64,000 nt of DNA, from contig CAWIXH010000011.1 in assembly GCA_963839995.1 (NCBI GenBank), positions 6,152-70,151 of the forward strand, written 5' to 3'. How positions within the stretch are numbered: the first letter of the stretch is position 1; each line of letters begins with the position of its first letter. The position numbers and the translations under genes were made by a program. Positions 1 through 64,000 of this stretch are shown piece after piece. Below the pieces are notes generated by a model. It was given only the letters and a program-made list of their open reading frames with translations. It had not been told where the DNA came from and did not search any database. The stretch comes from an uncultured Actinomycetota bacterium (GTDB lineage Bacteria; Actinomycetota; Actinomycetes; Mycobacteriales; Jatrophihabitantaceae).

Positions 1-1
1 C

Positions 2-1348
2 GCCACCGTCGCGGTGGCCCTCGCCGCCATGGTGATCTTCCCGCTGTATTTCCTGCGATCGTTCGCGTACGCAGGAATCGGCGTCGTCATCATCGCGATG
101 ATCACGTCGCTGGTCACATTGCCCGCGCTGCTTGCCGTCCTGGGTCACCGGGTGAACGCCGGACGAATCTGGCGCGGACGTCCGCTGCGTCCGGCATCCG
201 AGGAGAGCCCGTTCTGGCGCCGCACCGCGGTGACCGTCATGCGCCGCCCGCTGCTCATCGGCCTGCCAGTCGTCGCCGCCCTCTTGCTGATCGCCACCCC
301 GTTCCTGCATATCAGGTTCGCGACGCCGGACGACCGTGTGCTCCCGACGTCGCTCGAGAGCCGGCAGGTCGGCAACGATCTCCGCACCAACTTCCAAGGC
401 AATGCGGCGGCGCTGCTGTACGCCGTCGTGCGGGGACCGGCCACGCCAGATCAGGTCGCGCAGTACGCGGCCACGATGTCGCGGCTGCCCGCCGTGACGT
501 CAGTGCAGGGCGCCGCCGGCTCGTGGCGATCCGGCGCACTCACCCCGGCCCCGTCGAATCGGTTCGTCAGCGGCGACGTTCAGTACCTGATCGTCGCCGG
601 GGCGCCCGACGGCTCGTCGGCCGCCGCTCAAACACTGGTCCACGACGTCCGGAACATCCCGCCGCCAGGAACGAGCAGGGTGTATCTCGGCGGATCGCCG
701 GCGCAGCTCGTCGACTCGAAGTCGGCCATCGGCTCGCGGCTGCCATACGCCATTCTTTGGATCGCCCTGACCACGCTCGTCTTGCTGTTCCTGTTCACGG
801 GTAGCGTGCTGCTCCCCGTCAAGGCGCTCGTCCTCAATGCGCTGACGATGGGGGCGGTATTCGGCGTGATCGTCTGGGTCTTCCAGCAGGGGCATCTGTC
901 CTCGGTGTTCGGCTTCACTCCGGGCCCGATCAACACCTCGATGCCGATCCTGCTGTTCTGCATTGCGTTCGGCCTGTCGATGACTACGAGGTGTTCCTGC
1001 TCTCCCAATAAGGAATTGCGTGATCACGGTGCCAGCAACGACGAGGCTGTGGCGGCAGGACTGGCCCGCACGGGCCGCATCATCACGACCGCCGCGGCCC
1101 TGCTGTCAGTGACGTTCTTCGCCTTCCTCACGAGCAAGGTGAGCTTCCTGCAACTGTTCGGCCTGGGAACCGGCCTCGCCATCGTCATCGACGCCACGGT
1201 CATCCGGGGTGTGCTTGTGCCGGCCGTGATGACCGTGGCCCGGGACGCAACCTGGTGGGCGCCTCTCCCGCTGCGGCGCATATACCAGCGGTTCGGACTC
1301 TCCGAGGCACCGGCCGAGCCGGAACGCCAGCCGGTGCCAGTGCGCTGA
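2..1348 (+). CDS. MMPL-family membrane transporter, C-terminal ~445 codons (5' end lies outside the window)
   Basis: The frame is open from nt 2. The translation has hydrophobic TM bundles and the family-typical tail [20 protein letters not shown]. Codons at 979-1015 read [12 protein letters not shown] where the family has [13 protein letters not shown] (see finding). Confidence 0.8.
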
Positions 1349-1640
1349 CCGTCCAGTGCCGGGCCACCAGCTGCCGGTGCCACCGCAGCAGTGTCGCCGG
1401 GCTGACGATCCGCGGCCGCCACAGGTGCCGCGGCAGCAGTCGAGACAACGCGGCCAACACCAGCCGGTCCCGCGGCTCCAACCGAGGAAGACTCACCTGC
1501 CGGCGTAGCACTGCCACCTCGTGCCGCAGCACCAGCAGCTCGACATCCTTCACCGCCTCGCCACGTCCCCGCAGCACCACCAGACCGAGCACCGCACGCA
1601 GGACCGCGTACACGACGGAGAAGATCACTCCAATGATCAT
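1349..1640 (-). pseudogene. DDE (integrase-core type) transposase, N-terminal fragment only
   Basis: The translation [66 protein letters not shown] is the usual leader of actinobacterial rve-type transposases. Similarity ends where it abuts the mmpL stop, and no catalytic domain follows. Confidence 0.55.
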
Positions 1641-1702
1641 GCCGAACCACGCTCAGACACCCGAACCGAGGTTCTTGAGCCCCACACGCGCTCGCGGCTG
1701 TC

Positions 1703-2321
1703 GTGGAGGACTTCGGCCACCTGTTGCAGGGCAGGCCGCTCGGTGTAGTGACGCCGGCGTCGGCGCGAGAGGTTGCCGAGATCATCGGCGCGGCCAACGC
1801 GTCCCGCGGAAGTTGGCAATCCGCGGGACCGGGCACAGCGCCGGCGCGCAGTCGCTGCCGCTCGACTCAACCGTCGTGGACCTGTCCGGGATGAACGCCG
1901 CGGTCGGCGTCGACGGTAAGGGCAGGACCATCCGATGCCAGACAGGAGCCACGCCACGGCAGCTGGTAGCCCACACGTGCCCGCCGGCCTGGTCCCGCGC
2001 CCGGTCACGAATTTGCTTGATCTCTCGGTGGGCGGTGTGCTCGGCGTCGGCCCTGAATCCGACGATCTCGCCTTCTTCAGCGTCATGTACCCGCACATGC
2101 CGCCCCAGCTGTTACCCGAAGCCCTAGATGCCCACACACGGGCAAGCGATCTGCTGACCCGGGCAGGCGGCAAACGCTACGGACCCGACTGGATGGGCGA
2201 GGTCGACCACGACGGATGGCGTACGCACTTCGGCCGGGCCCACGAGGGCTGGATAAACGCACGCCGCACCTTCGACCCGAACTGTATCTTCCGTTCAACG
2301 CTGGTCCCCAACGCCGACTGA
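1703..2321 (+). pseudogene. FAD-binding (PCMH / FAD_binding_4 type) oxidase remnant: 5'-truncated, frameshifted and internally deleted
   Basis: Recognisable pieces lie in three frames: GRPLGVVTPASAREVAEIIGAANAS, then KLAIRGTGHSAGAQSLPLDSTVVDLSGMNAAVGVDGKGRTIRCQTGAT, then the C-terminus GKRYGPDWMGEVDHDGWRTHFGRAHEGWINARRTFDPNCIFRS. Confidence 0.55.
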
Positions 2322-2828
2322 CGCGGGGCGCAACCCGTCGGCAGCGCCGGGCGCTGTACCACGCGCCTCCCATCCAACCCGCCGCAACTGACGGCAAGCG
2401 CAGGTGCCTCAGACTCGCGCAGGGCCAGGACGCCCAGGAATCTGCTCACCGGACGCCGCCGCCGGCCAGCGCTGCTTGCGATAACCCGCTCGCGGCGCCC
2501 GCCAGCCGCACATAATGACGTCATCACGGACGTGCGGCAATCGTTATACCGCGCGCCCGATTCGCAGGGAGGATCTATGTCGTGCTTCCGGCCCTGCCTC
2601 CCGGGTTTCGACGAGCTGGGTGCGTAGGGTCGGCGGCCTGGGTCCCGGCCTGACCTCCGATTCGGCTGACGCCGCTTCGTGCTGTCCTGCGAGACGATCT
2701 GTCGGCCGGGCCCAGGTCTTGTGGCACCACCGGTGGTGCCGGTCTGATCTGCCCGTCCTGTGCAAGAGGCCGGGGTCGCCAGATCCGACGGCCGGCGGGT
2801 GCGTGCCATCCCTCAACCAGAGAAAGGG

Positions 2829-3875
2829 ATGACGTTGACCATCGTAGAGACGCGCGCGGTCACCGGCGGGGTGGACACCCATGCCGACGTGCATGTCGCC
2901 GCGGCGCTGGATCCGCTCGGCGGGCTGCTCGGCGTCGAACAGTTCCCCACCACCCCGGCCGGCTACGCCGGCTTGCTGGACTGGCTGGGCGAGTTCGGCA
3001 CCGTGGACCTGGTCGGGATCGAGGGCACCGGCAGCTACGGCGCCGGCCTGGCCCGCCACATCACCGCAGCCGGTGTCCGGGTCGTCGAGGTAGACCGCGC
3101 CGACCGGCAAGACCGCCGCCGGCAGGGCAAGTCAGACCCGCTGGACGCGGTCAGCGCCGCCCGGGCCGCGCAGTCCGGGCGGGCCCGCGGCGCCCCGAAA
3201 GGACGCGACGGCGCGGTCGAGGCGATCCGCGCGCTGATGCTCGCCAAACGCAGCGCCACCGGCGAACGCACCCGGGCCATCAACCAGGCCAGGGCACTGC
3301 TGCTGACCGGGCCCGACGAGCTGCGCACCCGGCTGGCCGGGCACTCCGCGGCGAGCCTGGTCGCCGAGATCGCCGCGCTGCGTCCCCGCCCGGGCGAGCT
3401 GGTCGGCTATGCCACCCGCATCGCGCTGCGCGAGCTGGGCCGCCGCGTCGCCTTCCTCGACGCCCAGCTCGAGCGCCTCGACGACCAGATCGTGCCGCTG
3501 GTCACCGCCCGCGCCCCCGGCCTGCTCGCCCGCCACGGCATCGGGCCACACACCGCCGCGCTGCTGCTCATCACTGCCGGCGACCACCCCGAACGGCTGC
3601 GCAGCGAGGCCGCCTGGGCGCACCTGTGCGCCGCCGCCCCCATCCCGGCATCCTCCGGCAAGATCACCCGGCACCGGCTCAACCCCGGCGGCGACCGGCA
3701 AGCCAACCACGCCCTGTGGCGCATCGTGCTCACCCGGATGCGCTCACACCCGCCGACCCGCGACTACGCCGAACGCCGCACCAAACAAGGAAAGTCCAAG
3801 ACCGAGATCATCCGCTGCCTCAAGCGCTACGTCGCCCGCGAGGTCTACCCGCACCTACGCCCCGCACGCGACTGA
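2829..3875 (+). CDS. IS110-family transposase (DEDD N-terminal domain plus Transposase_20 C-terminal domain)
   Basis: Motifs seen: MTLTIVETRAVTGGVDTHADVHVAAALDPLG...VGIEGTGSYGAGLARHI...GIGPHTAALLLITAGDHPERLRSEAAWAHLCAAAPIPASSGKITRHRLNPGGDRQANHALWRIV. I placed the start at the ATG at 2829. The element ends could not be defined (IS110 elements lack clear inverted repeats). Confidence 0.9.
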   Translation: MTLTIVETRAVTGGVDTHADVHVAAALDPLGGLLGVEQFPTTPAGYAGLLDWLGEFGTVDLVGIEGTGSYGAGLARHITAAGVRVVEVDRADRQDRRRQGKSDPLDAVSAARAAQSGRARGAPKGRDGAVEAIRALMLAKRSATGERTRAINQARALLLTGPDELRTRLAGHSAASLVAEIAALRPRPGELVGYATRIALRELGRRVAFLDAQLERLDDQIVPLVTARAPGLLARHGIGPHTAALLLITAGDHPERLRSEAAWAHLCAAAPIPASSGKITRHRLNPGGDRQANHALWRIVLTRMRSHPPTRDYAERRTKQGKSKTEIIRCLKRYVAREVYPHLRPARD

Positions 3876-4224
3876 CACAGACCCCCGGGGCGGGCCTGAC
3901 CCACGATTCGGCTGCCGCACCCGCTGGCCTTCGAACGATCCGTCGGCCCCGCCCCGGGCCTCCACCACCCCGGCTGCGCGTGACCTCATAAGAGCCTGCC
4001 CTCCACACCGGAGCGGCCCGTCCCTGTCCTGTCCGCAACCCAGCCGACCCGACCCGAACGACCCCCAGCAGCGCCCGCAGAAAGCGAGACGACGAAATGT
4101 CACCAGAGCGCTTGACAAACCATAGGAGCATCGATCGTGTCGGAGTTCGCCGTGAAGCGTTGTGGATCACCGTTCCCGGGCCGTGGTCGGCAGAGTGCGG
4201 TGCCGCTACGGGCGGTTCTCGTGG

Positions 4225-5472
4225 TCAGAGGTGATCGTCTGTTGGCCGAGGTCGATGGATCGAAGCGACGTCAGGACGAACCTGCTCTGCCTGGGCCGCG
4301 AGCCGGGCGATGATGGAGGCGTCGTCGCCGACACCAAAGAGCAGTGAGGAGCGCCGGGTGCGGAGGAAGTGCACGCCGCAGAAGTAGAGCCCCGGCACGA
4401 CGGTGCTCGCGCCATCCACCGTGATCGGGAATCCCATCGCGTCGCCGATCGGGAGGTCGATCCAGGTGTAGTCGGGCCGGAAGCCCGAGGTCACGATCAC
4501 CGTGCCGACGGAGCGCAGGTCGAGCTCGCGCACCGGGTCGTAGCTGAACGGTGCGGGAGCCGGCAGCTCCGGTATCGGGTACCCGCGGCCGGGTAGCTGC
4601 GCTTTCATCAGCCGGCAGAGGTCGGCCCATCGCGCGTCGCCGAAGGCGACCGAGGCGCCCAGGTCGTCGGTGAAGTTCGCACGGTTGCCGTCGACCCCGG
4701 CGAGGCGACCGAGCAGCGTCACGCCGAGGGCTCGCAGCGTGCGGTAGTGGAGATCCCGACCGCCACCTGCTCCGGTCGTCTGCACGTTCGCGGCGAGCCG
4801 TGCCGTGGGCGAGGGCAGCTCGGCCAGTGTTTGGTCGTAGAAGCTCGTCCGGACCAGCCAGGTGATGACGTCGAGCCCGTCTAGTCGGCGCGCCCACGGT
4901 GCACGGCCGCACGCAAGGAATACGTCGCGCCCGGCCAGGTGCAGCTCCTCCGCGAGTTGGCACCCGGTCTGCCCGCTACCGATGACCAGCACCTGCCCAT
5001 CGGGCAGCGCGTCCGGGTTGCAGTAGTCGGTGGCGTCCATGACGAGCACGCCCGGCGGCATCCCGGACACGGCAGCCGGACGGTATAGACGCTGGTAGGC
5101 ACCGGTGCACACCACCACGGTGGACGCGTCCATTTCCCCGTCCGAAGTAGTCAACCGGAACCCGCCCGCGGGCCCTGCCCCCAGGGCCTCGACCCGCACA
5201 CCTTCGCGAATCGGCGCACCAGCTGCGTAGTTCTCCAGATAGGCCACGATCTCATCACGCGCAACGTGCCCTTCCGGGTCATCGCCGGCGTACGGGCTGC
5301 CCGGCAGGTCCAGGGTCCAATTCGGCGTCACCAGCGTGAAGCTGTCCCAGCGATCGCGCCACGCCTGCCCTACGCGCGCCCGCTCCAGCACAACATGCTC
5401 GACCCCGAGCTCGGTCAGCCCCCGACTCACCGCAAGGCCGGCCTGCCCAGCCCCGATTACAACCGTCGACAT
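4225..5472 (-). CDS. FAD/NAD(P)-binding flavoprotein monooxygenase-like oxidoreductase
   Basis: It has an N-terminal GxGxxG motif (VVIGAGQAGLAV) and a second dinucleotide fold (VLVIGSGQTGCQLAEEL). The ORF is long and uninterrupted. Start set at MSTVVIG. Confidence 0.8.
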   Translation of the reverse strand: MSTVVIGAGQAGLAVSRGLTELGVEHVVLERARVGQAWRDRWDSFTLVTPNWTLDLPGSPYAGDDPEGHVARDEIVAYLENYAAGAPIREGVRVEALGAGPAGGFRLTTSDGEMDASTVVVCTGAYQRLYRPAAVSGMPPGVLVMDATDYCNPDALPDGQVLVIGSGQTGCQLAEELHLAGRDVFLACGRAPWARRLDGLDVITWLVRTSFYDQTLAELPSPTARLAANVQTTGAGGGRDLHYRTLRALGVTLLGRLAGVDGNRANFTDDLGASVAFGDARWADLCRLMKAQLPGRGYPIPELPAPAPFSYDPVRELDLRSVGTVIVTSGFRPDYTWIDLPIGDAMGFPITVDGASTVVPGLYFCGVHFLRTRRSSLLFGVGDDASIIARLAAQAEQVRPDVASIHRPRPTDDHL

Positions 5473-5720
5473 GCGAACCCACCCCACTCGGTCGCAGTGA
5501 AGCCCGATACGGGAACCCGGTCAATCCCCACCCGACCGGCCGCGATCGCAAACACAGCCGCCGCGCAGAATGACAGGCCGCCGAGCAGCCTGGCGTCCAA
5601 CGAGTAGCCGATCAGCCCCTGGCTCGCCGCCGATACGTGCCGGAATCGGCAATCGCGCGGGGACCTCATCGGAGGTTCCGCTCGGCGCCGCGGGCGCCCG
5701 ACCGGCGAAGCGCCGTCGAT

Positions 5721-5810
5721 CGGGCGCGACGAGGCCAGGGCTTGGCGCACTGTGCGTCGATGCACCCGCTCGGCCAACTCCCGAGTCGACAGCCCTTCCA
5801 CGGTGTGTCC
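5721..5810 (-). pseudogene. Possible IS21-family IstA N-terminal HTH remnant (about 30 codons)
   Basis: GHTVEGLSTRELAERVHRRTVRQALASSRP resembles the IstA leader (G.S.R.IAR..G..R.TVR.ALAS..PP). There is nothing recognisable on either side. Confidence 0.3.
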
Positions 5811-5893
5811 CTGCGGCTCTGCTGCTGGGCAGGGCGACCGGGCGGTGGACGATGGAACGGCGCACCGGGGTGCGCAGGGCCGGGGAGGTCCGG

Positions 5894-6324
5894 ATGACCG
5901 AAGTGATCGATCGGCTGGTGACCGCGATGAACGCACATGACCTTGACGCGGCCACCGCTCTCATCCACAAGCACTACCGCAGCGTGCAACCCGCGCACCC
6001 GGGCAGAGCCTTCGTCGGGCGTGACCAACTGCGCGCCAACTGGCAGGCCATGTTCGCCGGAATACCCGACTTCCACGCCGAGGTCGCACGCTCGGTGCAC
6101 GACGGCGACACGACTTGGAGCGAATGGCATTGGACGGGTACCCGCAGCGACGGCAAGCCTTCGAGGTGCGCGGCGTCACCCTGTTCGAGATCATCGACGG
6201 TCAGAATGTGTCCGGTCGGCTGTACCTGGAGGACGTCGAGCGGCAGGCAGCCGGAATAGACGAGGCGGTCGAAGCCCTCGCCGGCCGGCGACCGCAACGA
6301 GGCCAACACAAGAACGCGCGATGA
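5894..6324 (+). pseudogene. SnoaL-like / NTF2-fold protein with a 1-nt frameshift near 6157
   Basis: GGGGAGG RBS at 5882-5888 and ATG at 5894. MTEVIDRLVTAMNAHDLDAATALIHKHYRS...WHWTGTRSDGKP then continues in the next frame as FEVRGVTLFEIIDGQNVSGRLYLEDVE. Confidence 0.65.
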
Positions 6325-6726
6325 TCACACCACCACCCCACGCGCGACCGCCGCCGCACGGGACGAACATCAACCAGCCGTACAGTCGGCGTACCGCACC
6401 ACTACATCGGGTTGCGCCGCGCAAATCTCCCAGCCGCGAATCGACCGCATCCGGCTGACCCCAACGCCGCCGGATCAGACGCGGCACCTGACCGGCGCAC
6501 ATATCGACGCACACAGATCTTGACCGTGACCAAATCGAGGCGCCCGGAATCGGCGGTACTGCGTCGTCACCGTGCTCGGATCGCGTGAGCCGCACTCCAA
6601 CGGGATTCGCGGAGAGTAGCCAGGGGCCGTCGTCGGGTTGGGACGTCATTCACCGCGTATCGACCCACCGAGCGGCGCCGAGCAGATGGTGCGCGAGCTC
6701 GTCGGCACATCACTTCGCGACAGCGC

Positions 6727-6756
6727 GATGAGTTCCGATGAGTTCCGATGAGTTCT
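6727..6756. repeat. Three tandem copies of the 10-mer GATGAGTTC(C/T)
   Basis: Read directly from the sequence: gatgagttcc gatgagttcc gatgagttct. It lies 54-83 nt upstream of the VOC gene start. Confidence 0.9.
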
Positions 6757-6809
6757 ACGGCCTCCGATCGTCTGCATTGACGGCAGCTACCCCCAGCCGC
6801 AAGGAGGAC

Positions 6810-7202
6810 ATGATGATCAGCACCACCCAGGCGCACGTCGACAAGATCGCGACGGTCGTGATCCCGGTATCCGACCAGGAACGGGCGATCGAGTTCTACG
6901 TCGGCAAACTCGGCTTCGCCAAGCGCGTCGACGTGCCGTTCGGCGACGGCCTGCGCTGGGTCGAGGTGGGCGTGGACGACGAGGCGACCACCATCGCCCT
7001 CGCGCCCCCGCCGGAGGGCGCCTCGACCGGCGGCAAGGAGACCGGCATCAGCCTGCACACCGAGGACATCGACGCCTACCACGCCCAGCTGAAGGACGGC
7101 GGCGTGGACGTCGACGACCAGGTGATGCGGCTCGGCGACCCGGTACCGCCGATGTTCTGGCTACGCGATCCGGAGGGCAACTCGTTGATGGTCGTCCAGT
7201 AG
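6810..7202 (+). CDS. VOC (glyoxalase/bleomycin-resistance/dioxygenase) family protein
   Basis: AAGGAGG at 6801-6807, then ATG. Motifs: VVIPVSDQERAIEFYVGKLGF...WLRDPEGNSLMVVQ. Confidence 0.85.
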   Translation: MMISTTQAHVDKIATVVIPVSDQERAIEFYVGKLGFAKRVDVPFGDGLRWVEVGVDDEATTIALAPPPEGASTGGKETGISLHTEDIDAYHAQLKDGGVDVDDQVMRLGDPVPPMFWLRDPEGNSLMVVQ

Positions 7203-7231
7203 CCCTGCCCGGCTCGGCACCGACGAAAGCG

Positions 7232-7285
7232 ACGACGCCGCGGCACGCGGGCTGACCACCAAGCCTCGCGTGCCGCGGCCGTCGT
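7232..7285. terminator. Long hairpin between convergent genes (candidate bidirectional terminator)
   Basis: Arms acgacgccgcggcacgcg (7232-7249) and cgcgtgccgcggccgtcgt (7267-7285) pair over about 18 bp with one bulge and a 17-nt loop. It lies between the VOC stop (7202) and the LacI stop (7545). No U-tract. Confidence 0.4.
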
Positions 7286-7544
7286 ACCAGAGCGAGCTGT
7301 TCTCGCTCAACCAGAGCCGCACACAACAGCACTGCGCTCGCCGCCCGGCGCTCGCTTCGACGCGTACCAGAATCGGGGCTATCCGGGTGATCGAAGATCA
7401 CCGCGCCGCAAGCGGAGTCCCGGGCCCACAGCCGATGTCAACCGCGATCGCCGGCACCGACGCCGGCCAGCTCGGCGACCGTGCGGGCCACCGGGCCGCG
7501 TCCCCCTGCCGTGACGACGGCCATCGGCAGGCCGGCCAGCCCGC

Positions 7545-8615
7545 TCACCGAGCTGGCTTAGCGGGTGCCGTGCTGTCGCGCACGATCAGCTCGGTGTGGA
7601 GCATCAGGTGCTTTGCCCGCCGGGGGGTGCTGCCGTTCTTGGCGCGCTCGATGGCTGCCTTCAGCGCGCTGATCGCGGCGCGGCCCTTGGCGTCGAGGTC
7701 CTGCCGCACCGTGGTCAGGGTCGGCTGGGTCCGCCGGGCGATCGGGTTGTCGTCGAAGCCCACTACGGACACATCGTCAGGGACGATCAACCCGGCGTCC
7801 TGGGCGGCGCGGATGACGCCGCCGGCGATGGCGTCGGAGAAGCACAGGATCGCGGTGGGCCGCTGCGGCTGGGCCAGTAGTGTCTGGCCGGCCGAATACC
7901 CGATCTCGTGCGGGTCTTGGTGCGGGAGCCGTATCACGCACGGCGTGACCCCGGCCGCATCGAGCCCCTCGAGCCAGCCCAGCATGCGCTCTGACTCACC
8001 GTAGGCCAGGGTCGCCGCGCGCGGATCAGCGACGATGCCGTACTGGCCGCCGAAGCCGGACGTGACAATGCCCACGCGCCGGTGGCCCAGGTCCAGGACG
8101 TGCTGGGCGGCGGCGCGGGCGCCGCCGCGGTCGTTCACGTTGATGCTCGCAATGCCCGATGCGGGCGGCTGGTCGACGAAGACGACGGGTAACCGCCGTC
8201 GCATCAGCCAGCCCACCGCCGGCGAGGTCATGTCGCAGGAGTAGACGAGCGCCCCGTCGACCGCGACGTCACGCGCCGGGATGACGCCCTCGCGCGGCGC
8301 CGCTGACAGCAGCGTGAGGGCGAGCCCGGTCGGGGCGAGCTCGTCCGAGATGGCCGCGATGAACGTCATCGCGACTTCGTCGGTGAGGCTGTAGGCGTAC
8401 GTGTCGGACATCAACAACCCCACCGTGCCGGCGGTGCCGCTAGCCAGCGCGCGAGCGGTCGGATCGGGGCCGACATAGCCCAGCTGTTCGGCGACGGCGA
8501 GGATGCGTTCGCGCAGCATTGCCGACAACTGATCCGGCCGCGAGAACGCATTCGACACCGTCATCCGGCTTACGCCGACATGGTCGGCGATGGTCTGCAG
8601 GGTGACTCGTCCCAT
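7545..8615 (-). CDS. LacI-family transcriptional regulator
   Basis: N-terminal HTH VTLQTIADHVGVSRMTVSNAFSRPDQLS followed by a periplasmic-binding-fold body. Confidence 0.9.
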   Translation of the reverse strand: MGRVTLQTIADHVGVSRMTVSNAFSRPDQLSAMLRERILAVAEQLGYVGPDPTARALASGTAGTVGLLMSDTYAYSLTDEVAMTFIAAISDELAPTGLALTLLSAAPREGVIPARDVAVDGALVYSCDMTSPAVGWLMRRRLPVVFVDQPPASGIASINVNDRGGARAAAQHVLDLGHRRVGIVTSGFGGQYGIVADPRAATLAYGESERMLGWLEGLDAAGVTPCVIRLPHQDPHEIGYSAGQTLLAQPQRPTAILCFSDAIAGGVIRAAQDAGLIVPDDVSVVGFDDNPIARRTQPTLTTVRQDLDAKGRAAISALKAAIERAKNGSTPRRAKHLMLHTELIVRDSTAPAKPAR

Positions 8616-9164
8616 CTGCTGCGCCCGCTCCCTGTTTCGGCAGCCAGCCTACGGGGCGACGCGACCAAGTCGACGGCGCGGCGCAGCAGGCCGGCCAGCC
8701 CGGCTCGTGCTCGCGTCCCGGTCGCAACGGGGTCGGGCACCACCGGCGCCTCGGGAAGCGCGCCGCGCGCGTGGTCGGCGGTCAGGCCGTTCGACAGGAT
8801 CGCTGCGATCAGTAGGGAGTCCATTTCGTCACCTCTCCAGGTATCTCTATACCGGTACAGTACCATTGCCGTCTGTATCGGTCAAGAGCCATCGAGCAGA
8901 TGACACGTGGACTATGAAGCGGCGGAGAGTTCCCGCAAGGAGGCTGCGCGCCGCGGTATTGCTGCTGCCAGTTGAAGGAGAGTGGTGGGCGCCGGTCGCG
9001 CCCGGCGTGGTCGTGTGCTCGGTGCGCGCCCAGAACCGAACGCTTGCGCGCATCATTCTCGACGAGACCTTCGAGCCGGGGTACCGCTGCACAGGCACCG
9101 TCGGGGTAGGGCGGCGCGAAACACAGTTCGGACACCGGCGCTCGGCGCACACCCACCCGCAAGC

Positions 9165-9258
9165 CCGCTGCGTGCCAACATAATCTCGCCGCGGAACCAG
9201 GCGCCAGCGGCGCGCGAATCGGCGCACTGCGCGATCAGCGTGCTCGGACCGCGTGAGA
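9165..9258 (+). pseudogene. Decayed vapC 3' remnant
   Basis: PLRANIISPRNQAPAARESAHCAISVLG parallels ELRANV...ITADARLAAAPGPRCAISVL of the intact VapC at 9639-10145. The middle part is missing. Confidence 0.3.
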
Positions 9259-9638
9259 CGCGCTTCGACGACGATCGCGCAGAGTGGTCTGGCCCGACCC
9301 GGCATTCGTGCACGTCACTGCGCGATGGCGACGCAACAGCCGAACGGTCGGTGCGACGATTGCCTGGTGAGCGACGCCTCGCATGGGAGGAAGCACGGAT
9401 GGGTAACCCAGCAATTGGCGTGCCGTACGCAATAGCCATGTCGCCGTCGTGGTAGGCGTAGACCTCCTGTTCTTCCGCGACCAGTCTTGGTTTTGGGAGC
9501 GGCTTGCAGCCAACGTCGGCATCGTCCTCTTGTTCGGCGCGGTCTACTTCAGGTTCTTCCGTAGTTCATGAGCGTGGTCGCGCGCCGCTGCCGAACGCGC
9601 CGACGTGGATAGCGTGCCGCTCCCGGGGCGCGCAGAAC

Positions 9639-10145
9639 TCATTCCGATGCGCGGACCGCGGCGCCGGTCACGTTCTCGGAAATCGGCGTTGTCGAACGCC
9701 TCGCGTGTGAAGTGTGGCGGTGAAGCGCTCGCATGCCGTAGCGCCGGCTCCCGCTACACAGCACGGAAATGGCGCAGCGTGGACCTGGCGCAGCGGCAAG
9801 CCGCGCATCGGCGGTAATCAGCGGACAGTCGAGCTGTTCGGCGAGCGCGACGTAGGTGGCGTCGTAGGCGCTGACGTTCGCGCGCAGTTCGTAGGCGCGG
9901 GGCATGAATGGCAGGACCGGATACCGGTCCGCCGGCAGTGCCGTCAGATCCGTGACCGCTGCTGAGAACCGTCGCGCGCTCAGCGTCTTGGCCAGCCAGC
10001 GACGTCGCAGTACGGAGACCACCTCGACATCGACCAGGTCCGGAACGCTGAGGTCCTGCCCGGCGAGGGCACCGCGCGCCCGAGCACCGTCAGCGCCGTC
10101 GTCGCCGACCGCGTTGGCCAACACCGAGGCATCGACAACGATCAA
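9639..10145 (-). CDS. vapC: PIN-domain toxin VapC
   Basis: MIVVDASVLANAV...YDATYVALAEQLDCPLITADARL. There is a 4-nt ATGA overlap with the upstream antitoxin gene. Confidence 0.85.
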   Translation of the reverse strand: MIVVDASVLANAVGDDGADGARARGALAGQDLSVPDLVDVEVVSVLRRRWLAKTLSARRFSAAVTDLTALPADRYPVLPFMPRAYELRANVSAYDATYVALAEQLDCPLITADARLAAAPGPRCAISVLCSGSRRYGMRALHRHTSHARRSTTPISENVTGAAVRASE

Positions 10146-10372
10146 CGGCGGTCTCGCTCGGCAGCCAGGTCCGCCACGGCTTGCTCGAGCCCGACCGCGC
10201 CGCCGCGTCGCGCCGCGATCCGGGCCAGCACCTCGTCCATGCTCGGCCGCTCGGCAAGTCGTCGCATCTCGCCGGCGAGGTACTGCTGCAATGACTGTCC
10301 CCGCTCGGCCGCGCGTGCCTGCAGACGCGCATGTACCTCCTCAGGCATGTCTCGGACCAACACGTTTGGCAT
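10142..10372 (-). CDS. vapB: VapB-type (ribbon-helix-helix-like) antitoxin
   Basis: MPNVLVRDMPEEVHARLQARAAERGQSLQQYLAGEMRRLAERPSMDEVLARI. The gene is 76 codons and overlaps the vapC start. Confidence 0.75.
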   Translation of the reverse strand: MPNVLVRDMPEEVHARLQARAAERGQSLQQYLAGEMRRLAERPSMDEVLARIAARRGGAVGLEQAVADLAAERDRR

Positions 10373-10675
10373 GCTTACATAATGCAAGCATCGAGCAGGG
10401 ACGGCAAGTCGGCAACCCGCGTCCGACGCAAGCAACGAACACAGCTCAATACTGAGCGAGCACCGGTGTCCCATAACAACGGCGTCGCCAGCCGCCGAGT
10501 TCGCTGCAAGACGTGTCCCCGATTCGGCGGTACGGCTCGATCGCGTGATCACGGTCGGCGACGAGCTGGGCGTTCGAGCTGACGCTGGTTCTACGGTCGT
10601 CTCATCATTCGTTCTGCTGGGGCGCGGTCGCCTCTGCGGGTTCCGGGCCCTGGCCCGGTGCTGTGGAGGTGCCCG

Positions 10676-11607
10676 ATGACCGATTCAACCGTGCAGAGAT
10701 CAACGACCGCGGTGGCCATTCCGGTGGAGCCGCTGTTCAGCGGTGACGAACGGGCCGCGCTGGTCGGGTTCTTGGCTGGCTACTCCGGCCAGACCCGCGC
10801 CGCGTACACCCTAGATCTGCGCCAGTACACCTCCTGGTGTGCGAGCCACGGGCTGCACCTGTTCGCCGCGAAGCGGGCGGACATTGGGTGCTACGCCCGC
10901 GACCTCGAGGCGCGTGGTCGGGCCCGGGCGACGATCGCGCGGAGGTTGTGCACGGTGTGCGGGTTCTACCGCTACGCCGTCGAGGAAGACCTGTTGGATC
11001 ACTCCCCCGCCGCGCATGTGCGTCGGCCGCGGCTGGACTACGAATCGCACGCCACCGCGCTCGACCGGAACGAGGTCGGCGGCCTGCTGGTTGCCGCCGG
11101 ACTCGGCAAGCCGGTCGAGCACGCCCTGATCTCGCTGCTCATCCTGAACGGGCTGCGGATCGGCGAAGCGCTCGGCGCGAACATCGAAGCACTGGGTAGC
11201 GAGCGCGGACACCGCACCCTGACGGTGCTGCGCAAGGGCGGCAAGATCGTCACCATCCCGCTCGCCCCGCGCACCGCGCGGGCCATCGACCTGACCGTTG
11301 GGGAGCGGGTCGAGGGACCGATCTTCCTGCGCAGCGACGGGCAGCGGATGGACCGGCACGCCGCCTCCCGCATCGTGGCCGCGCCGCGAAGAAGGCTGGC
11401 CTCGGCAACAAGCGGATCTGCCCGCACACGCTGCGGCATGCGTTCATCACCGCCGCCCTGGACGCCGGTGTCCCGCTGCGCGACGTGCAAGAAGCCGCCT
11501 CGCACGCCGATCCGCGCACCACGATGCGTTACGACCGCGCCCGCGCCTCCCTCGACCGGCACGCCATCTATGTCGTCGCCGCCTACCTGGCCGGCGCGGC
11601 CCGCTGA
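10676..11607 (+). pseudogene. XerC/D-like tyrosine integrase with a 1-nt frameshift near 11379
   Basis: GGAGG at 10665-10669 and ATG at 10676. N-terminal SAM-like domain and the catalytic-domain start are in frame 1. The remainder, KKAGLGNKRICPHTLRHAFITAALDAGVPLRDVQEAASHADPRTTMRYDRARASLDRHAIYVVAAYLAGAAR*, is in the next frame, with its stop at 11605-11607. Confidence 0.8.
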
Positions 11608-11722
11608 TCCGTGCCCTGCTGGTCGGCGGCCTGCGACGAGCAGCTTGCGGCCGACCAGGCTGACACGACATCGGCGCGGGTATGAGGTTTACCGCATATG
11701 CTGTTGGTGCTATGTTGGTCTG

Positions 11723-12124
11723 GTGCTGATCGACTGGTCCGCCGAGTTCGACCTTTGGCTGGACCGGCTGGTCGAGCGAGCCGACGGCGGCGATGCGGCC
11801 GCCGGGACGCAGCTGGATCTGGTCTACGCCGAACTGGAGTATCTGCAGGAATTGAAGGAGGCGCCCGGTGAGGACACCGCGACGCTCAAACGCGTCCGGC
11901 AGTCCCGCAACAACCCGGTGTGGCGGGTCGCCCACCCGTTCCGGGCAGGTATCGCGGTCCGCCTCATCGTCTGGTTCCCGCCCGAGCGCCCCGACAACGT
12001 CGTGGTGGTCCTGTTCGCCGGCGACAAGGCGACCATGGGCGACGTGTTCTACGACAGCGTCGGTACCCGCGCCGATGCCGCGATCGCCAGCTATCGGATG
12101 CACAGCGAAGGAGAAACCCCATGA
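11723..12124 (+). CDS. Putative RelE/HigB-like toxin of a type II toxin-antitoxin pair
   Basis: GTG at 11723. VLIDWSAEFDLWLDRL...NPVWRVAHPFRAGIAVRLIVWFPPERPDNVVVVLFAGDKATMGDVFYDSVGTRAD. ATGA overlap with the following XRE gene. The family assignment is from memory only. Confidence 0.5.
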   Translation: MLIDWSAEFDLWLDRLVERADGGDAAAGTQLDLVYAELEYLQELKEAPGEDTATLKRVRQSRNNPVWRVAHPFRAGIAVRLIVWFPPERPDNVVVVLFAGDKATMGDVFYDSVGTRADAAIASYRMHSEGETP

Positions 12125-12486
12125 GTAAGCAGAACACCGCCTTCGTCGGCACCGACGCGGCGAGCGCGAAGCTGGACAAGCTGCGTGCCCGGCCGGGCAT
12201 GACGAAGCGGGCGGGCAAGATCCGCGAGGAGATGGCCGAGGCCGACCGGCGCTACGCCGACAGCCTGGCCGCCATTCGCCGCGCCGCCGACCTGACCCAG
12301 GTCGAACTCGCCACCCAGATGGGGGTCGCCCAGTCCGAGATCAGCCGCATCGAGAAACGCCACGACATGCTGCTGTCCACCCTCACCAGCTACCTCACCG
12401 CCGCCGGCGTGGCCCCGCGGGTCGTGATCACCATCGACGGGCAAGACATCGAACTCGACCTCACCGCCCTCGCCGCAGACCAGTGA
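12121..12486 (+). CDS. XRE-family HTH antitoxin
   Basis: AADLTQVELATQMGVAQSEISRIEKRHDMLLSTLTSYL is a Cro/C1-type HTH. The gene is translationally coupled to the upstream gene. Confidence 0.7.
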   Translation: MSKQNTAFVGTDAASAKLDKLRARPGMTKRAGKIREEMAEADRRYADSLAAIRRAADLTQVELATQMGVAQSEISRIEKRHDMLLSTLTSYLTAAGVAPRVVITIDGQDIELDLTALAADQ

Positions 12487-12540
12487 GCCGGGCACGGTCG
12501 ATCGCAGCCATCACACCGCACGGCGGGTAGGCGAGGCAGG

Positions 12541-13270
12541 ATGAGCGAACTGTTCGTGGCGCTCAACCCGGACACACCGATTCGCGCGGTTGCCGTACTT
12601 GCTGCGGCTCCCGCTCGGTGACGGGATGATCTTCCGCACGTCCGGGACCTGGTAGCCCACCAAAGCTCTCTACTGCTATCCGGTCGGCGCCGAGGAGTGG
12701 CCGGCCGAGCCGAAGATCGTCGAACGCGTTCCGGTGCGCTCCTGCGCCCGACGCGGCGCCGCGATCGACCTGGTGCTCGACCGTGGTCGGAAGAATCGCT
12801 GACAGATCGTGTTCACCACCGCTCGCGGCCGCGACGCGGTGTTCTGGCAATCGCCACGCACCCGAAAGCAAGCCCGCCCGAACGTCACCACGCCGGCGGC
12901 TCGCGCCGCCGGCATCGCCAAGCTCGACATCCTCGTCGACACCCGCGAGCAGTACGGCTACCGCTTCCCCACCCAGCAGGTCGCCACCGTTAAGCGGGCG
13001 CTGCCCTGCGGCGACTACGGCATCAGCATCGACGGCCGACTCGTCGCGGCGGTGGAGCGCAAGTCACTGCCCGACCTCGTCTCCAGCCTGCTCAACGGCA
13101 AACTGCGCGCAGCGGTCGTGGTCGAGGACCACTACTCGCAGATCTCCAAACTCAACTGGGTGCGGCCCGTGCTCGTCGCCGACGGCATCGCCGAACTGCA
13201 GGTGCGCTGGCCCAACGTGCCGATCGCCTTCGCCGAGACCCGACAACTGGCCGAGGAATGGACCTACCGT
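12541..13270 (+). pseudogene. ERCC4-nuclease-domain gene, 5' part: frameshift near 12575, in-frame TAG at 12653 and TGA at 12800, then cut by the RIT element
   Basis: MSELFVALNPDT (ATG 12541), then LPYLLRLPLGDGMIFRTSGTW*PTKALYCYPVGAEEWPAEPKIVERVPVRSCARRGAAIDLVLDRGRKNR*QIVFTTARGRD...LVDTREQYGYRF...GDYGI...AVERKSLPDLVSSL...AEEWTYR. Confidence 0.75.
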
Positions 13271-13376
13271 TATTACTCCGATTCCCGGGTTATTCCGATG
13301 TCGGCTCCTTCGCGCGTGTGATGGGCCTGCTGGGCTGGGATGACGGACTCGCGGAGCTGGCGCCTGTCGGAATAAA
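13271..13376. repeat. RIT left terminal inverted repeat (106 bp)
   Basis: tattactccgattcccgggttattccgatgtcgg...cctgtcggaataa matches the reverse complement of 20651-20756 with 3 mismatches by manual alignment. It holds TTATTCCGA and its inverse about 70 bp apart. Confidence 0.85.
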
Positions 13377-13472
13377 CCAGAGCGTCGGTTGCTCGCCTGG
13401 GACTTCTTCCCTGATTTTCTGCGCCCATGGTGATGGTGCCGCCATGTCCGTCCGGACCGGCGGTTCACCGGA

Positions 13473-14716
13473 ATGGAAGGACGTGCCATGGGGTCGATGG
13501 TGTCCGGGCTGGCTGAAGCCGTGCTCGGCGTGGCTGAGGGTGTGGGCTTGTCGAGCGACACGCTCGCTCGCTACGGCAAGTGCTGCGAGGCGGTCGTGGA
13601 GTTCTGCGACCAGCGGGACGTCGACGTGTTGTCAGTCAGGGTGGTCGAGGAGTTCGTCGCGTGCCAGGACGAGCGTGCGCGCCGCGGTGAGACCGGACGG
13701 AACAGGCGGAACGCTCTGGTGAGGTCAGCCCGCATGATGCTCGAGTTCCAGAGAACCGGTGCGGTCGCCTGGCGGGTGATGAGTCCGGGCCCTGATCTGA
13801 GCGAGAGCTCCTGTGAAGTCCTGGAACAGTTCGCCGCTGCAGCTGGCCTGGCTGTGGCCCGGGGATCGGTGAGACTGCTGGCCGGCGAGATTCGCCTCTT
13901 CCTGGTCTATCTCGACCGGATCGGCCGGGATGATGTCGGCGCGGTCACGGTCGAGGACGTCCGGGGGTTCATGGTCGAGATGGCGCCAAGGCGGCCTGCC
14001 GGCATGGGCAACGTGGTGTGGTCGCTGAAGAGGTTCTTCGCCTTCCTCAACGTCGCCGGGCTCAGCGACGTCCGCGTCGACGGCCTGCTCGCGTTTGCCG
14101 CGCCGCGGCGGGTACGTGCGCTGCCGTGCTTCACCCGTGAGGAGACCGACCGTCTGCTCGAGGGATCGAGACCGAGACCCCCTGCGGGAAGAGGGACTAC
14201 GCGATGGTATCGCTGGCGGTCTCGACCGGGCTGCGCTGCTGCGACATCGTGGCACTGCGCCTGGAGGAAATCGACTGGCACCGCGACGAGATCCGGCTGG
14301 TGCAGGCCAAGACATCCAAGCCGCTGGTGCTGCCGCTGCCAGCGCCGGCAGGCAACGCTGTCGCTGAGTGGATCTTGCACGGTCGACCTGACTGTGACGC
14401 CACGGAGGTGTTCGTCCGGCTCCAGGCGCCGTTCGTGAAGCTGGGGAACTCGACAGGCTCGACGCTCATGCGCCGCCGCCTGACCCGGGCCGGCATCGAT
14501 CACGTGGCCGGCGACGGCAAGTCGTTCCATGCCCTGCGGCGCACCGCCGGGACAAGACTCATCGAGTCCGGGGCGGGGCTGCCGCTGGCCGCGCAGATCC
14601 TGGGCCATGCCCGCATCGATTCCTCCCGCCGCTACTTCGCTTTGGCCAGCGAGCAGCTGCGCCAGTGCTGCCTGCCGCTGCAGGAGTTCGCCTGCATCAA
14701 GGAGGGGCTGCGGTGA
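13473..14716 (+). pseudogene. ritA: RitA-type tyrosine recombinase with a 1-nt frameshift near 14163 (GGG run)
   Basis: Frame 1 reads as far as ...TREETDRLLEG. It then continues in the next frame as IETETPCGKRDYAMVSLAVSTGLRCCDIVALRLEEIDW...FHALRRTAGTRLIESGAGLPLAAQILGHARIDSSRRYF. Confidence 0.75.
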
Positions 14717-15504
14717 GCACGTTCACCAGCAATTTCGCGCCCCACATCCAGGCGATGCTCGAATGGCGAACCTCGCTGGGACACAGCCTGCGTGACATGA
14801 GCAACGCCATGGCGAGTTTCGACAGGTTCTGCTCATCGCATCGCCCCAGCGAGACGGTCTTGACCCAGGAACTGGCGACCGCGTGGTGCCAGGACACGGC
14901 GACGGGCACGTGGGGCGCCTACCGCAGCCGCGCGGTCCGTGAGTTAGGCAAGTACCTCCAGCTGACAGGCGTGGATGGGTTCGTCGTGCCCTCCACATGG
15001 ATCTCCAGGCCGACCCGCGGCCTGCCGCACATGTTCACCGATATCGAGCTGGCCGCCTTCTTCAAGGCCGCCGACTGCGTCGACGCCGAGTACCGCAGCC
15101 CATTCCGCGAGTACACGATCCCGGTCATCTTCCGGCTGATTCTCAGCGCGGGACTACGCCCGCCCGAGGCCCGCCGCCTGCACCGCCACGACGTTGATGC
15201 CGACAACGCGATGGAGTGCTCCCCGGCCTGGCTCATCGCCAGCTACCACCGCTGCTGCGAGCGTGCCGGCGGGATCGCGCCTGGCTCAACCCCGTACACG
15301 CTGCGGCACAACTACGCCACTCGCACCCTGATGCGGTGGGTCGAAGAAGGCAAGGACATCGGCGCCTGGCTGCCATACCTGTCTGCCTACATGGGACACC
15401 AGAAGTACTGCTCGACGGCGTGGTACGTCCATCTGCTGCCCGAACGCCTCGCGGCAACCGGCCTGACCAGCGCGGCCGGGATCATCCCGGCGGTGGCCTC
15501 GTGA
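14713..15504 (+). CDS. ritB: RitB-type tyrosine recombinase; the ORF is intact but seems to lack about 35 residues (the beta-hairpin/Lys region)
   Basis: GTG at 14713 overlaps the ritA TGA. The catalytic Arg (SAGLRPPEA), HxxR (TLRHNYATR) and GH..Y (YMGHQKYCSTAWYVH) are present, but only about 40 residues separate DVD from RH. Confidence 0.65.
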   Translation: MSTFTSNFAPHIQAMLEWRTSLGHSLRDMSNAMASFDRFCSSHRPSETVLTQELATAWCQDTATGTWGAYRSRAVRELGKYLQLTGVDGFVVPSTWISRPTRGLPHMFTDIELAAFFKAADCVDAEYRSPFREYTIPVIFRLILSAGLRPPEARRLHRHDVDADNAMECSPAWLIASYHRCCERAGGIAPGSTPYTLRHNYATRTLMRWVEEGKDIGAWLPYLSAYMGHQKYCSTAWYVHLLPERLAATGLTSAAGIIPAVAS

Positions 15505-16409
15505 ACACCCGCCGGGAGGCTGCGGACAGCTTCTACCGGCACCTTCGCCAGTGGTTCACCGCGTTCCTTCCCCGCCAGCGCGGCGCAGCCGACAACACGA
15601 TCACCTCGTGCCGCCAGACCTGGAACATGCTGTTGGGCTACGTCGCCGGACATCACCACGTCGCAATCGAGAAGGTCACGTTCACGATGGTCGACCGGGT
15701 CACCGTCACCGGGTTCCTCGACCACATGCGGAGCACGAGGTCGTGGACGGCCACGACCTGCAACCAGCGCCTGGCATGCATCCGGTCGTTCTTCGCCTAC
15801 GCGGCGTCCGCCGAGCCGTCCCTCGCGATCTATCTCGCCGATCTCGCCGCCATCCCGAGGCTCAAAGGCCCAGCCGCGGCACCCGTGAAATACATGAGCA
15901 CCGACGCGGTCGCGGCGCTGCTCGCCGTCCCGGACCCGGGCACCCGGATCGGGCTGCGCGATCAGTTCTTCATGATCCTCATGTATGACCTGGCTGCCCG
16001 CGACGCCGAGATGCTCGCCATGAACCTCGCCGACATCGACACCAGGCGGCTCACCGTGGACCTGCTCGGGAAAGGCTCCAAACCAAGGCGTCTCCCCATC
16101 ACCAGCGAGACCGCCCAGCACTTCGGCCGCTACACCGCCGTGTTCCACCCCAGCCCGGAACCGGCGACCCCGATGTTCTACACCGTCCGTAGTCATCGTC
16201 TGACCCGGATGTCCGACGACAACGTCGCCAGGTTCATGCGCCAGCACGCCGCCACCGCCAAGACGAGATGTCCCGACATCCCTACCCGGGTCCACCCGCA
16301 CATGCTCAGGCACTCGCGGGCGATGCATCTCTACCGAGCCGGCATGCCCCTGGCCCTGCTCACCGAGTGGCTCGGGCACGCCGACCCCGAGACCACGCTC
16401 ATCTACGCG
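15501..16409 (+). pseudogene. ritC: RitC-type tyrosine recombinase, 5' 303 codons, interrupted after ...LGHADPETTLIYA
   Basis: GTG at 15501 overlaps the ritB TGA. As it stands the ORF runs into the inserted element and ends at 16472 with the tail NPRELHQMHDPNSALRQLVA. Confidence 0.85.
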
Positions 16410-16422
16410 AACCCTCGGGAAT

Positions 16423-16544
16423 TGCATCAGATGCATGATCCGAATTCGGCACTCCGGCAGTTGGTCGCCTGAAACACGTCTCGCGCCTGCTGGATATTCG
16501 GGCTTCGGGAGTGTCGGCTTGATCGTTTGATCCCGTCTGATGCA
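16423..16544. repeat. Left-end inverted TGCATCAGA / TCTGATGCA sites (candidate recombinase-binding sites)
   Basis: ttgcatcagatgcatgatc lies at 16422-16440 and gatcccgtctgatgcaggat at 16529-16548. Both blocks are conserved in the diverged sister copy, whereas the spacer between them is not. Confidence 0.5.
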
Positions 16545-17690
16545 GGATATGCCCACCAACTGGAGCTGGGGGTCGCGTTGCGGCGGGTGGGTTTGGCGGG
16601 CGCGGCGAGCGCCGAGCTGGTCGACGGGGTTCGGCAGCTGCGGCCGGAGGATGCGATGGTCGAGGCGATGTTGCGGGGCTGGCAGGCGCAGCAGGTAGCG
16701 CGTGGCCTGCGCGCGGAGACCGTCGGTTACCGGCAGCGGCTGGTGCGCCGGTTCATGGCCTTCACCAACGAGTACCCGTGGCAGTGGCGGCCGGGGCACG
16801 TGGACGAGTGGACGTTGATGTTGACCGCGGAGCGGCATCTGGCGGCGTCGACGATCCGTAACTACCAGACCGAGCTGCGGTTGTTCAGCGAGTACGTGTG
16901 CGACGGACGGTATGGCTGGGCGGCCGCGTGCGAGACGGAGTTCGGGCCGGGGGTGCATCCGGTACCGATCTGCCACGAGTGGAACACGATCACGCACCTG
17001 AACGAGTACGAGGGCGACCCGGAGGCCCGGCCGTTCACCCGGGCCGAACTGCAACGCTTTCTGGACTACGCCGATGAGCAGGTCGACCGGGCGGCGCAGG
17101 CCAGACGTAAGGGCGCGTTGGCGGCCTACCGGGACGCCACGCTGTTCAAGGTGGTCTACGGGTGGGGACTGCGGCGCACCGAGACCTCGAAGCTGGATCT
17201 GGCCGACTGGGGCCGCAACCCGGCTGCGCCGGAGTTCGGCCGGTTCGGGATGCTGCACGTCCGCTACGGCAAGGCGGTGCGCGGCCAGCCACCCCGGCGG
17301 CGCAACGTGCCCTCGGTGTTCGGCTGGGCAGTGGAGGCGGTGAGCGATTACGTCGAGAACATCAGGCCCCGTTTCGGGGCGGTAGATCATCCGGCGTTGT
17401 GGGTCACCGAACGCGGTGGCCGGATCAAACCCGCAGAGATCAACGCCCGGTTCGTTGCCTACCGTGATGCGCTCGGGCTGCCCCGCGAGCTGACGCCCCA
17501 TTCGCTCAGGCACTCGTTCGTGACCCACCTTACGGAGAACGGGGCCGACCGCCGGTTCATCCAGGAGGCCGTCGGACATCGCTGTGACACGTCCACGGCG
17601 ATCTATACCCACGTGTCCGGGGACTTCATGAACACCGCGCTGCGCAAGGCACTCACCCCGGCCTTCGAGCCAGATGCCCAGGTTCGGTAA
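16527..17690 (+). CDS. Tyrosine integrase of the element (387 codons as listed; true start uncertain)
   Basis: RRTETSKLDL (Arg), HSLRHSFVTHL (HxxR) and VGHRCDTSTAIYTH (His..Tyr). Confidence 0.85.
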   Translation: MIPSDAGYAHQLELGVALRRVGLAGAASAELVDGVRQLRPEDAMVEAMLRGWQAQQVARGLRAETVGYRQRLVRRFMAFTNEYPWQWRPGHVDEWTLMLTAERHLAASTIRNYQTELRLFSEYVCDGRYGWAAACETEFGPGVHPVPICHEWNTITHLNEYEGDPEARPFTRAELQRFLDYADEQVDRAAQARRKGALAAYRDATLFKVVYGWGLRRTETSKLDLADWGRNPAAPEFGRFGMLHVRYGKAVRGQPPRRRNVPSVFGWAVEAVSDYVENIRPRFGAVDHPALWVTERGGRIKPAEINARFVAYRDALGLPRELTPHSLRHSFVTHLTENGADRRFIQEAVGHRCDTSTAIYTHVSGDFMNTALRKALTPAFEPDAQVR

Positions 17691-17699
17691 GGAGATTCG

Positions 17700-18026
17700 A
17701 TGACACGCAAACTGGATTACCGGTGGAACCTGCGGCAGGTAATGGCCACCCAGGGCATGTTCGCCACCACCGACCTGATCGACCCGCTCGCCGCTCGCGG
17801 GATCCGGCTGTCCTCCAGCCAGGTCTACCGGCTGGTCGTCGAGCGGCCGGAGCGGCTGAGCTTGAAGATCCTCATGGCGTTGCTGGACATCATGGACTGC
17901 TCGATGGACGAGCTGATCGAACCAGTCGCCGCTGGCTCGCCGGCCCGCAAGCGCCGTGCGGCCGGCGGCTCGGAGACCGGGATCGGGACGCTGCGCCCGA
18001 AGCCGGCGCGCATCACCCGCAGCTGA
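17700..18026 (+). CDS. Small Cro/C1-type HTH protein of the element
   Basis: MTRKLDYRWNLRQVMATQGMFATTDLIDPLAARGIRLSSSQVYRLVVERPERLSLKILMALLDIMDCSMDELIE. Confidence 0.75.
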   Translation: MTRKLDYRWNLRQVMATQGMFATTDLIDPLAARGIRLSSSQVYRLVVERPERLSLKILMALLDIMDCSMDELIEPVAAGSPARKRRAAGGSETGIGTLRPKPARITRS

Positions 18027-18029
18027 TCG

Positions 18030-20477
18030 ATGCCGACCAGCGTGATGGTGCCCGAGGTACTCGCCGACCCGATCGGTGTGGTCGTCGACATGGTCGCCGG
18101 CGCCGAGCCCGCGCTGGATCGCGCCGTCATCGAGCAGGCGGCCACCGAGGTCGCCGGCGGTCGGGCGAAGCGCCGCCGGCTCGCTCAGGCGCTGCTGGAG
18201 CGGCCCGCCGTGCTCACCGACGGCCGCTCGCCCGCCCCACGCGTTGTCGGTGACCTGCTGGTGAACCTGCGGACCGCGGGCGCGATGAGCATCGCGGCGC
18301 CGGTCTGCGCGGGCTGCGGCAAGCAGCTTCGTACGCTGCAGCGACGCGGAACCGACTGGTACTGCGCGGTTTGCAGCCCCCGGGCGACCGGGTGCGCTGC
18401 CTGTGGCCAGAACCGGATCGTGGTCACCCTCGACCGCGAGGGCCGGCCCCGCTGTTCGCGCTGCCCCGATGCCGATGGCCGGGATCCGTTGCTCACCCTG
18501 ATCACGGTGATCACGACCCTGGAACCGTCGCTGCCAGTCGAGGACATCACCACCGCTATCGGGCGCGTGTTCTCCAGGCCCAGCTATCTGCAGCGCCTGG
18601 CCTGGGCCATCGAGGACCGACCTGAGCTGCTCACCGGCCAAAGCGCGCAGGCACCGATGCACGGCGTGCTGCGGCTCATCGACGAACTTCGCGAGGCCGG
18701 CGCGCAAGCCATCATCCGACCGGCCTGCCCGCAGTGTCAGCGGATCGTACGACTGCACCGGCGCATCAACGGTCAATGGCACTGCCGCAACTGCCTGGCC
18801 AAGTCCCGCGCCCAGCCCTGCTCCCGCTGCGGTGTCATCCGCGAGGCGGCCGCCCGGGACGAGCATGGCCGGCCGCTGTGTCCCAACTGCCTGGTCGCCG
18901 AGCCCGCCAACCAGGAAACCTGTGTCGGATGCGGGCGACGTCGCCGGGTCCACACCCGCACTCCGGGCGGGCCGTCGTGTCAGGCATGCCGACCGATCAG
19001 CGTGGTGGACTGCTCGATCTGCGGCCGTCACGCGCCGGGCGTGATCTCCACCGCGACCGGGCAACCGTGGTGCTACGCCTGCAGCAAACGCCGGGCCCGC
19101 TGCGTCGGCTGCGGGGCCATACGGTTGGTGCGTGGCGGAAAGCTCGCCGCCCCGCTCTGCGCCACCTGCACCCGCCCTGACCCGTCGTTCTGGCACACCT
19201 GCCCCGGCTGCGGCGAACACACCGTGCACCGGCGACGCACCTGCGGCCGCTGCGCGCTTCGACAGCGGCTCGAGCAGCTGCTCGGCTGCGACGAGGACGG
19301 CGGTATCCACCCACGCCTGCGAGCGTTGCACGAACACCTCGCCGGCCACGAACGTCCAGACACCGTGCTGACCTGGCTCAACAAGGACAACGCGTCGGCG
19401 ATCTTGGGTGAACTCGCCACCGGGCAACGTCCACTGACCCACGCCGGGCTCGACGAACTGCCCGATTCCAAGCCGCTGCAGCACCTGCGCAGCGTCCTGG
19501 TTGCCGTCGGTGCACTGCCTGCCCGCGACGAGCAGATGACCCGACTCGAGAACTGGATCACGGCCACCATCACCGTGCGCGAGGACGCCGATGAACGACA
19601 ACTGCTGCACCGCTACGCCACCTGGCACGTGCTGCGCAGACTCCGGCGGCGGGTGCGCGAGGCCAGCACCACCAACGGGCAGGCCATCGCAGCTCGCCGC
19701 AAGATCACTGCCGCGATCGCCTTGCTCGACTGGCTGGAAACCCAGGACCGAACCCTGGCCACGGCCGGGCAAGGCGACCTCGATACCTGGCTGGCCAGCG
19801 GCACACGCTCGGCTACCGACGCGGGGAACTTCGTCCGCTGGGCTCGCAAGCAGAAACTCACCCGACTGGAGTTCGCCGCCACCCGATGGCACGGGCCGAC
19901 CGGCGTGATCGACACCGAGACCCGCTGGTCCCAGGCCCGCCGGCTCCTGCACGACGACACCCTCCAGCCCGAGGGCCGCGTCGCCGGGTTGCTCGTGCTC
20001 CTCTACGCGCAAACCGCGGCAGCGATCAGCCGGCTCACCCTCGACCACGTCCAGACCAGCAACAGCGAGACCCGCCTCCGACTCGGACGCGAACCCGTCA
20101 CCCTGCCCGAACCAGTCGACGCCCTGGTCCGGGAACTGGTCAACACTCGTCGCGGTCACGCTGTCCTCGGCGACCAAGGAACCTCACGGTGGCTGTTCCC
20201 CGGCGGCCGCCCCGGACACCCCATCAGCGCCGCCCGCCTCGCCGAACGACTCCGCGAACTCGGCATCCAGGCCGGGCCATCCCGCTCGGCCGCACTGTTC
20301 CAACTCGCCACCGACCTGCCCGCCGCCATGCTCGCCCGCATGCTCGGCATCCACATAGCCGTCGCCGCCACCTGGCAACGCGCCGCCGCCGGTGACTGGA
20401 CCAACTACGCCGCCGAGATCAGCCGACGACCAGCGTCCGCCCCGGCCGTCGAGCTGGTCGCCGATGATCAACAGTGA
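18030..20477 (+). CDS. 815-aa protein: eight CxxC..CxxC zinc-ribbon-like modules plus a C-terminal integrase-like domain
   Basis: CAGCGK..CAVC, CAACGQ..CSRC, CPQCQR..CRNC, CSRCGV..CPNC, CVGCGR..CQAC, CSICGR..CYAC, CVGCGA..CATC, CPGCGE..CGRC. The C-terminus reads ...AISRLTLDHV...PSRSAALFQLATDLPAAMLARMLGIHIAVAATW...WTNYAAE. Confidence 0.8.
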   Translation: MPTSVMVPEVLADPIGVVVDMVAGAEPALDRAVIEQAATEVAGGRAKRRRLAQALLERPAVLTDGRSPAPRVVGDLLVNLRTAGAMSIAAPVCAGCGKQLRTLQRRGTDWYCAVCSPRATGCAACGQNRIVVTLDREGRPRCSRCPDADGRDPLLTLITVITTLEPSLPVEDITTAIGRVFSRPSYLQRLAWAIEDRPELLTGQSAQAPMHGVLRLIDELREAGAQAIIRPACPQCQRIVRLHRRINGQWHCRNCLAKSRAQPCSRCGVIREAAARDEHGRPLCPNCLVAEPANQETCVGCGRRRRVHTRTPGGPSCQACRPISVVDCSICGRHAPGVISTATGQPWCYACSKRRARCVGCGAIRLVRGGKLAAPLCATCTRPDPSFWHTCPGCGEHTVHRRRTCGRCALRQRLEQLLGCDEDGGIHPRLRALHEHLAGHERPDTVLTWLNKDNASAILGELATGQRPLTHAGLDELPDSKPLQHLRSVLVAVGALPARDEQMTRLENWITATITVREDADERQLLHRYATWHVLRRLRRRVREASTTNGQAIAARRKITAAIALLDWLETQDRTLATAGQGDLDTWLASGTRSATDAGNFVRWARKQKLTRLEFAATRWHGPTGVIDTETRWSQARRLLHDDTLQPEGRVAGLLVLLYAQTAAAISRLTLDHVQTSNSETRLRLGREPVTLPEPVDALVRELVNTRRGHAVLGDQGTSRWLFPGGRPGHPISAARLAERLRELGIQAGPSRSAALFQLATDLPAAMLARMLGIHIAVAATWQRAAAGDWTNYAAEISRRPASAPAVELVADDQQ

Positions 20478-20515
20478 AGGTATTCAGACAGTTGGAAAAC
20501 CTGACTCCGCCAGAG

Positions 20516-20641
20516 AACGCCGACACCGAGATGAAACGCCATGCCCTCGAAAAGGCAAACAGCACCGGCCCGCAACCCCCTCCGGCCCCGTTGTGGCACA
20601 ACCGCGAGGACATCATCCAGCGCTTGTGCGGACTCAAGTAG
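20516..20641 (+). pseudogene. ritC: RitC 3' remainder (41 codons plus stop)
   Basis: NADTEMKRHALEKANSTGPQPPPAPLWHNREDIIQRLCGLK* follows directly on ...TTLIYA in the same codon phase. Confidence 0.8.
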
Positions 20642-20650
20642 TGACACCGG

Positions 20651-20756
20651 CTTATTCCGACAGGCGCCAGCCACGCGAGCCCGTCATCCCAGCCCAGCAG
20701 GCCCATCACACGCGCGAAGGAGCCGACATCGGAATAACCCGGGAATCGGAGTAATA
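20651..20756. repeat. RIT right terminal inverted repeat (106 bp)
   Basis: It is the reverse complement of 13271-13376, with 3 mismatches. Confidence 0.85.
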
Positions 20757-20786
20757 CCAGTTATTCCGAGATCGGAATAACTGGTA
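20755..20786. repeat. 14-bp-stem palindrome at the outer right edge of the RIT element
   Basis: taccagttattccg agat cggaataactggta. It holds two more TTATTCCGA-type 9-mers and has no counterpart at the left end. Confidence 0.85.
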
Positions 20787-21006
20787 CCTCGCCGCCGCCC
20801 CCGCCTGGGCCAGCACCAAACACACAATCATCAATCGGCTCGGCACCGACCTCGACGAACACGCAACCTTGACGGCACCCAGTGCGCCTGAACCGTCCGC
20901 GGCCGAGCTACGAGCCTGGGCACGGGCCGCCGGACTCGGCGTCCCCGACCGCGGACGACTCCGCCCCGAGATCCGGCAAGCCTGGCACGACGCCCACGCT
21001 CAGTGA
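20785..21006 (+). pseudogene. 3' part of the ERCC4-domain gene: Lsr2-type C-terminal DNA-binding domain
   Basis: YLAAAPAWASTKHTIINRLGTDLDEHATLTAPSAPEPSAAELRAWARAAGLGVPDRGRLRPEIRQAWHDAHAQ*. The (E/I)R.WA...G..V..RGR(I/L) motif is Lsr2-like. Confidence 0.7.
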
Positions 21007-21214
21007 CCGGCGCACCAACCGACTTCACGCAAATCGCTCACCAGACCGAACCGTTACGGGGCACCGAATTGATTGCTACGGAGCGGCAGAGTTGTTTCGG
21101 GGCCGTCGCCGACAGCGAGCCGGTAGCGAGACCCTTTCGTGGCCGCTCCACATGCAGAGGCGACGCTGCCCAGCTCTTGGTGCGCTTGAGTGAAGGGGTG
21201 GCGTGGCCGCTTGA

Positions 21215-22798
21215 TCAGGGAACGATGACGGGGTCCTTCTTCACTTTGACCCGCACCGGCCGGCTTGTGGTCCCGGTGAGGGCCTTGGTCGGGTCGGTGC
21301 CACAGGTCTCGACGGCGCTGACGGTCAGGACGAACTCGTACTCGCCGGGGACAACGTGAAGGGGCAGCGGGAAGTCGACGTCGGCGGTGCCGCCTAGCCC
21401 GAACGGTCCGGCAGCGACCGGGCCGGTGTCGGTGCCGGCTCCGTTGACCTGCCAGGTGAAGTGGCCGGGGTCGGGTGCCAGGTCGGTCAGGCTGATGCTG
21501 TAGCGACTTGCCGCGCCGCCGGCGAGCTCGCTCTGGATCCCCTCGATGTACCCGGCACCGTTGATGGACATCGCGACGGTGCTCTGGGTGCGGGCCTGTA
21601 TTTCGGCGGTGCCGGTACCGAGGATGCCGTCCTGGGTGGTGCCGAAGATGTTCCAGTCGGGCACCACGGTGGGGAACGCCGGGTCGGTGACGCCGAGGTC
21701 GGTATTGCGTAGCGGGATCCGCGGCGGGATGCCGGCCACGACCGACGCAGCGAGACCGTGTGCCTGATCGGAGGCGTCAGAGGTCGCTGAGGAGGCGATC
21801 GCCGTGATCGCCAACAGGGCGGCTCCGAACGGCGGCAGGAGGACGCCGACCAGCCAGTCCAGCACGTCGCCGGCGTCTGCGCTGCTGTCGTGGCCGACGA
21901 CGGCCGGTAGGCGCTGGCCGAGGTTGGGGTCGAGGGGGGCGCCCAGGCGTTCGGTCAGCCGGGCGGTGACCGGAATGTCGAGGAGGGTGTGCGCGTGGAC
22001 CGTCGTCGACACCGTGTCCGGGGGGATGGTGCCGGCGCGGATCGAGTCCAAGGTGACGAACGTGCCGTCGGTGTCCGCCTTCACCTGTGGGAAGACCGCG
22101 TCAACGAGCGACTGCAGGGTCGCGGTGGGCACGGACATGGCGAAGCTGAGTCCGAGCGTCAATGGCACCGGTAACCGGTCCGCCAGGGCAAACCCGGCCT
22201 GCGCCCCCGGTTCATTCAGCCTCGGCAGCGGGAAGGTCGGCGGCTGTGGCGGCAGAACCGGGAACCCCGCGTCCTGCACCCAGATCCCCAGCCGCAGCAG
22301 GAATAGGCCTGACGAGTCCTTGCCGGTGACCAGGTTGGGTCCGGCGACGATCTTCCCGAAACCGGCGAGCTGGTCCGCCGCCGGCAGCAGCGCGTACTGG
22401 GTCTGGCTGACCAGCCGGGTCAGTGCCGCTTCGTCGAACGGTACGGGGCTCAACAGCTCGATCAGGATCGCCGGGGCGGCCGGATGGAAGATCGGCCCGG
22501 TGAACACCTGAACCTGCCGGGTGGCCTTGATGCCGTTGTCGTTGACCGCGGTCACGGTCACGGTGTGTGGGTCTGCGCCGTCGGTCACCTCCACCTCGGC
22601 CGCGTAGTTGAAGAGGCTCAGTTTCCTGTTCGGCACCTGGGTCAACGTGGCGTCGACGACCGGCCCCTCGTCCACTTGGACGGTCACCGTGTCTATCTGG
22701 TGCGGCTCTGGCAGGCCAACGTCGCTCGCCCGGCCCGACACGAGGAACGGCTGCAACGGCGCCACGTGGGCGTCATTCGGGGGAGCGGTGATCGACAA
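21215..22798 (-). CDS. Hypothetical 527-aa protein with Ig-like beta-rich domains at both ends; function unknown
   Basis: Long uninterrupted ORF with GC-rich third codon positions. The only upstream start candidates are TTG at 22798 or GTG at 22765, and no signal peptide was seen. I recognised no family. Confidence 0.6.
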   Translation of the reverse strand: MSITAPPNDAHVAPLQPFLVSGRASDVGLPEPHQIDTVTVQVDEGPVVDATLTQVPNRKLSLFNYAAEVEVTDGADPHTVTVTAVNDNGIKATRQVQVFTGPIFHPAAPAILIELLSPVPFDEAALTRLVSQTQYALLPAADQLAGFGKIVAGPNLVTGKDSSGLFLLRLGIWVQDAGFPVLPPQPPTFPLPRLNEPGAQAGFALADRLPVPLTLGLSFAMSVPTATLQSLVDAVFPQVKADTDGTFVTLDSIRAGTIPPDTVSTTVHAHTLLDIPVTARLTERLGAPLDPNLGQRLPAVVGHDSSADAGDVLDWLVGVLLPPFGAALLAITAIASSATSDASDQAHGLAASVVAGIPPRIPLRNTDLGVTDPAFPTVVPDWNIFGTTQDGILGTGTAEIQARTQSTVAMSINGAGYIEGIQSELAGGAASRYSISLTDLAPDPGHFTWQVNGAGTDTGPVAAGPFGLGGTADVDFPLPLHVVPGEYEFVLTVSAVETCGTDPTKALTGTTSRPVRVKVKKDPVIVP

Positions 22799-22805
22799 GT
22801 CAGTC

Positions 22806-22876
22806 GGGTAGCCCGGGGGAATCTCACCCTCGGGCTCCCACAGATCCGTACGTGACAGTCTCCCGTCATACGGCTC
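22806..22876 (-). ncRNA. Group II intron domains V and VI
   Basis: DV is GAGCCGUAUGACGGGAGACUGUCACGUACGGAUC (22876-22843). DVI is GGGAGCCCGAGGGUGAGAUUCCCCCGGGCUACCC (22839-22806), with the bulged branch-point A at 22809. Confidence 0.8.
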
Positions 22877-22888
22877 TTGTTGTCCTGG

Positions 22889-24145
22889 TCATCTGGCGGC
22901 CGGGTTCACCCAGGCCCAGTGCGCGAAGTACTGCGGCCGCTCTCGGGCCGCGCGACTCATCGCCTGCATGGACTTCTTCCAAGCGCGGAGCCGCTTGTAC
23001 TTGTTCATGGTCCACCGCAGCAGGTAGGTGTTGATGCGGCGGAGCAAGGGATACAGCGCTGACCGGTAGAAGGCGCCGTAATACGCCATCCATCCCCGCA
23101 CGATCGGGTTGATCACCCGGGCGAGATCCTCACCGGTGCTGCCGGTGCGGCGGTGCAGCCGCCAGGATCGCACCCGCGCGCTGATCTTCTTCAGGGCATC
23201 GTTGCTGATGGCCGGGAGGAACGACACGAACTTCGCACCGTCCTTCCGCCGGGCCGAGCGTGGCCGGAAGGTGAACCCCAAGAACGTGAACGACGTGTGC
23301 TCGAACTCGCCACGCCGGTTGCTGTCCTTGCAGTAGACGATCCGGGTCTTGGCCGGGTGCAGCCGCAGCCCAACCTCGTCCATCCGCTCATGCAGCGCGG
23401 CCAAGACCTTCTCGGCCTGCCACCGAGTAGCGCAGTGCAGGACCGCGTCGTCGGCGTACCGCTCGAACTCGACCATCGGAAACTCCCGAGACAGCCAGGT
23501 ATCGAACGCGTAGTGCATGAACAGATTCGCCAGCACGGGCGAAACCGCTGAACCCTGATGGGTTCCCCGGTCGCGCGCCTGCAACGTCCCGTCGGGCAGC
23601 TGTAACGGCGCAGCCAGCCACCGCGTCACGTACAGCATCACCCAGCGGGCATCGGTGTGCGCCTGCACGGCCTTGATCACCAGGTCCCACCGGACGCTGT
23701 CGAAGAACTTCTGGATGTCCAAATCGATCACCCAGTTGCTCGTCCAGCAGCGTTTCCGGCAGACCCCGACCGCGTCCAGCGCGGAACGCCCAGGCCGGTA
23801 GCCGTAGGAGTCAGGATGGAACACCGGTTCCACCCTGGCCTCCAGATGCGCGGCTACCACGGTCTGCGCGACCCGATCCGCGACGGTAGGCACCCCTAAG
23901 ATTCGGGTGCCCGCGCCGTGCGGCTTGGGTACCTCCACCGCTCGCACCGGGGGCGGGAAGTACGTCCCCGACGACATCCGATTCCAGATCTTGTACAGGT
24001 TGTTCTTCAGATCCGTCTCGAACTCCGCCAGCGACTGCCCGTCCACTCCCGGTGCGCCCTGATTCCCTTTCACCTTGAGCCAGGCGCCCCACACCTCAAC
24101 CTTCGAGATGCGAAACGGCTTGCCGGATGACTTCAACTCGTCCAT
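22889..24145 (-). CDS. Group II intron reverse transcriptase/maturase (no endonuclease domain seen)
   Basis: GGGAGGAG RBS, then ATG at 24145. RT motifs: GAPGVDG, RILGVPTVADRVAQ, YGYRPGRSA, QGSAVSPVLANLFMHYAFD, YADDAV. Maturase motif: INPIVRGWMAYYG. Confidence 0.9.
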   Translation of the reverse strand: MDELKSSGKPFRISKVEVWGAWLKVKGNQGAPGVDGQSLAEFETDLKNNLYKIWNRMSSGTYFPPPVRAVEVPKPHGAGTRILGVPTVADRVAQTVVAAHLEARVEPVFHPDSYGYRPGRSALDAVGVCRKRCWTSNWVIDLDIQKFFDSVRWDLVIKAVQAHTDARWVMLYVTRWLAAPLQLPDGTLQARDRGTHQGSAVSPVLANLFMHYAFDTWLSREFPMVEFERYADDAVLHCATRWQAEKVLAALHERMDEVGLRLHPAKTRIVYCKDSNRRGEFEHTSFTFLGFTFRPRSARRKDGAKFVSFLPAISNDALKKISARVRSWRLHRRTGSTGEDLARVINPIVRGWMAYYGAFYRSALYPLLRRINTYLLRWTMNKYKRLRAWKKSMQAMSRAARERPQYFAHWAWVNPAAR

Positions 24146-25280
24146 CGGGCTCCTCCCAGAACCTCTGGTTGACCAAACGAACACAGCCACGGACAACCCG
24201 GCGCCTTCGCTCCACCCCCGTTACAGGGGCTTCACCACTACTACGCGCCGGTCCGCCAGCATGTCCCGCGCCGGTACTCACGTCCCGGCCAGCCAAGATC
24301 AATCCCTGTCTGGCCGGGCGCTCCCTGTCGCCATGCCGCTGACGCACGGCAGTGTCGGGACACGCCTTCTCACGTTCCACACGAGAGCAGCAGACCGGGC
24401 TCACGCCGCCTCCACACCGGACACCGCCAGGCCAGTAAACGGGCACCCGCCTGGCTCATCCCGGGATACACACCAAACCCCGGTTTCGATGTCGTCTGAA
24501 GAGTTTCGATGCTTCAACAACGGTCGTCTTCCCGGCCCCCACCTGACACCTCTCGGGCGCCTTCTCCTCATCGCTCACCACGACGGTCTTCAGCCAACGC
24601 AGCATGAGGCGGTTTGAAGCCTCCCCCCGCAGGGCGGCTCCGAAGGGCCATACCTTCATCTCTCGTGCAGCACCGCATCAAGAAACTCGGCTACCTACAC
24701 GGCAAGCCCCTCTCTGCGTTCGTGACACACGGCATGGCTCATTCCCTCCAACCTGGCGTGTTGTGGCGTGTGGTGCGTGGAGATCTGCCATCGGGCCCGA
24801 ACAGGGTCGCCCTTCACGGCCACAGCGCGGGCGCCACGAGCGCTCAGAGCCGCTGCCCGGCCTGCAGAATCCGACGACGCGAGGTTCCCCACGACCGCAG
24901 ACGGTTGACTCGACCATCAGAAACCCCCAGTTTCCGCGCGGCCGCCAGATCTCACCCGTCATGGAGACCCGCGCACACACACCTGATACCGGTCGAGGCT
25001 GTCGATTCGTTTCCGCACCCGGGTCGGCCAGGCAGGGTTGCTGCCCATTCGTCAACCGCCTGGTCCACGCGCCTGCCGACTCGTTGCGGCCTTCGAAGCG
25101 AGCGCCAGTCGCCGGCCGTGGCGTCGTCGCGGCCAGGTTTGCCGAGCCGGTCACCTGGCCGGCGCGATCGAGCAGGTCGCCCGGTTTGGTTGCCGAGCTC
25201 CTATTGCAGACCGCGGAGGTGACCATGATCCTGGGCCGGTCACGTTCAGACGTGGCAGCGTTTCGGCCGCGGCACCGTTG

Positions 25281-25637
25281 TCAGGAACTCGGTGGTGCCC
25301 GTGGCGGCGAGGAAGATCGCGTTGAGCTGTCCAGCATTCCTGCGCTGACGGCGACCAGCACCGGTCCGGGATGGGTGTGCCAGCCGAACGAGCCGCCCGG
25401 GTCGACGACGATCGAGGTGACCAGCAGGTCGCGGGGGCCGCGGGTCTCGATCTCGATGCCGGAGCTGTGGGCGTGTACCCGCGACCCGATCGTTGCGTGC
25501 GATAGCGGCGTGAGGTGGATGCCGTGCGGCTGATCGTCCGAGGTAGCGCCACCCGGGCCGGCCGGCGTTGCCGCCGCGGAGGCCGCGACGGCGATGGCGG
25601 TGGCGCAGGCGGCGGCGAGCATGGCGAGTCTCTTCAT
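25281..25637 (-). pseudogene. Secreted cupin-domain protein, probably 3'-truncated
   Basis: Signal peptide MKRLAMLAAACATAIAVAASAAA, then ...VVDPGGSFGWHTHPGPVLVAVSAG. The rest of the barrel is missing in all frames. Confidence 0.45.
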
Positions 25638-25742
25638 GGTTGGTTCCCCTTCAGGCCGGTGTTCCGGCCGCGAGTGCCTTGACGGCGCGCCGCCCATGCT
25701 TTCGGGATGGACGGCACGCGGCAGCGAGGCTGCGCACCGCTA

Positions 25743-26072
25743 TCAGTAGCTGAATGTGGTGGCCGGCTCGTTACCGATCCAGTTCCACATCGGGACGGTC
25801 CCGTTCAGTTCCGCGCCGGGGATCAGCGCGTCGGCGTCGAGCTGCCGGGAGTTGAAGCAGATCGGGCAGACGTAGTACCGTCCGCCGGCCGCTTCGAACC
25901 GCTTGAGCGGGTCAGCGAGCGGCGGGCACCCCTCGCAGGCGACGCCGACCGCGGTGCCTGCAAGCGCGAGCCGGACCGCATCTTTGGTGAGGAATAGCAG
26001 CGTGTCGCGCCCGGTCTGGGCGGCGCCGACGGCGACCAGGAAGGCGACCGTGATCTTCTCCGGGTCCTCCAT
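25743..26072 (-). CDS. DsrE-family protein (N-terminus uncertain)
   Basis: GMEDPEKITVAFLVAVGAAQTGRDTLLFLTKDAV...RYYVCPICFNSRQLD. The frame is open upstream (ATASKAVISLATG) without a start codon. An ATG at 26124 is one frame off. Confidence 0.55.
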   Translation of the reverse strand: MEDPEKITVAFLVAVGAAQTGRDTLLFLTKDAVRLALAGTAVGVACEGCPPLADPLKRFEAAGGRYYVCPICFNSRQLDADALIPGAELNGTVPMWNWIGNEPATTFSY

Positions 26073-26184
26073 TCCCGTCGCCAGACTGATGACGGCCTTG
26101 CTGGCCGTGGCGTATCTCCCTCATTCACGACTTGGGTGAGGACGGTAAGGCGCCGAGCAGGCGCTCGTCGTCGGGTGAACTCCC

Positions 26185-27404
26185 CTACAAATCGAGTGGG
26201 TCGAGCAGGCCGTTGCGCAGCGCGAACAGCGTTGCGGTCGAGCGTGAGGATGCCCCCGTCTTGGCGTATGTGCGTTCGAGTGGGTACCGGCGGTCTTGCG
26301 GGAGATCCCCAGCTGTCGCCCAACGTTGTTCGTGGTCGCGCCGTGCGCGATGAGGACGAGCACCTCGACTTCGCGAGCGGTCAGCCCGGCGGGCCCGGCC
26401 ACCCGGCGTCGTGTCCCCGCCCCCGCCGCGGTCAGCACGGCGTCGGCCGCGTCGGCGTCCAGCCGCCCCGTACGTGCCTCGCTCCGCAGCGCCACCGCGG
26501 CCTGGCTCGCGGTCAGCGCTCGCCGGTGTGCCCGGGGTTCGGTCATGGCCCGGAGGGCGCACGCAGCGGCCAGGATGCGGCCCGTGTAATAGGAGCCGAC
26601 GCGAACTCGCTCCCACTCCGTGGCCGACGACGGGCCGGGCTTGTCGAGAATCGTGACCGGCACGCCGTGCAGCCCGATGTCGTGCACAAACCCGGCTCGG
26701 TGAAGTCGGCCAACGCCTCCAGCGCCTCGTCGAACTCCGCGTCGGACGGCCGGTCGAGCAGCCCTGGCTCGCCGGCGATCAGCTTGTGTGCATCGTGGCT
26801 GTCCGCCTCGCCGGGTAACGCCGCAGGCGCAATCGCGCAGAATGCGTCGACCAACTCCGGGTCGAACTGTGTGCCGCGGCGCGCACGTGCCACCCGTACC
26901 GCGCTGTCGACACCGCCGTTTCGGTGGTACACCTCGACGACGTCGGCAAGGTGGAACAGCCCGCAGCGGCAGCGCGATTTCCGCCCCGCTCGCGTGCGGC
27001 GGGACGCCGCGTCCGTCCCAACGGGCGAAGAACTGACGCAGTGCCGCGGACACCGCCGCGTCGAGACCAAGCCGGTCGGACAACGTCGACGCGGTGATGC
27101 AGTGCCCCTGAATGCCACGCGCGACGCGACTGCCGCCGGTTGCCACCAAGGTCGCCGCTGCCCGTAGCCGTTGAGCAAGTGAGCCGCCGGCGCCCGCGTG
27201 GCTCACGAAGAACCCGAACGCGGGCAGCCCGCCCAGGTCGACGTCGTAACTGTCCGCACGGAACGCGATGTCATCGCCGAACGACGCGGCCACCTCGGGG
27301 GCGTCGGCGACACAGCCCACCCAAGCCAGCATCGCGACATAGAACAGCGCTGGTCGCGTCCATAACGACGCGGCGACCAGCAACATCAAGCTCCTTCGCA
27401 GCAC
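26185..27404 (-). pseudogene. HD-domain / LuxR-type HTH regulator with at least three frameshifts
   Basis: Pieces lie in three frames: TLSDRLGLDAAVSAALRQFFARWDGRGVP; FHLADVVEVYHRNGGVDSAVRVARARRGTQFDPELVDAFC; GFVHDIGLHGVPVTILDKPGPSSATEWERVR...GLTAREVEVLVLIAHGATTNNVGRQLGISRKTAGTH; and TYAKTGASSRSTATLFALRNGLLD. Confidence 0.6.
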
Positions 27405-27584
27405 TCCGTATTCGGCGTTGTGCCGACGTCTTATCCGGCGTTTTCAAGATCATTATCTCTGAGGTCCCGGAGTTTGGCGGCTCGATCTCTTGCGTACGCG
27501 TCCGTAAGAGATCGCGGTCAGCGCTGCAGGCAGGCGGTCGGGAGCCCGGGTCGGAGGTTGGCACGATGAACGTTTCGACGTCGG

Positions 27585-27752
27585 TCAGGCTTGCTGGGGC
27601 AGCGAGCGACGGCCGAGCCGCCGGCGCAGTTCGGGGTTCTCGCCGTGGGCGGCCTCCAGCGCCTGGTTGAGGCTGCGGATCTCGTCGCGGTGGCGGCGTT
27701 TGAGCTCGGCGAGTTGGGCGGTGAGGGTGCGCGTCGGGGTTACCGCGCATCA
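27585..27752 (-). pseudogene. Possible remnant of the small coiled-coil third gene of a Tn554-like trio
   Basis: TLTAQLAELKRRHRDEIRSLNQALEAAHGENPELRRRLGRRS follows the TnpB-like stop. The ATG overlapping that stop is in another frame. This call is weak. Confidence 0.25.
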
Positions 27753-28236
27753 GTCGTGCTCCTGCTTGTCGGCGAGGGCGTCGGTGCGAGCCTCGACCCC
27801 GGCGCCGCGGATCGCCCGCGCGCTGCCGTCGGCGAGGCGGGTGTGTTCGAGGGTGAGGATGACGCGGCCGAGTGCATCGTGTTCCTGGCGTCGTCCGGCC
27901 AGCCACACGTTGTCCTCGCTCATCTCCCGCCCGGTGCGGGCAAGGAACACAGCGTTACGTTCGGTGATCAGGTTTGCGGTGCGGTCGAGCTGGGTGCGCA
28001 GCTCGGGAAGGAAGCTGGCGTCGGTGGCGAACTTGTCACAGGTCAGGCACGAGTTGCCCTTCTGACAGACCTGGCGGGGTGGCAGCAGACACCAGCCGTT
28101 GGGCAGGATCCGGTCAGTGCGCCGGTCCAGTTCGAGCATGTCGTAGAGGTCTCGTGGGTCGATGTCCAGGTCGCGGGCGTCAGCGGTGATCTTGCGATAG
28201 CGCAGGAACTCCGCCTCGGCGGTGGACTGCAGCGTC
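27750..28236 (-). pseudogene. Tn554 TnpB-like tyrosine recombinase, 3' part (post-tyrosine extension with a Cys motif)
   Basis: TLQSTAEAEFLRYRKITADARDL...ILPNGWCLLPPRQVCQKGNSCLTCDKFATDASFLPELRTQLDRTANLI. It starts directly at the right end of element copy 2. Confidence 0.55.
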
Positions 28237-28274
28237 CTCTGGCGGAGTCAGGTTTTCCAACTGTCTGAATACCT

Positions 28275-30722
28275 TCACTGTTGATCATCGGCGACCAGCT
28301 CGACGGCCGGGGCGGACGCTGGTCGTCGGCTGATCTCGGCGGCGTAGTTGGTCCAGTCACCGGCGGCGGCGCGTTGCCAGGTGGCGGCGACGGCTATGTG
28401 GATGCCGAGCATGCGGGCGAGCATGGCGGCGGGCAGGTCGGTGGCGAGTTGGAACAGTGCGGCCGAGCGGGATGGCCCGGCCTGGATGCCGAGTTCGCGG
28501 AGTCGTTCGGCGAGGCGGGCGGCGCTGATGGGGTGTCCGGGGCGGCCGCCGGGGAACAGCCACCGTGAGGTTCCTTGGTCGCCGAGGACAGCGTGACCGC
28601 GACGAGTGTTGACCAGTTCCCGGACCAGGGCGTCGACTGGTTCGGGCAGGGTGACGGGTTCGCGTCCGAGTCGGAGGCGGGTCTCGCTGTTGCTGGTCTG
28701 GACGTGGTCGAGGGTGAGCCGGCTGATCGCTGCCGCGGTTTGCGCGTAGAGGAGCACGAGCAACCCGGCGACGCGGCCCTCGGGCTGGAGGGTGTCGTCG
28801 TGCAGGAGCCGGCGGGCCTGGGACCAGCGGGTCTCGGTGTCGATCACGCCGGTCGGCCCGTGCCATCGGGTGGCGGCGAACTCCAGTCGGGTGAGTTTCT
28901 GCTTGCGAGCCCAGCGGACGAAGTTCCCCGCGTCGGTAGCCGAGCGTGTGCCGCTGGCCAGCCAGGTATCGAGGTCGCCTTGCCCGGCCGTGGCCAGGGT
29001 TCGGTCCTGGGTTTCCAGCCAGTCGAGCAAGGCGATCGCGGCAGTGATCTTGCGGCGAGCTGCGATGGCCTGCCCGTTGGTGGTGCTGGCCTCGCGCACC
29101 CGCCGCCGGAGTCTGCGCAGCACGTGCCAGGTGGCGTAGCGGTGCAGCAGTTGTCGTTCATCGGCGTCCTCGCGCACGGTGATGGTGGCCGTGATCCAGT
29201 TCTCGAGTCGGGTCATCTGCTCGTCGCGGGCAGGCAGTGCACCGACGGCAACCAGGACGCTGCGCAGGTGCTGCAGCGGCTTGGAATCGGGCAGTTCGTC
29301 GAGCCCGGCGTGGGTCAGTGGACGTTGCCCGGTGGCGAGTTCACCCAAGATCGCCGACGCGTTGTCCTTGTTGAGCCAGGTCAGCACGGTGTCTGGACGT
29401 TCGTGGCCGGCGAGGTGTTCGTGCAACGCTCGCAGGCGTGGGTGGATACCGCCGTCCTCGTCGCAGCCGAGCAGCTGCTCGAGCCGCTGTCGAAGCGCGC
29501 AGCGGCCGCAGGTGCGTCGCCGGTGCACGGTGTGTTCGCCGCAGCCGGGGCAGGTGTGCCAGAACGACGGGTCAGGGCGGGTGCAGGTGGCGCAGAGCGG
29601 GGCGGCGAGCTTTCCGCCACGCACCAACCGTATGGCCCCGCAGCCGACGCAGCGGGCCCGGCGTTTGCTGCAGGCGTAGCACCACGGTTGCCCGGTCGCG
29701 GTGGAGATCACGCCCGGCGCGTGACGGCCGCAGATCGAGCAGTCCACCACGCTGATCGGTCGGCATGCCTGACACGACGGCCCGCCCGGAGTGCGGGTGT
29801 GGACCCGGCGACGTCGCCCGCATCCGACACAGGTTTCCTGGTTGGCGGGCTCGGCGACCAGGCAGTTGGGACACAGCGGCCGGCCATGCTCGTCCCGGGC
29901 GGCCGCCTCGCGGATGACACCGCAGCGGGAGCAGGGCTGGGCGCGGGACTTGGCCAGGCAGTTGCGGCAGTGCCATTGACCGTTGATGCGCCGGTGCAGT
30001 CGTACGATCCGCTGACACTGCGGGCAGGCCGGTCGGATGATGGCTTGCGCGCCGGCCTCGCGAAGTTCGTCGATGAGCCGCAGCACGCCGTGCATCGGTG
30101 CCTGCGCGCTTTGGCCGGTGAGCAGCTCAGGTCGGTCCTCGATGGCCCAGGCCAGGCGCTGCAGATAGCTGGGCCTGGAGAACACGCGCCCGATAGCGGT
30201 GGTGATGTCCTCGACTGGCAGCGACGGTTCCAGGGTCGTGATCACCGTGATCAGGGTGAGCAACGGATCCCGGCCATCGGCATCGGGGCAGCGCGAACAG
30301 CGGGGCCGGCCCTCGCGGTCGAGGGTGACCACGATCCGGTTCTGGCCACAGGCAGCGCACCCGGTCGCCCGGGGGCTGCAAACCGCGCAGTACCAGTCGG
30401 TTCCGCGTCGCTGCAGCGTACGAAGCTGCTTGCCGCAGCCCGCGCAGACCGGCGCCGCGATGCTCATCGCGCCCGCGGTCCGCAGGTTCACCAGCAGGTC
30501 ACCGACAACGCGTGGGGCGGGCGAGCGGCCGTCGGTGAGCACGGCGGGCCGCTCCAGCAGCGCCTGAGCGAGCCGGCGGCGCTTCGCCCGACCGCCGGCG
30601 ACCTCGGTGGCCGCCTGCTCGATGACGGCGCGATCCAGCGCGGGCTCGGCGCCGGCGACCATGTCGACGACCACACCGATCGGGTCGGCGAGTACCTCGG
30701 GCACCATCACGCTGGTCGGCAT
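28275..30722 (-). CDS. 815-aa zinc-ribbon-rich integrase-like protein (copy 2)
   Basis: The translation is identical to 18030-20477. Confidence 0.8.
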   Translation of the reverse strand: MPTSVMVPEVLADPIGVVVDMVAGAEPALDRAVIEQAATEVAGGRAKRRRLAQALLERPAVLTDGRSPAPRVVGDLLVNLRTAGAMSIAAPVCAGCGKQLRTLQRRGTDWYCAVCSPRATGCAACGQNRIVVTLDREGRPRCSRCPDADGRDPLLTLITVITTLEPSLPVEDITTAIGRVFSRPSYLQRLAWAIEDRPELLTGQSAQAPMHGVLRLIDELREAGAQAIIRPACPQCQRIVRLHRRINGQWHCRNCLAKSRAQPCSRCGVIREAAARDEHGRPLCPNCLVAEPANQETCVGCGRRRRVHTRTPGGPSCQACRPISVVDCSICGRHAPGVISTATGQPWCYACSKRRARCVGCGAIRLVRGGKLAAPLCATCTRPDPSFWHTCPGCGEHTVHRRRTCGRCALRQRLEQLLGCDEDGGIHPRLRALHEHLAGHERPDTVLTWLNKDNASAILGELATGQRPLTHAGLDELPDSKPLQHLRSVLVAVGALPARDEQMTRLENWITATITVREDADERQLLHRYATWHVLRRLRRRVREASTTNGQAIAARRKITAAIALLDWLETQDRTLATAGQGDLDTWLASGTRSATDAGNFVRWARKQKLTRLEFAATRWHGPTGVIDTETRWSQARRLLHDDTLQPEGRVAGLLVLLYAQTAAAISRLTLDHVQTSNSETRLRLGREPVTLPEPVDALVRELVNTRRGHAVLGDQGTSRWLFPGGRPGHPISAARLAERLRELGIQAGPSRSAALFQLATDLPAAMLARMLGIHIAVAATWQRAAAGDWTNYAAEISRRPASAPAVELVADDQQ

Positions 30723-30725
30723 CGA

Positions 30726-31052
30726 TCAGCTGCGGGTGATGCGCGCCGGCTTCGGGCGCAGCGTCCCGATCCCGGTCTCCGAGCCGCCGGCCGCACGGCG
30801 CTTGCGGGCCGGCGAGCCAGCGGCGACTGGTTCGATCAGCTCGTCCATCGAGCAGTCCATGATGTCCAGCAACGCCATGAGGATCTTCAAGCTCAGCCGC
30901 TCCGGCCGCTCGACGACCAGCCGGTAGACCTGGCTGGAGGACAGCCGGATCCCGCGAGCGGCGAGCGGGTCGATCAGGTCGGTGGTGGCGAACATGCCCT
31001 GGGTGGCCATTACCTGCCGCAGGTTCCACCGGTAATCCAGTTTGCGTGTCAT
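30726..31052 (-). CDS. Small HTH protein (copy 2)
   Basis: The translation is identical to 17700-18026. Confidence 0.75.
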   Translation of the reverse strand: MTRKLDYRWNLRQVMATQGMFATTDLIDPLAARGIRLSSSQVYRLVVERPERLSLKILMALLDIMDCSMDELIEPVAAGSPARKRRAAGGSETGIGTLRPKPARITRS

Positions 31053-31061
31053 CGAATCTCC

Positions 31062-32225
31062 TTACCGAACCTGGGCATCTGGCTCGAAGGCCGGGGTGAG
31101 TGCCTTGCGCAGCGCGGTGTTCATGAAGTCCCCGGACACGTGGGTATAGATCGCCGTGGACGTGTCACAGCGATGTCCGACGGCCTCCTGGATGAACCGG
31201 CGGTCGGCCCCGTTCTCCGTAAGGTGGGTCACGAACGAGTGCCTGAGCGAATGGGGCGTCAGCTCGCGGGGCAGCCCGAGCGCATCACGGTAGGCAACGA
31301 ACCGGGCGTTGATCTCTGCGGGTTTGATCCGGCCACCGCGTTCGGTGACCCACAACGCCGGATGATCTACCGCCCCGAAACGGGGCCTGATGTTCTCGAC
31401 GTAATCGCTCACCGCCTCCACTGCCCAGCCGAACACCGAGGGCACGTTGCGCCGCCGGGGTGGCTGGCCGCGCACCGCCTTGCCGTAGCGGACGTGCAGC
31501 ATCCCGAACCGGCCGAACTCCGGCGCAGCCGGGTTGCGGCCCCAGTCGGCCAGATCCAGCTTCGAGGTCTCGGTGCGCCGCAGTCCCCACCCGTAGACCA
31601 CCTTGAACAGCGTGGCGTCCCGGTAGGCCGCCAACGCGCCCTTACGTCTGGCCTGCGCCGCCCGGTCGACCTGCTCATCGGCGTAGTCCAGAAAGCGTTG
31701 CAGTTCGGCCCGGGTGAACGGCCGGGCCTCCGGGTCGCCCTCGTACTCGTTCAGGTGCGTGATCGTGTTCCACTCGTGGCAGATCGGTACCGGATGCACC
31801 CCCGGCCCGAACTCCGTCTCGCACGCGGCCGCCCAGCCATACCGTCCGTCGCACACGTACTCGCTGAACAACCGCAGCTCGGTCTGGTAGTTACGGATCG
31901 TCGACGCCGCCAGATGCCGCTCCGCGGTCAACATCAACGTCCACTCGTCCACGTGCCCCGGCCGCCACTGCCACGGGTACTCGTTGGTGAAGGCCATGAA
32001 CCGGCGCACCAGCCGCTGCCGGTAACCGACGGTCTCCGCGCGCAGGCCACGCGCTACCTGCTGCGCCTGCCAGCCCCGCAACATCGCCTCGACCATCGCA
32101 TCCTCCGGCCGCAGCTGCCGAACCCCGTCGACCAGCTCGGCGCTCGCCGCGCCCGCCAAACCCACCCGCCGCAACGCGACCCCCAGCTCCAGTTGGTGGG
32201 CATATCCTGCATCAGACGGGATCAA
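31062..32225 (-). CDS. Tyrosine integrase (copy 2)
   Basis: The translation is identical to 16527-17690. Confidence 0.85.
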   Translation of the reverse strand: MIPSDAGYAHQLELGVALRRVGLAGAASAELVDGVRQLRPEDAMVEAMLRGWQAQQVARGLRAETVGYRQRLVRRFMAFTNEYPWQWRPGHVDEWTLMLTAERHLAASTIRNYQTELRLFSEYVCDGRYGWAAACETEFGPGVHPVPICHEWNTITHLNEYEGDPEARPFTRAELQRFLDYADEQVDRAAQARRKGALAAYRDATLFKVVYGWGLRRTETSKLDLADWGRNPAAPEFGRFGMLHVRYGKAVRGQPPRRRNVPSVFGWAVEAVSDYVENIRPRFGAVDHPALWVTERGGRIKPAEINARFVAYRDALGLPRELTPHSLRHSFVTHLTENGADRRFIQEAVGHRCDTSTAIYTHVSGDFMNTALRKALTPAFEPDAQVR

Positions 32226-32342
32226 ACGATCAAGCCGACACTCCCGAAGCCCGAATATCCAGCAGGCGCGAGACGTGTTTCAGGCGACCAACTGCCGGAG
32301 TGCCGAATTCGGATCATGCATCTGATGCAATTCCCGAGGGTT

Positions 32343-33386
32343 GGTGTAGATCGCCGTCGAGGTGTCGCAGCGATGCCCGACCTGTTCTTGGATGAATCGG
32401 CGGTCCGCGCCGTCCTCGGTCAGGTGCGTGACATAGGAGTGGCGCAGCGAGTGCGGCGACAAATCACGCGGCAGGCCGAGTGCGTCGCGGTAGGCGACGA
32501 ACCGGGCGTTGATCTCCGCGGGCTTGACCCGCCCACCTCGCTCAGTGATCCACAACGCCGGATGATCCACGGCACCGAACCGAGGCCGGACGTTGTCGAC
32601 GTAGTCGGCGACCGCCTCCACCGCCCAGCCCATCACCGAAGCGACGTTGCGCCGACGGGGCGGTTGGCCGCGCACCGCCTTGCCGTAGCGCACGTGCAGC
32701 ATCCCGAACCGGCCGAACTCCGCCGCTGCCGGGTTGCGGCCCCAATCGGCCAGGTCCAGCTTCGCGGTCTCGGTGCGCCGCAGCCCCCAGCCATAGATCA
32801 CCTTGAACAACGTCGCGTCCCGGTAGGCGGCCAGCGCACCCTTGCGCTTGGCCCGTGCCGCTCGCTCGACCTGCTCGTCGGCGTAGTCCAGGAACCGTTG
32901 CAGCTCCTCGCGCGAGAGCGGCCGGGCCTCCGGGCTGCCCTCGTACTCGTTCAGGTGCGCGATGGTGTTCCACTCATGACAGATCGGCACCGGGAACTGC
33001 CCGAACGCCTCCTCACACGCGCTTGCCCAGCCATAGCGGGCATCGGTGAGGTACTCACTGAACAGACGAAGATCGGTCTGGTAGCCGCGGATCGTCGCCG
33101 GCGCCAGATGCCGTTCGGCGGTCAACGTCAACGTCCACTCGTCCACGTGACCAGGACCCCACTGCCAGGGAAACTCGTTGGTAAACACGACGAACGCTCG
33201 CACCAACCGCTCCCGGGGATCGATAGTCGACGCGCGCAGCCCACGGGCAGTCTGCTGCGCCCGCCAGCCGCGCAGCATCGCCTCCACCATCGCCTCTTCC
33301 GGCCGCAGTTGGACGACGCCGTCCATCAACTCAGCGGTCGCCGCACCCGCCAAACCCACCCGCTGCAACCTGCCTCCCATCGCCAA
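32343..33386 (-). pseudogene. Sister-element integrase, interrupted after ...VGHRCDTSTAIYT by copy 2
   Basis: MAMGGRLQRVGLAGAATAELMDGVVQLRPEEAMVEAMLRGW...HSLRHSYVTHLTEDGADRRFIQEQVGHRCDTSTAIYT, then the element tail NPRELHQMHDPNSALRQLVA* (stop at 32280). Confidence 0.85.
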
Positions 33387-33536
33387 GTGACGGGCGTATC
33401 CTGCATCAGACGGGATCAGCCGATCAACGCGACGCGCCGCATCCCTTCCCCGATCGTTGATCCAGGACTTCGTTCAACCCGCCAACTCTCGGAAAGACCA
33501 ATTCGGATCATGCATCTGATGCAATTCCCGAGGGTT
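32343..33536 (-). mobile_element. Diverged sister element: left end plus the 5' 348 codons of its integrase only
   Basis: It has the same 37-nt tip (aaccctcgggaattgcatcagatgcatgatccgaatt) and the same 22-nt internal site, with a diverged spacer. Its integrase is clearly homologous but not identical to the 387-aa Int. Confidence 0.8.
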
Positions 33537-33899
33537 TGCGTAGACCATGCTCATCGTCGGCGTCAGGTGCCCGAGGTAGCGCTGCAGGACCTGAATCGGC
33601 ACGCCGTTATTGAGCAGGTTGGTGGCGACCGTGTGCCGGAAACGGTGGGTGCGGTTGAAGTCGACGAGCGTGCCGGTGCCGTCGCGCACTTCCAGCCGGG
33701 CGGCCAGCTTGCTCAGCGCCTGCCGCAGGCTGTTACCGGAGTAGGGCCTGTCGCCGTTGCGGTTCATCAACGGCGCGAGGAACAGGTACTTCGGCATGAC
33801 GCCCGGAGCGCCGTGTTCGGCAAAGTACCGCGCCGCCCACTGCTGCTGTTCGCGGATGATCGCGACGATCTCTGCGTGCACGAGGATCGAGTTCGGCGA
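33537..33899 (-). pseudogene. Tn554 TnpB-like tyrosine recombinase, internal fragment ending ...LGHLTPTMSMVYA
   Basis: SPNSILVHAEIVAIIREQQQWAARYF...THRFRHTVATNLLNNGVPIQVLQRYLGHLTPTMSMVYA, then the sister-element tail NPRELHQMHDPNWSFRELAG* (stop at 33474). The N-terminal half of the gene is absent. Confidence 0.6.
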
Positions 33900-33995
33900 T
33901 CAGGGCAGGTGTCGGGATCGGTGAGCCGCGCCCGTCCGCCGGCGTTGCCATCGCCGGTGGTTGCGGTGTCGGCGCTTCCACGCTGGGGATGCCGG

Positions 33996-34947
33996 TCATT
34001 GCGCCTGACCCAATCGGCTGGTGACCTGCAGGAACCACGACTCGAGTGAAGTGTTGACGGGCTGGAGTCGGTAGACGGAGATCCCGCCGCTGACCAGCGC
34101 GCGCGATCGTCGCGATGACATCGCGCGACGTGTCGGCAGGCAGGCTGATAGCCAAACCACCGCCATCGATGGTGACGGTCACGAGCAAGTTCGCAGCGTC
34201 GACGAGGGCGCTCGCCCGGTCGGGATCGGAGCACTCGACCTGCAACCTGACGGCCGTCCCGGCCAGCAGCTCGGTGATCGGCCCCTGCCGGATCACGTTG
34301 CCGCGGTCCACGATCGCGACCGCGTCGCAGGTGCGCTCGACCTCGTCCAGCAGGTGCGAGGACAACACGACCGTGCGTCCCTCGGCGACCAGCGAGCGGA
34401 TCATGTCGCGCATCTCCTGCATACCGGCGGGATCGAGGCCGTTCATCGGCTCATCCAAGATCAACAACTGCGGGTCGCCGATGAGGCACGCTGCGACACC
34501 CAGCCGCTGCCGCATGCCCATCGAGTACGTCGACACCCGGTCCTCGGCCCGGTGCAAGATCCCCACGCGCTCCAAGGACGCGTCGATGCGGCCACGAGCC
34601 GCGGGCTCTCGTGCCGCCGCGAGCACCTGCAGATTCTCCCGGCCGGTCAGGTGACCGTGGAAGCGCGGCTCGTCGACGATGGCCGCCACCCGAGCCAGCG
34701 CCAGATCGCGATGCGCGGGAACGGCGTAGCCGAGCAGCGACATCGACCCCGCGTCCGCGTGCGTGAGCCCGAGCAACACGCGGATCAACGTCGTCTTACC
34801 CGCGCCGTTCGGGCCGAGATAACCGAACGCACAGCCGCGTGGGATACGCAGGTCCACGTTGTTGACCGCGACGTTGTCGCCGAACCGCTTCGTCAACCCG
34901 TGTGCCTCGACCGCCCACCGACCGTCGGAGGCCACCACCGCCGTCAT
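33996..34947 (-). pseudogene. ABC-2-type ABC transporter ATP-binding protein, frameshift in a GC-repeat near 34096-34106
   Basis: Walker A GPNGAGKTT, signature YSMGMRQRLG, Walker B LLILDEP. The C-terminus ALVSGGISVYRLQPVNTSLESWFLQVTSRLGQAQ* is in the next frame. Confidence 0.75.
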
Positions 34948-35337
34948 CACGAGCACCGAGCCGGTGCGCGTGCCGCCATCCTCCACCCCTTCCGCCCGCC
35001 CGCTCCACTTGATCGTGCACCGAATCACGCGGAGCGGCATCAGGTACGCCCCTGACACGACCCGGAATCGTCACCCGCTCACTCGGCGCGTTCTCAGCGA
35101 CCCGCTCGAAGATTCGGTCCACCGCCCATAACGACAACACCGGGCCGGCCGGACTCTCATCTACAGCGCGCGATTCGGCGCTCGCGCAGACCTGCGCGGA
35201 CACCGTGGGTGATCGCGCCTGCCGTGTCGTTTCATGCCGGCTGTACCGGACCCGTCGATGGCTGCGGCCGCAGCGCCATTGATCACGTCAGCGGGCCTGT
35301 GCCGGTCCGTCGCCGCTCGAAGGGCGCCGGCGTGAGC

Positions 35338-35724
35338 TCAGCGGGCCGAGGTACGGCTGAAGCCGCCCTCGTGCACGGGCATCCGCGTGACGGTGATCGA
35401 CGGGTCGTCCCACTTCGCGAGCTCGGCCGACAGGGTGGGAGTGATCTCGCCGTAGTACTGCTCGCTTACGACCGCCTCGAGGATGTCGAACGCCGATGCG
35501 AAGTGCTTCGCGTTGGCCTGCATGTGGAACTCCATCGACGCGGCATCGAGGTGGACCTGGACGATCGTGAGGCTCCGCGCCGCGTCGTCGAGGTAGGCAT
35601 GGAAGGCGATGATCCGCGGCTCGTTGGTCTCGACGAAGTCGACGAGCGACGCCACGAGCTTGCGGACGTCGTCCTCCTTCCCCGGCTTGACCGTCATCGT
35701 GCCGACGTAAACGAACGCTGCCAT
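35338..35724 (-). CDS. ABM-fold (antibiotic-biosynthesis-monooxygenase-like) protein
   Basis: MAAFVYVGTMTVKPGKEDDVRKLVASLVDFVETNEPRIIAFHAYLDD. The ORF is intact at 128 codons. Confidence 0.65.
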   Translation of the reverse strand: MAAFVYVGTMTVKPGKEDDVRKLVASLVDFVETNEPRIIAFHAYLDDAARSLTIVQVHLDAASMEFHMQANAKHFASAFDILEAVVSEQYYGEITPTLSAELAKWDDPSITVTRMPVHEGGFSRTSAR

Positions 35725-35845
35725 GGCCGTCCCCTTTCCTTCCCTGAGCCGATGTGGCGTCTGAGGTCATACTGGTCCCGGCTGCTAACGACCCGCTAAG
35801 GCCGCGGGCCCACGGCGCGTAGGCCGGCTGTCCGGTGGGGGCGTG

Positions 35846-38309
35846 ATGGACTTCGGGATCCTCGGCCCGACAACCGTCATCGACGGCGGTCGGCGCGTCG
35901 AGCTTCCGGCCGGCCGCGCCAGGGCGCTGCTCGCGATCCTCATGCTGCACGCCGGCGACCCGGTGCCCGCCGAGCGGCTGGTCGACGAGCTTTGGGGCGA
36001 GCATCCGCCGCCGACGGCGCCGACCGTCGTCCATGGCCACGTCTCGCGGCTGCGTACAGCGCTCGAGCCGGGCCGGCCCAGGGGCGCGCCGCCGACGGTC
36101 CTTGAGACGGTCGGCGCGGCGTACCGGCTGGCCGTCGACCCAGACGCCATCGACGCGCACCGCTTCACCCGGCTGCTCAGCGCCGCGCGGCCGCAGGCAC
36201 CGGCGCGCCGCGCGGCGACGCTGAGGACGGCGCTCGAGCTGTGGCGCGGTGCCGCGCTCGCCGACTTCGTCTACGAGCCGTTCGCACAGCGGGCGAGCTC
36301 GGCGCTCGAGGCGCTGCGCACCGAGGCCGTCGAGGAACGCTTCGCCGCCGACCTCGACTGCGGACGTGGCGGCGCGCTCGTCGCAGCGTTGGAAGACGCT
36401 GTCGCCGCCCACCCCTACCGTGAGCGGCTCTGGGAGTTCCTCATCCGCGCGCTATACCGCTCCGGCAGGCAGGCGGACGCACTCGACGCCTACCGACGCG
36501 TCCGCGCACTCCTCGTCGACGAGCTCGGCCTCGACCCCGGGCCCCGCCTGCGGGACCTCGAGGCGGCGATCCTCCGGCACGACCCGGCGCTCGGCGCGGA
36601 CGCCGCGGCACCGGTCGCAGCCGTCGACGGGGCCGCGTCCTCATGGATGCCGCGCGAGCGGCGGACCGTCACCGTCGCCGCCGTCGACGTGTCACCCGGC
36701 ATCGACGGCGCGGTCGGCAGCGGCCTCGACGCCACCGTCGACCCCGAGGTCATCGACGCCGTCGTGGCGGCGGCGACGCGGGTCGCCGTCGATGTCCTCG
36801 AGACCTACGGCGCGCGCGTCGAGCGGCTCCTCGGCGGACGGCTGGTCGCGTTCTTCGGCGTCCCGGCCGCGCACGAGGACGACGCGCTGCGCGCCGTCCG
36901 CGCGAGCCTGGCCGTGCGAACGGCGATCGCTGCCCTCGCCGCCGATCGACCACCAGCCGACGGCGGAGGCGTTGCAGCGCGCGGCCGCCGACGGCGACGT
37001 CGTCATCGGGCCGGCAACGCTGCGCCTGGTCCGCGGCGCCGCCATCGTCACGCCCATCGGCTCCGACGCCGACGGCACCGGCGACACTCGACCGGCATCG
37101 GCGTGGCGGGTGCTCGACGTGCCGAGCCACGCCCCCGGCGTCCCGCACGCGCTCGACGCGCCGATGGTCGGTCGCCAGCGCGAGCTCACGACGCTGCGCT
37201 CAGCGCTGCGACGGGCGGTGCGTGCCGGCGCCGTCGTCCGCGTCAACATCGTCGGCGACGCGGGTCTCGGCAAGTCACGGCTCGCGCGCGAGCTCGTGTC
37301 ATCCGTCGACGCCGACCACGTGACACTGCACTGCCCCGTGCCCGGCGACGTCATGACGCTCCTGCCGCTGCGGGAGGCCGTCATCGAGGCGGCGGGCGTG
37401 CACGGCTGGCGCGGCCTCCACCAGCTCCTCGCCGACGGCGACGGCGACTCGCTCGGCCAGCTCGCCGAGTCGATCGGGCTACGCGCCGAGCCCGACAACG
37501 CCGCCCCGCTCGTCGCGGCGATGCGCCGGCTCATCGAGGCGCTCGCCCAGGTCAAGCCGCTCGTCGTCGTCCTCGAAGACCTTCACTGGGCCGAACCGAC
37601 CTTTCTCGACATCGTCGACGACCTCGCCGCGGCGGCGCGGGGGCCGATCCTCCTCCTCTGCCTCGCCCGCCCGGAGCTCGCCGAGCACCGGCCGAGCTGG
37701 CCCACCGCGGACGCCGACCACCTCGAGCCGCTCGCAGCCGACGACGTCGAGCGGCTCATCCGCGGCCGCGCCGGCGCCATCGCCCCAGGCGAGGTCACCC
37801 GCATCGTCGAGCTCTCACAAGGCAACCCGTTGTTCGCCGAGCAGCTCCTCGTGGCGCTCACCGAGGGCGATATCGACACCGTGCCCCGCTCGCTGCGCGG
37901 GCTGCTGACGATGCGGCTCGACCAGCTCGGCCCGGGCGAGCGCGACGTTCTCCTCACCGCGTCGGTCGTGGGCGCCGAATGCGACCGCGACATCCTCACG
38001 GCGGTGCTGCCCGACGATGCCGCGCCCCACCTCGGCCGCCACCTTGACGCGCTCGAGCAGAAGCGGCTCGTCACCCGCACCCAGGATGGGATGCGCTTCG
38101 TCCACGTCCTCATCCGGCTCGCGGCCTACCGCAGCATGACCCGCGACGATCGGACCCAGCTACATCAGCGGGTCGCGCGCTGCCTCCACGAGCGCACGCC
38201 CGACGCGCCTCCCGAACTCGAGGCGGCCATCCGCTTCCACACGGAGCACGCCGCCACGCACCGCCCGGGAACCGCGCCAGAGCGGCGAGACGCGGCTCCC
38301 GGACCATGA
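35846..38309 (+). pseudogene. SARP (BTAD) / cyclase-like / AAA-ATPase regulator, with a frameshift and apparent deletion near 36940-36965
   Basis: The winged-helix plus BTAD part (FGILGPTTVIDGGRRVELPAGRARALLAILML...YRERLWEFLIRALYRSGRQADALDAYRRVR) and the cyclase-like start are in frame 1. AEALQRAAADGDVVIGPATLRLV...IVGDAGLGKSRLAREL...LVVVLEDLHWAEPTFLDIV is in frame 2. Confidence 0.7.
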
Positions 38310-38705
38310 AACGCCCGAAGGCCCGTGAGCCAGCGCCCGGACGAGCCCCGGTGCCCCGTCAGGCGGGCGTCGTCGGGGGCGCTCGAGGGCCCGGCCGATG
38401 TAGTGCGCGACGCCGAGCCCGAGCCGCCCGCTGACCTCCTCGCCGTCGACGTCCCACCGGCGACCGGTGCGGAGGCCGCACGCCCAGCACATGATGACAC
38501 CCCACCCGATCGACACGCCGAGCTTGGATCACCCACAGCACACTCCGGTCACAGTCTCCTTCCCCGGCTGCGAGCGGTGCACCCCCGTCCCTTCACGCGG
38601 GTATCGCCTCGTGTGCCAGGCTCACCGTTCGGGCGGCAGGTGGATGAATGCGGAAGCCACACCGGCGCGCAGAATGCCAGGATTCCCTCGACTACCACGG
38701 ACATA

Positions 38706-39329
38706 ATGACAGTCACCTCGGCGAGATCGGTCTGGGGTTTCTCCGGAGGCGGCCCGCACGCGCTGGCGTGCGGCGCACTGGCCGGCGATCTGGTGGCGGC
38801 GGTCGCGACACTCGGCTCGCCCGCTCCTCCCGACACGCCGGGCCTGGACTACTTCGCCGGCATGTCCGACGAAGCGCGGCAGGACGTCGAGCTGCTGCGC
38901 ACCGACCGTGCCGAGTGGGAGCGGGTGAGCGCGGAGCAGCGCGAGGCGTCACTTGCTATGACCGCCGCGCAGCTCGTCGACACCTGGTCGGCGGGCAAGG
39001 CGCATGCCGACGCCGTGGCGCTGCGCGGCGACTTCGGCGCCTGGTTGCACCGCGCCGTCCAAGAGGGGATGGCCCCGGCCATCGACGGTGCGCTCGAGGA
39101 CAACGTCGCGATCTTCCACGCTCCGTGGGGCTTCGAGCTGGTGTCGATCGCCGTCCCGGTCAAGGTCTGGCACGGCGCCCAGGACCGCTTCGTGCCGTAC
39201 CCGCACGGCCGCTGGCTCGCCGAGAACATCCCGGGCGCCGAGGCCGACCTCGGTGACACGGCCGGGCACATGACCGTCGCCGCCGACCGCATCGGCGACG
39301 TGCACGAATGGCTGGCCCGCTATCTCTAG
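38706..39329 (+). CDS. Alpha/beta-hydrolase-fold protein, apparently lacking the usual N-terminal ~90 residues
   Basis: It starts just before the nucleophile elbow (VWGFSGGGPHALACG) and ends ...VWHGAQDRFVPYPHGRWLAENIPGAEADLGDTAGHM. The upstream sequence is not convincingly hydrolase-like. Confidence 0.55.
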   Translation: MTVTSARSVWGFSGGGPHALACGALAGDLVAAVATLGSPAPPDTPGLDYFAGMSDEARQDVELLRTDRAEWERVSAEQREASLAMTAAQLVDTWSAGKAHADAVALRGDFGAWLHRAVQEGMAPAIDGALEDNVAIFHAPWGFELVSIAVPVKVWHGAQDRFVPYPHGRWLAENIPGAEADLGDTAGHMTVAADRIGDVHEWLARYL

Positions 39330-39676
39330 GAAGCGCTGACCCGGCCAGCGCGCGAACGCACGGAACGGCACCGACTTCGAGCTGTGTCGGCACCGAAAGG
39401 TTGCCCCGGATTCGGCAGGGTAGATGCGATGCATGATGCGTGGCGGGTGCGCGGCCGCGGCCTGCCGCCGCAAACGTCTCGCCCGGCGGCTGGGCAGATA
39501 CTGGGCGTTCTGCATACGAACCCGTAGCCCCGGAAAGCGCGCGACCATGTCTGCTGCGTCGGCGGGACGTCTCGCGCGGGCCTGGAAGGACCCGGCCGCC
39601 GCAGGCTTTGTGGGTGAGTGTCTGTCCCTCATGTGGCCACGAAACCAGCCGGGGCGAAGCCGGAGGATGGTAGCGG

Positions 39677-40838
39677 TCACCGGACTATTGGGTCCCAGCC
39701 GCGCAGGTGCGTGACGGACTGGCGGTACTCCCACTCGATGAGGTCCTTGAGCAGGTGGGCCAGCCGCCCGCTGCTGGTGATGCCAGCGATGTCGGCGACC
39801 CCGCGGCGGGTCCCGACCGAGACGACGAACCCCTTGTCATGGAAGGTGAACGTCTCCAGCGGCCGGCCCTCCAGCTCCGCGTCCAGGTTGCGGGCCACCG
39901 TCTCGCCCTCCTCCAGCGCCACCTGCGCCAGCGGCGGCAGCACATGCCCTGTGCGCGGATCCACCACCGAGGCGAGGTCGCCGGCGACATAGACCTCCGG
40001 GTGGTCCAGCACGCGCAGGTACCGGTCGACCTTGACGCGGCCGTTGTGGCCGATCGGCAACCCCGAACCCACCACCAGCTCGGGTGCTTTCACCCCACCC
40101 GCCCAGACGAACACGCCGCCCTCCACCAGCTGGCCGCCCTTGAGCCGGAAGCCCCCTCGGTCGCGGCCGCGACCATCGTGTTGGTGCGGACCTGCACGCC
40201 CAGGTCAGAAAGGATCCTGGTGGCATTGTCGATCAGCTGCGGCGAGGAGCCGGCCAGGATGGTGGGGCCCGCCTCAACAAGCAGGACGGCGGGCCGGTCG
40301 GGCGCCAGGCCGTGCCCGCTGGCCACCTCGGGGAGCATCTCGGCCAGCTCGCCGGTCAGCTCGACCCCGGTGGCGCCGCCGCCGCGTCGTCGAGCGCCTT
40401 GTTGACCGCCGCCCACACCCGCTCGGCGTCGCTGGCCGAGTACAGCGACAGGGCGCGCTGGGCCAGGCCGGGGATGGCGAAGTCGTTGGGCCGGCTGCCC
40501 AGCGCCAGCACCAGCCGGCTCCAGCCGATCGGCCCGGCCCTGGTGAGCAGCCGCCGGCCGGCCAGGTCGAAACCACTGATGTCGGTCTGGACGAAGCGGA
40601 CCCGCTTGGCCAGCATGTTCTGGAGCGGGATGCGCACCGCGTCGGCGGCGCGGGTGCCGCCGGCGACGCGGGGCAGCTCGGTAAGTACCTGGTGGTAGTC
40701 GTAGCGGTCGACCAGGGTCAGCTCCACCACGGGGTTGTTGCGCAGCTTGGCCGTCAGGCGCAAGGCGACGTGCAATCCTGCGTAGCCCGCCCCGGCGACC
40801 ACGATCCGGCCGCCCCTCCGGGCGGTGGATGCGCTCAC
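39677..40838 (-). pseudogene. ndh: Type II NADH dehydrogenase (Ndh-like) with two lesions
   Basis: GGAGGA RBS and GTG at 40838. IVVAGAGYAGLHVALRL...; then GGGATGVELTGELAEM in another frame (junction near 40375-40395, with some residues missing); then FRLKGGQLVEGGVFVWAGGVKAPE...VYVAGDLAS in a third frame (shift at the C5 run 40152-40156). Confidence 0.7.
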
Positions 40839-41352
40839 GGCGTCCTCCAAAGGTCCTGCCCCTGCTGGGGAAGAAGGCGTCCAGCCAGTCGCATATCTCC
40901 TGCGCCAGCCGAGTCGGGTTGTTGACCTGGCAGCGTCGACCCCGGGCAACCCGGACGGCCACGCACCTGGAACCTGCGGTCCATCCGCACCTTCACGATC
41001 GTCTTCGGCTTGCTCAGCTCGATGTTCGACATCCTCACCTTCATTACCCTCCGCCTGGGATTCCACGCCAGCGCCACCGGAGCGTTACGTGCACAACTTC
41101 ACGCAGGCCGCTTGGGGCAATGGGCACACGTGGCGCGGCACGGTCTCGCGCGGCGCTGAGCTGATCGCGCACGGTTGGGCGGGTGCATCCGTTGAGGTGG
41201 CTGGCCGCGCCGCGGGTACCCGCGGCCATTACAGTTGATCTTGTACCGTGCACGTGGCCAGCGCAGCTAGGAGGGGATGGCGCGGAGGTGACCATCGCAA
41301 CTAGAAGATGATCTTGGTGAGGGGCCCGGTCGTGATCCTCGATCGTTCGGAT

Positions 41353-41971
41353 TCATCTACGTAGGCCGCCGGGCGCACAGCTCCGGACTACCTCGCGCAC
41401 GACGTCAGCGACGACCGCTGGGCACGAGAGCATCACCACGTGTGACGCTCCTTCGGCGACGGTGACTGTCGCCCCCATCCGGTCGTATGAGAAGCGATGA
41501 ACACTTGTGTGGATCACGCCGTCGGCGGTCGGCAGGACCGCCCATGACGGCGCGTCCGCCAGGCTGGGGTTGGCGCTTCTCGCCGAACGCAAACTCGCTG
41601 CCGCCATCGGGGAGGGGGGTAGGCTTGATTTACGGTCCGACGACGGCCGCGGGAACTTCGACTGGAACGTGGCGAGGTCCTCGCGCTCATCGGGCGCCAT
41701 TCCCGCGACGTACACGAGCCCGGCCACGTTGTCCGCCACCCCTGACGCGGTAATGACGGCTCCCCGTAAGAATGGCCAACGGGCAGCACCGGACCCTCGA
41801 CCTGCTCGATCACGAATTTCGTGTACTCGGCGCCTTCGACGGTAACGCCGCGCAACGGGTTCGGCGGCGCCTTGATCGTCAGCCCGTCTCCTGCCAGCTC
41901 GGCGTAGAGCCGGCTCCAGCTCGACGCGTCGCGAACGCTCCGTGAACGAGAATCATCGTTGGGTCAGCCAT
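41353..41971 (-). pseudogene. Alpha/beta hydrolase with several frameshifts
   Basis: MADPTMILVHGAF / SWSRLYAELAGDGLTIKAPPNPLRGVTVEGAEYTKFVIEQVEGPVLPVGHSYG / ADNVAGLVYVAGMAPDE...GASHVVMLSCPAVVADVVREVV are spread over three frames. Confidence 0.6.
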
Positions 41972-42465
41972 GATCAGCATCCGCCTCTCCGGTCGATTCG
42001 TCACAGCGACGGTAGGTGCGGCGGCATCTGTGTTAGCCGTGGTCTCCGGGCTTACTGAACTCATTTGACCTCATTCGTGGCGCCTCGCAGACGCCTCGGT
42101 CGTAGGGCCGATCCTATTCGGCTCAGGGAGGCCTCACCAGCATCGCCGGATCGGCCCAGAAACAGGCAGAGCTGCCGTGCCGCCCCAGCGCTTCTTGGTT
42201 CGCTCCTCCGCTGCTGCCTCGCGCTGCCAGTCGAGCAGCTGGCGCACGGTCCGTCGGCGAAGGATTGCTCCAGCGCGCTGCCCGCGGGCAAGCGGCCGCA
42301 TGCCCGACTCCACATCACCGGCTGGAGGCGGCGAGCACTGGCGCGGTCGGCAGTTTCTTGCGCTGCAACAGGAGATGATCGGGGCCCCAGCAACTCCAAC
42401 CCGAAGGCGATCATGACAATGGCGTCATTGTCGCCAAGGCCAACGACGCCGAACGTTGCTCGCGA

Positions 42466-42948
42466 TCAGCGCTTCGTAATGATGGTCGTGGCCGGCAGCC
42501 TGAACCGGCGCTCGGCCCTGTGGGGCAGGTCGGCCCGGAGCCAGCGCGAGACGTGCCGGGGCAGCGTGGCCATGATGATCTCGTCGAACGCATGATCGCT
42601 GAACACCTTCTCCATGGCCTCGAGAGGATCGGGACTGCCTAGATCACCCTCGACGGGGACACCCAGCTCATCGAGGTCAGCCAGCATCTCGTCGAGCCGT
42701 TGCCGGGCCTGCGCGCTCGCCTGCTCGTCGCTGGCGGGACGGCGGTAGTCCGTCATCCACCACGTCATGCTGGGCTGGAGGGCCTCAGCCGCGGCCGCGG
42801 GCTCCGGATAGTTCGCCGCGGTGGTGTTCGGGACGAGCACGTAGAAGGAGCTTGGTCCCGCCTCAATCCGCTTGCGGAGCGCTTCCCGTAGCTCCGCACG
42901 CTGCAGGGTCTGGTTCGCGACGACAAGATATCTACGCATGACGGCCAC
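42466..42948 (-). CDS. Conserved hypothetical protein (USP-like fold suspected)
   Basis: MRRYLVVANQTLQRAELREALRKRIEAGPSSFYVLVPNT...FDEIIMATLPRHVSRWLRADLPHRAERRFRLP resembles a family common in actinomycetes. The assignment is from memory. Confidence 0.55.
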   Translation of the reverse strand: MAVMRRYLVVANQTLQRAELREALRKRIEAGPSSFYVLVPNTTAANYPEPAAAAEALQPSMTWWMTDYRRPASDEQASAQARQRLDEMLADLDELGVPVEGDLGSPDPLEAMEKVFSDHAFDEIIMATLPRHVSRWLRADLPHRAERRFRLPATTIITKR

Positions 42949-43565
42949 CCGCTTGGTCCTGGCCGGCGCTGGACGTCCGGTGCCAACTCAATGTATCCCG
43001 CGATGCGGACCTAGGGTCTGTGCGAACTAGAGCTTTTCGGCGCAGCGGTCCTCAAGGTGGGGTCAGGACAGGCCGCACGTGGGCAATGCCACTCACCTGG
43101 GATGCAATGGCACCGACCCAAACTCCGTCGACGCGCGGGAAGATCGTCACCATTCCGCTCGACGCCCAAACAAGTGGTCACTTTCGCGCCGCGGGACCAG
43201 CGTTGGGATACATCGATCGACGGCGCGCTGAACAGCGGGTGAGCGGTGAGGAGGTCGGCGACGTGCGCTACGTCGCGGATACGGTCGAAGTCGACGCGCA
43301 CTGGCAAACCGGCCGTGACCGGCCGCTACGCCACAGATTTCTTGATCTGCACGCCGACATTAGTCGCGACGGGCCACAAATAGCGACGGAGGTGGCTCAG
43401 CCTCGTGTGACCAGTTCTGGTTTTGGCGATCGCGAGGATGGGACGCTGGCGGAGTGCCGCCGACGCGACCGGTACGGTCAGCGTGGATCGTGCATCCGTA
43501 GGCTATGACGTGGCGGATGAATGCTATTCGCACGAGGCGAAGAGGCGGCTGTCCTGTCAGCATGG

Positions 43566-43825
43566 TCAGCGAACCGGCCGCCCGTCCTCGAGGTACCGGA
43601 GCCGTTGCGGCTTGGTGACCGCTGCCGCGACGCGGCGATGCACCGGCCCGCTGAGCAGCCGCAGCGCGCGGTCGACCCGGGCCAACCGGTAGGCGGAGAT
43701 CTCCTCCTCCTGCAGCACGATTCCGGCGAGCGCGGGATCGTCGAGCAGGCCGCAGCCGAACAGGAACCGCATCCCTCCCGGCCGGCCGGGTCGCGGACGC
43801 AGGAAATCCACGCACAGCAGGCGGC
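43566..43825 (-). pseudogene. C-terminal fragment of an unidentified gene, cut by the IS1182-family element
   Basis: The ORF runs out of the IS left end: ...LLCVDFLRPRPGRPGGMRFLFGCGLLDDPALAGIVLQEEEISAYRLARVDRALRLL...*. I recognised no family. Confidence 0.3.
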
Positions 43826-44399
43826 CATGGAGCCTGTTGCAAGTTCGGCGTGGCATCCTGACTTTGCCTGTCGGGAATGTCATGATTGGGTGTGGCTCGG
43901 GATTATCGACCGGTGGATCGTGCTCAGCCGTTCTTGCTGCCGCCGGATATGCGGGATTGGTTGCCTGCCGATCATGTGGTGTGGTTCGTGATCGAGGTGG
44001 TGCGGCTGTTGGACACCCGGCGTTTCCAGCAGCGGCGTGCGACTCGGTCGTGGACGGGTCCGCGCCCGTATCACCCGGACATGCTGCTCGCGCTGCTGGT
44101 TTACGGCTACGCGCAGGGGCAGCGGTCCTCGCGGCGGATCGAGGCGCTGTGCGAGGTGGACGTGGCGTTCCGGGTGGTCTGCGGCGGCGACCCGCCGGAT
44201 CACAGCACGCTGGCCCGGTTCCGCCGCGCGAACCTGGCCGCGTTCACCGAGTTCTTCGAGCAGGTGCTGAGGCTGTGCGCGCAGGCCGGCATGGTCAAGC
44301 TCGGCACGGTCGCGATCGACGGCACGAAGATCGCCGCGAACGCCTCGCTGGGCGCGAACCGGTCCGAGGACTGGCTGCGCGAGCAAGTGGACCGGATCG

Positions 44400-44407
44400 T
44401 GGCCGAG
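44400..44407. repeat. Target-site duplication TGGCCGAG (left copy) of IS256 copy A
   Basis: The same 8-mer lies directly outside both IS256 ends. Confidence 0.8.
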
Positions 44408-44491
44408 GAGCGTGTCAGATGGTCTGTGTACGGGAGGTGCCTGAGAGCCTGAAGTGACTGATGTGGCTTCAGGTGGAAGGAGACACCGAGC

Positions 44492-45919
44492 ATGTGCGCA
44501 GCAATGATCACCGATCTGGGGCCGGAGTCGTCGATGCCGGGCCGGGCGACACCACCGGCGCCGCCCCCGTGGGCGTGCGAGCAGACTCGCGCCCGGACGG
44601 CCGCCGAGCTGGCCGACGAGCTGGTGGACGAGGCGTGGCTGGACCAGCTGATCGCCTCCGCCGGGGCGGGCGAGTTGCGGTTGACCGGCGAGGGCGGGTT
44701 CCTGCCGGAGTTGATCAAGCGGGTCCTGGAGCGGGGACTGGAGGTCGAACGCACTGATCACCTGGGCTATGAGAAGGGAGACCCGGCCGGGCGCGGCGCG
44801 CCGAACTCGCGCAACGGCACCACCCCGAAGACGGTGCTCACCGAGGCCGGGCCGATCGGGCTGGAGGTGCCCCGCGACCGGCTCGGCACGTTCACTCCGC
44901 GGCTGGTGCCCAAGGGTGAGCGGCGACTCGCCGGCGGCCTCGACGACATGATCATCAGCTTGTATGCGGGCGGGATGACGGTCCGCGACATCGAACACCA
45001 CCTGGTGCGCACGTTGGGCGTCGAGGTGTCCCGGGAGACCATCTCCAAGATCACCGACGCGGTGCTGGAAGAGGTCAAGGCCTGGCAGGCCCGGCCGCTG
45101 GATGCGATCTACCCGATCATCTACGTCGACGCGCTGGTGGTGAAGGTCCGCGACGGCGCGCACGTGATGAACAAGGCCGCGCACATCGTCGTCGGCGTGG
45201 ACACCGACGGAATCAAGCACGTGCTGGGCATCTGGGTGCAGAACGCCGAGGGCGCGAGGTTCTGGCTGCAGGTGTTCACCGAGCTGCGCAACCGCGGGGT
45301 GCGCGACGTGCTGATCGCCTGCTGCGACGGGCTTGAAGGCCTGCCCGAGGCGATCGAGACCGTCTGGCCCAAGACGGTGACCCAGACCTGCGTGGTCCAC
45401 CTCATTCGGGCGGCCATGCGGTATGTGTCCTACGGCGACCGCAAGGCCGTCGCCGCCGCCCTCAAACCGATCTACACCGCGGCCACCGAAGACGCCGCCC
45501 TCGAGGCCCTCGCGGCGTTCACCGAAGGCGAGCTGGGCCGCCGCTACCCCGGCGCGGTCGGCGTCTGGGAACGCGCCTGGGAACGGTTCACCCCGTTCTT
45601 GGCCTTCCCACCGCAAGTAAGGAAGATCATCTACACGACCAATGCCATCGAAAGCCTGAACTACCAACTCCGCAAGATCATCAAGAACCGAGGGCACTTC
45701 CCCTCCGACGAGGCGGTGGTCAAGCTGCTCTGGCTGGCCATCTGCGACATCGAGGACAAGCGCGCCCGCGCCCGGGAGAAGGAACGCCGCCGCAAGCCCG
45801 TCAACCACCGCACCGCACCCGGCCGGCTCGTCGAGGGCCAACTCGTCACCGGCTGGAAACAGGCCCTCAACGCCCTCGACATCGCCTACCCCGGCCGCCT
45901 GCCGCAAGGAGTGAACTGA
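44492..45919 (+). CDS. IS256-family (mutator-type) transposase
   Basis: ...[24 protein letters not shown]...[10 protein letters not shown]...[19 protein letters not shown]...[16 protein letters not shown]...[17 protein letters not shown]...QTCVVHLIR...[25 protein letters not shown]. Confidence 0.9.
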   Translation: MCAAMITDLGPESSMPGRATPPAPPPWACEQTRARTAAELADELVDEAWLDQLIASAGAGELRLTGEGGFLPELIKRVLERGLEVERTDHLGYEKGDPAGRGAPNSRNGTTPKTVLTEAGPIGLEVPRDRLGTFTPRLVPKGERRLAGGLDDMIISLYAGGMTVRDIEHHLVRTLGVEVSRETISKITDAVLEEVKAWQARPLDAIYPIIYVDALVVKVRDGAHVMNKAAHIVVGVDTDGIKHVLGIWVQNAEGARFWLQVFTELRNRGVRDVLIACCDGLEGLPEAIETVWPKTVTQTCVVHLIRAAMRYVSYGDRKAVAAALKPIYTAATEDAALEALAAFTEGELGRRYPGAVGVWERAWERFTPFLAFPPQVRKIIYTTNAIESLNYQLRKIIKNRGHFPSDEAVVKLLWLAICDIEDKRARAREKERRRKPVNHRTAPGRLVEGQLVTGWKQALNALDIAYPGRLPQGVN

Positions 45920-45920
45920 C

Positions 45921-46181
45921 GTGACCGGAAACGATCACCGGCCCGCCTACAGCACGCTGCGATCACCCTGGGTGCTCGTCGAGGACGGCGTCGTCGACCA
46001 CAGCGCCGAAGTGCTCGAACGGCTCACCAACTGGCTGCTGACCGGCACCGACACCGCCGCGATCACCCGCTGCACCCGCGCGCTATCCCTCGACGAGACC
46101 GACGACCCGATCAGCATCGCCTCCTGGACCGACGCGCTCGCAGCACGCCTGCGTCACCGAGCCGAACAAGCCCAACTCTGA
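45921..46181 (+). CDS. 86-codon second ORF of the IS256-family element, function unknown
   Basis: The GTG lies 1 nt after the transposase stop. Its N-terminal half is conserved in copy B (RSPWVLVEDGVVDHSAEVLERLTNWL versus RTPWVLLDDHCVEQTADLLERLTDWL). Confidence 0.5.
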   Translation: MTGNDHRPAYSTLRSPWVLVEDGVVDHSAEVLERLTNWLLTGTDTAAITRCTRALSLDETDDPISIASWTDALAARLRHRAEQAQL

Positions 46182-46235
46182 ACACCCACCAACATCAACA
46201 AGGAGCACCCCACACACAGAAGACTTGACAAGCTC

Positions 46236-46243
46236 TGGCCGAG
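46236..46243. repeat. Target-site duplication TGGCCGAG (right copy) of IS256 copy A
   Basis: See 44400-44407. Confidence 0.8.
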
Positions 46244-47525
46244 GCCGAGGCCGCCGACGCCGCCGACGACGACCTGTTCGGCCCGGACCGTCGCGGCGAC
46301 GAACTGCCCGAAGACCTGCGCGACCCGGTCACCCGCCGCGAGCGGATCCGCGCCGCCGCCGCGCGGGCCGCGGGCGAGCGGGCCGAACGGCAAGCCCGCG
46401 CCGCCGCCGAGCGGGCCGACGCCGAGCAGTACCTGGACCGGGTCCGCGCCGGCGATCCAACCGCCCCGTCCCAGCCTCCGGCCGGGGTCGACCCGGTCGA
46501 GCTGGCCGAGGCGCGGGTGCAGGGCCAGCGTTGCCGTGCCGAAGCCCGCCGCCGCGCCTGGCAGGCCAAAGCCGACCAGGCCGCCGCGCGGGGCCGCCGC
46601 CTGCCCGGCACCCCGCCCGACCAGCCAGACCAGGCTCTGCCGGTCTTGCGCGCCGAACACGCCCTCGACACCGCCCGCGAGAACGCCGCGCTCGGGAACG
46701 CGGCACGCCAGAACCCGCCGACCGGGCCGCCGGGCAAGGCGGCAACACCGGGCAAGGCGAACCGGCACAACATCACCGACCCCGACAGCCGGATCATGCC
46801 CACCCGCAACGGCTGGGTCCAGGGCTACAACGCCCACCTCGCCGTCACCGCCGACTGGCTCGTCCTCGGCGTCACCCTGACCCAGAACCCAGCCGACACC
46901 GAGCAGTTCACCCCGATGATGGACACCGCCGTCGCCGCCGCCGAACGCCTCGCCCCGCACCGGCCGCCCCAGCACCGGCAACCAGCCCAGCAGCCCCGCC
47001 CAGCCCGCGGCGATCGGGCTCGTGCTCGCCGACGCCGGCTACCTGTCCACCGACAACCTCACCGCCCCCGGCCCGGACCGGCTCATCGCCGCCGGCAAAC
47101 ACCGCGACCTCGACCGCGAGGCCCGCGACAACCCCGCCCAAGGACCCCCACCCGACACCGCCGGGCCGATCGAACGAATGCGGCACCGGCTGCGAACCCC
47201 CGACGGCGCCACCGCCTACAAACAGCGCGGCGCCACCGTCGAAACCGTCAACGCCCACATCAAAGACATCATCGGACTGCGCCGCTTCAGCATGCGCGGC
47301 CTCACCGCCTGCACCGCAGAACTCAACCTCACCGCTGCCACCGCGAACCTGCTCAAACTCCACCGAGCCGGCCTCACGCCCACCGGCTGACCACCCCGAG
47401 CACCCCACCCGCGGCCCGCGCCACCAGGCTTCCCCGCCCAACACGGTGCAGACATCGCCAAGCAGGCAACGGCCATTGCCACACCCCAGCCCAGCCGCGC
47501 CGCCGAACCTGCAACAGGCTCCATG

Positions 47526-47835
47526 ACGCAGGACGATCCTCAAGATCACCGACTTCGTGATCCCGCTGGACGACGTGCCAGCGGACGTGCAGAAGGCCGT
47601 CAAACACTGGTCGCAATGGATCGACTACTGGGCCGTCGACTGGGACAACAAGGGCGACGCCTTCCACAACGAGTGGCAGGCGTATCGCACTCGCAAGTCC
47701 ACAGACCTCGTGTTGTCCGCCGAGCACGAGTACGCGCAGGCCGGCGAGTACAACGTCGTGGTCAAAGTGATCGACATCCTCGGCAACGACACGACCAAGA
47801 CGATCGCAGTAAAGGTCGCGGGTCATGGTCGGTAG
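47526..47835 (+). pseudogene. C-terminal ~100 codons of a type III-style DNA methyltransferase (Mod), 5'-truncated at the IS1182 end
   Basis: RRTILKITDFVIPLDDVPADVQKAVKHWSQWIDYWAVDWDNKGDAFHNEWQAYRTRKSTDLVLSAEHEYAQAGEYNVVVKVIDILGNDTTKTIAVKV. It overlaps the start of the res gene. The family was recognised from memory. Confidence 0.55.
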
Positions 47836-49559
47836 GGGGCGGCGACCGGTCAGACGCCAGGAGGAGAGCCTGCTCGAAGCTCAGGTCACCACCGCCGTCT
47901 GTGTCGCCGCCATCCGCAAGGAGCTGGAGGGCTGGCGCGCGAGCAAGTACCGCGGCGCGAGCGACACGACAAGAACGCTGCTCAACTACTGGTTCGCCAC
48001 CGAACATCGCCCTGGGGGCCGGCCATTCCGGTACTACGCCGCCCAGCGTGAGGCGGTCGAGACGCTCGTCTGGCTGTACGAGGTCGAGCAGGTTCGTCGG
48101 CACCGCGACCTCGTCGAGCGCTTTACTCGTATCCCCGGGATTCACTTGCTGCAGTACGACGAGTTCACGCGGTACGCGGTCAAGATGGCGACCGGCAGCG
48201 GCAAGACAAAGGTCATGGCGCTCACGGTGGCCTGGCAGTACTTCAACGCGATCGCGGAGGGCCGCGACGACTTCGCGACGACGTTCCTCGTGGTCGCTCC
48301 CAACGTCATCGTGTTCGAGCGCCTGCGCGCCGACTTCGGCGGTGGCCGTGTGTTCCGCACGGACCCGGTGATCCCGCCGGAGCTTCGGATCTTCTGGGAC
48401 CTGGACTTCTACATGCGCGGCGATCCCGAGCGTGCGAGTTCCCAGGGCGCCCTGTACCTCACGAATGTGCAGCAGATGTACGCGCGTGGGGGCGGAGAGT
48501 CGACCGAGCCGGACGTCATGACGGATGTGCTCGGGCCGATTCCGCCGGCCACCACCGACGACGTCGTGGACTTCCAGACGCGTATCGCGGACCGCGGCGT
48601 TCCGTGCATGGTGATCAACGACGAGGGGCACCACCTTCACGACGAGGACAGCGAGTGGAACCAGGTCATCCGTCGCCTGCACGCTGACAGCCCGGTGGGC
48701 CTCGCGGCCCAGCTCGACTTCTCGGCGACGCCTCGGTACCAGAAGGGCAGTCTCTTCACATGGACCGTCTTCGACTACCCGCTCAAGCAGGCGATCATCG
48801 ACGGCGTCGTGAAGCAGCCCATGAAGGGCATTACGCACGGGCTGAAGGATCAGCCCTCGGATGTCGCCAGCGTGCGGTACCGGGCGTACCTCACCGCAGG
48901 CGTCGAGCGATGGCGGGAGTACCGCAAGCAGCTCGAACCACTCGGCAAGAAGCCCGTGCTCTTCGTGATGATGAATAGCACGACGGACGCCGACGACGTC
49001 GGCGACTACCTACGCGTCAAGTACCCCGACGAGTTCGGTGCCAACAATGCCGGCGACGCGCAGCTACTCGTCATCCATACCGATCGCAGCGGCGACGTAT
49101 CCAAGAAGGATCTGGACGCCGCGCGAGCGGTTGCACGCCAGGTCGACGAAGGATCGAGCCCCGTCAACGCGATCGTGAGCGTGCTCATGCTGCGCGAAGG
49201 ATGGGACGTTCAGAACGTCACGGTAATCGTCGGCCTGCGGCCGTACACCTCGAAGGCCAACATCCTGCCGGAGCAGACGATCGGACGCGGACTGCGCCGC
49301 ATGTTCGCGGGCTCGACGGTGATGAGCTACACCGAGCGAGTCGACGTCATCGGCAACGCGGCGTTCTTGAAGTTCGTCGAGCAGTTGGAACGCGACGAGG
49401 ACATCACGCTGGACACGTTCGACCTCAAGGATCCGGTCGTCATCACGACGATCCAGCCGGACGAGCACAAGATGTCGCGTGACATTGCGATCCCGGTGTT
49501 GAGTCCGATCCTTGCTCGCAAGAAGACGCTCGCCGAGGAGATCGAGGCGATCGACGTGG
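47825..49559 (+). pseudogene. Type III restriction enzyme Res subunit (SF2 helicase), 3'-truncated by IS256 copy B
   Basis: KMATGSGKT (motif I), VINDEGHH (motif II), DFSATP, MLREGWDVQNV, QTIGRGLR (motif VI). Similarity ends about ...EEIEAIDVGA. Confidence 0.8.
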
Positions 49560-49692
49560 GTGCGGTGGTGAGCCAGTCGGTGAGCCGTTCGAGCAGGTCG
49601 GCGGTCTGCTCGACGCAGTGGTCGTCGAGCAGCACCCAGGGCGTGCGCACGGCGTGCTGGCCGTGGTGCTGGTCGTGGGCCTGGTCGGGCAT
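49560..49692 (-). pseudogene. Truncated second ORF of IS256 copy B
   Basis: The ATG lies 1 nt after the transposase stop. MPDQAHDQHHGQHAVRTPWVLLDDHCVEQTADLLERLTDWLTTAP, then the read-through enters antisense res sequence. Confidence 0.45.
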
Positions 49693-49693
49693 G

Positions 49694-51115
49694 TCAGTTC
49701 ACTCCTTCGGGCAGTCGGCCGGGGTAGGCGATGGCGAGGGCGTTGAGGGCCTGTTTCCAGCCGGTGACGAGTTGGCCTTCGACGAGCCGGCCGGGTGCGG
49801 TGCGCTTGGTGGCCGGCTTGCCGCGGTCGTTCTCGCGGGCGCGAGCTCGTTTGTCCTCGATGTCGCAGATCGCCAGCCAGAGCAGCTTGGTCACCGCGTC
49901 GTCGTTGGGGAAGTGCCCCCGGTTCTTGATGATCTTGCGTAGTTGGTAGTTCAGGCTTTCGATCGCGTTCGTCGTGTAAATGATCTTCCTTACTTCCGGT
50001 GGGAAGGCCAGGAACGGGGTGAACCGCTCCCAGGCGCGTTCCCAGACGCCGACCGCGCCGGGGTAGCGGCGGCCCAGCTCGCTGTCGCTGAAGGCGGCCA
50101 ACGCGCTCAGCGCGGCGTCTTCGGTGGCGGCGGTGTAGACGACGCGCAACGCGGCGGCGACGGCCTTGCGGTCGGCGTAGGACACGTAACGCAACGCCGC
50201 TCGAATGAGGTGCACCACGCAGGTCTGGGTGATGGTGCGCGGCCAGACCGTCTCGATCGCCTCGGGCAGGCCTTCCAGGCCGTCGCAGCAGGCGATGAGC
50301 ACGTCACGCACGCCGCGGTTGCGCAGCTCGGTGAGCACCTGCAGCCAGAACTTCGCGCCCTCGGTGGTCTGCACCCAGATGCCCAGCACGTGCTTGATGC
50401 CGTCGGTGTCCACCCCGATGACGATGTGCGCGGCCTTGTTGGTCACGTGCGCGCCGTCGCGGACTTTGACCACCAGCGCGTCGATGTAGACGATCGGGTA
50501 GACCGGGTCCAGCGGCCGGGTCTGCCAGGCCTTGACCTCCTCGAGCACCGCGTCGGTGATCGAGGAGATGGTCTGCCGGGAGACCTCGACGCCCAGCGTG
50601 CGGGCCAGGTGATGCTCGATGTCGCGCACCGTCATCCCGCCGGCATACAAGCTGATGATCATGTCGTCGAGGCCGCCGGCCAGCCGCCGCTCCCCCTTGG
50701 GCACCAGCCGCGGGGTGAACGTGCCGGCCCGGTCGCGGGGCACGTCCAGGCCGATCGGGCCGGCCTCGGTCAACACCGTCTTCGGGGTGCTGCCGTTGCG
50801 TGAGTTCGGCGCGCCGCGCCCGGCCGGGTCGCCCTTCTCGTAGCCGAGATGATCGGCCCGCTCCACCTCCAGGCCACGCTCGAGGACCCGCTTGATCAGC
50901 TCCGGCAAGAACCCGCCCTCGCCGGTCAGCCGCAACTCACCGGCGCCGGCCGAGGCGATCAGCCGGTCCAGCCACGCCTCGTCGACCAGCTCGTCGGCGA
51001 CCTCGCCCGCCGTGCGCCGGCGGCCCCGCTGGCACGCCCAGGCCGGCATCGTCGAGTCCCCGGCCACCGGGCCCTCGGCATCCGAGTCCAGATCCGTGAT
51101 CAGTGCTGCGCACAT
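49694..51115 (-). CDS. IS256-family transposase (copy B)
   Basis: It is collinear with copy A with scattered substitutions, and is 473 codons long. Confidence 0.9.
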
Positions 51116-51200
51116 GATCGGTGCTCCTTCCTACCTGAAAGTCACAACAGTCACTTCAGGCTCTCAGGCACCTCCCGTACACAGACCATTTGACACGCTC

Positions 51201-52217
51201 TCGCTGATCGCCCTGCACGGCGTGTCCACCCTCGTGCTGGTCAACCGCAAGACGCTGGCCGACCAGTGGCGCTCCCGCATCCACGACCTCCTCGGCATCA
51301 AACCGGGCCAGCGCGGCGGTGGCCGGGCGAAGACCACAGGCGTGATCGACATCGCGACCCTGCAGAGCCTGTCGCGCGCGCAGGACGTCGCGGACCTGAC
51401 CGCGGGCTACGGGCTCGTGATCGTCGACGAGTGCCACCACGTCCCAGCCGCCGCCTACGAGCACGCGATCGCGCAGATCCCGGCGCGGCGCTGGCTCGGT
51501 CTGACCGCCACCCCCTACCGGCGTGACCAGCTCGACGAGCTGATCGCGCTGCAGGTCGGCCCGGTGCGCCACGTCATCACGCAGCGGCCAGCCGGCACGC
51601 TGCCCGCCCACCCGCTGCGTCCCAGCGCACCGCAGCCGATCCTGCACCTACACACCACCGGCTTCACCTACACCGGCGACGCCGATCCGCAGGCGCCGGG
51701 CGGCATGGCGAAGATCAACCGCGCGTGCTTCGAGGACGAGGACCGCAACCGGCAGATCATCGACGACGTGCTCGCCGCGCTCAGCGAAGGCCGGCACTGC
51801 CTGGTGCTCACCCGTCAGGTCGCGCACCTGGAACGACTCAGCGCCGCGCTGGCGCCCCAAGACCCGGTCGTGCTGCGCGGCGGGATGGGCGCCAAAGCCC
51901 GCACCGCCGCCCTGGCACGACTCGCACCGCCAGCCGACGACCAAGCGCCGCTGCTCGCCGTCGCGACCGGCTCCTACATCGGTGAAGGCTTCGACTGCCC
52001 GATCCTGGACACGCTCTTCCTCACCGCGCCCATCGCGCAGAAGGGCGACCTCGTGCAATACGTCGGTCGCATCCTGCGCCCCCATCCCGGCAAGATCACC
52101 GCCGAAGTCCACGACTACCACGACCTGCGCACCGGCGTGCTCGCCGCGTCACTGGCCAAGCGCGCCCCCGGCTACACCAGCCTCGGCTTCCCCGACCCGC
52201 GACGCGCCACAAGTTGA
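51201..52217 (+). pseudogene. SF2 (DEAD/DEAH-type) helicase, 5'-truncated at the IS256 copy B end
   Basis: It starts at [23 protein letters not shown]. Motifs: VIVDECHH (II), GLTATP (III), [16 protein letters not shown] (VI). It is distinct from the Res helicase. Confidence 0.7.
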
Positions 52218-52353
52218 GACGCCCTCGTCCGCATCTCCACCGACGCGCACCACAGACCCATCAGCGCGGCACAGACCCGACCGCGGTGTTGGCCGACGCG
52301 GCCAACCACGGTTATATATACTCATTGGATATACCGACATCCAGGAGTCGACC

Positions 52354-52566
52354 ATGGCCAAGACTCTCATCGACATCGACGACGACCTGCTCACCCGCGC
52401 CCGCACCATTCTCGGGCCGGCGACAAGCAAGAAGGACGCCGTCAACACCGCGCTGTCCAAGCTGGTCCGCCTGCACGAGCAACGCGCGACCATCGACTGG
52501 ATCATCGACACCGACCCAGCCGCCGACCTGCGCAAGCCCGCCATCCGTGCGGCTGCCCGCAGGTGA
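52354..52566 (+). CDS. vapB: VapB-type antitoxin
   Basis: MAKTLIDIDDDLLTRARTILGPATSKKDAVNTALSKLV. It overlaps the vapC start by 4 nt. Confidence 0.8.
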   Translation: MAKTLIDIDDDLLTRARTILGPATSKKDAVNTALSKLVRLHEQRATIDWIIDTDPAADLRKPAIRAAARR

Positions 52567-52988
52567 CCCGCTACCTCATCGACAACAGCGTCCTGCAACG
52601 ACTACCCCGCAGCAGCCAGATCCGCGCCGCCGTCACCGACATCCTCGACGCCGAAGACGAGCTGTGCAGCTGCGCGGCCACCCTCGACGAATTCGCCTAC
52701 AGCGCCCGCTCTCCCACCGAACACGCCGAATCCGTACGGCGGCTACGCTACTCGCTCCTCTACCTACCCCTGGCTCCGTCGATCGACCAGATCATCATCG
52801 ACATCCGCGCCGCCCTCTTCGCCGCCGGCAAAGGACGAGCCGCCGGAGTCATCGACGTCCAGATCGCCGCCACCGCCGCGCACCACCACGCCACCGTGCT
52901 GCACTACGACTCCGACTACGACCACATCCACGACGCCTACCCGCAGCTATCCACCCGCTGGATCGTCCCCCGCGGCACCACCGACTAG
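52563..52988 (+). CDS. vapC: PIN-domain toxin VapC
   Basis: VTRYLIDNSVLQRL...DVQIAATAAHHHATVLHYDSDYDHI. Confidence 0.85.
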   Translation: MTRYLIDNSVLQRLPRSSQIRAAVTDILDAEDELCSCAATLDEFAYSARSPTEHAESVRRLRYSLLYLPLAPSIDQIIIDIRAALFAAGKGRAAGVIDVQIAATAAHHHATVLHYDSDYDHIHDAYPQLSTRWIVPRGTTD

Positions 52989-53535
52989 CGGGCCGACACC
53001 CTCGCAGCCCGGCCCGCCGGAGGCCGACGTGGCCCAGCGCAATGGGGCAACAGGTTTGCCGCGCGATCGGGCTCGGCGGCCACCTCCCGAGTTGCGGCCG
53101 CCGGACGTTATGGGTCATCTCAACGCCCGTCGACAACCTCGCTCCGGGGAGAACAGAGAACGTGCGGAGACACCAACGTGGTCGTAAACGACTGTTCGCA
53201 CCGGCGCGGTCCAGTGATACTGGGCCTCCAGCGCACTTGGACGACGTGTGCACGAGACGTCGGAGCTGCCGTGGGACCGTGCTAAGGCGAGTCGGCACGC
53301 GTCCGGATAGCCCACCTTCACCGGGCTTAATTGCGGGACAGATATACGGGCATCGCTTTGCTCGTAAGGGATTGCTCGCCCGACTGCCGCCAGCGCTGCC
53401 CGGTCAAGGTTCCCTTCCGTACGCAGCATCCGCTTGGCGTGGTGGTCAACCGGCCCTCGGTGTGGCCTGACCGATGATTCTTCCCCCGCCGTGCTGGTCT
53501 GTACGCCGAATACCGACTCACGGGAGGCTGACGCC

Positions 53536-54099
53536 ATGCGGAAACTGACCTTTGGCATGAACCTGACCCTGGACGGCTATATCGCCGCGCCCGGCGACGA
53601 CCTCGGCTGGAGCGTGCCGAGCGACGAGCTGTTCCAATGGTGGTCCGACCGGGTGGGGGCGACGGTCCTGGCGCTGTATGGGCGCAAACTGTGGGAGACG
53701 ATGAGCTCCTACTGGCCGACCGCCGACCGGCAGCCTGGCGCCACACCGGCGCAGATCGAGTTCGCCCGCCGCTGGCAGGACATGCCGAAGGTGGTGTTCT
53801 CCTCGACGACCAGCGCGGTCGACTGGAACGCCCGCCTGGTCACCGGCGACGCGGTCACCGAGATCACCCGGCTCAAGGCCGAGGATGGCGGTCCCATGGA
53901 CGTCGGCGGCGCCACCTTCGCCGCAGCGGCCATGCGGGCCGGGCTGATCGACGAGTACGTGCTGGCCACCGCACCGATCTTGGTGGGCAGCGGCACACCG
54001 TTCTTTACAGCCCTGGACAACTGGGTGAACCTAACCCTGGTGGAGACCCGGACGTTTCCCGACGGCGTGCTCCTGACCAGGTACGAGACCAGGCGCTGA
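53536..54099 (+). CDS. Dihydrofolate-reductase-family (RibD C-terminal domain) protein
   Basis: GGGAGG at 53522-53527 and ATG at 53536. MRKLTFGMNLTLDGYIAAPGDDLGW...YGRKLWETMSSYWP...LIDEYVLATAPILVGSGTPFF. Confidence 0.85.
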   Translation: MRKLTFGMNLTLDGYIAAPGDDLGWSVPSDELFQWWSDRVGATVLALYGRKLWETMSSYWPTADRQPGATPAQIEFARRWQDMPKVVFSSTTSAVDWNARLVTGDAVTEITRLKAEDGGPMDVGGATFAAAAMRAGLIDEYVLATAPILVGSGTPFFTALDNWVNLTLVETRTFPDGVLLTRYETRR

Positions 54100-54165
54100 A
54101 TACCCGACCTCGGATCGGCGCGGGCTTCGGGCCACCCAAGGATCCCGTGGCCGTTAGGGGATCGA

Positions 54166-55327
54166 TCAGCGGGTGAGTGCCAAGACCGCATCGGCCGCGG
54201 CCTCGACCGGTGGCAGCGCCTCTGCCTCTGAGCGCAGCTGGGCGGCGGACGCGCGGTATGAGGGTGTGTTGAGCACGTCGTCGACGGCGTCGCGCACATC
54301 GTCCGGCGACGCCGTCAACGCGTCGAGCACCCGTGCGACGCCGAGCGCGACGCACCGGTCGGCGTTGAACGGATGGTCGGCCCCCATCGGCAGCAGGGCG
54401 AGCGGAACGCCACAGGCGAGAGAGGACACCACTGTGCCCGAGCCGGCGTGTGAGACCACCGCTTGGCAGTGCGGCAAGAGCTCCCGCTGCGGCACGAACC
54501 GCTCGACGAGGATGTGGTCGCCGCGAGGCCCGAGATCGGTCGGGTCGAGCTCGCGTCCTACGGTGACGACCACATCGACGGGGAGGTGCTCCAACCCGTC
54601 GAGGACGCGAGGGAAGAGATCGCCGGATTCCTGATGGAACACCGTCCCGAGAGTGAAGTACACGAGCGGGCGGCCCGGGCGCCCTGCCAGCCAGCGCTCG
54701 ACGTCGGTGCTCCTGTCGCCTGGCAGCCCGCCGGCGAGGACATCAGGATGGTAGGTGAGAGCGCGTGCCGGCAGCCGCGACGCCGGGTCACGAAACGACG
54801 GCATGACCGGGACGAGAGTGAGGTGCCGGTCCAGGAAGTCTGGCGACTGGTGTGCCAGCCCGACCTCGTCGCACAGCTTCGCGAGCGGCTCGTCCAGGAG
54901 GCCGGGGGTGATCATGGCGCCGGAGGCCAGAACGGGTCACAGTCGCATGGGGGACGCCGAGCGACTCGGCGGCCACGGCGGCACCGAAGTCGACCTCGTC
55001 GCGTACTACGACGTCTGGGTGGAACGATCGGCCAACCTCGGTTATGCGCTTGGCCCGCTCCCGCGCGACCCGGCCGGCGAAGACGGTGCTGATCACTGCG
55101 ACCTCGTCCGACCGGTCGGCGACTACCAGGGGACGCCGGTCCTCCGCCGCGGCGAGCGTTCGTCCGCCGCTGTCGACGGCCTCGAAGCCAGCCCGGCGCA
55201 CGGTATCGAGCATCCCGGACTGGCAGGTGTAGAGGATGTCGTGGCCCGCGGCGGCGAGGGCGCCGGCCACCGGCAGCGTCGGCCGGAAGTGCCCTGATCC
55301 ACCAGTGAACGCAAACAGTGCACGCAC
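54166..55327 (-). pseudogene. GT1-family (macrolide/UDP-glycosyltransferase-like) glycosyltransferase, 1-nt frameshift at the G3 run 54934-54936
   Basis: MRALFAFTGGSGHFRPTLPVAGALAAAGHD...SLGVPHATV then (next frame) VLASGAMITPGLLDEPL...VSHAGSGTVVSSLACGVPLALLPMGADHPFNA. Confidence 0.75.
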
Positions 55328-55364
55328 CGCGCCAGTCTCGCAGGACGATCCGGCTGCGAAACGT

Positions 55365-56254
55365 TTACAGGCGTCGTCGGAAGCCTCGGTCGTTGCGGAC
55401 GAGAGTCTGGAATCCGGCTCGTTGAAGTTCGGTGAGGTACTCGGAAGGGTCGACGTCAGCGGCCCAGTAGTCGATCAGTCTCGTGACACCGCCGAGCAGC
55501 AGCCATCGCGCGGCCGTGGACAGCAGGGCCGGAATGACCGCGGCTGGGTCGGCTCCATCGGTGAGGACCAGATTGCCGACGTCCGCCCAGGGTGCCGTGA
55601 GCGAACTGCGGGTCAGCTCCGTGCTGGGTTGGCAGACCTCGATGTAGCCACGGACTTGCTCGTCGACAAGCAGGGTGAACCGGGTGCCGAGCGTGCCGAC
55701 CGTGCGCACGATGCTCGCGCCGTCGTCGGCGGTGCCGAGAAGGTCCTCACAGCACGCGGTGAGCACGAACTCACGGCGGGCCGGCTCGCCGAAACCCGCT
55801 TGGTTGAGCAGGTCACGTAGGTGCGGCATCGTGTCCGGGATGCCGTAGCAGGCGCGGGAAGAGCGCAATCGAAACCGACCGCGGACACGCCCCGGCGGCG
55901 CATCTGCTCCATGGCCGCCGCGAGCAGCACCTGGCCGTCGGTGATTGCGTCGGTGTGGCACACCAGCCAGCGCACGTCGCCCACGCCGCGGTAGCTGTCG
56001 CTGACGTCATCATCGGTGCGGAACCGGTGCAGCAACGTCGCCGCGACGATGCGGTGTTCGAACTCGGCGACCAAGCAGCACCGCTCGGCGACCCACGGGT
56101 CGAGGATGCTCTCGCCAGGCTCACGCTCCAGCTGCGACAGCACCGTGTTCACCGAGAGCACCACGCCGGGGATCACCGCAGCGACACGCAGATTGATCAA
56201 TTCGGTGAGCTGGTCACGATCGCGGCGCTCGAAACGTCGAACGACAACAGGCAT
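55365..56254 (-). pseudogene. GNAT-family acetyltransferase-like protein, 1-nt frameshift near 55851
   Basis: MPVVVRRFERRDRDQLTELINL...AAMEQMRRRGVSAVGFDCALPAPA then (next frame) CYGIPDTMPHLRDLLNQAGF... Confidence 0.65.
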
Positions 56255-56512
56255 GCGGGCACTCCCGGGTCTCGCTACGAATGGGGGAAGCCGCTGCCAG
56301 TGCGGGACAGGGCAACTGTAACCGTTCGTCGCTCGTCGGCGTGCGCCCGCTGATCGTTCCCCCTACGGTGATGACCAAGGGCAGCTGCCCTTGCTCCAGC
56401 GGGCGCCATTCGTCTCCTCACTGGTTGTCAGGGAAGCTGCCCAGTCATATCGATCAAGAGCAGCGGCGACCACCGTCGCAGTCTCGGGCCCGGCCGGTGG
56501 AAGACTGCGGCG

Positions 56513-57244
56513 GTGACTGACACGCAGAGTCGCAGACCCGACCCACGCTGGCAGACAGAGCTCGACGACGTGCTCAGTGACGCGCGGACGGTAGTGAACG
56601 TCGGTGCCGGCACAGGCTCGTACGAGCCGGGCGACCGCTACGTGCTGGCGATCGAGCCGTCGGGCTTGATGATTAGCCAGCGACCGGCTGGCGCGGCGCC
56701 GGCTCTGCAGGCTTCGGCTGAGGACCTGCCCATCGCGGACGGGCAGTTCGACGTCGCGATGGCACTCGTGACGATCCATCACTGGCGAAACTGGGAGGCC
56801 GGGCTGCGCGAAATGCAACGGGTGGCCGCCCGCGTCGTCGTGCTGCACTTTGATCCGGTCCTACATGCCACGTTCTGGCTGGCTCGGGACTATCTGCCGG
56901 AACTGGCGGACGTCTGGCGCGGCGGTCCCCGGGTGCGGCAGGTTGCTGCACGAGTTGGCCCCGGCGCGGAGATCCGAGAACTCGCGGTCCCATGGGACTG
57001 CGTCGACGGGTTCCTTCCGGCGTACTGGCGACGGCCGGAGGCGTACCTGGATCCGAAGGTGCAGCAGTCGATGTCCGGTCTCCAATTGCTCGACCGGGAC
57101 GTGCTGTCGCACGGCATCGAGAAGTTGCGCGCAGACCTGCAGGACGGCACCTGGCGGCGCCGGAACGCGAAGTTGCTCGACGCCGACGTCCTCGACGTCG
57201 GGTGGCGGCTGATCGCCGGTCCGCCGCAGACGGACAGCCAGTAG
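56513..57244 (+). CDS. Class I SAM-dependent methyltransferase
   Basis: VVNVGAGTGSYEP (motif I) ... DGQFDVAMALVTIHHW. Confidence 0.8.
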   Translation: MTDTQSRRPDPRWQTELDDVLSDARTVVNVGAGTGSYEPGDRYVLAIEPSGLMISQRPAGAAPALQASAEDLPIADGQFDVAMALVTIHHWRNWEAGLREMQRVAARVVVLHFDPVLHATFWLARDYLPELADVWRGGPRVRQVAARVGPGAEIRELAVPWDCVDGFLPAYWRRPEAYLDPKVQQSMSGLQLLDRDVLSHGIEKLRADLQDGTWRRRNAKLLDADVLDVGWRLIAGPPQTDSQ

Positions 57245-57253
57245 CCGATCGGC

Positions 57254-57849
57254 TTGTCCGTCACCGTTGGGATACTCCCGGTCGTGGCTGACATCGATCC
57301 GCGGCGGATGTATGACCACGCGGTGGTCTGGGCTCACGAGCTCATGGCGCAGGTGGCGCACCGTGACCTGGAGCGCGCCACGCCATGTCCGGACTTCACG
57401 GTCCGGATGTTGATGGGGCATCTCATTGGCACTGCCGAACGGGGTCTGGCAACGGCCGAGGGCAGGCCACCGGCCTGATCCCGCATGTGATCACCGACGT
57501 ACCCGACGATGAGCTCGCCTCTTGTTACGGCGCGCTCGGCCGACACCTACAGGCGGCGTGGTCGCAGCTCGACCCGGGACAGGCGGTACAGGCACCGTGG
57601 GGCACAACGACGGCGGACCGCGCGGCGTGGGGGTTCGCGACCGAGACCCTGGTCCACGGCTGGGATCTCGCCATCGCGACCGGTCAGCACAGCGAGGCCC
57701 ACCCAGGACTGGTGCAGCCCGTGCTTGACCAGGCGAGGACCACGGTGCCGGCGCTCGGGCGCAAGCCGTCTTACGGCAGTGTCGTCACCAGCAGGCCCGG
57801 AGCACGCGCAACCGAGCGGCTGGCGAACTGGCTCGGCCACCGGCGCTGA
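57254..57849 (+). pseudogene. DinB/maleylpyruvate-isomerase-like (TIGR03086-type) protein, frameshift near 57463-57472
   Basis: ...LERATPCPDFTVRMLMGHLIGTAERGLATAEGRP then (next frame) TGLIPHVITDVPDDELASCYGALGRHLQAAW...TETLVHGWDLAIATG. The start is uncertain. Confidence 0.6.
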
Positions 57850-58277
57850 GTGCGGCACCGGCCAAACGATGTCGCTTCCGCCACGCCGCTGTCGCGCACC
57901 CGGATCCGCTTGTGGTGATCGCTCGTTCCAAACTCGCGGCCGATGCGGGCTACCGGGGACGCTGCCGCGATCGGGGGCGCCGGCGGACGCACACGACGTG
58001 TTCTTGATGGACGGGTAGGTCCTCTCCCCGTCGGTGGCCGTGTCGGGGATCGAAGCTGGGCCGTGCTTTCACTGGTGCGAGCGGCGCCGGTGCGTGCAGC
58101 GGCCTGGACGAGGCAACCGCCCGGCCATCGGGTCGTTGGCTCGGAGTTGGGCAGGTGCGAGCGCGGCGGCACGGGGCGAGTGTGGCGGCATCATCGCATG
58201 AGCGGGGTCAGGCGGCAGCGTCGGCGCGCCAGCCGCTGCGTCGCTGTGAAGGCAGCACGGGTTGACATTAGCCCGGG

Positions 58278-58973
58278 TCAGCGGGTGTGGATGTGGTAGC
58301 GGTGTTCGGGTCGCCCGGTCGTGCCGTACCGCAGCTGCAACTGCACTACACCGTGCCGCTGCAGGTAGTTCAGATACCGCTGCGCCGTCGCGCGGCTTAC
58401 GCCGACCTGCTCGGAGACCTCGGCGGCGGAGATGTCGACGTCGCTGGCCCGCACCGCTTCGCGGACCAGCTCGAGCGTCAGCGCCGAGTGTCCCTTGGAT
58501 GGGCGGGCGGTGTCGATGGCCGGGGTCCGCAAGAGTTCGAATAGCTCATCGACGTCGGCTTGTTCGGGTGCGCCGTGGAGCCTGTCGATGCGGCGCCGTA
58601 GCCGCTGATAGGCCCGCAGTCGTTCCGCGAGCACTTGGTACCTGAACGGCTTGACAAGGTAGTGCACCGCGCCGAGGTGCATCGCGGCGCGCACCGCGTC
58701 GAGTTCTCGGGCGGCAGAGATGACGATCACGTCCGGTGGCCGCGGCTGTTCCCGCAGACTGCGCACTACGTCCAGGCCGTCGCCGTCGGGGAGGTAGATG
58801 TCCATCAGCACCAGGTCGGGGTGCAGCCGGGCAGCCTGACGACGGGCTTCGGCGGCGGTCTGCGCCTGCCCGACGACGACGAAGCCCTCGGTCCGCTCCA
58901 CGTATGCGGCGTGGATGCCCGCAACGTGATAGTCGTCATCGACGATCAGCACGCGGATCTGTGGCGCGGTCAT
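58278..58973 (-). CDS. CitB/DcuR-type response regulator
   Basis: Receiver domain RVLIVDDDYHVAGIHAAYV...DLVLMDIYLPDGDG...ISAARE plus a C-terminal HTH (VSEQVGVSRATAQRYLNYL). Confidence 0.85.
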   Translation of the reverse strand: MTAPQIRVLIVDDDYHVAGIHAAYVERTEGFVVVGQAQTAAEARRQAARLHPDLVLMDIYLPDGDGLDVVRSLREQPRPPDVIVISAARELDAVRAAMHLGAVHYLVKPFRYQVLAERLRAYQRLRRRIDRLHGAPEQADVDELFELLRTPAIDTARPSKGHSALTLELVREAVRASDVDISAAEVSEQVGVSRATAQRYLNYLQRHGVVQLQLRYGTTGRPEHRYHIHTR

Positions 58974-60601
58974 CGCGCCGCCACGCTCGCCCTAGGCACG
59001 ACCGGCGGATCGGATTCCCCGTTCGGGATGATGACCGAGAACCTCGCCCCGGTTCCCTCAACCGGCCCGCTGACCTCCACCGAGCCGTGCGATCGGGTCA
59101 CTAACCGGTGTACCAGGGCCAGCCCGAGGCCCCGCAGCCGGCTGCCGGGCCGGGACTTGGTGGTGTATCCGTCGAGGAATATCCGCGGCACCAGCTCGGC
59201 CGGCACACCCGGGCCGTTGTCCGTGACCACGACCGTGATCGCGTCGTCGTCCTCGATGATCTCTACGGTGACTCGCCTGGGCGGCGCGTGCCCGGCGAGG
59301 GCCTCGATGGCGTTGTCGACAAGGTTCCCGACGATGGTGGTCAGCACCTGCACCTTGTCCGGCGACTCGCTCAGCCAGGTGTCGGGCGAGATCTCCAGCT
59401 GGATCCCCCGCTCACTCGCCTCCGCTGCCTTGCCCAGCAGCAGCCCCACGATTTGCGGGGCGGCGATACGGGTGCGGAGCGTGTTGTCGAACTCGGCGGC
59501 GGTGCCCTGGATCTCGGTGAGGTAGCTCAGTGCCTGCTGGTGACGGCCGAGCTCCAACAGCCCGGCGACGGCGTGCATCCGGTTGGCGAACTCGTGTTGC
59601 TGCGCGCGCAGCGACTCGGTCAAGCCCCGCTCGCCGTGCAACTCGCGTAGCAGCGCGGCCAGCTCGGTACGGTCGCGGAGTGTGACGACGGCGCCGTGCG
59701 GACGGCCGGCGAGAGTGACGGGCATCCGGTTGACGACGAGGGCGAAGTCGTCGGTGAGCACCAGGTCGTCCGGTGTGGTCCCGGTGCCATCCAGCACATC
59801 CCGCAGCCGTCCCGGCGGGAGCAGTTCGGTCAGGGTATGGCCGATCGCGCGGACGTCGAGGCTGAGGAGGCGCTGCGCCTCGTCGTTCACCATCGACACC
59901 CGCCCGGAGGTGTCGAATGCGATAACCCCCTCGCGGATACCGTGCAAGGTTGCCTCGCGCTCTTGCAGCAGCAGGGCTATCTCGTCCAGCTCCAAGCCGA
60001 AGGTTCGCCGCTTGAGACGCCGCGCCAGGGCCCACGAGGCGACGGCACCGAGGCCAAGCGCGATACCGAACCAGGCCGCATAGGAGGGGATCTCATGCCA
60101 CAACGCGCTGGACACCGAGCTCTCCCGAAGCCCCACCGACACTTCGCCGACCATGGTGCCATCCGGCCCGTACAGGGGCGCCCTGCCGTTGGCCGAGCGG
60201 CCGGTGCTGCCGTTGTCGATACCGACGTGGACACGCCCGTCGGCCACCACAATGGGCTCGGCGACCTGTTGCCCGACCAGAGCCGGGTTGGGGTGTGAGT
60301 GCCGCACCCGGTTCATGTCGATGATGACGACGTAGGACGCGCCGGTGTTCTGCTCGATAGTCGTCGCGATGTCCTGGATGGTCGCTGCGCAGCCGGCAGC
60401 CTGATGTGCCATGCAGCTTCGGATCGCCGGGACATCGGCCGTGGTCTCGGCGATGTTGGCGGCGCGGGCCTCGTACTGGCTGTCCAGATGGGCGCGTTCC
60501 TGTCGGACGAACAGGACGAACCCCACGAGAATCGTCGACGTCAAGATGGCCAGCTGAGCGACGAAGATTTGGCTGGAGAGTCGGCGCATACGATTCCGCA
60601 T
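58970..60601 (-). CDS. CitA/DcuS-type sensor histidine kinase
   Basis: Two TM segments flank a periplasmic domain. LRAQQHEFANRMHAVAGLLELG (phospho-acceptor His) and the HATPase motifs (VGNLVDNAIEA, DNGPGVP, GLGLALV). 4-nt overlap with the regulator gene. Confidence 0.85.
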   Translation of the reverse strand: MRNRMRRLSSQIFVAQLAILTSTILVGFVLFVRQERAHLDSQYEARAANIAETTADVPAIRSCMAHQAAGCAATIQDIATTIEQNTGASYVVIIDMNRVRHSHPNPALVGQQVAEPIVVADGRVHVGIDNGSTGRSANGRAPLYGPDGTMVGEVSVGLRESSVSSALWHEIPSYAAWFGIALGLGAVASWALARRLKRRTFGLELDEIALLLQEREATLHGIREGVIAFDTSGRVSMVNDEAQRLLSLDVRAIGHTLTELLPPGRLRDVLDGTGTTPDDLVLTDDFALVVNRMPVTLAGRPHGAVVTLRDRTELAALLRELHGERGLTESLRAQQHEFANRMHAVAGLLELGRHQQALSYLTEIQGTAAEFDNTLRTRIAAPQIVGLLLGKAAEASERGIQLEISPDTWLSESPDKVQVLTTIVGNLVDNAIEALAGHAPPRRVTVEIIEDDDAITVVVTDNGPGVPAELVPRIFLDGYTTKSRPGSRLRGLGLALVHRLVTRSHGSVEVSGPVEGTGARFSVIIPNGESDPPVVPRASVAAR

Positions 60602-60867
60602 CGCGGCCCATTGTGACCCGCGCGCATTTGCCCGAACAAGGCGTCATCGCGTCGAGCCGCGAAATGCCCGCACGTGTCGTTGATGACTCATCCATGACGC
60701 CCGGCCGGTGCCGTGCGCAGAACGAGCAAATCCGCAAGTTACGCGGTCAAGGCGCGATGTCTCCCAAACCGCGACGCAACACGGCCGGGGTGTCTACAGT
60801 CTGCTCCCACCAGTGACCGGTGCCACCGAGCGCGGTGTCTGGTGCAACCGAGAGGAACGGGAGCGGC

Positions 60868-61725
60868 ATGGCCGAGAGTGCACCGCACCGGGACGCCGCG
60901 CCGCCGGCCCAGCCAGCCACGGACCCAGCGAAGATCGAGATAACGCACCTGACCAAACGATTCATGACACGCTCGGGCGAGCCGTTCACCGCCATCCGCG
61001 ATGTCACGCTCACCGTCGAGCCCGGTCAGTTCTGCGCGATCGTCGGACCGACCGGTTGCGGCAAGTCCACGACCCTTAGCCAGGTTTCCGGCCTCGATCG
61101 GCCCAGCGCCGGCTCGGTGCAGGTCGGCGGCCGCGAGGTGAACGGCATCACCCAGGGCGTCAGTTTCATGTTCCAAGCCGACGCCCTGTTTCCATGGAAG
61201 AGCGTGCTGGGCAACGTGATGATCGGCCCCACCCTGAACGGGATGTCCCGCAAGAACGCCGTCGCGTTGGCCCGCGACTGGCTTCGGCGGGTTGGCCTGG
61301 CTGGCTTCGAGGACCGCTACCCGCACCAACTCTCCGGCGGCATGCGCAAGCGCGTAGCGATGGCCGCCGCCCTCATCAACTCTCCGCGGATCCTGCTCAT
61401 GGACGAACCCTTCGGAGCTCTGGATGTGCAGACCAAGGAGATCATGCAGACCGAGCTGCTGGGACTGTGGGAGCAGCTGCGCCCGTCGGTGTTGTTCATC
61501 ACCCACGACCTGGACGAGGCAGTGGCCCTGTCCGACCGGGTGCTCATCATGACCAGCAGCCCCGGCTCGATCAAACACGGCTTCGACATCGACTTGCCCC
61601 GGCCGCGCGGCGAGGTGCAAGCCATTCGCCACGAGCGGCGATTCCTCGAGCTGCAGGACCAGATCTGGGCTTCCCTCAAGGACGAGGTCGAACGCGCCTA
61701 CGCGCGCACAGCAGGTGCCGCATGA
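60868..61725 (+). CDS. ABC transporter ATP-binding protein (NitT/TauT family)
   Basis: GPTGCGKST, LSGGMRKRVAMAAAL, LLMDEPFGALD. Confidence 0.85.
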   Translation: MAESAPHRDAAPPAQPATDPAKIEITHLTKRFMTRSGEPFTAIRDVTLTVEPGQFCAIVGPTGCGKSTTLSQVSGLDRPSAGSVQVGGREVNGITQGVSFMFQADALFPWKSVLGNVMIGPTLNGMSRKNAVALARDWLRRVGLAGFEDRYPHQLSGGMRKRVAMAAALINSPRILLMDEPFGALDVQTKEIMQTELLGLWEQLRPSVLFITHDLDEAVALSDRVLIMTSSPGSIKHGFDIDLPRPRGEVQAIRHERRFLELQDQIWASLKDEVERAYARTAGAA

Positions 61726-62600
61726 GCACGCCCAACGCCCTGCTGGATCAGCCAACGCCGGTGGAGACGGAGGCGGGCATCAAGCAAGCCGCCCAGCGCG
61801 CCACACGCCGACGCAGGTTCTGGCTGTGGACCTCCCGGCTGGGCTTCGCCGTTTTCATCATCGGCGGCTGGCAACTGTGCACCACGATGAACTGGGTCGA
61901 CCCGTTCTTCTACGGCCAGCCCTCGCAGATCTGGAACTCGCTGGTGCACCTGTTCACCAAAGGCACCGAGTTCGGCTCTATCTGGGGTGACATCGGCACC
62001 ACCCTGAAGGAGGCGGTCTACGGGTTCTTCCTCGGCGCCACCGCCGGGGTCATCGTCGGGCTCCTGCTCGGGCAGAACCGTTTCCTCGCCGACGTCCTCG
62101 GGCCCTACATCAAAATCGTCAACGCCGTACCACGCATCATCCTCGGCTCGATCTTCCTGGTCGCCTTCGGCCTGGGCACCTTCCCGAAAGTGCTGCTGGC
62201 CGCGGTCCTGGTCTTCTTCATCGTCTTCTTCAACGCCTTCCAGGGCGTCCGCGAGGTCAATCCAAACCTGGTGGCGAACGTGAAGGTCCTCGGCGCGTCA
62301 CCTCTGCAGGTGGCCCGCCACGTCACCATCCCCTCTGCGCTGACCTGGATCATCGCCAGCCTGCACACCGCCTTCGGATTCGCCATCATCGGCGCACTCG
62401 TCGGCGAGGTGCTCGGCTCGCAGCGCGGAATCGGGCTGGTCATCACCCAGGCGCAGGGGCGCCTGGACCCGAACACCGTGTTCGCCGGGATGGCGATCAT
62501 GGCCGTCATCACGCTCGCCGCCGAATACCTCATCACCCTGCTGGAGAAGCGCGTGCTGTCCTGGCGTCCACCCAGCCAATCGGAGTCAGCAGGCATCTGA
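61722..62600 (+). CDS. ABC transporter permease (NitT/TauT family)
   Basis: The ATG overlaps the upstream stop. It has multiple TM segments and an EAA-like loop (NVKVLGASPLQVARHVTIPSAL). Confidence 0.85.
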   Translation: MSTPNALLDQPTPVETEAGIKQAAQRATRRRRFWLWTSRLGFAVFIIGGWQLCTTMNWVDPFFYGQPSQIWNSLVHLFTKGTEFGSIWGDIGTTLKEAVYGFFLGATAGVIVGLLLGQNRFLADVLGPYIKIVNAVPRIILGSIFLVAFGLGTFPKVLLAAVLVFFIVFFNAFQGVREVNPNLVANVKVLGASPLQVARHVTIPSALTWIIASLHTAFGFAIIGALVGEVLGSQRGIGLVITQAQGRLDPNTVFAGMAIMAVITLAAEYLITLLEKRVLSWRPPSQSESAGI

Positions 62601-62652
62601 GCCGCAGAGCGCCCTCCACCAGCAAGCCAACCAACCGGAAGGAATCCTGCAC

Positions 62653-63747
62653 ATGTTCAAACGCGCAATCGCAGTCGCGGCGGTCGGGGCCTTGGCCCTC
62701 GGCGCGGCGGCCTGCTCCAGCAGCAAGAAGTCCGGCAGTTCGTCGAGCGGGAGTTCCGGCAGTTCGTCCGTGCCCACCGTAAAGCTCATGGTCGGTGGAA
62801 TCGACAAACAGATCTACCTGCCATACCAGCTCGCGCAGAACCTCGGCTACTACAGCAAGTACGGCGTGAAGGTCCAGCTGTCCACCGAGGTCAACGGCGG
62901 CGTCGGGGCCGAAGACGCGATGGCCTCCGGGCAGGTCGACATGGCGGGCGCCTGGTACATCCACACGATCGACTTCCAGTCCAAGGGCAAGGATGTCGAG
63001 GATGTGGTCCAGCTCTCCGGCGCCCCGGGTGAGCGGGAAATGTGCGGCACCAACAGCGGCGTGCACTCCGCCGCCGACTTCAAGGGCAAGACCCTGGGCG
63101 TCACCGACCTCGGTTCGGGCACCGACGAACTGACCCAGTTCATGGCGGCGCAGAAGGGCATCTCGCGCAGTCAGTACCACACCCTCGCTGTCGGTGCGGG
63201 CGCGACCGCGATCGCCGCAATCCAGCGCGGCACCGCGCAGTGCGTGATGACCACGCAGCCGACCGTTGGTGCGCTCGAGACGAAGAAGCTCGCGTACCCG
63301 GCGATCGACCTCGCCACCACCCAGGGCGCGCAGGCCGCGCTCGGCGGCGCATGGCCGGCGGCCGGTGTGCTCGCCCAGACGAGCTGGGTGAACAGTCACA
63401 AGGACACCGTGCAGAAGGTCGTCGATGCGCTGGTGGCCACCATGCACTGGATCAACACCCACACGGCGACAGACATCGCCAACGCGCTGCCGGCGGACTT
63501 CGTGCAGAACAGCACCATCAGCAAAGAGCAGTACATCGCCGGCCTGACCACCGACAAGGGACAGTTCCTTCCCGACGGCATCATGCCGGCCGGAGGCCCG
63601 AAGACCGTCTACGCGATGCAGAAAGTCATCGGCACGGATGTCTCCAAGGTGACCCTCGCGAACACCTTCACGAACGACTTCGCGACGCAGGCGAACCACA
63701 CCGAGGGATTCAGCATGACGACTGCGCCAGCCGGCGCCGACGGATGA
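62653..63747 (+). CDS. ABC substrate-binding lipoprotein (NMT1/THI5-like)
   Basis: Lipobox ALGAAAC followed by a Ser/Gly linker, then a periplasmic binding fold. Confidence 0.8.
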   Translation: MFKRAIAVAAVGALALGAAACSSSKKSGSSSSGSSGSSSVPTVKLMVGGIDKQIYLPYQLAQNLGYYSKYGVKVQLSTEVNGGVGAEDAMASGQVDMAGAWYIHTIDFQSKGKDVEDVVQLSGAPGEREMCGTNSGVHSAADFKGKTLGVTDLGSGTDELTQFMAAQKGISRSQYHTLAVGAGATAIAAIQRGTAQCVMTTQPTVGALETKKLAYPAIDLATTQGAQAALGGAWPAAGVLAQTSWVNSHKDTVQKVVDALVATMHWINTHTATDIANALPADFVQNSTISKEQYIAGLTTDKGQFLPDGIMPAGGPKTVYAMQKVIGTDVSKVTLANTFTNDFATQANHTEGFSMTTAPAGADG

Positions 63748-63790
63748 GGTAGCCGAGCACCGCGATCGCACAACCGCGATCGACCGAACG

Positions 63791-63828
63791 CCACGGGCGG
63801 CTGCGCGCACGCGCACAGCCGCCCGTGG
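63791..63828 (+). terminator. Hairpin downstream of the ABC operon
   Basis: ccacgggcggctg (63791-63803) pairs perfectly with cagccgcccgtgg (63816-63828), with a 12-nt loop. No U-tract. Confidence 0.5.
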
Positions 63829-64000
63829 GCACATCGGTAGCAGGTTCAGACCGCACCCTCCCCAGCATCTTGCACCCCGCACCCGGCCCGATCACCAACA
63901 TCGCGGCTCCCTGGGCCGCTGGTGTGGGACCGGACCTAGCCGGCGACGGCGCAGCCGAGCGCGGCGCGACGGAACAGCGCCCACCCGTTCGCCACCCGAT

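What the first reader, a model, noticed from the sequence alone, without database searches (positions are those of the whole stretch)
16381..16472. Element integrates one codon after the catalytic-tyrosine codon of tyrosine-recombinase genes (three independent cases)
The three left junctions, read on the coding strand of each target, are as follows.
- ritC: ACG CTC ATC TAC GCG|AACCCTCGGG (16395-16420).
- Sister-element int: GCG ATC TAC ACC|AACCCTCGGG (minus strand, 32354-32333).
- TnpB-like gene: ATG GTC TAC GCA|AACCCTCGGG (minus strand, 33548-33527).

In every case TAC is the Tyr of the box-II motif GH-x(8,9)-Y (LGHADPETTLIYA, VGHRCDTSTAIYT, LGHLTPTMSMVYA). That Tyr is the nucleophile of tyrosine recombinases.

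The three targets belong to three different recombinase lineages. Around the site they share little beyond RTCTACRCN, yet the break is at the same nucleotide and in the same codon phase.

For ritC the remainder (AAC GCC GAC ACC GAG ATG AAA = NADTEMK) resumes directly after the right end at 20516. It is therefore a simple insertion, with no duplication beyond an ambiguous AAC.

I know of no described element family whose attachment site is the active-site coding motif of other recombinases. Such a target would make other mobile elements its landing pads.
Basis: partly seen in the sequence, partly recalled or inferred. Interest (0 to 1): 0.9.

Follow-up and report, generated by a model that had tools for sequence, protein, structure and literature searches.

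The report
Transposon that targets recombinase active-site codons
A small mobile element, common in actinobacteria and not described in any paper I could find, inserts exactly one codon after the catalytic-tyrosine codon of other mobile elements' tyrosine-recombinase genes, so it lands in and truncates rival mobile DNA.

Summary
The window holds two 100% identical 4,106-bp copies of an element, "E" (16410-20515 +; 28237-32342 -), and the left 1.2 kb of a roughly 80%-identical sister, "E3" (32343-33536 -). Each left end abuts a tyrosine-recombinase (YR) box II exactly after codon Tyr+1.

- **Empty sites:** two intact ritC homologues show a simple insertion.
- **Survey:** a 20-nt tip scan of species-representative genomes gave 114 or more loci, nearly all Actinomycetota. 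Of 109 readable junctions, about 85% lie after H-x7-10-Y-x of very diverse YR genes. Eight lie at one motif of ISL3 DDE transposases. Three lie in unrelated genes that still read H-x8-Y-x.
- **Anatomy:** the ends are conserved, assembly contigs break exactly at them, and 270-300-bp mini-derivatives keep both.
- **Genes:** a XerC/D-like YR, a Cro/C1 HTH protein, and an unannotated protein of about 800 aa with eight zinc ribbons and a degenerate YR domain.

The best reading is an undescribed family of site- and orientation-specific YR transposons. It recognises the DNA encoding the YR active-site motif. How the target is read, and the strand-exchange chemistry, remain inferred. No description was found in the searchable literature.

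The parts
13266..13378 (.). Left terminal inverted repeat of the host RIT (recombinase-in-trio) element
   Evidence: It forms a 113-nt inverted repeat, 95% complementary, with 20649-20761 (I7).
13488..14716 (+). ritA, with a frameshift near 14165-14192
   Evidence: tblastn with RitA of R. opacus pR1CP1 gives two pieces in different frames. Its box II (LGHARIDSSRRYF) is unoccupied.
14713..15504 (+). ritB, intact; box II unoccupied
   Evidence: tblastn covers residues 1-312 at 73% identity. Box II reads MGHQKYCSTAWYVH.
15501..16409 (+). ritC 5' part, ending with box II LGHADPETTLIYA (16372-16409); the Tyr codon TAC is at 16404-16406
   Evidence: Pfam Phage_integrase, E=1.1e-23; the alignment ends at profile position 166/172. 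It is 85% identical to intact RitC.
16410..20515 (+). Element E, copy 1 (4,106 bp)
   Evidence: It is identical to 28237-32342 on the minus strand. Its ends match the family-wide conserved ends.
16410..16446 (+). Left tip. The first 22 nt (16410-16431, AACCCTCGGGAATTGCATCAGA) are the same in 91 of the 111 distinct junctions recovered by the 20-nt scan; only the first base varies (G in 19, C in 1). The tip contains the motif TGCATCAGA (16423-16431).
16410..16472 (+). In-frame tail added to the truncated RitC (NPRELHQMHDPNSALRQLVA, then a stop codon)
   Evidence: Across the family, tail lengths cluster at 15/16, 20 and 32 codons, but sequence variation shows no codon periodicity.
16536..16544 (+). 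Inverted copy (TCTGATGCA) of the tip motif, overlapping the annotated start of ORF1; a putative second recombinase-binding site
   Evidence: It is read directly from the sequence and is conserved across tip classes (codons 41-46). It pairs with the tip motif in the MFE fold, but the z-score is only -1.07.
16527..17690 (+). ORF1, a XerC/D-like tyrosine recombinase (387 aa) with the full catalytic set by inspection (GLRRTE, HSLRHS, GH, IYTHV)
   Evidence: Pfam PF00589, E=3e-20. NCBIfam XerC, E=1e-34, below the equivalog cut-off. PHROG integrase.
17700..18026 (+). ORF2, a Cro/C1-type helix-turn-helix protein (108 aa)
   Evidence: Pfam HTH_26, E=6e-12.
18030..20477 (+). ORF3 (815 aa): eight CxxC..CxxC zinc ribbons (about residues 93-408), then a degenerate tyrosine-recombinase-like C-terminal domain
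   Evidence: There is no hit in Pfam, NCBIfam, PDB sequences, PADLOC or PHROGs. The cysteines are invariant in 30 homologues. hhalign of residues 662-781 against a YR catalytic profile gives probability 86%, E=5e-6, with box I Arg replaced by Thr and the HxxR motif lost. The best Foldseek hits are Cre, XerH and XerD, but they are weak.
20479..20515 (+). Right end: GGTATTCAGACAGTTGGAAAACCTGACTCCGCCAGAG
   Evidence: It is conserved in 36 loci. The last 4-5 nt vary by lineage (..CCAGAG..CCATTA..CCGTTA).
20516..20641 (+). ritC 3' remainder (NADTEMK...GLK, then a stop codon)
   Evidence: Intact homologues read CAC at the first codon.
20649..20761 (.). Right terminal inverted repeat of the RIT element
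   Evidence: I7
28237..32342 (-). Element E, copy 2
   Evidence: It has 0 mismatches to copy 1.
32343..33536 (-). Left 1,194 bp of sister element E3: its own tip (33500-33536) and its ORF1' (33386-32343), which copy 2 cuts after ..AIYT
   Evidence: It is 79.6% identical to the first 1.2 kb of E. Pfam PF00589; the alignment ends at 166/172.
33537..33881 (-). 5'-truncated fragment of a large TnpB-like tyrosine recombinase, ending ..LGHLTPTMSMVYA at the E3 tip
   Evidence: Pfam PF00589, E=2.4e-12; the alignment ends at 166/172.
27750..28235 (-). 3' remainder of the TnpB-like gene (TLQSTAEAEFLRYRK...CLTCDKF...). It follows the right end of copy 2 after one extra G (28236).

Best explanation
E is an autonomous member of an undescribed family of small (about 4.05-5.7 kb) tyrosine-recombinase transposons, or integrative elements, of Actinomycetota.

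**Shown**
- The element has fixed ends. The left end is (A/G)ACCCTCGGGAATTGCATCAGA, with an inverted copy of TGCATCAGA about 125 nt further in. The right end is GGCATTCnGACAGTT followed by 22 nt.
- It inserts in one orientation only, co-directional with the target gene.
- It inserts between codons Tyr+1 and Tyr+2 of the box II active-site motif of other tyrosine-recombinase genes. There is no target duplication, and the target reading frame resumes right after the right end.
- The insertion truncates the target recombinase just after its nucleophile. It adds a tail of 15-32 codons and a stop.
- Non-autonomous mini-derivatives that keep only the two ends occur at the same kind of site.

**Inferred**
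- ORF1, a XerC/D-like recombinase with a complete catalytic set, does the strand exchange at the ends.
- ORF3 is a non-catalytic partner that assembles the ends and/or captures the target, like Tfp of SEs or GinC of GInts. It has eight zinc ribbons plus a recombinase-fold domain that has lost the box I Arg and the HxxR motif.
- ORF2 (HTH) is a regulator or a directionality factor.
- Target choice is made on DNA, not on protein. The element reads a degenerate motif lying wholly to the left of the insertion point. TAY at -6..-4 is almost obligatory. ACS-ACS at -18..-13 and GGN-CAY at -36..-31 are weaker.
- In high-GC genomes that DNA motif is kept constant by selection on the recombinase active site. 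This makes every tyrosine-recombinase gene, and therefore other mobile elements, a potential landing pad.
- Because E has no transfer genes, it presumably travels on the plasmids and elements it lands in.
For: **Ends and recent mobility**
- The window holds two copies with 0 mismatches over 4,106 nt, in different genes.
- A 99.9% identical copy sits in a third, RitB-type gene in another sample, with a clean junction: AVYL|...|HANLALK.
- Several assembly contigs begin exactly at AACCCTCGGG and/or end exactly at ..CCAGAG or ..CCATTA.
- Mini-elements of 270-300 bp and 1.0-1.2 kb retain both ends.

**Empty sites**
- Intact ritC in pRHL1 and pR1CP1 lacks the tip.
- In L119 the insertion is clean: ATC TAC ACC|...|CAT GTC AGT.

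**Target specificity**
- 120 junctions were found, 109 of them readable.
- 89 read H-x7-10-Y-x at the junction. About 7 more are decayed recombinase boxes. 8 are ISL3-type.
- 63 of 88 upstream peptides hit Pfam Phage_integrase.
- Most of the Pfam-negative peptides are large atypical recombinases, judged by motif.
- The targets form 52 clusters at 50% identity.
- T, A and C/T at -6..-4 occur in 105, 103 and 106 of 111 junctions.
- The right flank carries no information.

**Recognition at DNA level**
- Three targets that are not recombinases still carry H-x8-Y-x at the junction.
- They score above most coding-like TAC sites on the recombinase-derived matrix: ranks 17%, 4.7% and 1%. My combination of these by Fisher's method, done by hand and not in a tool call, gives p of about 0.004.
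- The first base of the tip and the target preference follow element clades.

**Proteins**
- ORF1-3 are characterised.
- ORF3 relatives number 5,552 representatives at 50% identity. They occur on 236 actinobacterial plasmids. None carries a specific family name; source annotations are generic: 'hypothetical protein', 'site-specific integrase' or 'phage integrase family protein'.

**Orientation**
- By construction of the survey, every recombinase target lies on the same strand as the tip.
Against: - Nothing here shows recombination chemistry. No circular or tandem right-end|tip junction was found in any fetched locus or in metagenome contigs.
- No shared core sequence between the joined ends and the targets could be found by eye. 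That is unusual for a tyrosine recombinase.
- The ISL3 transposase target (..CRDRxxxY[AT]|) does not fit the recombinase-derived matrix upstream; it shares only C-TAC-GCC. So one DNA motif does not explain all targets.
- Several unoccupied box II sites lie in the same window, including E's own ORF1, so occupancy is far from saturated.
- The case that ORF3 has a recombinase fold is weak:
  - Model pLDDT is 65.
  - Foldseek E-values are 0.015 or worse, and TM-scores about 0.22.
  - hhalign probability is 86%.

- Its role in target reading is pure inference.
- The right junction of copy 1 reads AAC where homologues have CAC, and copy 2 has an extra G. The junction rules are not fully understood.
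Confidence: 0.8

Rival explanations
1. The shared sequence is a native, conserved 3' end of some recombinase genes (..IY[AT]NPRELHQ..) or a recombination-prone cassette. It is not the end of a mobile element.
For: The tip is always in frame with the upstream gene. It encodes a short tail whose length clusters at 15/16, 20 and 32 codons.
Against: - Intact ritC homologues lack the tip and read straight through.
- The interrupted gene resumes in frame about 4.1 kb later in most of the roughly 25 complete copies.
- The same tip follows recombinases that share only about 20% identity.
- It also follows a beta-lactamase and an NRPS domain.
- Variation in the tail shows no codon periodicity: entropy 0.91/0.80/1.02 at codon positions 1/2/3.
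Confidence: 0.01
2. The element inserts with low specificity, needing only TAC-NNN. The apparent preference for recombinase genes arises because only insertions in dispensable mobile-element genes survive selection.
For: - TAY at -6..-4 is the only nearly invariant feature.
- The ISL3 target shares little else with the recombinase targets.
- A few ordinary genes are hit.
Against: - Survivorship cannot place about 85% of insertions at one particular Tyr codon of one protein superfamily. Other Tyr codons of the same genes, other transposase families, intergenic DNA and the many dispensable genes of these genomes are all spared.
- Leave-one-out matrix scores of targets, with TAC excluded, average +18.7 bits. 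Coding-like TAC sites average -16.4.
- The three non-recombinase targets also carry His at the box II spacing.
Confidence: 0.05
3. The element spreads by homing. Homologous recombination or gene conversion between an occupied and an empty allele of the same recombinase gene copies it across, with no site-specific insertion.
For: Elements of one family often sit in several copies of the same host element. Nested copies inside sister elements are common (window, L002, L069, L090, L115, L119).
Against: - Identical or 99.9% identical copies lie in ritC, in a RitB-type gene and in the sister element's ORF1'.
- These genes share no extended DNA homology around the site.
- The targets fall into 36 clusters even at 40% protein identity.
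Confidence: 0.03
4. The element does not insert itself. The strand exchange is done in trans by host XerC/D, or by the recombinase of the targeted element. ORF1-3 have other roles.
For: - ORF1 is Xer-like.
- No attP-like junction was found.
- The mini-elements must be mobilised in trans.
Against: - The gene trio is conserved with the ends across hundreds of copies.
- ORF1 keeps every catalytic residue.
- The targets belong to dozens of unrelated recombinase lineages and to a DDE transposase, so no single target-encoded enzyme can be responsible.
- The mini-elements are best explained by full-length family members acting in trans.
Confidence: 0.07

Closest known systems
Tn554 family (TnpA, TnpB, TnpC; Staphylococcus/Enterococcus)
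   Same: Both are small tyrosine-recombinase transposons with three genes. Insertion is highly site- and orientation-specific, makes no target duplication, and needs no long identical core. (Tn554 properties are as summarised in PMC10214605.)
   Different: - Tn554 has two catalytic recombinases plus TnpC. E has one catalytic recombinase, an HTH protein, and a zinc-ribbon protein with a degenerate recombinase domain.
- Tn554 targets one chromosomal site (att554). E targets a motif shared by a whole enzyme superfamily.
- No carry-over of donor left-flank bases to the new right junction was evident.
- Tn554-like trios are themselves targets of E relatives (L124).
[quoted passage not shown]
   Same: Both are multi-protein tyrosine-recombinase transposons that include a recombinase-fold protein lacking the RHRY catalytic residues (PMC10214605). 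ORF3's C-terminal domain looks like such a protein.
   Different: - SEs and GInts have four core genes with two or three recombinase-type proteins, and they live in Gamma- and Betaproteobacteria.
- E has three genes, lives in Actinomycetota, and its ORF3 carries an N-terminal array of eight zinc ribbons.
- ORF3 matched no profile in Pfam, NCBIfam, PDB sequences, PADLOC or PHROGs; it was not compared directly with Tfp or GinC sequences.
Elements that target other mobile elements: Tn5053/Tn402 'res hunters'; IS4321/IS5075 in Tn21-family inverted repeats; IS1111-family insertions in integron attC sites (from my own knowledge)
   Same: The strategy is the same. The landing pad is a conserved functional sequence of another mobile element, which gives a harmless site and a ride.
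   Different: Those elements recognise cis-acting DNA sites (res, inverted repeats, attC) using DDE or DEDD transposases. E lands inside the coding sequence of the rival's enzyme, at its active-site motif, and uses a tyrosine recombinase.
Tn7 TnsD/attTn7, and homing endonucleases of inteins and group I introns (from my own knowledge)
   Same: The target DNA is conserved because it encodes an enzyme's active-site region, so the site is present in many hosts.
   Different: - Tn7 inserts downstream of glmS and does not disrupt it.
- Inteins and introns splice out and restore the gene.
- E truncates its target and is not removed at RNA or protein level.
RIT (recombinase in trio) elements
   Same: RIT elements belong to the same general class: elements made only of tyrosine-recombinase genes plus ends.
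   Different: The RIT element here (13266-20761) is the host, not the guest. It has three consecutive recombinase genes and 113-nt terminal inverted repeats. E is inserted in its ritC.

Membership tests
Tn554 family | Two catalytic tyrosine recombinases (TnpA and the large TnpB), both with RHRY | tested here: not met
   Only ORF1 matches Phage_integrase. In the hhalign alignment of ORF3, the box I Arg is replaced by Thr and the HxxR motif is lost.
Tn554 family | A small third protein, TnpC | tested here: inconclusive
   ORF2 is a Cro/C1-type HTH_26 protein. It was not compared directly with TnpC.
Tn554 family | Site- and orientation-specific insertion without target duplication | tested here: met
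Tn554 family | About 6 bp from the donor's left flank is carried to the new right junction | tested here: not met
   Donor left flanks would read TAC-NNN. The right ends read ..CCAGAG..CCATTA or ..CCGTTA by lineage, and the native codon usually follows directly. There are odd first codons at a few right junctions.
SE / GInt | Four core genes (intA-tfp-intB-srap, or ginABCD) | tested here: not met
   E and its relatives have three genes.
SE / GInt | A recombinase-fold protein that lacks the catalytic residues | tested here: inconclusive
   hhalign probability is 86%, E=5e-6. The top Foldseek hits are Cre, XerH and XerD, but E is 0.015 or worse and TM about 0.22, on a model with pLDDT 65.
Classical integrative element (Int + Xis, identical core at attL and attR) | A tyrosine integrase encoded next to one end | tested here: met
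   ORF1 starts 117 nt from the left end.
Classical integrative element (Int + Xis, identical core at attL and attR) | A direct repeat of an identical core (at least 6-7 bp) at both junctions | tested here: not met
   The junctions share at most the 3 nt AAC in copy 1, and nothing in L008, L021, L043 or L119.
Classical integrative element (Int + Xis, identical core at attL and attR) | A circular excised form (attP) | tested here: inconclusive
   No right-end|tip junction was found in the loci or in metagenome contigs. Absence from assemblies is weak evidence.
RIT element (the host at 13266-20761) | Three consecutive tyrosine-recombinase genes, ritA-ritB-ritC | tested here: met
   tblastn with RitA/B/C of pR1CP1 gives 73-92% identity. 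ritA is frameshifted and ritC is interrupted.
RIT element (the host at 13266-20761) | Terminal inverted repeats | tested here: met
   113 nt, 95% complementary (I7).
Insertion sequences that target mobile elements (IS1111/IS110 group) | A DEDD or DDE transposase | tested here: not met
   E has no such domain.

The most novel reading that the evidence does not exclude
The element is a dedicated 'recombinase hunter', and its specificity comes from a new kind of DNA reader.

- **Target reading.** The eight-zinc-ribbon array of ORF3, docked on a dead recombinase domain, reads about 35-40 bp of degenerate DNA that encodes the GH-x8/9-Y active-site motif. It then positions ORF1 to cut three bases past the Tyr codon.
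- **Dependence on the host element.** The insertion is always co-oriented with the target gene, and no promoter was detected upstream of ORF1. The element would therefore be transcribed from the promoter of the recombinase gene it has truncated. It would switch on exactly when the host element tries to move.
- **Consequence.** This would make it a hyperparasite that both disarms and eavesdrops on rival mobile DNA.
- **Evolvable specificity.** Sub-lineages have retargeted to ISL3 transposases and, in more distant relatives, to other genes.
Probability: 0.3. Interest if true: 0.9.

Novelty: new variant of a known kind. Interest (0 to 1): 0.82.

Why it matters
**A possible sixth group of tyrosine-recombinase transposons.**
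- A 2023 review of the field lists five groups: ICE/IME, SE, GInt, RIT and Tn554 (PMC10214605).
- This family would be a sixth, and it is abundant. There are at least 114 hits in species-representative genomes. ORF3 has 5,552 representatives at 50% identity. Relatives occur on 236 actinobacterial plasmids.
- Its signature protein carries only generic source labels ('hypothetical protein', 'site-specific integrase'). The genes it interrupts are routinely annotated as ordinary recombinases.

**A target of an unusual kind.**
- The target is the DNA that encodes the catalytic motif of an entire enzyme superfamily, one used by phages, ICEs, plasmids and transposons.
- That gives the element a harmless landing pad in any host that carries mobile DNA, and a vehicle for horizontal transfer.
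- It presumably also knocks out or alters the rival's recombinase. The effect on rival activity was not tested.

**Testable questions and practical uses.**
- It offers a concrete, testable case of conflict between mobile elements.
- It poses a well-defined problem in protein-DNA recognition: how is a degenerate, protein-constrained DNA motif read, with single-nucleotide precision of insertion?
- The 22-nt tip is a simple marker for finding interrupted recombinase genes and nested mobile elements in actinobacterial genomes, including industrial Streptomyces and Rhodococcus plasmids.

Tried and rejected
- **A selected fusion peptide.** I considered that the element supplies a selected C-terminal tail to the truncated recombinase. 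Tail lengths do cluster at 15/16, 20 and 32 codons. However, variation is not codon-periodic. The 'stop' at codon 33 is also conserved in classes where the frame has already closed. The conservation is therefore at DNA level. Not supported.
- **Circle or tandem junctions.**
  - A regex over all loci found none.
  - The single metagenome scan gave four hits, all false. GAC AGT T in those hits is part of a target box II, in yet more nested insertions.
- **Tn554/SE-type carry-over of flank bases.** No pattern emerged. The AAC at the right junction of copy 1 stays ambiguous.
- **A shared core or half-site** between the joined ends and the target, compared by eye. None was found.
- **RNA or ssDNA structure of the left end.** The two TGCATCAGA motifs pair in the fold, but z is only -1.07.
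- **Promoter and terminator scan.**
  - No sigma-70-like promoter lies upstream of ORF1, and there is no terminator.
  - The scan is not tuned to actinobacteria, so this counts only as a hint.
- **Fitting the ISL3 target to the recombinase matrix.** It does not fit.
- **ORF3 against Pfam, NCBIfam, PDB sequences, PADLOC and PHROGs.** No hit.
- **The element against sequenced phages.** No match.
- **Literature searches.** One was badly framed and uninformative. The others found nothing relevant.
Full report
**1. What is in the window**

The 37-nt tip occurs exactly three times, at 16410 (+), 32342 (-) and 33536 (-). Shuffled sequence gives none. Repeat analysis shows a 4.1-kb inverted duplication. 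A direct comparison gives two copies of 4,106 nt with no mismatch: 16410-20515 on the plus strand and 28237-32342 on the minus strand. I call this element E.

E carries three co-oriented genes:
- ORF1 (16527-17690) is a XerC/D-like tyrosine recombinase. It matches PF00589 at E=3e-20. By inspection it has the Arg, HxxR, His and Tyr residues.
- ORF2 (17700-18026) is a Cro/C1-type HTH protein.
- ORF3 (18030-20477) is an 815-aa protein with no hit in Pfam, NCBIfam, PDB sequences, PADLOC or PHROGs.

Copy 1 lies inside ritC of a recombinase-in-trio (RIT) element.
- The RIT element is bounded by 113-nt inverted repeats at 13266-13378 and 20649-20761.
- ritA (frameshifted), ritB and ritC were identified by tblastn with the RIT proteins of Rhodococcus opacus pR1CP1.

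Copy 2 lies inside the first gene of a sister element, E3.
- Only the left 1,194 bp of E3 remain (32343-33536). They are 79.6% identical to E.
- E3's own tip abuts a 5'-truncated fragment of a large TnpB-like recombinase (33881-33537).
- The DNA after the right end of copy 2 is the 3' remainder of that TnpB-like gene (TLQSTAEAEFLRYRK...CLTCDKF). It is not the remainder of E3's gene.
- The second and third 'cases' are therefore one composite. There are two possible origins. The rest of E3 may have been deleted between the two right ends. Alternatively, the 5.3-kb unit (E3 tip, truncated ORF1', then E) moved as a whole.
- One extra G (28236) leaves that junction off by one base.

**2. The junctions**

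In each case the Pfam Phage_integrase alignment of the upstream peptide ends at profile position 166 of 172, exactly at the junction. The Tyr is one of only three nearly invariant columns in an alignment of 88 targets.

ritC resumes in frame immediately after the right end and runs to its stop at 20639-20641. Intact ritC genes read straight through: ATC TAC GCC CAC GCC GAC ACC on R. jostii RHA1 pRHL1, and ATC TAC GCA CAC GCC GAC ACC on R. opacus pR1CP1. Both encode IYAHADTEMK. The tip is therefore the end of an insertion, not a native gene end.

The only oddity is that the window has AAC where both homologues have CAC. None of 74 unoccupied box II sites in the fetched loci has Asn at that position. 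This may be a trace of the crossover, or a chance C-to-A change in a pseudogene. At other copies the His codon is intact (L008, L021, L066, L106, L107, L119, L123).

**3. Generality**

- Nearly all are Actinomycetota: Streptomyces, Kitasatospora, Actinacidiphila, Nocardia, Rhodococcus, Mycobacterium, Pseudonocardia, Micromonosporaceae, Streptosporangiaceae and many MAGs.
- One AT-rich Chitinophagaceae hit has no element and looks like a chance match.

Together with the window and two plasmids this gives 120 junctions, 109 with a readable upstream frame:
- 89 end in H-x7-10-Y-x.
- 8 end in ..C[RQ]D-x4-6-Y-x.
- 12 are 'other'. At least five of these are recognisable recombinase boxes with a mutated Tyr or His codon, that is, decaying pseudogenes.

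Pfam found Phage_integrase in 63 of 88 upstream peptides and the ISL3 DDE transposase domain in 5. Most of the Pfam-negative peptides are large atypical recombinases with GMRxSE, FRRTLAW, His and Tyr motifs. The 88 targets form 82 clusters at 70% identity, 52 at 50% and 36 at 40%.

The same element, at 99.9% identity, also sits in a RitB-type gene in a metagenome contig, with a clean junction: AVYL|...|HANLALK. These are many independent insertions, not one inherited event.

**4. Anatomy of the family**

*Left end*
- The first 22 nt are the same in 91 of the 111 distinct junctions recovered by the 20-nt scan. Only the first base varies, with G in 19 and C in 1. A or G follows element clades.
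- An inverted copy of the tip motif TGCATCAGA lies about 125 nt in, at the start of ORF1.

*Right end*
- The right end is GGCATTCnGACAGTT followed by 22 nt. The last few bases depend on lineage.
- It contains a similar GCATTCnGAC motif in direct orientation.

*Independent support for the ends*
- Several contigs start exactly at AACCCTCGGG and/or stop exactly at ..CCAGAG or ..CCATTA. This is what assemblers do at the borders of a repeat.
- Complete copies measure 4,048 to about 5,700 bp.
- Internally deleted derivatives of 270-300 bp (L066, L119-L122) and 1.0-1.2 kb (L021, L078) keep both ends and sit at the same kind of site.
- In most of the roughly 25 complete copies the target frame resumes directly after the right end, with no duplication.

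**5. How the target is chosen**

All the information lies to the left of the insertion point.
- T, A and C/T at -6..-4 occur in 105, 103 and 106 of 111 distinct junctions.
- ACS-ACS at -18..-13 and GGN-CAY at -36..-31 are weaker.
- The right flank shows only codon bias.

Three targets are certainly not recombinases: a beta-lactamase (VHGWLYSNTNYI|), an NRPS condensation domain (GHHPSLRTAFVYD|) and a 2'-5' RNA-ligase-like protein (EEHFWPHMSCGYG|). All three still have His eight residues before a Tyr-x at the junction. On a matrix built from the recombinase targets with TAC left out, they rank at 4.7%, 1% and 17% of coding-like TAC sites. My combination of these by Fisher's method, done by hand and not in a tool call, gives p of about 0.004. 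Real targets score +18.7 bits on average in leave-one-out tests; the null mean is -16.4.

This points to recognition of the DNA, which is held constant by selection on the active-site motif in GC-rich genomes.

The recognition is not fully explained.
- The ISL3 transposase site (HPGxE[VI][IV]CRDRxxxY[AT]|) occurs in eight loci.
- In at least four of them it carries full-length elements.
- The three that could be placed in the ORF1 tree fall at two separate positions.
- The site does not fit the matrix and shares only C-TAC-GCC.

Target preference partly follows element clades. For example, the GAC-tip clade sits mostly in G-Y-x boxes. This argues that specificity is encoded by the element.

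Other observations:
- Elements of this family also hit each other's ORF1 (..AIYT|HVS..). This gives nested arrays (window, L002, L069, L090, L115, L119).
- Occupancy is not saturated. Of nine box II sites in the window, three are occupied.

**6. ORF3**

Thirty homologues share invariant cysteines that form eight CxxC-x12-18-CxxC zinc ribbons.

The C-terminal third aligns to a profile of recombinase catalytic domains: hhalign probability 86%, E=5e-6. The box I Arg is replaced by Thr, the HxxR motif is lost and the box II His is kept.

An AlphaFold model of this part is only moderately confident (pLDDT 64.7). Its best PDB matches are Cre, XerH and XerD, at weak scores.

It therefore resembles the catalytically dead recombinase-fold proteins Tfp and GinC of SEs and GInts (PMC10214605). 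A role in synapsis or target capture is inference.

The protein family is large and has no specific name.
- More than 1,257 clusters at 90% identity match.
- There are 5,552 representatives at 50% identity.
- Relatives occur on 236 plasmids of Streptomyces, Rhodococcus, Arthrobacter, Mycobacterium and others.
- Where annotated at all, they are labelled 'hypothetical protein', 'site-specific integrase' or 'phage integrase family protein'.

**7. What was not found**

- No right-end|tip junction (circle or tandem) in any locus or in metagenome contigs.
- No copy in sequenced phages.
- No sigma-70-like promoter upstream of ORF1 and no terminator (weak evidence).
- No codon-periodic conservation of the added tail.
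- No paper describing the element, its tip or its target. A 2023 survey lists only five groups of tyrosine-recombinase transposons.

**8. Comparison and verdict**

The element works like a site-specific tyrosine-recombinase transposon.
- In behaviour it is nearest to Tn554: three genes, strict site and orientation, no duplication.
- In having a dead recombinase-fold partner it is nearest to SEs and GInts.
- It fails the defining gene-content tests of all of them.
- Its strategy of landing in other mobile elements recalls res hunters and insertion sequences that target inverted repeats or attC sites. Here, though, the target is the coding sequence of the rival's active site.
- More distant relatives have variant tips. 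One variant, AAAGCTCGGG.., still lies after LYG| of a Tn554-like TnpA. Others lie at non-recombinase sites. Specificity therefore evolves within the superfamily.

I class the element as a new variant of a known kind. The family and its target class are new, and the chemistry is presumably conventional.

Noticed in passing
window 22889-24196 (-): There is a group II intron reverse transcriptase/maturase ORF (RVT_1 + GIIM) between the two copies of E. This is another mobile element in the same 15-kb stretch.
   Followed up: partly
window 44408-46036 and 49571-51200: Two inverted copies of an IS256-type element (Transposase_mut, 475 and 473 aa; 89-95% identical) flank about 3.5 kb, in a composite-transposon-like arrangement.
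   Followed up: partly
window 13488-14716 and 10583-12121: ritA is split by a frameshift near 14165-14192. A further recombinase gene at 10658-12124 is also spread over two frames, and its box II (SHADPRTTMRYD) is unoccupied.
   Followed up: partly
window 33733-35058 (-): An ABC-transporter ATPase-like ORF, judged from its sequence only, runs into the 5'-truncated TnpB-like fragment. This suggests a further rearrangement at this border.
   Followed up: no
L013, L017, L052, L054, L057, L081, L100, L112: A second recurrent target is the motif HPGxE[VI][IV]CRDRxxxY[AT]| of ISL3-family DDE transposases. It occurs in several genera; some copies carry full elements and some carry remnants. Upstream it does not resemble the recombinase box at DNA level.
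   Followed up: partly
L066:1607-1876; L119:6350-6640 (also L120-L122): There are MITE-like mini-elements of about 270-300 bp. They keep the left 130-150 nt and the right 45 nt and share an internal segment. They are inserted at the same Tyr+1 position.
   Followed up: partly
L123:1447-2687: A near-identical copy of E in a metagenome contig (ENA ERZ25039533) carries a 1,240-bp insertion at the start of ORF2. Genes matching DDE_Tnp_1 and DDE_Tnp_ISL3 lie just downstream of the element.
   Followed up: no
L002:4640-4680; L125:1-30; L126:1851-1880: More distant relatives (ORF3 34-36% identical in L125 and L126; the outer element of L002) have variant tips..GAGTTGCATCAGATGCGGG and AACCCCGGGGAATTGCATC. 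They lie next to non-recombinase sequence (dprA, or a small hypothetical gene ending ..RGALLLW|). Other subfamilies therefore seem to have other targets.
   Followed up: partly
L124:733-8588 (Mycobacterium gordonae plasmid p1): An E relative with the tip AAAGCTCGGGAATTGCATCAGA sits after ..LDLYG| of the first gene of a Tn554-like trio (recombinase, 719-aa recombinase, DUF6262). The exact 20-nt scan therefore missed part of the family.
   Followed up: partly
proteins P0018, P0025, P0055, P0112: Some ORF3 homologues are about 150-200 aa longer and carry nucleotidyltransferase (PF01909, PF18765) or GrpB (PF04229) domains. This could be cargo or gene fusions within family members.
   Followed up: no
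L101:5258-5300: Here the right end is followed by the 3' part of another element's ORF3 (..TLARMLGVHIK..), not by the remainder of the gene at the left junction. This is a rearranged or nested site.
   Followed up: no

What the first reader, a model, noticed from the sequence alone, without database searches (positions are those of the whole stretch)
16410..20515. 4,106-bp three-gene element: integrase, HTH protein and zinc-ribbon-rich integrase-like protein, without terminal inverted repeats
The unit is delimited by where the two copies stop being identical. It carries a 387-aa tyrosine integrase, a 108-aa Cro/C1-type HTH protein and an 815-aa protein with a degenerate-looking integrase C-terminal domain.

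The ends (aaccctcggg... and ...ctgactccgccagag) are not inverted repeats of each other, and there is no clear target duplication. Both points fit a site-specific (circle-mediated) mechanism rather than DDE transposition.

The gene content and order differ from RIT trios and from Tn554 (tnpA-tnpB-tnpC). Similar gene triplets are, to my recollection, annotated piecemeal in actinobacterial genomes. I am not aware of them being defined as a discrete element with ends and a target.
Basis: partly seen in the sequence, partly recalled or inferred. Interest (0 to 1): 0.7.

Follow-up and report, generated by a model that had tools for sequence, protein, structure and literature searches.

The report
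Mobile element that targets recombinase genes
This 4.1-kb three-gene mobile element of actinobacteria inserts, with single-codon precision, next to the catalytic-tyrosine codon of other mobile elements' tyrosine-recombinase genes; I found no published description of such a target rule.

Summary
Two exactly identical 4,106-bp copies lie at 16410-20515 (+) and 28237-32342 (-). Each carries an active Xer-like tyrosine recombinase (IntA), a Cro/C1 HTH protein and an 815-aa protein (BIG).

BIG has eight zinc-binding modules and a C-terminal two-domain recombinase fold. That fold appears to lack the tyrosine nucleophile.

All three left junctions in the window, and 48 of 48 distinct left junctions from many actinobacterial genera, lie just after TAY-NNN. 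In 47 of 48 this is the catalytic Tyr codon plus one codon of a very diverse tyrosine-recombinase (YR) gene. The element is always co-oriented and in frame with that gene.

Right flanks continue the interrupted gene. Joining the flanks of copy 1 restores a gene collinear with intact 345-346-aa homologues, so nothing is duplicated, lost or left as a footprint.

Int-HTH-BIG synteny and both ends are conserved in 80 genomic loci. Nested insertions into relatives' Int genes are common. Copy 1 sits in the third gene of a RIT-like trio.

I read this as a new group of tyrosine-recombinase mobile elements that parasitise other mobile elements. How the target is recognised, and whether a circular intermediate exists, remain inferences.

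The parts
16410..20515 (+). Element copy 1 (4,106 bp)
   Evidence: Exactly identical to copy 2. Both ends are conserved across loci.
16410..16439 (+). Conserved left end, AACCCTCGGGAATTGCATCAG...
   Evidence: Mean pairwise identity of the first 30 nt is 0.87 across 48 junctions, against 0.48 for the 45-nt flanks. There is no conserved secondary structure. Read in frame with the target gene, it replaces the C-terminal tail with NPRELHQ... and a stop at 16470-16472.
16527..17690 (+). IntA, a 387-aa tyrosine recombinase of Xer/IntI type, probably the catalytic recombinase
   Evidence: PF00589 E=3e-20. XerC/XerD models E=1e-34 and 4.5e-29, below their cut-offs. XerD structure E=9e-14, plus XerA and IntI4. 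The sequence contains Arg (GLRR), HSLRH, GH and IYT. It is 70-88% identical across the loci.
17700..18026 (+). 108-aa Cro/C1-type HTH protein (regulator or directionality factor, inferred)
   Evidence: PF13443 E=6e-12. It always lies between Int and BIG.
18030..20477 (+). BIG, 815 aa: duplicated helical modules, 16 CxxC motifs (8 zinc modules, residues 93-408), and a two-domain recombinase fold that appears to lack the nucleophile
   Evidence: Invariant Cys pairs. Foldseek hits to Cre, IntI and lambda Int. hhalign places Q783/R784 at the Tyr position; Arg I is lost, R752 and H775 are kept (low HH probability). The N-terminal model gives only weak tandem-LIM-like hits. The superfamily has 7,220 representatives at E<=1e-3.
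20476..20515 (+). Conserved right end, ...CAGACAGTTGGAAAACCTGACTCCGCCAGAG
   Evidence: The last ~40 nt are conserved across loci. Two right-end types exist in the family...CGCCAGAG and ...GCCGTTA.
15501..16409 (+). Target gene of copy 1, 5' part: ritC-like recombinase up to ...TLIYA
   Evidence: PF00589 E=1.7e-24. The junction lies after TAC GCG. The start at 15501 overlaps the stop of the preceding gene.
20516..20640 (+). Target gene of copy 1, 3' part (NADTEMKRHALEKA...)
   Evidence: It continues the ORF in frame. Intact homologues are collinear across the junction.
13266..20761 (+). RIT-like host element: three adjacent recombinase genes between 113-nt inverted repeats, 3,390 bp without the insert
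   Evidence: Inverted repeats at 13266-13378 and 20649-20761, 95% complementary. Recombinase Tyr sites at 14638, 15429 and 16409.
28237..32342 (-). Element copy 2 (BIG 28275-30722, HTH 30726-31052, IntA 31062-32225)
32343..33536 (-). Remnant of a related element B: left end plus IntB (83% identical to IntA), cut after ...TAIYT by copy 2
   Evidence: This is a nested insertion.
33537..33899 (-). Fragment of a third recombinase gene (IntY), interrupted after ...SMVYA by element B
   Evidence: PF00589 E=6e-13. Junction shown.
27750..28236 (-). Right flank of copy 2: the post-tyrosine tail of a long recombinase (TLQSTAEAEF...CLTCDKF), not the rest of IntB
   Evidence: It is homologous to the tails that follow ...HYA|RLHDTTV in L027 and L080, and |QTLATTAEREF in L058. 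It is 2 nt short of the canonical junction. The mismatched flanks imply a deletion between two copies.

Best explanation
SHOWN. This is a discrete, recently active mobile element, widespread in Actinomycetota. It consists of a left end, intA, an HTH gene, BIG and a right end, about 4.1 kb in all.

It inserts into genes for tyrosine recombinases of other mobile elements. These include RIT-like trios, Tn554-like short and long recombinases, integrase-like genes, and the Int genes of its own relatives. The insertion point is the boundary between the codon after the catalytic-tyrosine codon and the next codon (TAY NNN | ...). The element always has the orientation and reading frame of the target gene. 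Nothing is duplicated, deleted or carried over as a footprint.

The interrupted recombinase keeps all its catalytic residues. It loses its C-terminal tail and gains about 20 element-encoded residues (NPRELHQ...).

INFERRED.
1. IntA, a Xer/IntI-like enzyme with a full catalytic set, performs the strand exchange.
2. BIG has a recombinase fold without Arg I or the Tyr nucleophile, plus eight zinc modules. It takes the non-cleaving positions of the synapse and/or selects the target.
3. The target is read at the DNA level as a degenerate ~40-bp pattern. This pattern is made of the first and second codon positions of the conserved 'L-GH......[ST]T...Y' motif, about 26 bits in total. That is why hundreds of unrelated recombinase genes serve as targets.
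4. With only one active recombinase, and with no shared core between the element ends and the target, a single pair of strands is probably exchanged. The resulting junction would then be resolved by replication, as in XerC-mediated CTX-phage integration or integron attC x attI recombination. The substrate would be an excised or copied-out circle.
5. The HTH protein regulates the operon or the direction of the reaction.
6. The benefit to the element is a safe site that exists in every genome and rides on plasmids and other mobile DNA.
For: Identity and mobility. The window holds two identical copies. A 99.9%-identical copy sits in a fourth recombinase gene on another contig.

Target rule. TAY lies at -6..-4 in 48 of 48 distinct left junctions. 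An in-frame box II motif is present in 47 of 48. Flanks are only 48% identical to each other, against 87% for the left end.

Right flanks. They continue the recombinase ORF in frame 0, for example HADLATKERAM, HVSDDAIENAY, KIADRTVADQYF and AVYPEEVINGHRAF. The last of these is collinear with an intact paralogue, GYKAVYPDEAIQSHLAF.

Exact insertion. Intact homologues read straight across the junction.

Target information. It sits only at codon positions 1 and 2 upstream of the junction. A PWM built from the left flanks carries 26.5 bits. Its five top-scoring sites in the window are occupied or unoccupied recombinase Tyr sites.

Off-target insertions. The two seen (L132, L021) still follow TAC NNN but have negative PWM scores. 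This points to DNA-level rather than protein-level recognition.

Synteny. Int-HTH-BIG is conserved, and nested insertions are common.

Proteins. IntA is Xer-like. BIG has a recombinase fold with substituted catalytic positions.

No footprint. The right-end terminal AGAG is constant while the left flanks differ.

Distribution. BIG relatives occur in 515 stretches of 185,579 species genomes, on 264 plasmids and on no phage record.
Against: - No excised circle or tandem junction was found.
- Nothing shows which protein reads the target. The zinc array resembles tandem LIM domains only weakly (E~0.01), and LIM domains usually bind proteins.
- The residue-level alignment of BIG to the catalytic pocket has low HH probability (11.7%). 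A nearly invariant Y793, ten residues downstream, could still be a nucleophile.
- Occupied and unoccupied recombinase sites in the same loci show no clear nucleotide difference. What decides occupancy is therefore unknown.
- Two insertions sit 4 nt further downstream (L202, L175). The simple model does not predict this.
Confidence: 0.72

Rival explanations
1. It is a Tn554/SE-type element. It would move by strand-biased copy-out of a circle that carries about 6 bp of the donor's left flank, and that sequence would be deposited next to the right end at the new site.
For: It shares several traits with Tn554 and the strand-biased circularizing elements (SEs): no clear terminal repeats, no target duplication, site and orientation specificity, and more than one recombinase-fold protein. 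SEs and GInts also encode a recombinase-like protein that lacks RHRY (PMC10214605).
Against: - No footprint is seen. The right end finishes with the same AGAG (or GTTA in the other lineage) whatever the left flank, and rejoined targets are intact.
- Only one protein here has a full catalytic set, where Tn554 has two.
- There is no TnpC/Srap-like gene; the small protein is a Cro/C1 HTH.
- Actinobacterial Tn554-like pairs are targets of this element, not relatives of it.
Confidence: 0.1
2. It spreads by homing. An element-encoded nuclease would cut recombinase genes at the Tyr codon, and the element would be copied in by homology-directed repair, as for intron or intein homing.
For: The target is the most conserved active-site motif of a gene family. 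The insertion is in frame and co-oriented, and an intact allele is restored on precise loss. These traits resemble homing elements. Many target families, such as RIT and Tn554-like elements, are multi-copy and could supply homology.
Against: - Flanks of different insertions are only about 48% identical, yet the junctions are exact to the base. Homology-directed copying cannot move between such different genes.
- No nuclease domain was detected in any of the three proteins.
- The element does encode an apparently active recombinase.
- No structured RNA was found in it.
Confidence: 0.06
3. The element is mainly a reversible switch, or a weapon, acting on the host mobile element. By cutting off the C-terminal tail of the host element's recombinase it would lock or reprogramme that element, and precise excision would restore the gene. 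Targeting would then serve regulation or competition rather than being just a safe harbour.
For: The insertion always spares the catalytic residues and replaces only the tail, using a conserved element-encoded peptide. Loss of the element would restore the gene exactly. Co-orientation would place the intA-HTH-BIG operon under the promoter of the target gene. Relatives' Int genes are frequent targets.
Against: The first 24-30 nt of the left end are conserved at all three codon positions. That fits a DNA site better than a selected peptide. There are no expression or excision data. This reading is compatible with the main explanation rather than exclusive of it.
Confidence: 0.1
4. The association is passive. 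The element would insert at a short common sequence (TAY NNN), and only insertions in dispensable recombinase genes would survive selection.
For: The two insertions outside recombinase genes (L132, L021) share only TAC NNN with the consensus.
Against: - TAYNNN occurs many thousands of times per genome, mostly in dispensable DNA. Yet 47 of 48 junctions lie at one position of one protein motif, always in the sense orientation and in frame.
- Upstream positions -41 to -14 carry most of the 26 bits of information.
Confidence: 0.02

Closest known systems
Tn554 and Tn554-related transposons (tnpA, tnpB, tnpC), including the actinobacterial pairs with a 611-828-aa recombinase described by Van Houdt et al. 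2012 (PMC3414803)
   Same: They are driven by tyrosine recombinases, lack obvious terminal repeats and target duplications, are site- and orientation-specific, and form a small operon of one ordinary and one very large recombinase-fold protein.
   Different: - Tn554 has two recombinases with full RHRY; here BIG seems to lack Arg I and the Tyr.
- There is no TnpC; a Cro/C1 HTH gene lies between the two large genes.
- There is no 6-bp footprint.
- The target is a motif shared by a gene superfamily, not a single att site.
- The actinobacterial Tn554-like genes are among the targets. Examples are L202 (a 381-aa short recombinase next to an intact 812-aa long one), L044 and L030.
[quoted passage not shown]
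   Same: They are multi-protein recombinase operons at the left end of the element. One member (Tfp/GinC) has a recombinase-like domain but lacks RHRY. They have few target sites.
   Different: SEs have four core genes, two of them active recombinases, plus 13-19-bp imperfect terminal repeats and a 6-bp fingerprint or footprint, and they occur in Gamma- and Betaproteobacteria. None of these features is seen here, and the targeting logic differs.
RIT (recombinase in trio) elements
   Same: Small elements that encode only recombinases. They are found in the same genomes.
   Different: RITs carry three active recombinases and long terminal inverted repeats. In this window a RIT-like element is the host of copy 1, not the element itself.
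Tn7 TnsD/glmS targeting, and Tn5053-family 'res hunters' (from my own knowledge, not tested here)
   Same: The resemblance is conceptual. Tn7 recognises a conserved coding sequence while tolerating wobble positions. Res hunters seek the recombination machinery of other mobile elements.
   Different: Those are DDE/TniQ systems. They insert beside one orthologous gene or into res sites. They do not insert into the coding sequence of a whole enzyme superfamily at a fixed codon.
XerC-only integration of CTX phage, and integron attC x attI recombination (from my own knowledge)
   Same: IntA belongs to the Xer/IntI-like simple recombinases. Having one active partner and no shared core fits a single strand exchange resolved by replication.
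   Different: No folded single-stranded site was detected at the ends. The mechanism itself was not tested.

Membership tests
Tn554-related transposons | Two recombinases (TnpA, TnpB) that both carry the catalytic RHRY residues | tested here: not met
   IntA has the full set. BIG has the fold, but the alignment puts Q783/R784 at the Tyr position and no Arg I (low-confidence alignment).
Tn554-related transposons | A small TnpC-type third protein | tested here: not met
   The small protein is a Cro/C1 HTH (PF13443). It lies between the two large genes, not after them.
Tn554-related transposons | About 6 bp of the donor's flank carried to the new site (footprint) | tested here: not met
   The terminal bases of the right end are constant across copies with different left flanks. 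Rejoined targets are intact.
Tn554-related transposons | No target duplication, and orientation-specific insertion at a specific site | tested here: met
RIT elements | Three adjacent, overlapping active recombinase genes between terminal inverted repeats | tested here: not met
   The element has one active recombinase and no terminal repeats. The flanking unit 13266-20761 does fit this description.
SEs / GInts | Four core genes (intA-tfp-intB-srap or ginABCD) and imperfect terminal inverted repeats | tested here: not met
   There are three genes and only one active recombinase. No terminal repeats were found.
SEs / GInts | A recombinase-like protein that lacks RHRY is part of the machinery | tested here: met
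   BIG. Homology to Tfp/GinC was not tested.
ICE / IME or prophage-type integrative elements | Int (with or without Xis) plus transfer, mobilisation or phage functions; an att core shared with the target | tested here: not met
   The 4.1 kb hold only the three genes. No direct repeat or shared core is present at the junctions.
Circle-forming site-specific elements in general | A joined right-end/left-end junction | tested here: inconclusive
   The first scan of 241 million metagenome records found no match. Assemblies rarely capture rare circles.
Group II intron or other self-splicing insert | A conserved structured RNA at the ends | tested here: not met
   There is no Rfam hit inside the element and no covarying structure in 42 left ends.

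The most novel reading that the evidence does not exclude
This would be a sixth group of prokaryotic tyrosine-recombinase transposons. A 2023 review counts five: ICE/IMEs, SEs, GInts, RITs and Tn554 (PMC10214605).

Its natural target would be the active-site coding motif of the tyrosine-recombinase superfamily itself, which makes it a hyperparasite of mobile DNA.

A pseudo-recombinase carrying an array of eight zinc modules would read a degenerate, codon-spaced DNA pattern. It would steer a single active Xer-like recombinase to a phosphodiester bond that shares no homology with the element ends. Integration would proceed by exchange of one strand pair followed by replication.
Probability: 0.4. 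Interest if true: 0.9.

Novelty: new variant of a known kind. Interest (0 to 1): 0.82.

Why it matters
1. It gives ends, a size and a target to a gene triplet that is annotated piecemeal in hundreds of actinobacterial genomes and on 264 plasmids.

2. The target rule is unusual. It is one fixed codon boundary in a motif shared by very diverse paralogous genes, and the flanking DNA is only about 48% identical. This raises a concrete, testable question: how does a tyrosine recombinase system recombine at a site that has no sequence identity with its own ends, and how does it recognise a degenerate pattern about 40 bp long?

3. The element truncates the recombinases of RIT, Tn554-like and integrase-bearing elements, and of its own relatives. 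It is therefore likely to shape the mobility of other mobile DNA in Streptomyces, Mycobacterium, Rhodococcus, Frankia and related genera.

4. Annotators can use the end sequences. A recombinase ORF that ends in ...Y-x-NPRELHQ is an interrupted gene, not a variant.

5. A recombinase system that tolerates heterologous crossover sequences and reads a modular pattern may interest people who design integration tools.

Tried and rejected
- Circle or tandem junctions. The pattern CGCCAGAG-N(0-12)-AACYCTCRGGAATTGCA gave 0 hits in metagenome contigs. A looser pattern gave 120 stretches. Nearly all were chance matches, and two were ordinary left junctions. L175 looked at first like a right-end AGAG joined to a left end. 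It had been selected by the pattern itself, and it is best read as an insertion 4 nt downstream in a canonical target (PWM score 41.7).

- Structure in the left end. RNAalifold on 42 left ends found essentially nothing: -1.2 kcal/mol and 4 pairs.

- Known RNAs. Rfam finds only an unrelated group II intron at 22803-24657.

- Promoter and terminator scan of the element. It was uninformative.

- Sequence searches for BIG. Pfam, NCBIfam, PHROGs and PDB sequence searches gave nothing significant. Only fold comparison worked.

- N-terminal half of BIG. Foldseek gave only weak tandem-LIM hits.

- Van Houdt's 'abnormally long TBSSR' class. I first thought it might be BIG. The DK17 plasmid locus shows that those proteins are true long recombinases and are targets of this element. 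SCP1 is not in the plasmid collection, so direct membership was not checked.

- Determinants of occupancy. Comparing occupied with unoccupied recombinase sites showed no convincing extra nucleotide determinant.

- Phages. BIG has no match in 50,697 phage records.

- Literature. Six full-text searches found no description of insertion into recombinase genes at the Tyr codon. Subscription-only papers are not covered.

Full report
**1. What is in the window**

A 4,120-nt inverted repeat pairs 16401-20520 with 28232-32351. Base-by-base comparison shows exact identity from 16410 (AACCCTCGGG...) to 20515 (...CCGCCAGAG). The second copy lies at 28237-32342 on the minus strand.

Each copy carries three co-directional, closely spaced ORFs:
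- IntA, 16527-17690, 387 aa. PF00589 E=3e-20; best NCBIfam models XerC and XerD, below their cut-offs.
- An HTH protein, 17700-18026, 108 aa. PF13443 E=6e-12.
- BIG, 18030-20477, 815 aa. No Pfam, NCBIfam or PHROGs family.

No inverted repeat joins the two ends.

**2. The three proteins**

IntA has the complete catalytic set in its sequence...GLRRTE......HSLRHS......GHRCDTSTAIYT.... Its closest solved relatives are XerD (E=9e-14), archaeal Xer/XerA and IntI4.

BIG has 16 invariant CxxC pairs between residues 93 and 408, which makes eight four-cysteine zinc modules. Two copies of a helical module precede them.

An AlphaFold model built on 24 homologues has mean pLDDT 76. Its C-terminal ~320 residues match full two-domain tyrosine recombinases: Cre, IntI4, lambda Int, Xer, XerH, Brujita Int and Tn1549 Int (Foldseek E down to 3e-5, probability 1.0).

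A profile alignment to real recombinases puts Q783/R784 where the tyrosine should be. It finds no Arg I, and it keeps R752 (Arg II) and H775. The HH probability of that alignment is low (11.7%). A nearly invariant Y793 lies ten residues further on. 'Catalytically dead' is therefore a well-founded inference, not a proven fact.

The N-terminal half, modelled alone (pLDDT 79), gives only weak hits to tandem LIM domains (E~0.01).

**3.

The ORF upstream of copy 1 is itself a tyrosine recombinase (PF00589 E=1.7e-24). It runs into the element as ...EWLGHADPETTLIYA|NPRELHQ.... The sequence after the right end continues it as |NADTEMKRHALEKA....

Copy 2 follows ...GHRCDTSTAIYT| of IntB, an 83%-identical relative of IntA. 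IntB belongs to a third, partial element (B) whose left end follows ...GHLTPTMSMVYA| of yet another recombinase fragment.

All three left junctions in the window therefore lie directly after the codon that follows the catalytic-tyrosine codon.

**4. The same rule holds elsewhere**

A profile of BIG found 515 encoding stretches among 185,579 species-representative genomes. I fetched 80 loci. They come from Mycobacterium, Nocardia, Rhodococcus, Micromonospora, Salinispora, Actinoplanes, Streptomyces, Kitasatospora, Kribbella, Amycolatopsis, Catenulispora, Acidimicrobiia and other taxa.

Synteny and size:
- Int-HTH-BIG is syntenic in every locus where the contig allows the check.
- The first 22-30 nt of the left end and the last ~40 nt of the right end are conserved, and conservation stops exactly at the boundaries seen in the window.
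- Left-to-right distance is mostly 4,083-4,115 bp. Many contigs are about 4.1 kb long and begin or end at these boundaries, as expected for a repeat.

Junction statistics for 48 distinct left junctions:
- TAY occupies -6..-4 in 48 of 48.
- In 47 of 48 the flank, read in frame, ends with the recombinase box II motif (..GH......[ST]T..Y-x).
- The flanks are otherwise diverse. Mean pairwise identity is 0.48, against 0.87 for the first 30 nt of the element.

Target proteins range from about 300 to more than 770 aa and belong to many families.

Right flanks, read in frame 0, are recombinase tails: HADLATKERAM, HLAPAHVKAEF, HVSDDAIENAY, KIADRTVADQYF, AVYPEEVINGHRAF, HVSGDFMN and others.

**5. The insertion is exact**

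The rejoined target of copy 1 (343 aa) matches intact 345-346-aa proteins over 100% of its length, at up to 91% identity. These proteins read ...TLIYA(N/H)ADTEMKR... without interruption.

A second example: the L044 flanks GYK|AVYPEEVINGHRAF are collinear with an intact paralogue, GYKAVYPDEAIQSHLAF.

Nothing is duplicated or lost. The terminal bases of the right end stay the same whatever the left flank, so there is no Tn554/SE-type footprint.

One database protein, P0172, is another interrupted copy of the same gene family (...TLVYA|VSRKLHQTGE...).

**6. What is recognised**

Information in the target lies upstream of the junction, from -41 to -4. It sits almost only at first and second codon positions of the conserved residues, and the right side is nearly uninformative.

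A weight matrix of the 45 upstream bases carries 26.5 bits. That is enough, in principle, to single out such sites in a 10-Mb genome. Its five highest-scoring positions in the 64-kb window are recombinase tyrosine sites:
- occupied: IntB 36.2, IntX 35.9, IntY 23.6;
- unoccupied: IntA's own site in both copies, 26.5.

Three further unoccupied recombinase Tyr sites score 22.1, 21.4 and 10.2 (at 14638, 15429 and 11535). Three weak hits of about 12 bits lie elsewhere.

Two insertions outside recombinase genes were seen: L132, in a relaxase/helicase-like ORF (...SHVYT|), and L021. Both still follow TAC NNN but have negative matrix scores.

Two insertions lie 4 nt further downstream in otherwise canonical targets: L202 on Rhodococcus DK17 pDK3, and L175.

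Occupied and unoccupied sites in the same loci show no convincing extra determinant.

These facts fit DNA-level reading of a degenerate pattern.

**7. History of the window**

Copy 1 sits in the third gene of a RIT-like trio. The trio is bounded by 113-nt inverted repeats at 13266-13378 and 20649-20761, and is 3,390 bp long without the insert.

Copy 2 has mismatched flanks. On the left is IntB of element B. On the right is the post-tyrosine tail of a long recombinase of the '..LDH..YA|RLHDTTV..' family, 2 nt short of the canonical junction. The simplest account is a deletion between two directly oriented copies, which also removed the rest of element B.

A 99.9%-identical copy lies in a fourth recombinase gene on another metagenome contig (...TAVYL|HANLALKEQ...). 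That copy is itself hit by a 1.24-kb insertion.

The lineage has therefore used at least four different recombinase genes recently.

**8. Mechanism**

Shown:
- a discrete mobile unit;
- a fixed target position, orientation and frame;
- exact, footprint-free junctions;
- one apparently active and one apparently inactive recombinase-fold protein;
- no shared core between the ends and the target.

Inferred:
- IntA catalyses the reaction.
- BIG fills the non-cleaving positions of the synapse and/or reads the target.
- One strand pair is exchanged and the junction is resolved by replication, as with XerC on CTX phage or IntI on attC x attI (from my own knowledge).
- A circular intermediate exists.
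- The HTH protein acts as a regulator or directionality factor.
- The operon is read through from the promoter of the target gene.

Against or missing:
- No joined ends were found in 241 million metagenome records.
- The left end has no conserved structure.
- The zinc array resembles protein-binding LIM domains, and only weakly.

**9. Comparison with known systems**

A 2023 paper counts five groups of prokaryotic transposons that encode tyrosine recombinases: ICE/IMEs, SEs, GInts, RITs and Tn554 (PMC10214605). This element fails the defining tests of each group (see the membership table). It does share with SEs and GInts the use of a recombinase-like protein without RHRY.

Van Houdt et al. 2012 (PMC3414803) described Tn554-like actinobacterial pairs with a 611-828-aa recombinase. 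The DK17 locus shows such a pair (381 aa plus 812 aa, the latter with an intact HxxR...GH...Y). The element studied here interrupts the short gene of that pair. That class therefore supplies targets and is not the same thing.

Six full-text searches found no report of a mobile element that inserts into recombinase genes at the tyrosine codon. Subscription-only literature is not covered, so the claim of novelty is provisional.

**10. Abundance**

- The BIG profile finds 7,220 cluster representatives at E<=1e-3, and 1,744 at E<=1e-30, among 1.84 billion proteins.
- 264 plasmid records carry a homologue, mostly from Streptomyces, Rhodococcus and Arthrobacter.
- No phage record carries one.

**11. 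Verdict**

I rate it a new variant of a known kind, namely a new group of tyrosine-recombinase mobile elements with a previously undescribed target logic. Interest is 0.82.

Noticed in passing
window 13266-20761: A RIT-like element: three adjacent recombinase genes between 113-nt inverted repeats that are 95% complementary. The first gene seems frameshifted (13473-14438 and 14204-14716). The second is about 14665-15504. The third starts at 15501 and is interrupted by copy 1.
   Followed up: partly
window 22803-24657 (-): A group II intron: Rfam RF00029 and RF01999, with a reverse transcriptase/maturase ORF at 22889-24220. It is unrelated to the element.
   Followed up: partly
window 44462-45919 (+) and 49694-51130 (-): Two IS256/Mutator-family transposase genes, 89% identical and in inverted orientation. 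They lie around ResIII helicase-like ORFs (47813-49942, 50853-52217) that look split.
   Followed up: no
window 2748-3875 (+); 10658-12124 (+); 12803-13321 (+): An IS110-family transposase, a further 488-aa recombinase-like ORF whose Tyr site is unoccupied (PWM 10.2), and an ERCC4-domain ORF. The region is crowded with mobile DNA.
   Followed up: no
L034 48-317; L074 346-659; L036 up to 141: Miniature elements of 270-314 bp that have a left end and a right end (type ...GCC(A/G)TTA) but no genes. In each case the left flank is a foreign recombinase gene. The right flank is the post-Tyr tail of an Int gene, followed by HTH and BIG. They could be MITE-like derivatives combined with attL x attL-type deletions.
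   Followed up: partly
L202 (Rhodococcus sp. DK17 pDK3) about 2365; L175 about 3391: Two insertions lie 4 nt downstream of the usual position (TAT CTG ACG C|AACCC... and TAC GCC AGA G|AAGTC...). In L202 the rejoined gene is intact in this register. This may hint at two cleavage positions 4 nt apart.
   Followed up: partly
L132 (metagenome contig) and L021 365: Insertions outside recombinase genes. L132 lies in a relaxase/helicase-like ORF (...YVAMSRARNASHVYT|). Both follow TAC NNN.
   Followed up: partly
L014, L015, L029, L031, L037, L043, L046, L048 (between BIG and the right end): Longer family members carry 0.5-0.95 kb of extra DNA after BIG. Some BIG homologues are fused to nucleotidyltransferase or GrpB domains (PF01909, PF18765, PF04229 in P0018, P0025, P0055, P0112). 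This may be cargo.
   Followed up: no
L203 (ENA ERZ25039533 contig_11216) 137-5486: The same element at 99.9% identity, in a fourth recombinase gene. It carries a 1,239-bp insertion with a 6-bp duplication at element position about 1307-1312, inside the HTH gene.
   Followed up: partly
Loci L056-L080 versus L001-L048: Two lineages of right end (...CGCCAGAG| and ...GCCGTTA| or ...ACCATTA|) share the same left end and the same target rule. Two internal sequence types follow the first 30 nt of the left end.
   Followed up: partly

What the first reader, a model, noticed from the sequence alone, without database searches (positions are those of the whole stretch)
27750..28290. Right end of copy 2 is fused to the 3' half of the outermost recombinase gene: the rest of the sister element is missing without a scar
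The two right junctions are ...ctgactccgccagag|aacgccgac for copy 1 (20501-20524) and ...ctgactccgccagag|gacgctgcagtcc for copy 2 (minus strand, 28251-28224).

The copy 2 flank translates as TLQSTAEAEFLRYRKITADARDL...NGWCLLPPRQVCQKGNSCLTCDKFATDASFLPEL. This is not the HVSGDFMNTALRKAL tail expected for the sister int. It is a plausible continuation of the TnpB-like gene that was broken at ...MVYA (33537).

The sister element's int 3' end, HTH gene, large gene and right end have therefore vanished exactly up to an element end. The simplest reading is site-specific recombination between two directly repeated right ends, or replacement of one element by another at a shared end. Either would be indirect evidence that the ends are active recombination sites.
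Basis: inference. Interest (0 to 1): 0.6.

Follow-up and report, generated by a model that had tools for sequence, protein, structure and literature searches.

The report
Nested recombinase-hunting transposon lost outer half
A 4.1-kb jumping gene sits inside the integrase gene of a related jumping gene, which sits inside a third element's recombinase gene. The middle element has lost its right-hand 2.9 kb exactly at an element end, so the inner element now abuts the outermost gene; this is a tidy rearrangement, not a new kind of system.

Summary
Copy 2 of the element (E, window 28237-32342, minus strand) is identical to copy 1 over all 4,106 nt. Its right end abuts DNA that an intact 739-aa paralogue in the same genome shows to be residues 579-739 of a Tn554-related long recombinase. 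The fragment ending MVYA at 33537 matches residues 457-577. Only Glu578 separates the two pieces, and two of its three bases (GA) are missing, so there is a small scar.

The sister element keeps only its left 1,194 nt; about 2,910 nt are gone. The expected precursor exists. A metagenome contig (L169) carries E, 99.97% identical, followed directly by the sister's integrase tail, HTH gene, large gene and right end. At least ten other full-size nests elsewhere are intact. A second end-fused nest lies at the start of contig C15 of this genome.

Most likely (0.45), E inserted into the sister's integrase gene and the two identical, directly repeated right ends then recombined. The main rival (0.3) is that the stub plus E moved into the recombinase gene as one composite unit. 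Mis-assembly is unlikely.

Earlier notes of this scan, on this same window only, already described the element and its target rule. Interest is moderate.

The parts
27750..28236 (-). 3' piece of the outermost gene, the long tyrosine recombinase of a Tn554-related transposon remnant. It corresponds to residues 579-739 of the intact paralogue plus the last base of codon 578, with the stop at 27750-27752.
   Evidence: Alignment A1 gives 86% identity. tblastn E-value is 4e-83. DNA junction read.
28237..32342 (-). Element E, copy 2 (4,106 nt): integrase of 387 aa, HTH_26 protein of 108 aa, and an 815-aa zinc-ribbon-rich protein. The right end is at 28237 and the left end at 32342.
   Evidence: Identical to copy 1. 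Pfam results. The same ends occur in all five genomic copies.
32343..33536 (-). Left 1,194 nt of the sister element: its left end plus its integrase gene up to ..AIYT. It is cut by E one codon after the catalytic Tyr. The resulting ORF (32280-33386) ends in a tail encoded by E's left end.
   Evidence: 80% identity to E and 98.8% to the full sister at C15 1179-5279. Alignment. Pfam PF00589.
33537..33899 (-). 5' piece of the outermost long recombinase gene (residues 457-577, ending ..MSMVYA). It is itself cut off upstream at about 33896-33900, where an ABC-transporter region begins.
   Evidence: Alignment A1 gives 83% identity. blastn to C8 141723-142074. Sequence.
27412..27749 (-). Remnant of the third gene of the Tn554-related element (DUF6262 / TnpC-like in the paralogue). 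About 252 nt present in the paralogue just after the recombinase stop are absent here.
   Evidence: blastn segments: query 1-499 matches C8 142090-142588 and query 501-820 matches C8 142841-143153. DUF6262 found in the paralogue.
16410..20515 (+). Element E, copy 1, the reference for the ends. It is cleanly inserted in ritC of a RIT element (IYA|NADTEMKR).
   Evidence: The RIT inverted repeats at 13266-13378 and 20649-20761 bracket it.

Best explanation
This is a three-deep nest that has been pruned at an element end. The proposed order of events is as follows.

1. A sister element (about 4.1 kb, 74-80% identical to E) inserted one codon after the catalytic Tyr of the long recombinase gene of a Tn554-related transposon.
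2. E inserted at the equivalent position of the sister's own integrase gene.
3. The two right ends then lay as direct repeats 2.9 kb apart with identical 15-nt termini (CTGACTCCGCCAGAG). Recombination between them removed the sister's integrase 3' end, HTH gene, large gene and right end, presumably as a circle that was lost.

I favour a reaction catalysed by the element's tyrosine recombinase on the two right ends, about 2:1 over a short-homology event.

Shown: the anatomy, the contiguity of the two outer halves, the precision to within 2 nt, and the existence of the intact precursor elsewhere. Inferred: the order of events and the enzyme. The missing GA is taken to be a later slip in GAGGAGA or an assembly error.
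For: - The two halves of the outer gene are adjacent in the intact paralogue.
- The boundaries of the missing DNA coincide with E's right end on one side and, within 2 nt, with where the sister's right end must have been. By my estimate, two random endpoints would do this with a probability of order 1e-6.
- The precursor is real. L169 carries E (99.97% identical) followed directly by sister nt 1192-4101 (99.83%), with the HVSGDF.. tail, HTH gene, large gene and right end.
- Insertion of family members into sister integrase genes is common and precise. Intact nests: L053 and L083; L086, L087, L100/L143, L104, L113 and L122, plus miniature derivatives; L160 and L161.
- In the four independent intact nests where both right ends are visible (L113, L100/L143, the L088 group, L161), the inner and outer termini differ (..GCCGTTA against ..GCCAGAG..GCCAGTA or ..ACCAGTC). 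The two end-fused nests (window, and C15) involve partners with the same terminus. Tyrosine recombinases generally need matching crossover regions (established knowledge).
- Copy 2 is pure E up to its last base. E and the sister share longer exact runs further left (26, 23 and 20 nt). The exchange therefore did not use the best homology, which argues for an end-directed process.
- No orphan right part is present in the assembly, as expected if the deleted circle was lost.
Against: - L169 is an intact nest with identical right termini, so resolution is not obligatory.
- Recombination between two right ends is not the normal site pairing (left with right) for such elements, and no enzyme data exist.
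- A conservative site-specific exchange should not lose 2 nt.
- The sample is small: 4 intact nests against 2 fused, Fisher p about 0.07 by my own arithmetic.
- The window sister's own right end is gone, so its identity to E's terminus is inferred from the C15 and L169 sisters.
- The C15 case can be explained by ordinary homologous deletion between near-identical 2.9-kb repeats, so it is weak support for an end-specific reaction.
Confidence: 0.45

Rival explanations
1. Composite transposition. In an intact E-in-sister nest at another locus, or in another cell of the community, excision paired the sister's left end with E's right end. The resulting 5.3-kb circle (sister stub plus E) then inserted as one unit after the Tyr+1 codon of the long recombinase gene. 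On this reading the full sister was never at this locus and nothing was deleted here.
For: - Every step is an ordinary reaction of the element: a left end pairing with a right end, then insertion at the usual target.
- The first 37 nt of the sister's and E's left ends are identical, so E's integrase should recognise both.
- A donor-type nest exists in a related community (L169). The mobile elements of that assembly are 99.8-100% identical to those of this genome, while the backbones do not match.
- Both flanks are halves of one target, as for a single insertion.
Against: - No second copy of the stub-plus-E unit was found in this genome. The exact stub-fusion protein is not on record in the collection.
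- No leftover right part of a donor is present in the assembly.
- Insertions of this family are precise in all intact nests, so the 2-nt deficit is unexplained here too.
- It does not predict the link between shared right termini and fused nests.
Confidence: 0.3
2. Tandem array followed by intramolecular integration. E and the sister first sat head to tail at the same Tyr site. This could arise by a second insertion at the occupied site's left junction, or by a circle recombining with a resident right end. The internal right-end|left-end joint mimics the circle junction. It then recombined with the sister's own integrase target 1.2 kb upstream, deleting the sister's right 2.9 kb.
For: - The conserved part of the target (..TCTAC NNN) lies to the left of the cut, while right flanks are variable. 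An occupied site therefore keeps its recognisable half.
- The final step is the element's normal integration reaction and gives exactly the observed order of parts.
Against: - No right-end|left-end joint was found in 182 sequences totalling 5.5 Mb, which include about 170 related loci and this genome.
- This route needs more steps than the alternatives.
Confidence: 0.08
3. Assembly artefact. The real genome holds the full nest, and the assembler skipped the sister's right part or joined two genomes through the repeated element.
For: - E is a 4.1-kb repeat with five identical copies in this genome, and identical copies occur in other organisms of the same kind of sample.
- The assembly has 23 contigs.
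- Small indels between copies and a contig (C15) that starts inside a stub point to long-read errors.
Against: - Skipping would need a false overlap between E's right part and the sister's right part. These are only 55-77% identical per 250-nt window and share just 15 terminal nt.
- Copy 2 is a perfect E with no mixed bases.
- The left junctions (recombinase|stub and stub|E) are unique sequences.
- The present orientation of the 7.7-kb segment keeps the RIT element and its inverted repeats intact.
Confidence: 0.04

Closest known systems
Actinobacterial Tn554-related transposons: a short tyrosine recombinase, an abnormally long one, and TnpC (Van Houdt et al. 2012, PMC3414803)
   Same: The outermost broken gene is the long recombinase of such a unit. 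The intact paralogue on C8 has a 450-aa recombinase, a 739-aa recombinase whose catalytic domain is C-terminal, and a DUF6262 gene.
   Different: In the window only residues 457-577 and 579-739 survive. The first recombinase gene is gone and the third gene carries a gap.
Deletion between directly repeated recombination sites or transposon ends, such as resolution between two res or dif-type sites, or non-canonical pairings of lambda att sites (my own knowledge, not tested here)
   Same: Two like ends lie in direct orientation. The intervening DNA is lost exactly from end to end, and one hybrid end remains.
   Different: The sites here are transposon right ends that normally pair with left ends. 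No enzyme assay exists. The junction is 2 nt short. An intact nest with the same termini also exists (L169).
Composite units formed when nested or neighbouring elements supply one end each, as known for IS-bounded composite transposons (my own knowledge)
   Same: The sister's left end and E's right end bracket a 5.3-kb unit that sits between the two halves of a single target.
   Different: This is a tyrosine-recombinase element, not a DDE element. Movement of the unit has not been seen, and only one copy is known.
The E family itself (integrase, HTH_26 protein, 815-aa zinc-ribbon protein; inserts one codon after the catalytic Tyr of tyrosine-recombinase genes), described by earlier notes of this scan on this window
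   Same: Copy 2 and the sister stub are members, with the same ends and the same target rule.
   Different: I found no published description in two literature searches. This finding concerns a rearranged nest, not the family's definition.

Membership tests
Tn554-related actinobacterial transposon (outermost gene) | Adjacent same-strand genes for a typical-size and an abnormally long (611-828 aa) tyrosine recombinase | tested here: met
   The paralogue L002 has a 450-aa and a 739-aa protein, both PF00589. The definition comes from PMC3414803. The window copy keeps only two fragments of the long gene.
Tn554-related actinobacterial transposon (outermost gene) | A third, TnpC-related small gene downstream | tested here: inconclusive
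   A DUF6262 gene follows the paralogue's long recombinase. I did not test its relation to Tn554 TnpC. The window copy lacks about 252 nt of this region.
E family (integrase / HTH_26 / large zinc-ribbon protein element) | Conserved left end (AACCCTCGGGAATTGCATCAG..) and right end (..ATTCAGACAGTT..CTGACTCCGCCAGAG) | tested here: met
   Copy 2 has both ends. The sister stub has the left end only.
E family (integrase / HTH_26 / large zinc-ribbon protein element) | Insertion exactly one codon after the catalytic Tyr codon of a tyrosine recombinase gene, with no loss or gain of target bases | tested here: met
   Left junctions MVYA| and AIYT|. Precise rejoining is seen in intact nests, AIYT|HVSGDF... 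The right junction of copy 2 belongs to a different gene and is 2 nt short.
Site-specific deletion between two like sites | Crossover at equivalent positions of both sites, conservative, no bases lost | tested here: inconclusive
   The product keeps a complete right end, but the flank lacks GA relative to the paralogue. The sister's own right junction no longer exists.
Site-specific deletion between two like sites | Dependence on the element's recombinase, and a reciprocal circular product | not testable with these tools
   No reads and no experiments are available. No orphan right part is in the assembly.

The most novel reading that the evidence does not exclude
The integrases of this family can recombine two right ends when their terminal bases match. 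Nests between siblings with the same right terminus would then prune themselves, leaving a stub plus a complete element that is itself a larger mobile unit. Diversification of the last 4-7 bases of the right end (..AGAG, ..GTTA, ..ATTA, ..AGTA) would then decide which relatives can coexist as stable nests.
Probability: 0.25. Interest if true: 0.55.

Novelty: new member of a known kind. Interest (0 to 1): 0.4.

Why it matters
The element family behind this finding attacks the active-site codon of other mobile elements' recombinase genes. Earlier notes of this scan flagged it as undescribed. This locus adds a natural record of what happens when such elements hit each other. It gives a dated series of states:
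- an intact nest in a related community (L169);
- a pruned nest here;
- a second pruned nest on contig C15.

It also yields a testable rule: nests are lost when the two right termini match. If an integrase-driven right-end by right-end reaction were shown, it would say where the crossover region of these elements lies. It would also show how sibling transposons disable and replace one another. If the stub plus E instead moved as one unit, the locus shows how new composite elements arise. Either way the finding itself is a rearrangement of an ordinary kind, so its value is as supporting evidence for end activity rather than as a new system.

Tried and rejected
- **Inversion between copies 1 and 2.** I considered this as the source of the mismatched flanks. 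Flipping the 7.7-kb segment would give RitC 5'|E|recombinase 3' and stub|E|RitC 3', which is worse, and it would break the RIT element. Rejected.
- **Homologous exchange with other E copies.** All other copies have matching flanks, so I rejected this as needing two occupied copies of the same recombinase gene.
- **Orthologous locus in relatives.** Of 40 relatives, only G001 (same genus) has a close match (90% identity). It corresponds to the intact C8 paralogue, and G001 carries only 66%-identical relatives of E. The ancestral state of this locus could not be seen.
- **Protein searches for nest-type integrases.** The whole-protein search gave none among the best 120 hits. The C-terminal region search gave five.
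- **Exact look-ups of window proteins.** The 135-aa, 368-aa and 109-aa proteins are not on record.
- **Haplotypes of the three sister left parts.** The two stubs share a variant of nt 57-173, but this does not discriminate between the pathways.
- **The 2-nt deficit as microhomology.** I looked for microhomology or a pseudo-target that would explain it as a single deletion event and found none at the breakpoints.
- **Literature.** Two searches found no description of the element or of such nests.
Full report
**Anatomy**

The window holds a 4,120-nt perfect-looking inverted repeat, 16401-20520 and 28232-32351. The two arms differ at only three positions (7, 9 and 4116), and all three lie in flanking DNA. 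The element proper (E) is therefore 4,106 nt, 16410-20515 and 28237-32342, and is identical in both copies.

E encodes three proteins:
- a 387-aa tyrosine recombinase (PF00589);
- a 108-aa HTH_26 protein;
- an 815-aa cysteine-rich protein with no Pfam family.

The genome (4.18 Mb, 23 contigs; the window is C11:6152-70151) has five E copies that are nearly identical. Each is inserted directly after TAC-NNN, the catalytic Tyr codon plus one, of a tyrosine recombinase gene. All have the same left end (AACCCTCGGGAATTGCATCAG..) and right end (..CTGACTCCGCCAGAG). Copy 1 sits cleanly in ritC of a RIT element bounded by 113-nt inverted repeats.

**Checking the observation**

On the minus strand, copy 2's right end at 28237 is followed by G ACG CTG CAG.., which reads TLQSTAEAEFLRYRK.. 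down to a stop at 27750. Copy 2's left end follows ..AIYT of a second, diverged integrase gene (32343-33536). That gene belongs to a sister element 80% identical to E, and only its left 1,194 nt are present. The stub's own left end follows ..MSMVYA of a recombinase fragment (33537-33899).

The same genome holds an intact paralogue of that outermost gene on contig C8 (L002:4353-6572, 739 aa). It reads ..MSMVYA-E-TLQSTAEAEF... The window fragments align to residues 457-577 (83% identity) and 579-739 (86%), with tblastn E-values of 3e-59 and 4e-83.

There is one correction. The paralogue DNA is TAC GCG GAG ACG CTG, and the window keeps only the G of the GAG codon. Two bases are missing, so the junction is not entirely scarless.

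**What the outermost gene is**

The paralogue lies after a 450-aa recombinase gene and before a DUF6262 gene. This is the layout of the actinobacterial Tn554-related transposons with one abnormally long recombinase, described by Van Houdt et al. (PMC3414803).

The window copy is a wreck:
- it starts at residue 457, next to ABC-transporter DNA;
- about 252 nt after its stop codon are missing.

**What is missing**

A full sister element lies on contig C15 (1179-5279, 4,101 nt), with integrase, HTH_26 and 809-aa genes. By comparison, the window's sister lacks about 2,910 nt: the integrase tail (HVSGDF..), the HTH gene, the large gene and the right end.

Genome-wide there are eight left ends but only six right ends. 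No right end is followed by a sister integrase tail, so no reciprocal or leftover product is present.

**A second case in the same genome**

Contig C15 begins inside another sister stub (nt 1-1170). A complete sister follows it. That sister's right end abuts, in frame, RVGEDRRRAAVD.., which is the 3' part of a different long-recombinase-type gene, followed by a DUF6262 gene. This is the same architecture. Here the inner and outer elements are near-identical, so ordinary homologous deletion between 2.9-kb direct repeats would be enough to explain it.

**Evidence from elsewhere**

I collected 80 loci with relatives of the integrase from genomes and 60 metagenome loci with an ..IYT|left-end junction. 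Further contigs came from exact protein look-ups.

Nests in sister integrase genes are common. In nearly all cases where the DNA after the inner right end is visible, the outer integrase tail follows exactly, and then the outer HTH and large genes. The intact nests are:
- L053 and L083;
- L086, L087, L100/L143, L104, L113 and L122, plus miniature 242-348-nt derivatives sitting in integrase genes;
- L160, and the complete three-level nest L161.

The most telling locus is L169, from ENA assembly ERZ25039533. It carries E (99.97% identical) followed directly by sister nt 1192-4101 (99.83% identical), including the sister's right end. This is the intact form of the very nest that is pruned in the window. 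It lies at another locus and in another host backbone; only mobile elements are shared with this genome.

One further candidate for an end-fused nest is L106, but its left side is cut by the contig end.

**Mechanism**

The missing DNA is bounded by E's right end on one side and, within 2 nt, by the position of the sister's right end on the other. This cannot be a random deletion. Three end-directed routes give the observed order of parts.

*Route 1 (favoured, 0.45).* E inserted into the sister's integrase gene, as in L169. The two directly repeated right ends, which share the terminal 15 nt, then recombined.
- In favour: copy 2 is pure E to its last base although longer exact runs (26, 23 and 20 nt) lie further left. 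In the four independent intact nests where both right ends are visible, the two termini differ (..GCCGTTA against ..GCCAGAG..GCCAGTA or ..ACCAGTC), whereas both fused nests pair like termini.
- Against: L169 is intact despite identical termini, the pairing of two right ends is non-canonical, and 2 nt are missing.

*Route 2 (0.3).* The stub plus E was excised from a nest elsewhere, using the sister's left end and E's right end, and inserted as a 5.3-kb unit.
- In favour: every step is an ordinary reaction, and a donor-type nest exists.
- Against: no second copy of the unit and no donor remnant was found.

*Route 3 (0.08).* A head-to-tail array formed first, and its internal joint then integrated into the sister's own integrase target. 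No such joint occurs in 5.5 Mb of related sequence.

*Mis-assembly (0.04)* is unlikely. E and the sister are only 55-77% identical across the missing part, copy 2 shows no mixed bases, and the present orientation keeps the RIT element intact.

**Comparison and novelty**

The outermost gene is a member of the Tn554-related actinobacterial group. The inner elements belong to the family that earlier notes of this scan described on this same window (target rule, three-deep nest). My own junction tables agree with those notes. Two literature searches found no published description of the family or of such nests.

The rearrangement itself, loss of DNA between like ends or movement of a composite unit, is of a known kind. 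The useful additions are these:
- proof that the two outer halves are contiguous;
- the 2-nt scar;
- the second fused nest;
- the intact precursor;
- the tentative link between matching right termini and pruning.

Noticed in passing
L088 6350-6641, L090 4383-4652, L095 561-834, L117 1810-2079, L129 5541-5782, L130 1777-2058, L142 843-1190: Miniature derivatives of the family, 242-348 nt, consist of a left end and a right end with no genes. They are inserted at the same Tyr+1 position of sister integrase genes, and the integrase tail continues exactly after them. They look like non-autonomous (MITE-like) members.
   Followed up: partly
G000 C15 1-5828 (L001): A second end-fused nest. The contig starts inside a sister stub. 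A full sister follows, and its right end abuts in frame the 3' part of another long-recombinase-type gene plus a DUF6262 gene. The stub has about 20 private differences, including 6 single-base indels and a destroyed Tyr codon. This reflects either old decay or a poorly polished contig end.
   Followed up: partly
G000 C15 1235-1351 (sister nt 57-173) compared with window 33364-33480: In nt 57-173 the full sister on C15 carries E-like bases at 11 of the 14 positions where the two stubs differ from it (the other three are single-base gaps). From nt 174 to 1193 it is identical to the window stub. The patch lies between exact runs of 37 and 24 nt, as expected for gene conversion between E and the sister.
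   Followed up: partly
L165-L169 and L160 (ENA ERZ25039533 contigs): Five contigs of another assembly carry E at 99.97-100% identity, together with other insertion elements 99.8-100% identical to copies in this genome. The surrounding genes have no match here. The mobile elements therefore seem to be shared between different hosts. L167 has the same flanks as the C8/C17 copies.
   Followed up: partly
L169 6589-6607; L106 4229 onward: In these two loci a right end is followed by ordinary DNA rather than a recombinase tail. In L169 it lies 17 nt upstream of a YjbR gene; in L106 it precedes an SRPBCC-type gene. Right ends may take part in other adjacent rearrangements.
   Followed up: no
right ends across L006-L169: The last 4-7 bases of the right end fall into discrete types (..GCCAGAG..GCCGTTA..GCCATTA..GCCAGTA..GCCAGAA and others), while the 25 nt before them are conserved. 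The ..GCCGTTA type is the usual inner partner in nests inside ..IYT integrase genes.
   Followed up: partly
window 33896-34000: Homology to the long recombinase starts abruptly at about 33896-33900, directly after the start of what looks like an ABC-transporter permease gene. The first recombinase gene and the first 456 codons of the long one are absent.
   Followed up: no
L161 3882-15300: A complete three-level nest. An outermost recombinase gene (..RLYT|) holds an element (right end ..GCCAGAG, with an APH-domain cargo gene). That element's integrase gene (..AIYT|) holds a further element (right end ..GCCGTTA, with two cargo ORFs). All tails continue exactly after each right end.
   Followed up: partly

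What the first reader, a model, noticed from the sequence alone, without database searches (positions are those of the whole stretch)
32280..33548. Three-deep nest: copy 2 sits in the integrase of a diverged sister element, which sits in a Tn554 TnpB-like recombinase gene
Reading the minus strand from 33899 down, the order is as follows.
1. A TnpB-like recombinase fragment ends ...MSMVYA (33537).
2. The tip of a diverged sister element follows, together with its int gene (MAMGGRLQRVGLAG...AIYT, ending at 32343).
3. The tip of copy 2 follows.

The sister int is collinear with the 387-aa Int but carries many substitutions, and its left-end spacer is different. It is therefore an older or different lineage of the same family. 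The element thus also attacks its own family's integrase at the same motif, so two of the three insertions are stacked on each other.
Basis: seen in the sequence. Interest (0 to 1): 0.8.

Follow-up and report, generated by a model that had tools for sequence, protein, structure and literature searches.

The report
Integrase-hunting transposon nested in its relative
A 4.1-kb mobile element that always inserts just after the catalytic-tyrosine codon of other elements' recombinase genes has here hit the integrase of a diverged relative, which itself sits at that same position in a Tn554-type recombinase gene. Only the left 1.2 kb of the relative survives.

Summary
On the minus strand, a 5'-truncated Tn554-TnpB-like gene ends ...MSMVYA at 33537. 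A 1,194-bp remnant of a sister element S follows (33536-32343: tip, spacer, int codons 1-348, ending ...AIYT). Then comes element E copy 2 (32342-28237), identical over 4,106 nt to copy 1.

S is a separate lineage, not a duplicate. It is 80.3% identical in DNA, differing codons are 102 synonymous to 56 nonsynonymous, and it has no stop codon.

S has no int 3' end, HTH gene, 815-aa gene or right end. The TnpB-like gene resumes directly after E's right end at 28236, 2 nt short of a canonical junction. So this is a left-sided nest followed by, or preceded by, at least one further recombination event.

The nest is one case of a family-wide rule. In 71 of 75 related insertions with flank, mainly in Actinomycetota, the conserved tip lies in frame at box II of a tyrosine recombinase gene. 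In 64 it lies immediately after codon Tyr+1. Insertion is orientation-specific, with no duplication seen.

E encodes a catalytic integrase, an HTH protein and a zinc-ribbon protein with a recombinase-like fold. I found no description of this targeting in the literature searched.

The parts
33537..33899 (-). 5'-truncated Tn554-TnpB-like tyrosine recombinase gene, 121 codons (SPNSILVHAEIV...HRFRH...LGHLTPTMSMVYA). It ends one codon after the catalytic Tyr.
   Evidence: Pfam PF00589 E=2.7e-12. It is 86% identical to intact homologues P0121/P0122 and 32% identical to Tn558 TnpB. Homology starts at 33899, next to an ABC-permease gene start.
33387..33536 (-). Left tip and spacer of sister element S. 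The tip at 33500-33536 is identical to the E tip. The spacer is 61% identical to E's.
32343..33386 (-). Sister int, codons 1-348, ending ...GHRCDTSTAIYT. It is open throughout and cut one codon after its catalytic Tyr.
28237..32342 (-). Element E, copy 2, complete at 4,106 bp. Parts: tip 32306-32342; int 31062-32225; HTH_26 gene 30726-31052; 815-aa gene 28275-30722; right end ...CTGACTCCGCCAGAG at 28237.
   Evidence: 0 mismatches to copy 1 and to copies in L083/L084. Pfam. Structure and fold search.
27750..28236 (-). 3' part of the same TnpB-like gene ((x)TLQSTAEAEFLRYRKI...CLTCDKF...EHD*). It resumes directly after E's right end, with 2 nt of codon Tyr+2 missing.
   Evidence: Empty sites L088/L089 read TAC GCA GA(A/G) ACG CTG CAG.
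27585..27750 (-). TnpC-like (DUF6262) remnant. MRGNPD is fused out of frame to residues ~90-124.
   Evidence: tblastn with the DUF6262 proteins of L088 and L082, 85-89% identity.
16410..20515 (+). Element E, copy 1. It is a simple insertion in the third gene of a RIT-like recombinase trio (...TTLIYA|E|NADTEMKRHALEKA...).

Best explanation
E is a 4,106-bp transposon driven by tyrosine recombinases. Its genes, in order, encode a catalytic integrase, a Cro/C1-type HTH protein, and an 815-aa protein that combines zinc ribbons with a recombinase-like fold. E and its relatives insert in one orientation and without a visible target duplication. The insertion point is between codons Tyr+1 and Tyr+2 of the box II active-site motif (G-H...T-T..Y) of other tyrosine recombinase genes.

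At 32343|32342, E made such a canonical insertion into the int gene of S, a member of a different lineage of its own family. The left tip of S lies at the equivalent position of a degraded Tn554-type tnpB gene.

The present arrangement is tnpB-5' | S left 1.19 kb | E | tnpB-3'. It needs at least one more site-specific event, which removed or never included the rest of S. Three routes fit and cannot be told apart here:
(a) recombination in place between the right ends of E and S;
(b) earlier self-deletion of S between its own int box II site and its right junction, followed by E insertion into the resulting hybrid gene;
(c) transposition of the composite [S left end-int5'::E] as one unit, using the S tip and the E right end.

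Shown: the junctions, the divergence, the family-wide target rule, the protein folds and the multi-copy state. Inferred: the recombination chemistry, the circular intermediate, and which protein reads the target.
For: **Window**
- Junction sequences and tip statistics.
- S against E: 80.3% nt identity, 102 synonymous to 56 nonsynonymous differing codons, no stop codon.
- S Int is 90-91% identical to full-length Ints elsewhere.
- Intact TnpB-like homologues read VYA-[E/Q/K]-TLQSTAEAEF, so only one codon separates the two window halves.

**Other copies of E**
- Five more copies of E lie in one metagenome assembly. Three are intact, with 0-2 mismatches to copy 1; L086 and L087 carry secondary insertions and were not compared. 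In the four with a left flank the upstream gene is a recombinase, and all five right junctions resume in frame. L087's left end runs off the contig.

**Family census**
- Of 75 tips with flank, 64 lie at Tyr+1| and 7 lie 4 nt further on, still in box II.
- Right flanks resume in frame with codon Tyr+2.
- The only conserved target bases are GGnCAC, ACCAC and TAC.

**Nests and targets elsewhere**
- Intact nests in distant three-gene relatives: L084, L068 and L049.
- L072 shows a canonical insertion in the same TnpB-like family.

**Proteins**
- Int keeps invariant R216/R217, K249, H325, R328, H351 and Y360.
- The 815-aa model has pLDDT 75.8, and its top 50 PDB fold matches are all tyrosine recombinases.
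Against: - No joined right-end/left-tip (circle) junction was found in the loci or in two metagenome scans.
- The copy 2 right junction is 2 nt short of canonical. This could be slippage in GAGGAG, an imprecise event or an assembly indel. The neighbouring ABC ATPase gene also carries a frameshift.
- No second copy of the S-fragment::E composite could be looked up, so the three routes stay unresolved.
- The 815-aa protein has no sequence-level recombinase signature. By eye it lacks the canonical Arg-His-Arg residues.
Confidence: 0.8

Rival explanations
1. 32343-33536 is a tandem partial duplication of the left end of copy 2, which then decayed.
For: It is collinear with the left 1.2 kb of copy 2 and its first 37 nt are identical.
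Against: There are 235 substitutions in 1,194 nt, whereas copies 1 and 2 have none in 4,106 nt. Differing codons are 102 synonymous to 56 nonsynonymous, and there is no stop in 348 codons. The fragment is closer to Ints from other genomes (90-91%) than to E Int (83%). Its left flank is a canonical Tyr+1 junction in a different gene.
Confidence: 0.01
2. The arrangement is an assembly chimera. Two loci were joined through the identical 4.1-kb E repeat and the shared 37-nt tip, so the tnpB 3' part does not really follow this copy.
For: E is a perfect repeat with at least 7 copies. The right junction is 2 nt off. A nearby ABC ATPase gene is frameshifted.
Against: Two independent misjoins would be needed, one of them through only 37 nt. 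The two tnpB halves fit each other to within one codon and belong to the same subfamily. The downstream TnpC remnant fits one degraded Tn554-like element. Other E copies in the assembly have coherent flanks.
Confidence: 0.05
3. The apparent target specificity comes from survival, not from site choice. E inserts widely, but only insertions in dispensable recombinase genes of other mobile elements persist.
For: Recombinase genes of other elements are dispensable to the host. This rests on reasoning; no tool result supports it.
Against: Selection cannot produce nucleotide-exact placement and a single orientation. Of 75 tips, 64 lie exactly after codon Tyr+1 and 7 more exactly 4 nt further, all co-oriented with the target gene. 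The recombinases hit belong to very different families.
Confidence: 0.03

Closest known systems
Tn554 family (Tn554/Tn558/Tn6674; TnpA, TnpB, TnpC), including the actinobacterial Tn554-related elements of Van Houdt et al. 2012 (PMC3414803)
   Same: Both are small site-specific, orientation-specific transposons without target duplication. Both encode one ordinary-sized and one long protein of the tyrosine recombinase fold, plus a small third protein. Neither has a transfer or mobilisation module.
   Different: - Gene order and content differ: Int-HTH_26-815 aa, against TnpA-TnpB-TnpC(DUF6262).
- The 815-aa protein has no Pfam or NCBIfam recombinase signature, and it gave no BLAST match to the long recombinase of the Arthrobacter FB24 plasmid 1 pair of Van Houdt et al.'s Table 2.
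- No donor-derived 6-bp footprint is seen: all seven E copies have the same right end, and the six with a readable left end the same tip.
- The target is the box II coding region of recombinase genes, not att554.
- Tn554-type tnpA and tnpB genes are themselves among the targets (window, L016, L020, L029, L030, L065, L072).
[quoted passage not shown]
   Same: Both are multi-protein tyrosine recombinase transposons that include a recombinase-like protein lacking the RHRY motif (Tfp/GinC). Both are target-specific and non-mobilisable, and the donor copy is retained. E is multi-copy, which fits retention.
   Different: - They have four core genes (IntA-Tfp-IntB-Srap) and occur in Gammaproteobacteria.
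- They have 13-19-bp inverted repeats and a 6-bp footprint.
- They use unrelated targets.
- No sequence relationship to them was tested here.
RIT (recombinase in trio) elements
   Same: They are compact elements made only of recombinase genes, common in the same genomes.
   Different: They have three catalytic recombinases and long terminal inverted repeats. Here they are hosts of E (copy 1, L083, L085), not relatives.
SSV-type 'suicidal' integrases of archaeal elements (PMC7253208)
   Same: Integration splits an integrase gene.
   Different: There the att site lies inside the element's own int, which is split by its own integration. Here the element's own int stays intact and another element's recombinase gene is split, one codon after the catalytic Tyr.
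Tn5053/Tn402 'res hunters', and inteins or homing introns in conserved active-site motifs (from general knowledge, not tested)
   Same: The concept is shared: a mobile element targets the recombination module of other mobile elements, or homes into sequence kept constant by an active-site motif.
   Different: The enzymes and target types differ (DDE transposase with TniQ, or homing endonucleases). The resemblance is only in strategy.

Membership tests
Tn554-type TnpB (the outer, interrupted gene) | Tyrosine recombinase catalytic domain with H-x-x-R, H and Y motifs | tested here: met
   PF00589 E=2.7e-12. HRFRH, LGH and VYA are present in 33537-33899. The box I Arg region lies in the deleted 5' part.
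Tn554-type TnpB (the outer, interrupted gene) | Sequence homology to a bona fide Tn554-family TnpB, including the Cys-rich extension after the Tyr | tested here: met
   32% identity over 214 aa, E=9e-28, to TnpB of Tn558 (S. arlettae pSN65, tnpA-tnpB-DUF6262-fexA). LPNGxCxLP...C..N.CL.C..F aligns.
Tn554-type TnpB (the outer, interrupted gene) | tnpA upstream and tnpC (DUF6262) downstream | tested here: inconclusive
   A DUF6262 remnant lies downstream at 27585-27750. tnpA and the 5' two-thirds of tnpB are deleted in the window. Intact homologues in pRB98 and L088 have the expected neighbours.
Element E as a member of the Tn554 family | TnpA, TnpB and TnpC homologues | tested here: not met
   The third protein is HTH_26, not DUF6262. 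The 815-aa protein has no PF00589 hit and no BLAST similarity to the FB24 long recombinase. Int is a generic Xer-like recombinase.
Element E as a member of the Tn554 family | Site- and orientation-specific insertion without target duplication | tested here: met
Element E as a member of the Tn554 family | 6-bp donor-derived footprint at one junction | tested here: not met
   All seven E copies end ...CCGCCAGAG, and the six with a readable left end start AACCC..., in different targets.
Tyrosine recombinase superfamily (E Int and sister Int) | R-K-H-R-H/W-Y catalytic residues and a SAM-like N-terminal domain | tested here: met
   PF00589 at 3e-20 (E) and 5e-17 (S), plus PF02899. R216/R217, K249, H325, R328, H351 and Y360 are invariant in 12 sequences. 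The sister lacks everything after Tyr+1.
Tyrosine recombinase superfamily (815-aa protein) | Recombinase fold | tested here: met
   AlphaFold model pLDDT 75.8. Foldseek top 50 PDB hits are all tyrosine recombinases (Cre, XerA, lambda Int, XerD, IntI), E down to 1e-4, about 300 aligned columns.
Tyrosine recombinase superfamily (815-aa protein) | Catalytic Arg-His-Arg-Tyr residues | tested here: inconclusive
   H775 and Y793 are invariant. The box I and H-x-x-R positions read YAQTAAAISRL and RSAALFQLAT by eye. The profile comparison with Int gave no usable alignment.
RIT elements | Three tandem catalytic recombinase genes flanked by long inverted repeats | tested here: not met
   E has one catalytic recombinase, an HTH gene and one recombinase-fold protein. 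Its ends share only short imperfect inverted motifs.
SSV-type integrases | att site inside the element's own int gene, which integration splits | tested here: not met
   E's own int is intact in the copies checked (both window copies, L083-L085). The recombining ends are the element termini.

The most novel reading that the evidence does not exclude
A very abundant family of ~4-kb three-gene elements, found mainly in Actinomycetota, is a dedicated 'recombinase-gene hunter'. It recognises the DNA that encodes the box II active-site motif of almost any tyrosine recombinase and inserts one codon after the catalytic Tyr codon. It thereby parasitises other mobile elements, including Tn554-like elements, RITs and members of its own family. 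The window's nest shows that the family is not immune to itself. It also shows that self-targeting can generate truncated remnants or composite elements.
Probability: 0.6. Interest if true: 0.85.

Novelty: new variant of a known kind. Interest (0 to 1): 0.72.

Why it matters
- **Hyperparasitism among mobile elements.** This would be a clear bacterial example. The target is common to many transposons, integrative elements, phages and plasmids, is dispensable to the host, and travels horizontally.
- **Annotation.** It would explain many split or truncated integrase annotations in actinobacterial genomes and plasmids.
- **An unusual recombination system.** It places DNA with nucleotide precision next to a degenerate, roughly 36-bp spaced motif, with no visible homology at the crossover. 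That is mechanistically unusual and potentially useful.
- **What the nest adds.** The family's own integrase gene is a legitimate target. This limits its spread and creates remnants and possible composite elements.

Tried and rejected
- **Tandem duplication.** Rejected on the divergence pattern.
- **Immunity of the element's own int through a TAT Tyr codon.** Rejected. 14 of 62 targets use TAT, and the element's own box II DNA matches the target consensus about as well as the sister's.
- **Coupling-sequence or footprint mechanism, as in Tn916 or Tn554.** No variable termini among the seven E copies.
- **attP/attB microhomology.** None seen around the junction.
- **Circle junction.** Not found in the loci or in two metagenome scans.
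- **Prior description by Van Houdt et al. 2012.** Checked on Arthrobacter FB24 plasmid 1. That pair is Tn554-like and unrelated to the 815-aa protein.
- **Sequence searches of the 815-aa protein.** Pfam, NCBIfam, PHROGs, PDB sequences and a profile comparison with Int all gave nothing.
- **Look-ups of the chimeric sister ORF.** Four alternative start codons gave nothing on record.
- **Literature.** Six full-text searches found no report of elements targeting recombinase genes.

Full report
**1. What is in the window**

Read on the minus strand, the order is as follows.

- A recombinase fragment at 33899-33537 ends ...LGHLTPTMSMVYA.
- The junction ATGGTCTACGCA|AACCCTCGGGAATTGCATCAGATGC follows at 33537|33536.
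- Next come a 150-nt tip plus spacer, and an open reading frame collinear with the element's integrase. It ends ...GHRCDTSTAIYT at 32343.
- The junction GCGATCTACACC|AACCCTCGGGAATTGCATCAGATGC follows at 32343|32342.
- Then comes a complete copy of the element.

The 36-nt tip occurs three times in the window, against none expected by chance.

**2. The element (E)**

Copy 1 (16410-20515, + strand) and copy 2 (32342-28237, - strand) are both 4,106 bp and have no mismatch. E carries three co-directional genes:

| Gene product | Evidence |
|---|---|
| 387-aa integrase | Pfam Phage_integrase plus SAM-like domain. R216/R217, K249, H325, R328, H351 and Y360 are invariant across relatives. |
| 108-aa protein | Cro/C1-type HTH, Pfam HTH_26. 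|
| 815-aa protein | No hit in Pfam, NCBIfam, PHROGs or PDB sequences. |

An AlphaFold model of the 815-aa protein (pLDDT 75.8) shows helical modules, an array of Cys4 zinc ribbons and a C-terminal two-domain module. Its 50 best PDB fold matches are all tyrosine recombinases, including Cre, XerA, lambda Int, XerD and IntI. H775 and Y793 are invariant in it. By eye, the box I Arg and the H-x-x-R motif are not conserved, so I infer that it may be a non-catalytic or atypical partner.

Copy 1 is a simple insertion...TTLIYA|E|NADTEMKRHALEKA... It sits in the third gene of a RIT-like trio flanked by 113-nt inverted repeats.

**3. The sister (S)**

The segment 33536-32343 aligns with the left 1.2 kb of E at 80.3% identity (959 matches, 235 mismatches, one 6-nt indel).

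- The first 37 nt are identical, the spacer is 61% identical and int is 81.8% identical.
- Of 158 differing codons, 102 are synonymous, and none of the 348 codons is a stop.
- S Int is 83% identical to E Int. It is 90-91% identical to full-length Ints in other genomes: P0022, and those of L008, L012 and L024.

S is therefore a member of another living lineage of the same family. It is neither a duplicate nor visibly older.

**4. The outer gene**

Intact homologues (up to 86% identity) read ...LGHLTPTMSMVYA-[E/Q/K]-TLQSTAEAEFLRYRKI... and are followed by a DUF6262 gene.

The reconstructed window protein aligns with TnpB of Tn558 at 32% identity and E=9e-28. Tn558 is a Tn554-family transposon with tnpA-tnpB-DUF6262-fexA on S. 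arlettae pSN65. The alignment includes the Cys-rich tail after the Tyr. 'Tn554 TnpB-like' is justified.

The gene is a wreck:

- Its first ~450 codons and tnpA are gone. Homology starts at 33899, next to the start of an ABC-permease gene.
- The downstream TnpC-like gene is internally deleted and out of frame.

**5.

After the right end of copy 2 (...CTGACTCCGCCAGAG at 28237) comes G ACG CTG CAG TCC..., which encodes (x)TLQSTAEAEFLRYRKI... This is the 3' part of the same tnpB-like gene, running to its stop at 27750.

It is not the rest of the sister int (HVSGDF...). S therefore lacks its last ~27 int codons, its HTH gene, its 815-aa gene and its right end.

DNA-level empty sites in L088 and L089 read TAC GCA GA(A/G) ACG CTG CAG. 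A canonical junction would be ...CCAGAG|GAGACG, but the window has ...CCAGAG|GACG, which is 2 nt short. All six other E copies have in-frame right junctions. The deficit may be slippage in GAGGAG, an imprecise secondary event, or an assembly indel. The adjacent ABC ATPase gene is also frameshifted.

Three histories fit and cannot be separated here:

- (a) S entered tnpB, E entered S, and then the right ends of E and S recombined.
- (b) S entered tnpB, then self-deleted between its own int box II site and its right junction. E then entered the hybrid int5'::tnpB3' gene.
- (c) E entered an S int elsewhere. The composite bounded by the S tip and the E right end then moved as a unit into tnpB.

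In all three, the S-int|E junction is a canonical E insertion into an integrase gene of its own family.

**6. The family-wide rule**

The Int family is very large: 2,485 proteins at E≤1e-20 among the candidates scored, with the top 120 all at least 77% identical. The 815-aa protein has 1,257 relatives, and homologues lie on 252 actinobacterial plasmids.

I fetched 80 genomic loci and five further contigs carrying identical E copies.

- **Left junctions.** Of 75 conserved tips with enough flank, 64 are preceded in frame by ...G-H......T-T..Y-X|. Seven more, a subfamily with tip AAGGCTCGGG..., lie exactly 4 nt further on in the same motif. Two follow a Tyr-X in a degenerate upstream context, and two are elsewhere.
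- **Range of targets.** The interrupted recombinases are very diverse. They include RIT genes, Tn554-type tnpA-like (...GYK|AVYPEE..HRAFIARRR) and tnpB-like (...VYA|KIADRTV, ...HYA|QTLAETHEAEF), phage-type integrases and three-gene relatives.
- **Right junctions.** The conserved right end ...CATTCRGACAGTTSSAATATCYGACNYCGCCAGAG| is followed in frame by codon Tyr+2 of the same gene. Insertion is thus precise, orientation-specific and without visible duplication.
- **Conserved target bases.** Only GGnCAC (-36 to -31), ACCAC (-18 to -14) and TAC/TAT (-6 to -4) are conserved. There is no microhomology with the element ends.
- **Contig ends.** Several short contigs begin or end exactly at the termini, as expected for a multi-copy repeat.

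**7. Nests elsewhere**

- L084, from the same metagenome as the other E copies, has E in the Int of a distant Int-HTH-515-aa element...TTAIYT|E|HVGADAKNRM... The rest of the host element is intact.
- L068 and L049 show the same for other family members.
- L072 shows a canonical insertion in the same tnpB-like subfamily as the window.

Targeting of related three-gene elements is thus recurrent. The window is the only case seen with a truncated host.

**8. How it most likely works**

By analogy with other tyrosine recombinase transposons, I infer the following. Int carries out strand exchange between the joined element ends and the box II coding DNA. The 815-aa recombinase-fold and zinc-ribbon protein, together with the HTH protein, probably helps to assemble the complex or read the target.

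Seven copies of E are known. The five complete copies compared differ by at most 2 nt, which argues for recent activity that increases copy number. No circle junction was found, and the copies show no donor-derived footprint. The exchange chemistry therefore remains open. It could be one strand exchange resolved by replication, or two with biased repair.

**9. Comparison with known systems and novelty**

The closest kinds are the multi-recombinase transposons: Tn554-related elements, SEs, GInts and RITs (PMC10214605, PMC3414803). E fails the membership tests for each of these.

The 'Tn554-related actinobacterial transposons' of Van Houdt et al. 2012 are not E. The pair on Arthrobacter FB24 plasmid 1 matches Tn558 TnpA and TnpB but not the 815-aa protein. 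Genes of that kind are among the family's targets.

Six full-text literature searches found no report of an element that targets recombinase genes at the catalytic Tyr codon. The library is incomplete, so prior description cannot be excluded.

Noticed in passing
window 28236/28237 (minus strand): The right junction of copy 2 reads CCGCCAGAG|GACGCTG, whereas empty sites predict CCGCCAGAG|GAGACGCTG. Two nt are missing. It is the only one of seven E copies whose right flank is out of frame.
   Followed up: partly
window 33500-33536 against 32306-32342; loci L008, L011, L012, L024: The sister's first 37 nt are identical to E's tip. Yet the elements whose Int is closest to the sister's carry a different tip variant (...CAGATGGGCGAGCCGAAT). 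This suggests tips are exchanged between lineages.
   Followed up: partly
window 13266-20761: Copy 1 sits in the third gene of a RIT-like trio of recombinase genes (13473-14438, ~14435-15504, ~15500-16409 plus 20516-20643). The trio is flanked by 113-nt inverted repeats (13266-13378 / 20649-20761).
   Followed up: partly
window 16410-20515 and 28237-32342: The two identical E copies are inverted repeats 7.7 kb apart. They could invert the segment between them by homologous recombination. Both flanks of copy 1 still match each other, so no inversion has occurred through it.
   Followed up: partly
window 22889-24196 (-): An ORF with reverse transcriptase (RVT_1) and group II intron maturase (GIIM) domains lies between the two E copies. 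It is probably a group II intron.
   Followed up: no
window 44492-45919 (+) and 49694-51115 (-): Two IS256-family (Transposase_mut) genes lie in inverted orientation, about 89% identical in DNA. They bracket ~3.7 kb, like a composite transposon.
   Followed up: no
window ~34090 (minus strand), ABC ATPase gene 33996-35058: The ATPase reading frame shifts near its 3' end; the true C-terminus ...LVSGGISVYRLQPVNTSLESWFLQVTS is in another frame. The following permease gene is cut off at ~33900 by the tnpB-like fragment. The shift is either a pseudogene or an assembly indel.
   Followed up: no
window 27585-27750 (-): A TnpC-like (DUF6262) gene is reduced to MRGNPD fused out of frame to residues ~90-124. 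The Tn554-like host element is thoroughly degraded.
   Followed up: yes
L040, L054, L057, L058, L061, L063, L071: A subfamily has tip AAGGCTCGGGAATTGCATCTGACG and right end ...GCCATTA or ...GCCGTTA. It inserts 4 nt further downstream (Tyr-X-X plus 1 nt), still in box II.
   Followed up: partly
L021, L023, L026-L028, L041, L045-L049, L055, L072; proteins P0258, P0265, P0295, P0352: Some family members carry extra genes between the 815-aa gene and the right end, with tip-to-right-end spans of about 4.4-12 kb. Some 815-aa homologues are fused to nucleotidyltransferase domains (PF01909, PF04229).
   Followed up: no
L086 and L087: Other copies of E in the same metagenome are themselves hit. In L087 an IS256-family transposase gene interrupts the 815-aa gene. 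In L086 an insertion separates int from the HTH gene.
   Followed up: no
window 32208-32232 and 33402-33426; +127 from the tip in 28 loci: A second conserved block, GATCCCGTCTGATGCAGGATAYGCCC, lies at a fixed distance from the tip. It contains the inverted copy (TCTGATGC) of the tip motif GCATCAGA and may be a second recombinase-binding site.
   Followed up: partly
L004, L007, L009 (record titles): A few loci come from bins labelled Gemmatimonadales, Acidobacteria or Thermoanaerobaculia. They are short high-GC contigs, and mis-binning seems likelier than a wider host range.
   Followed up: no
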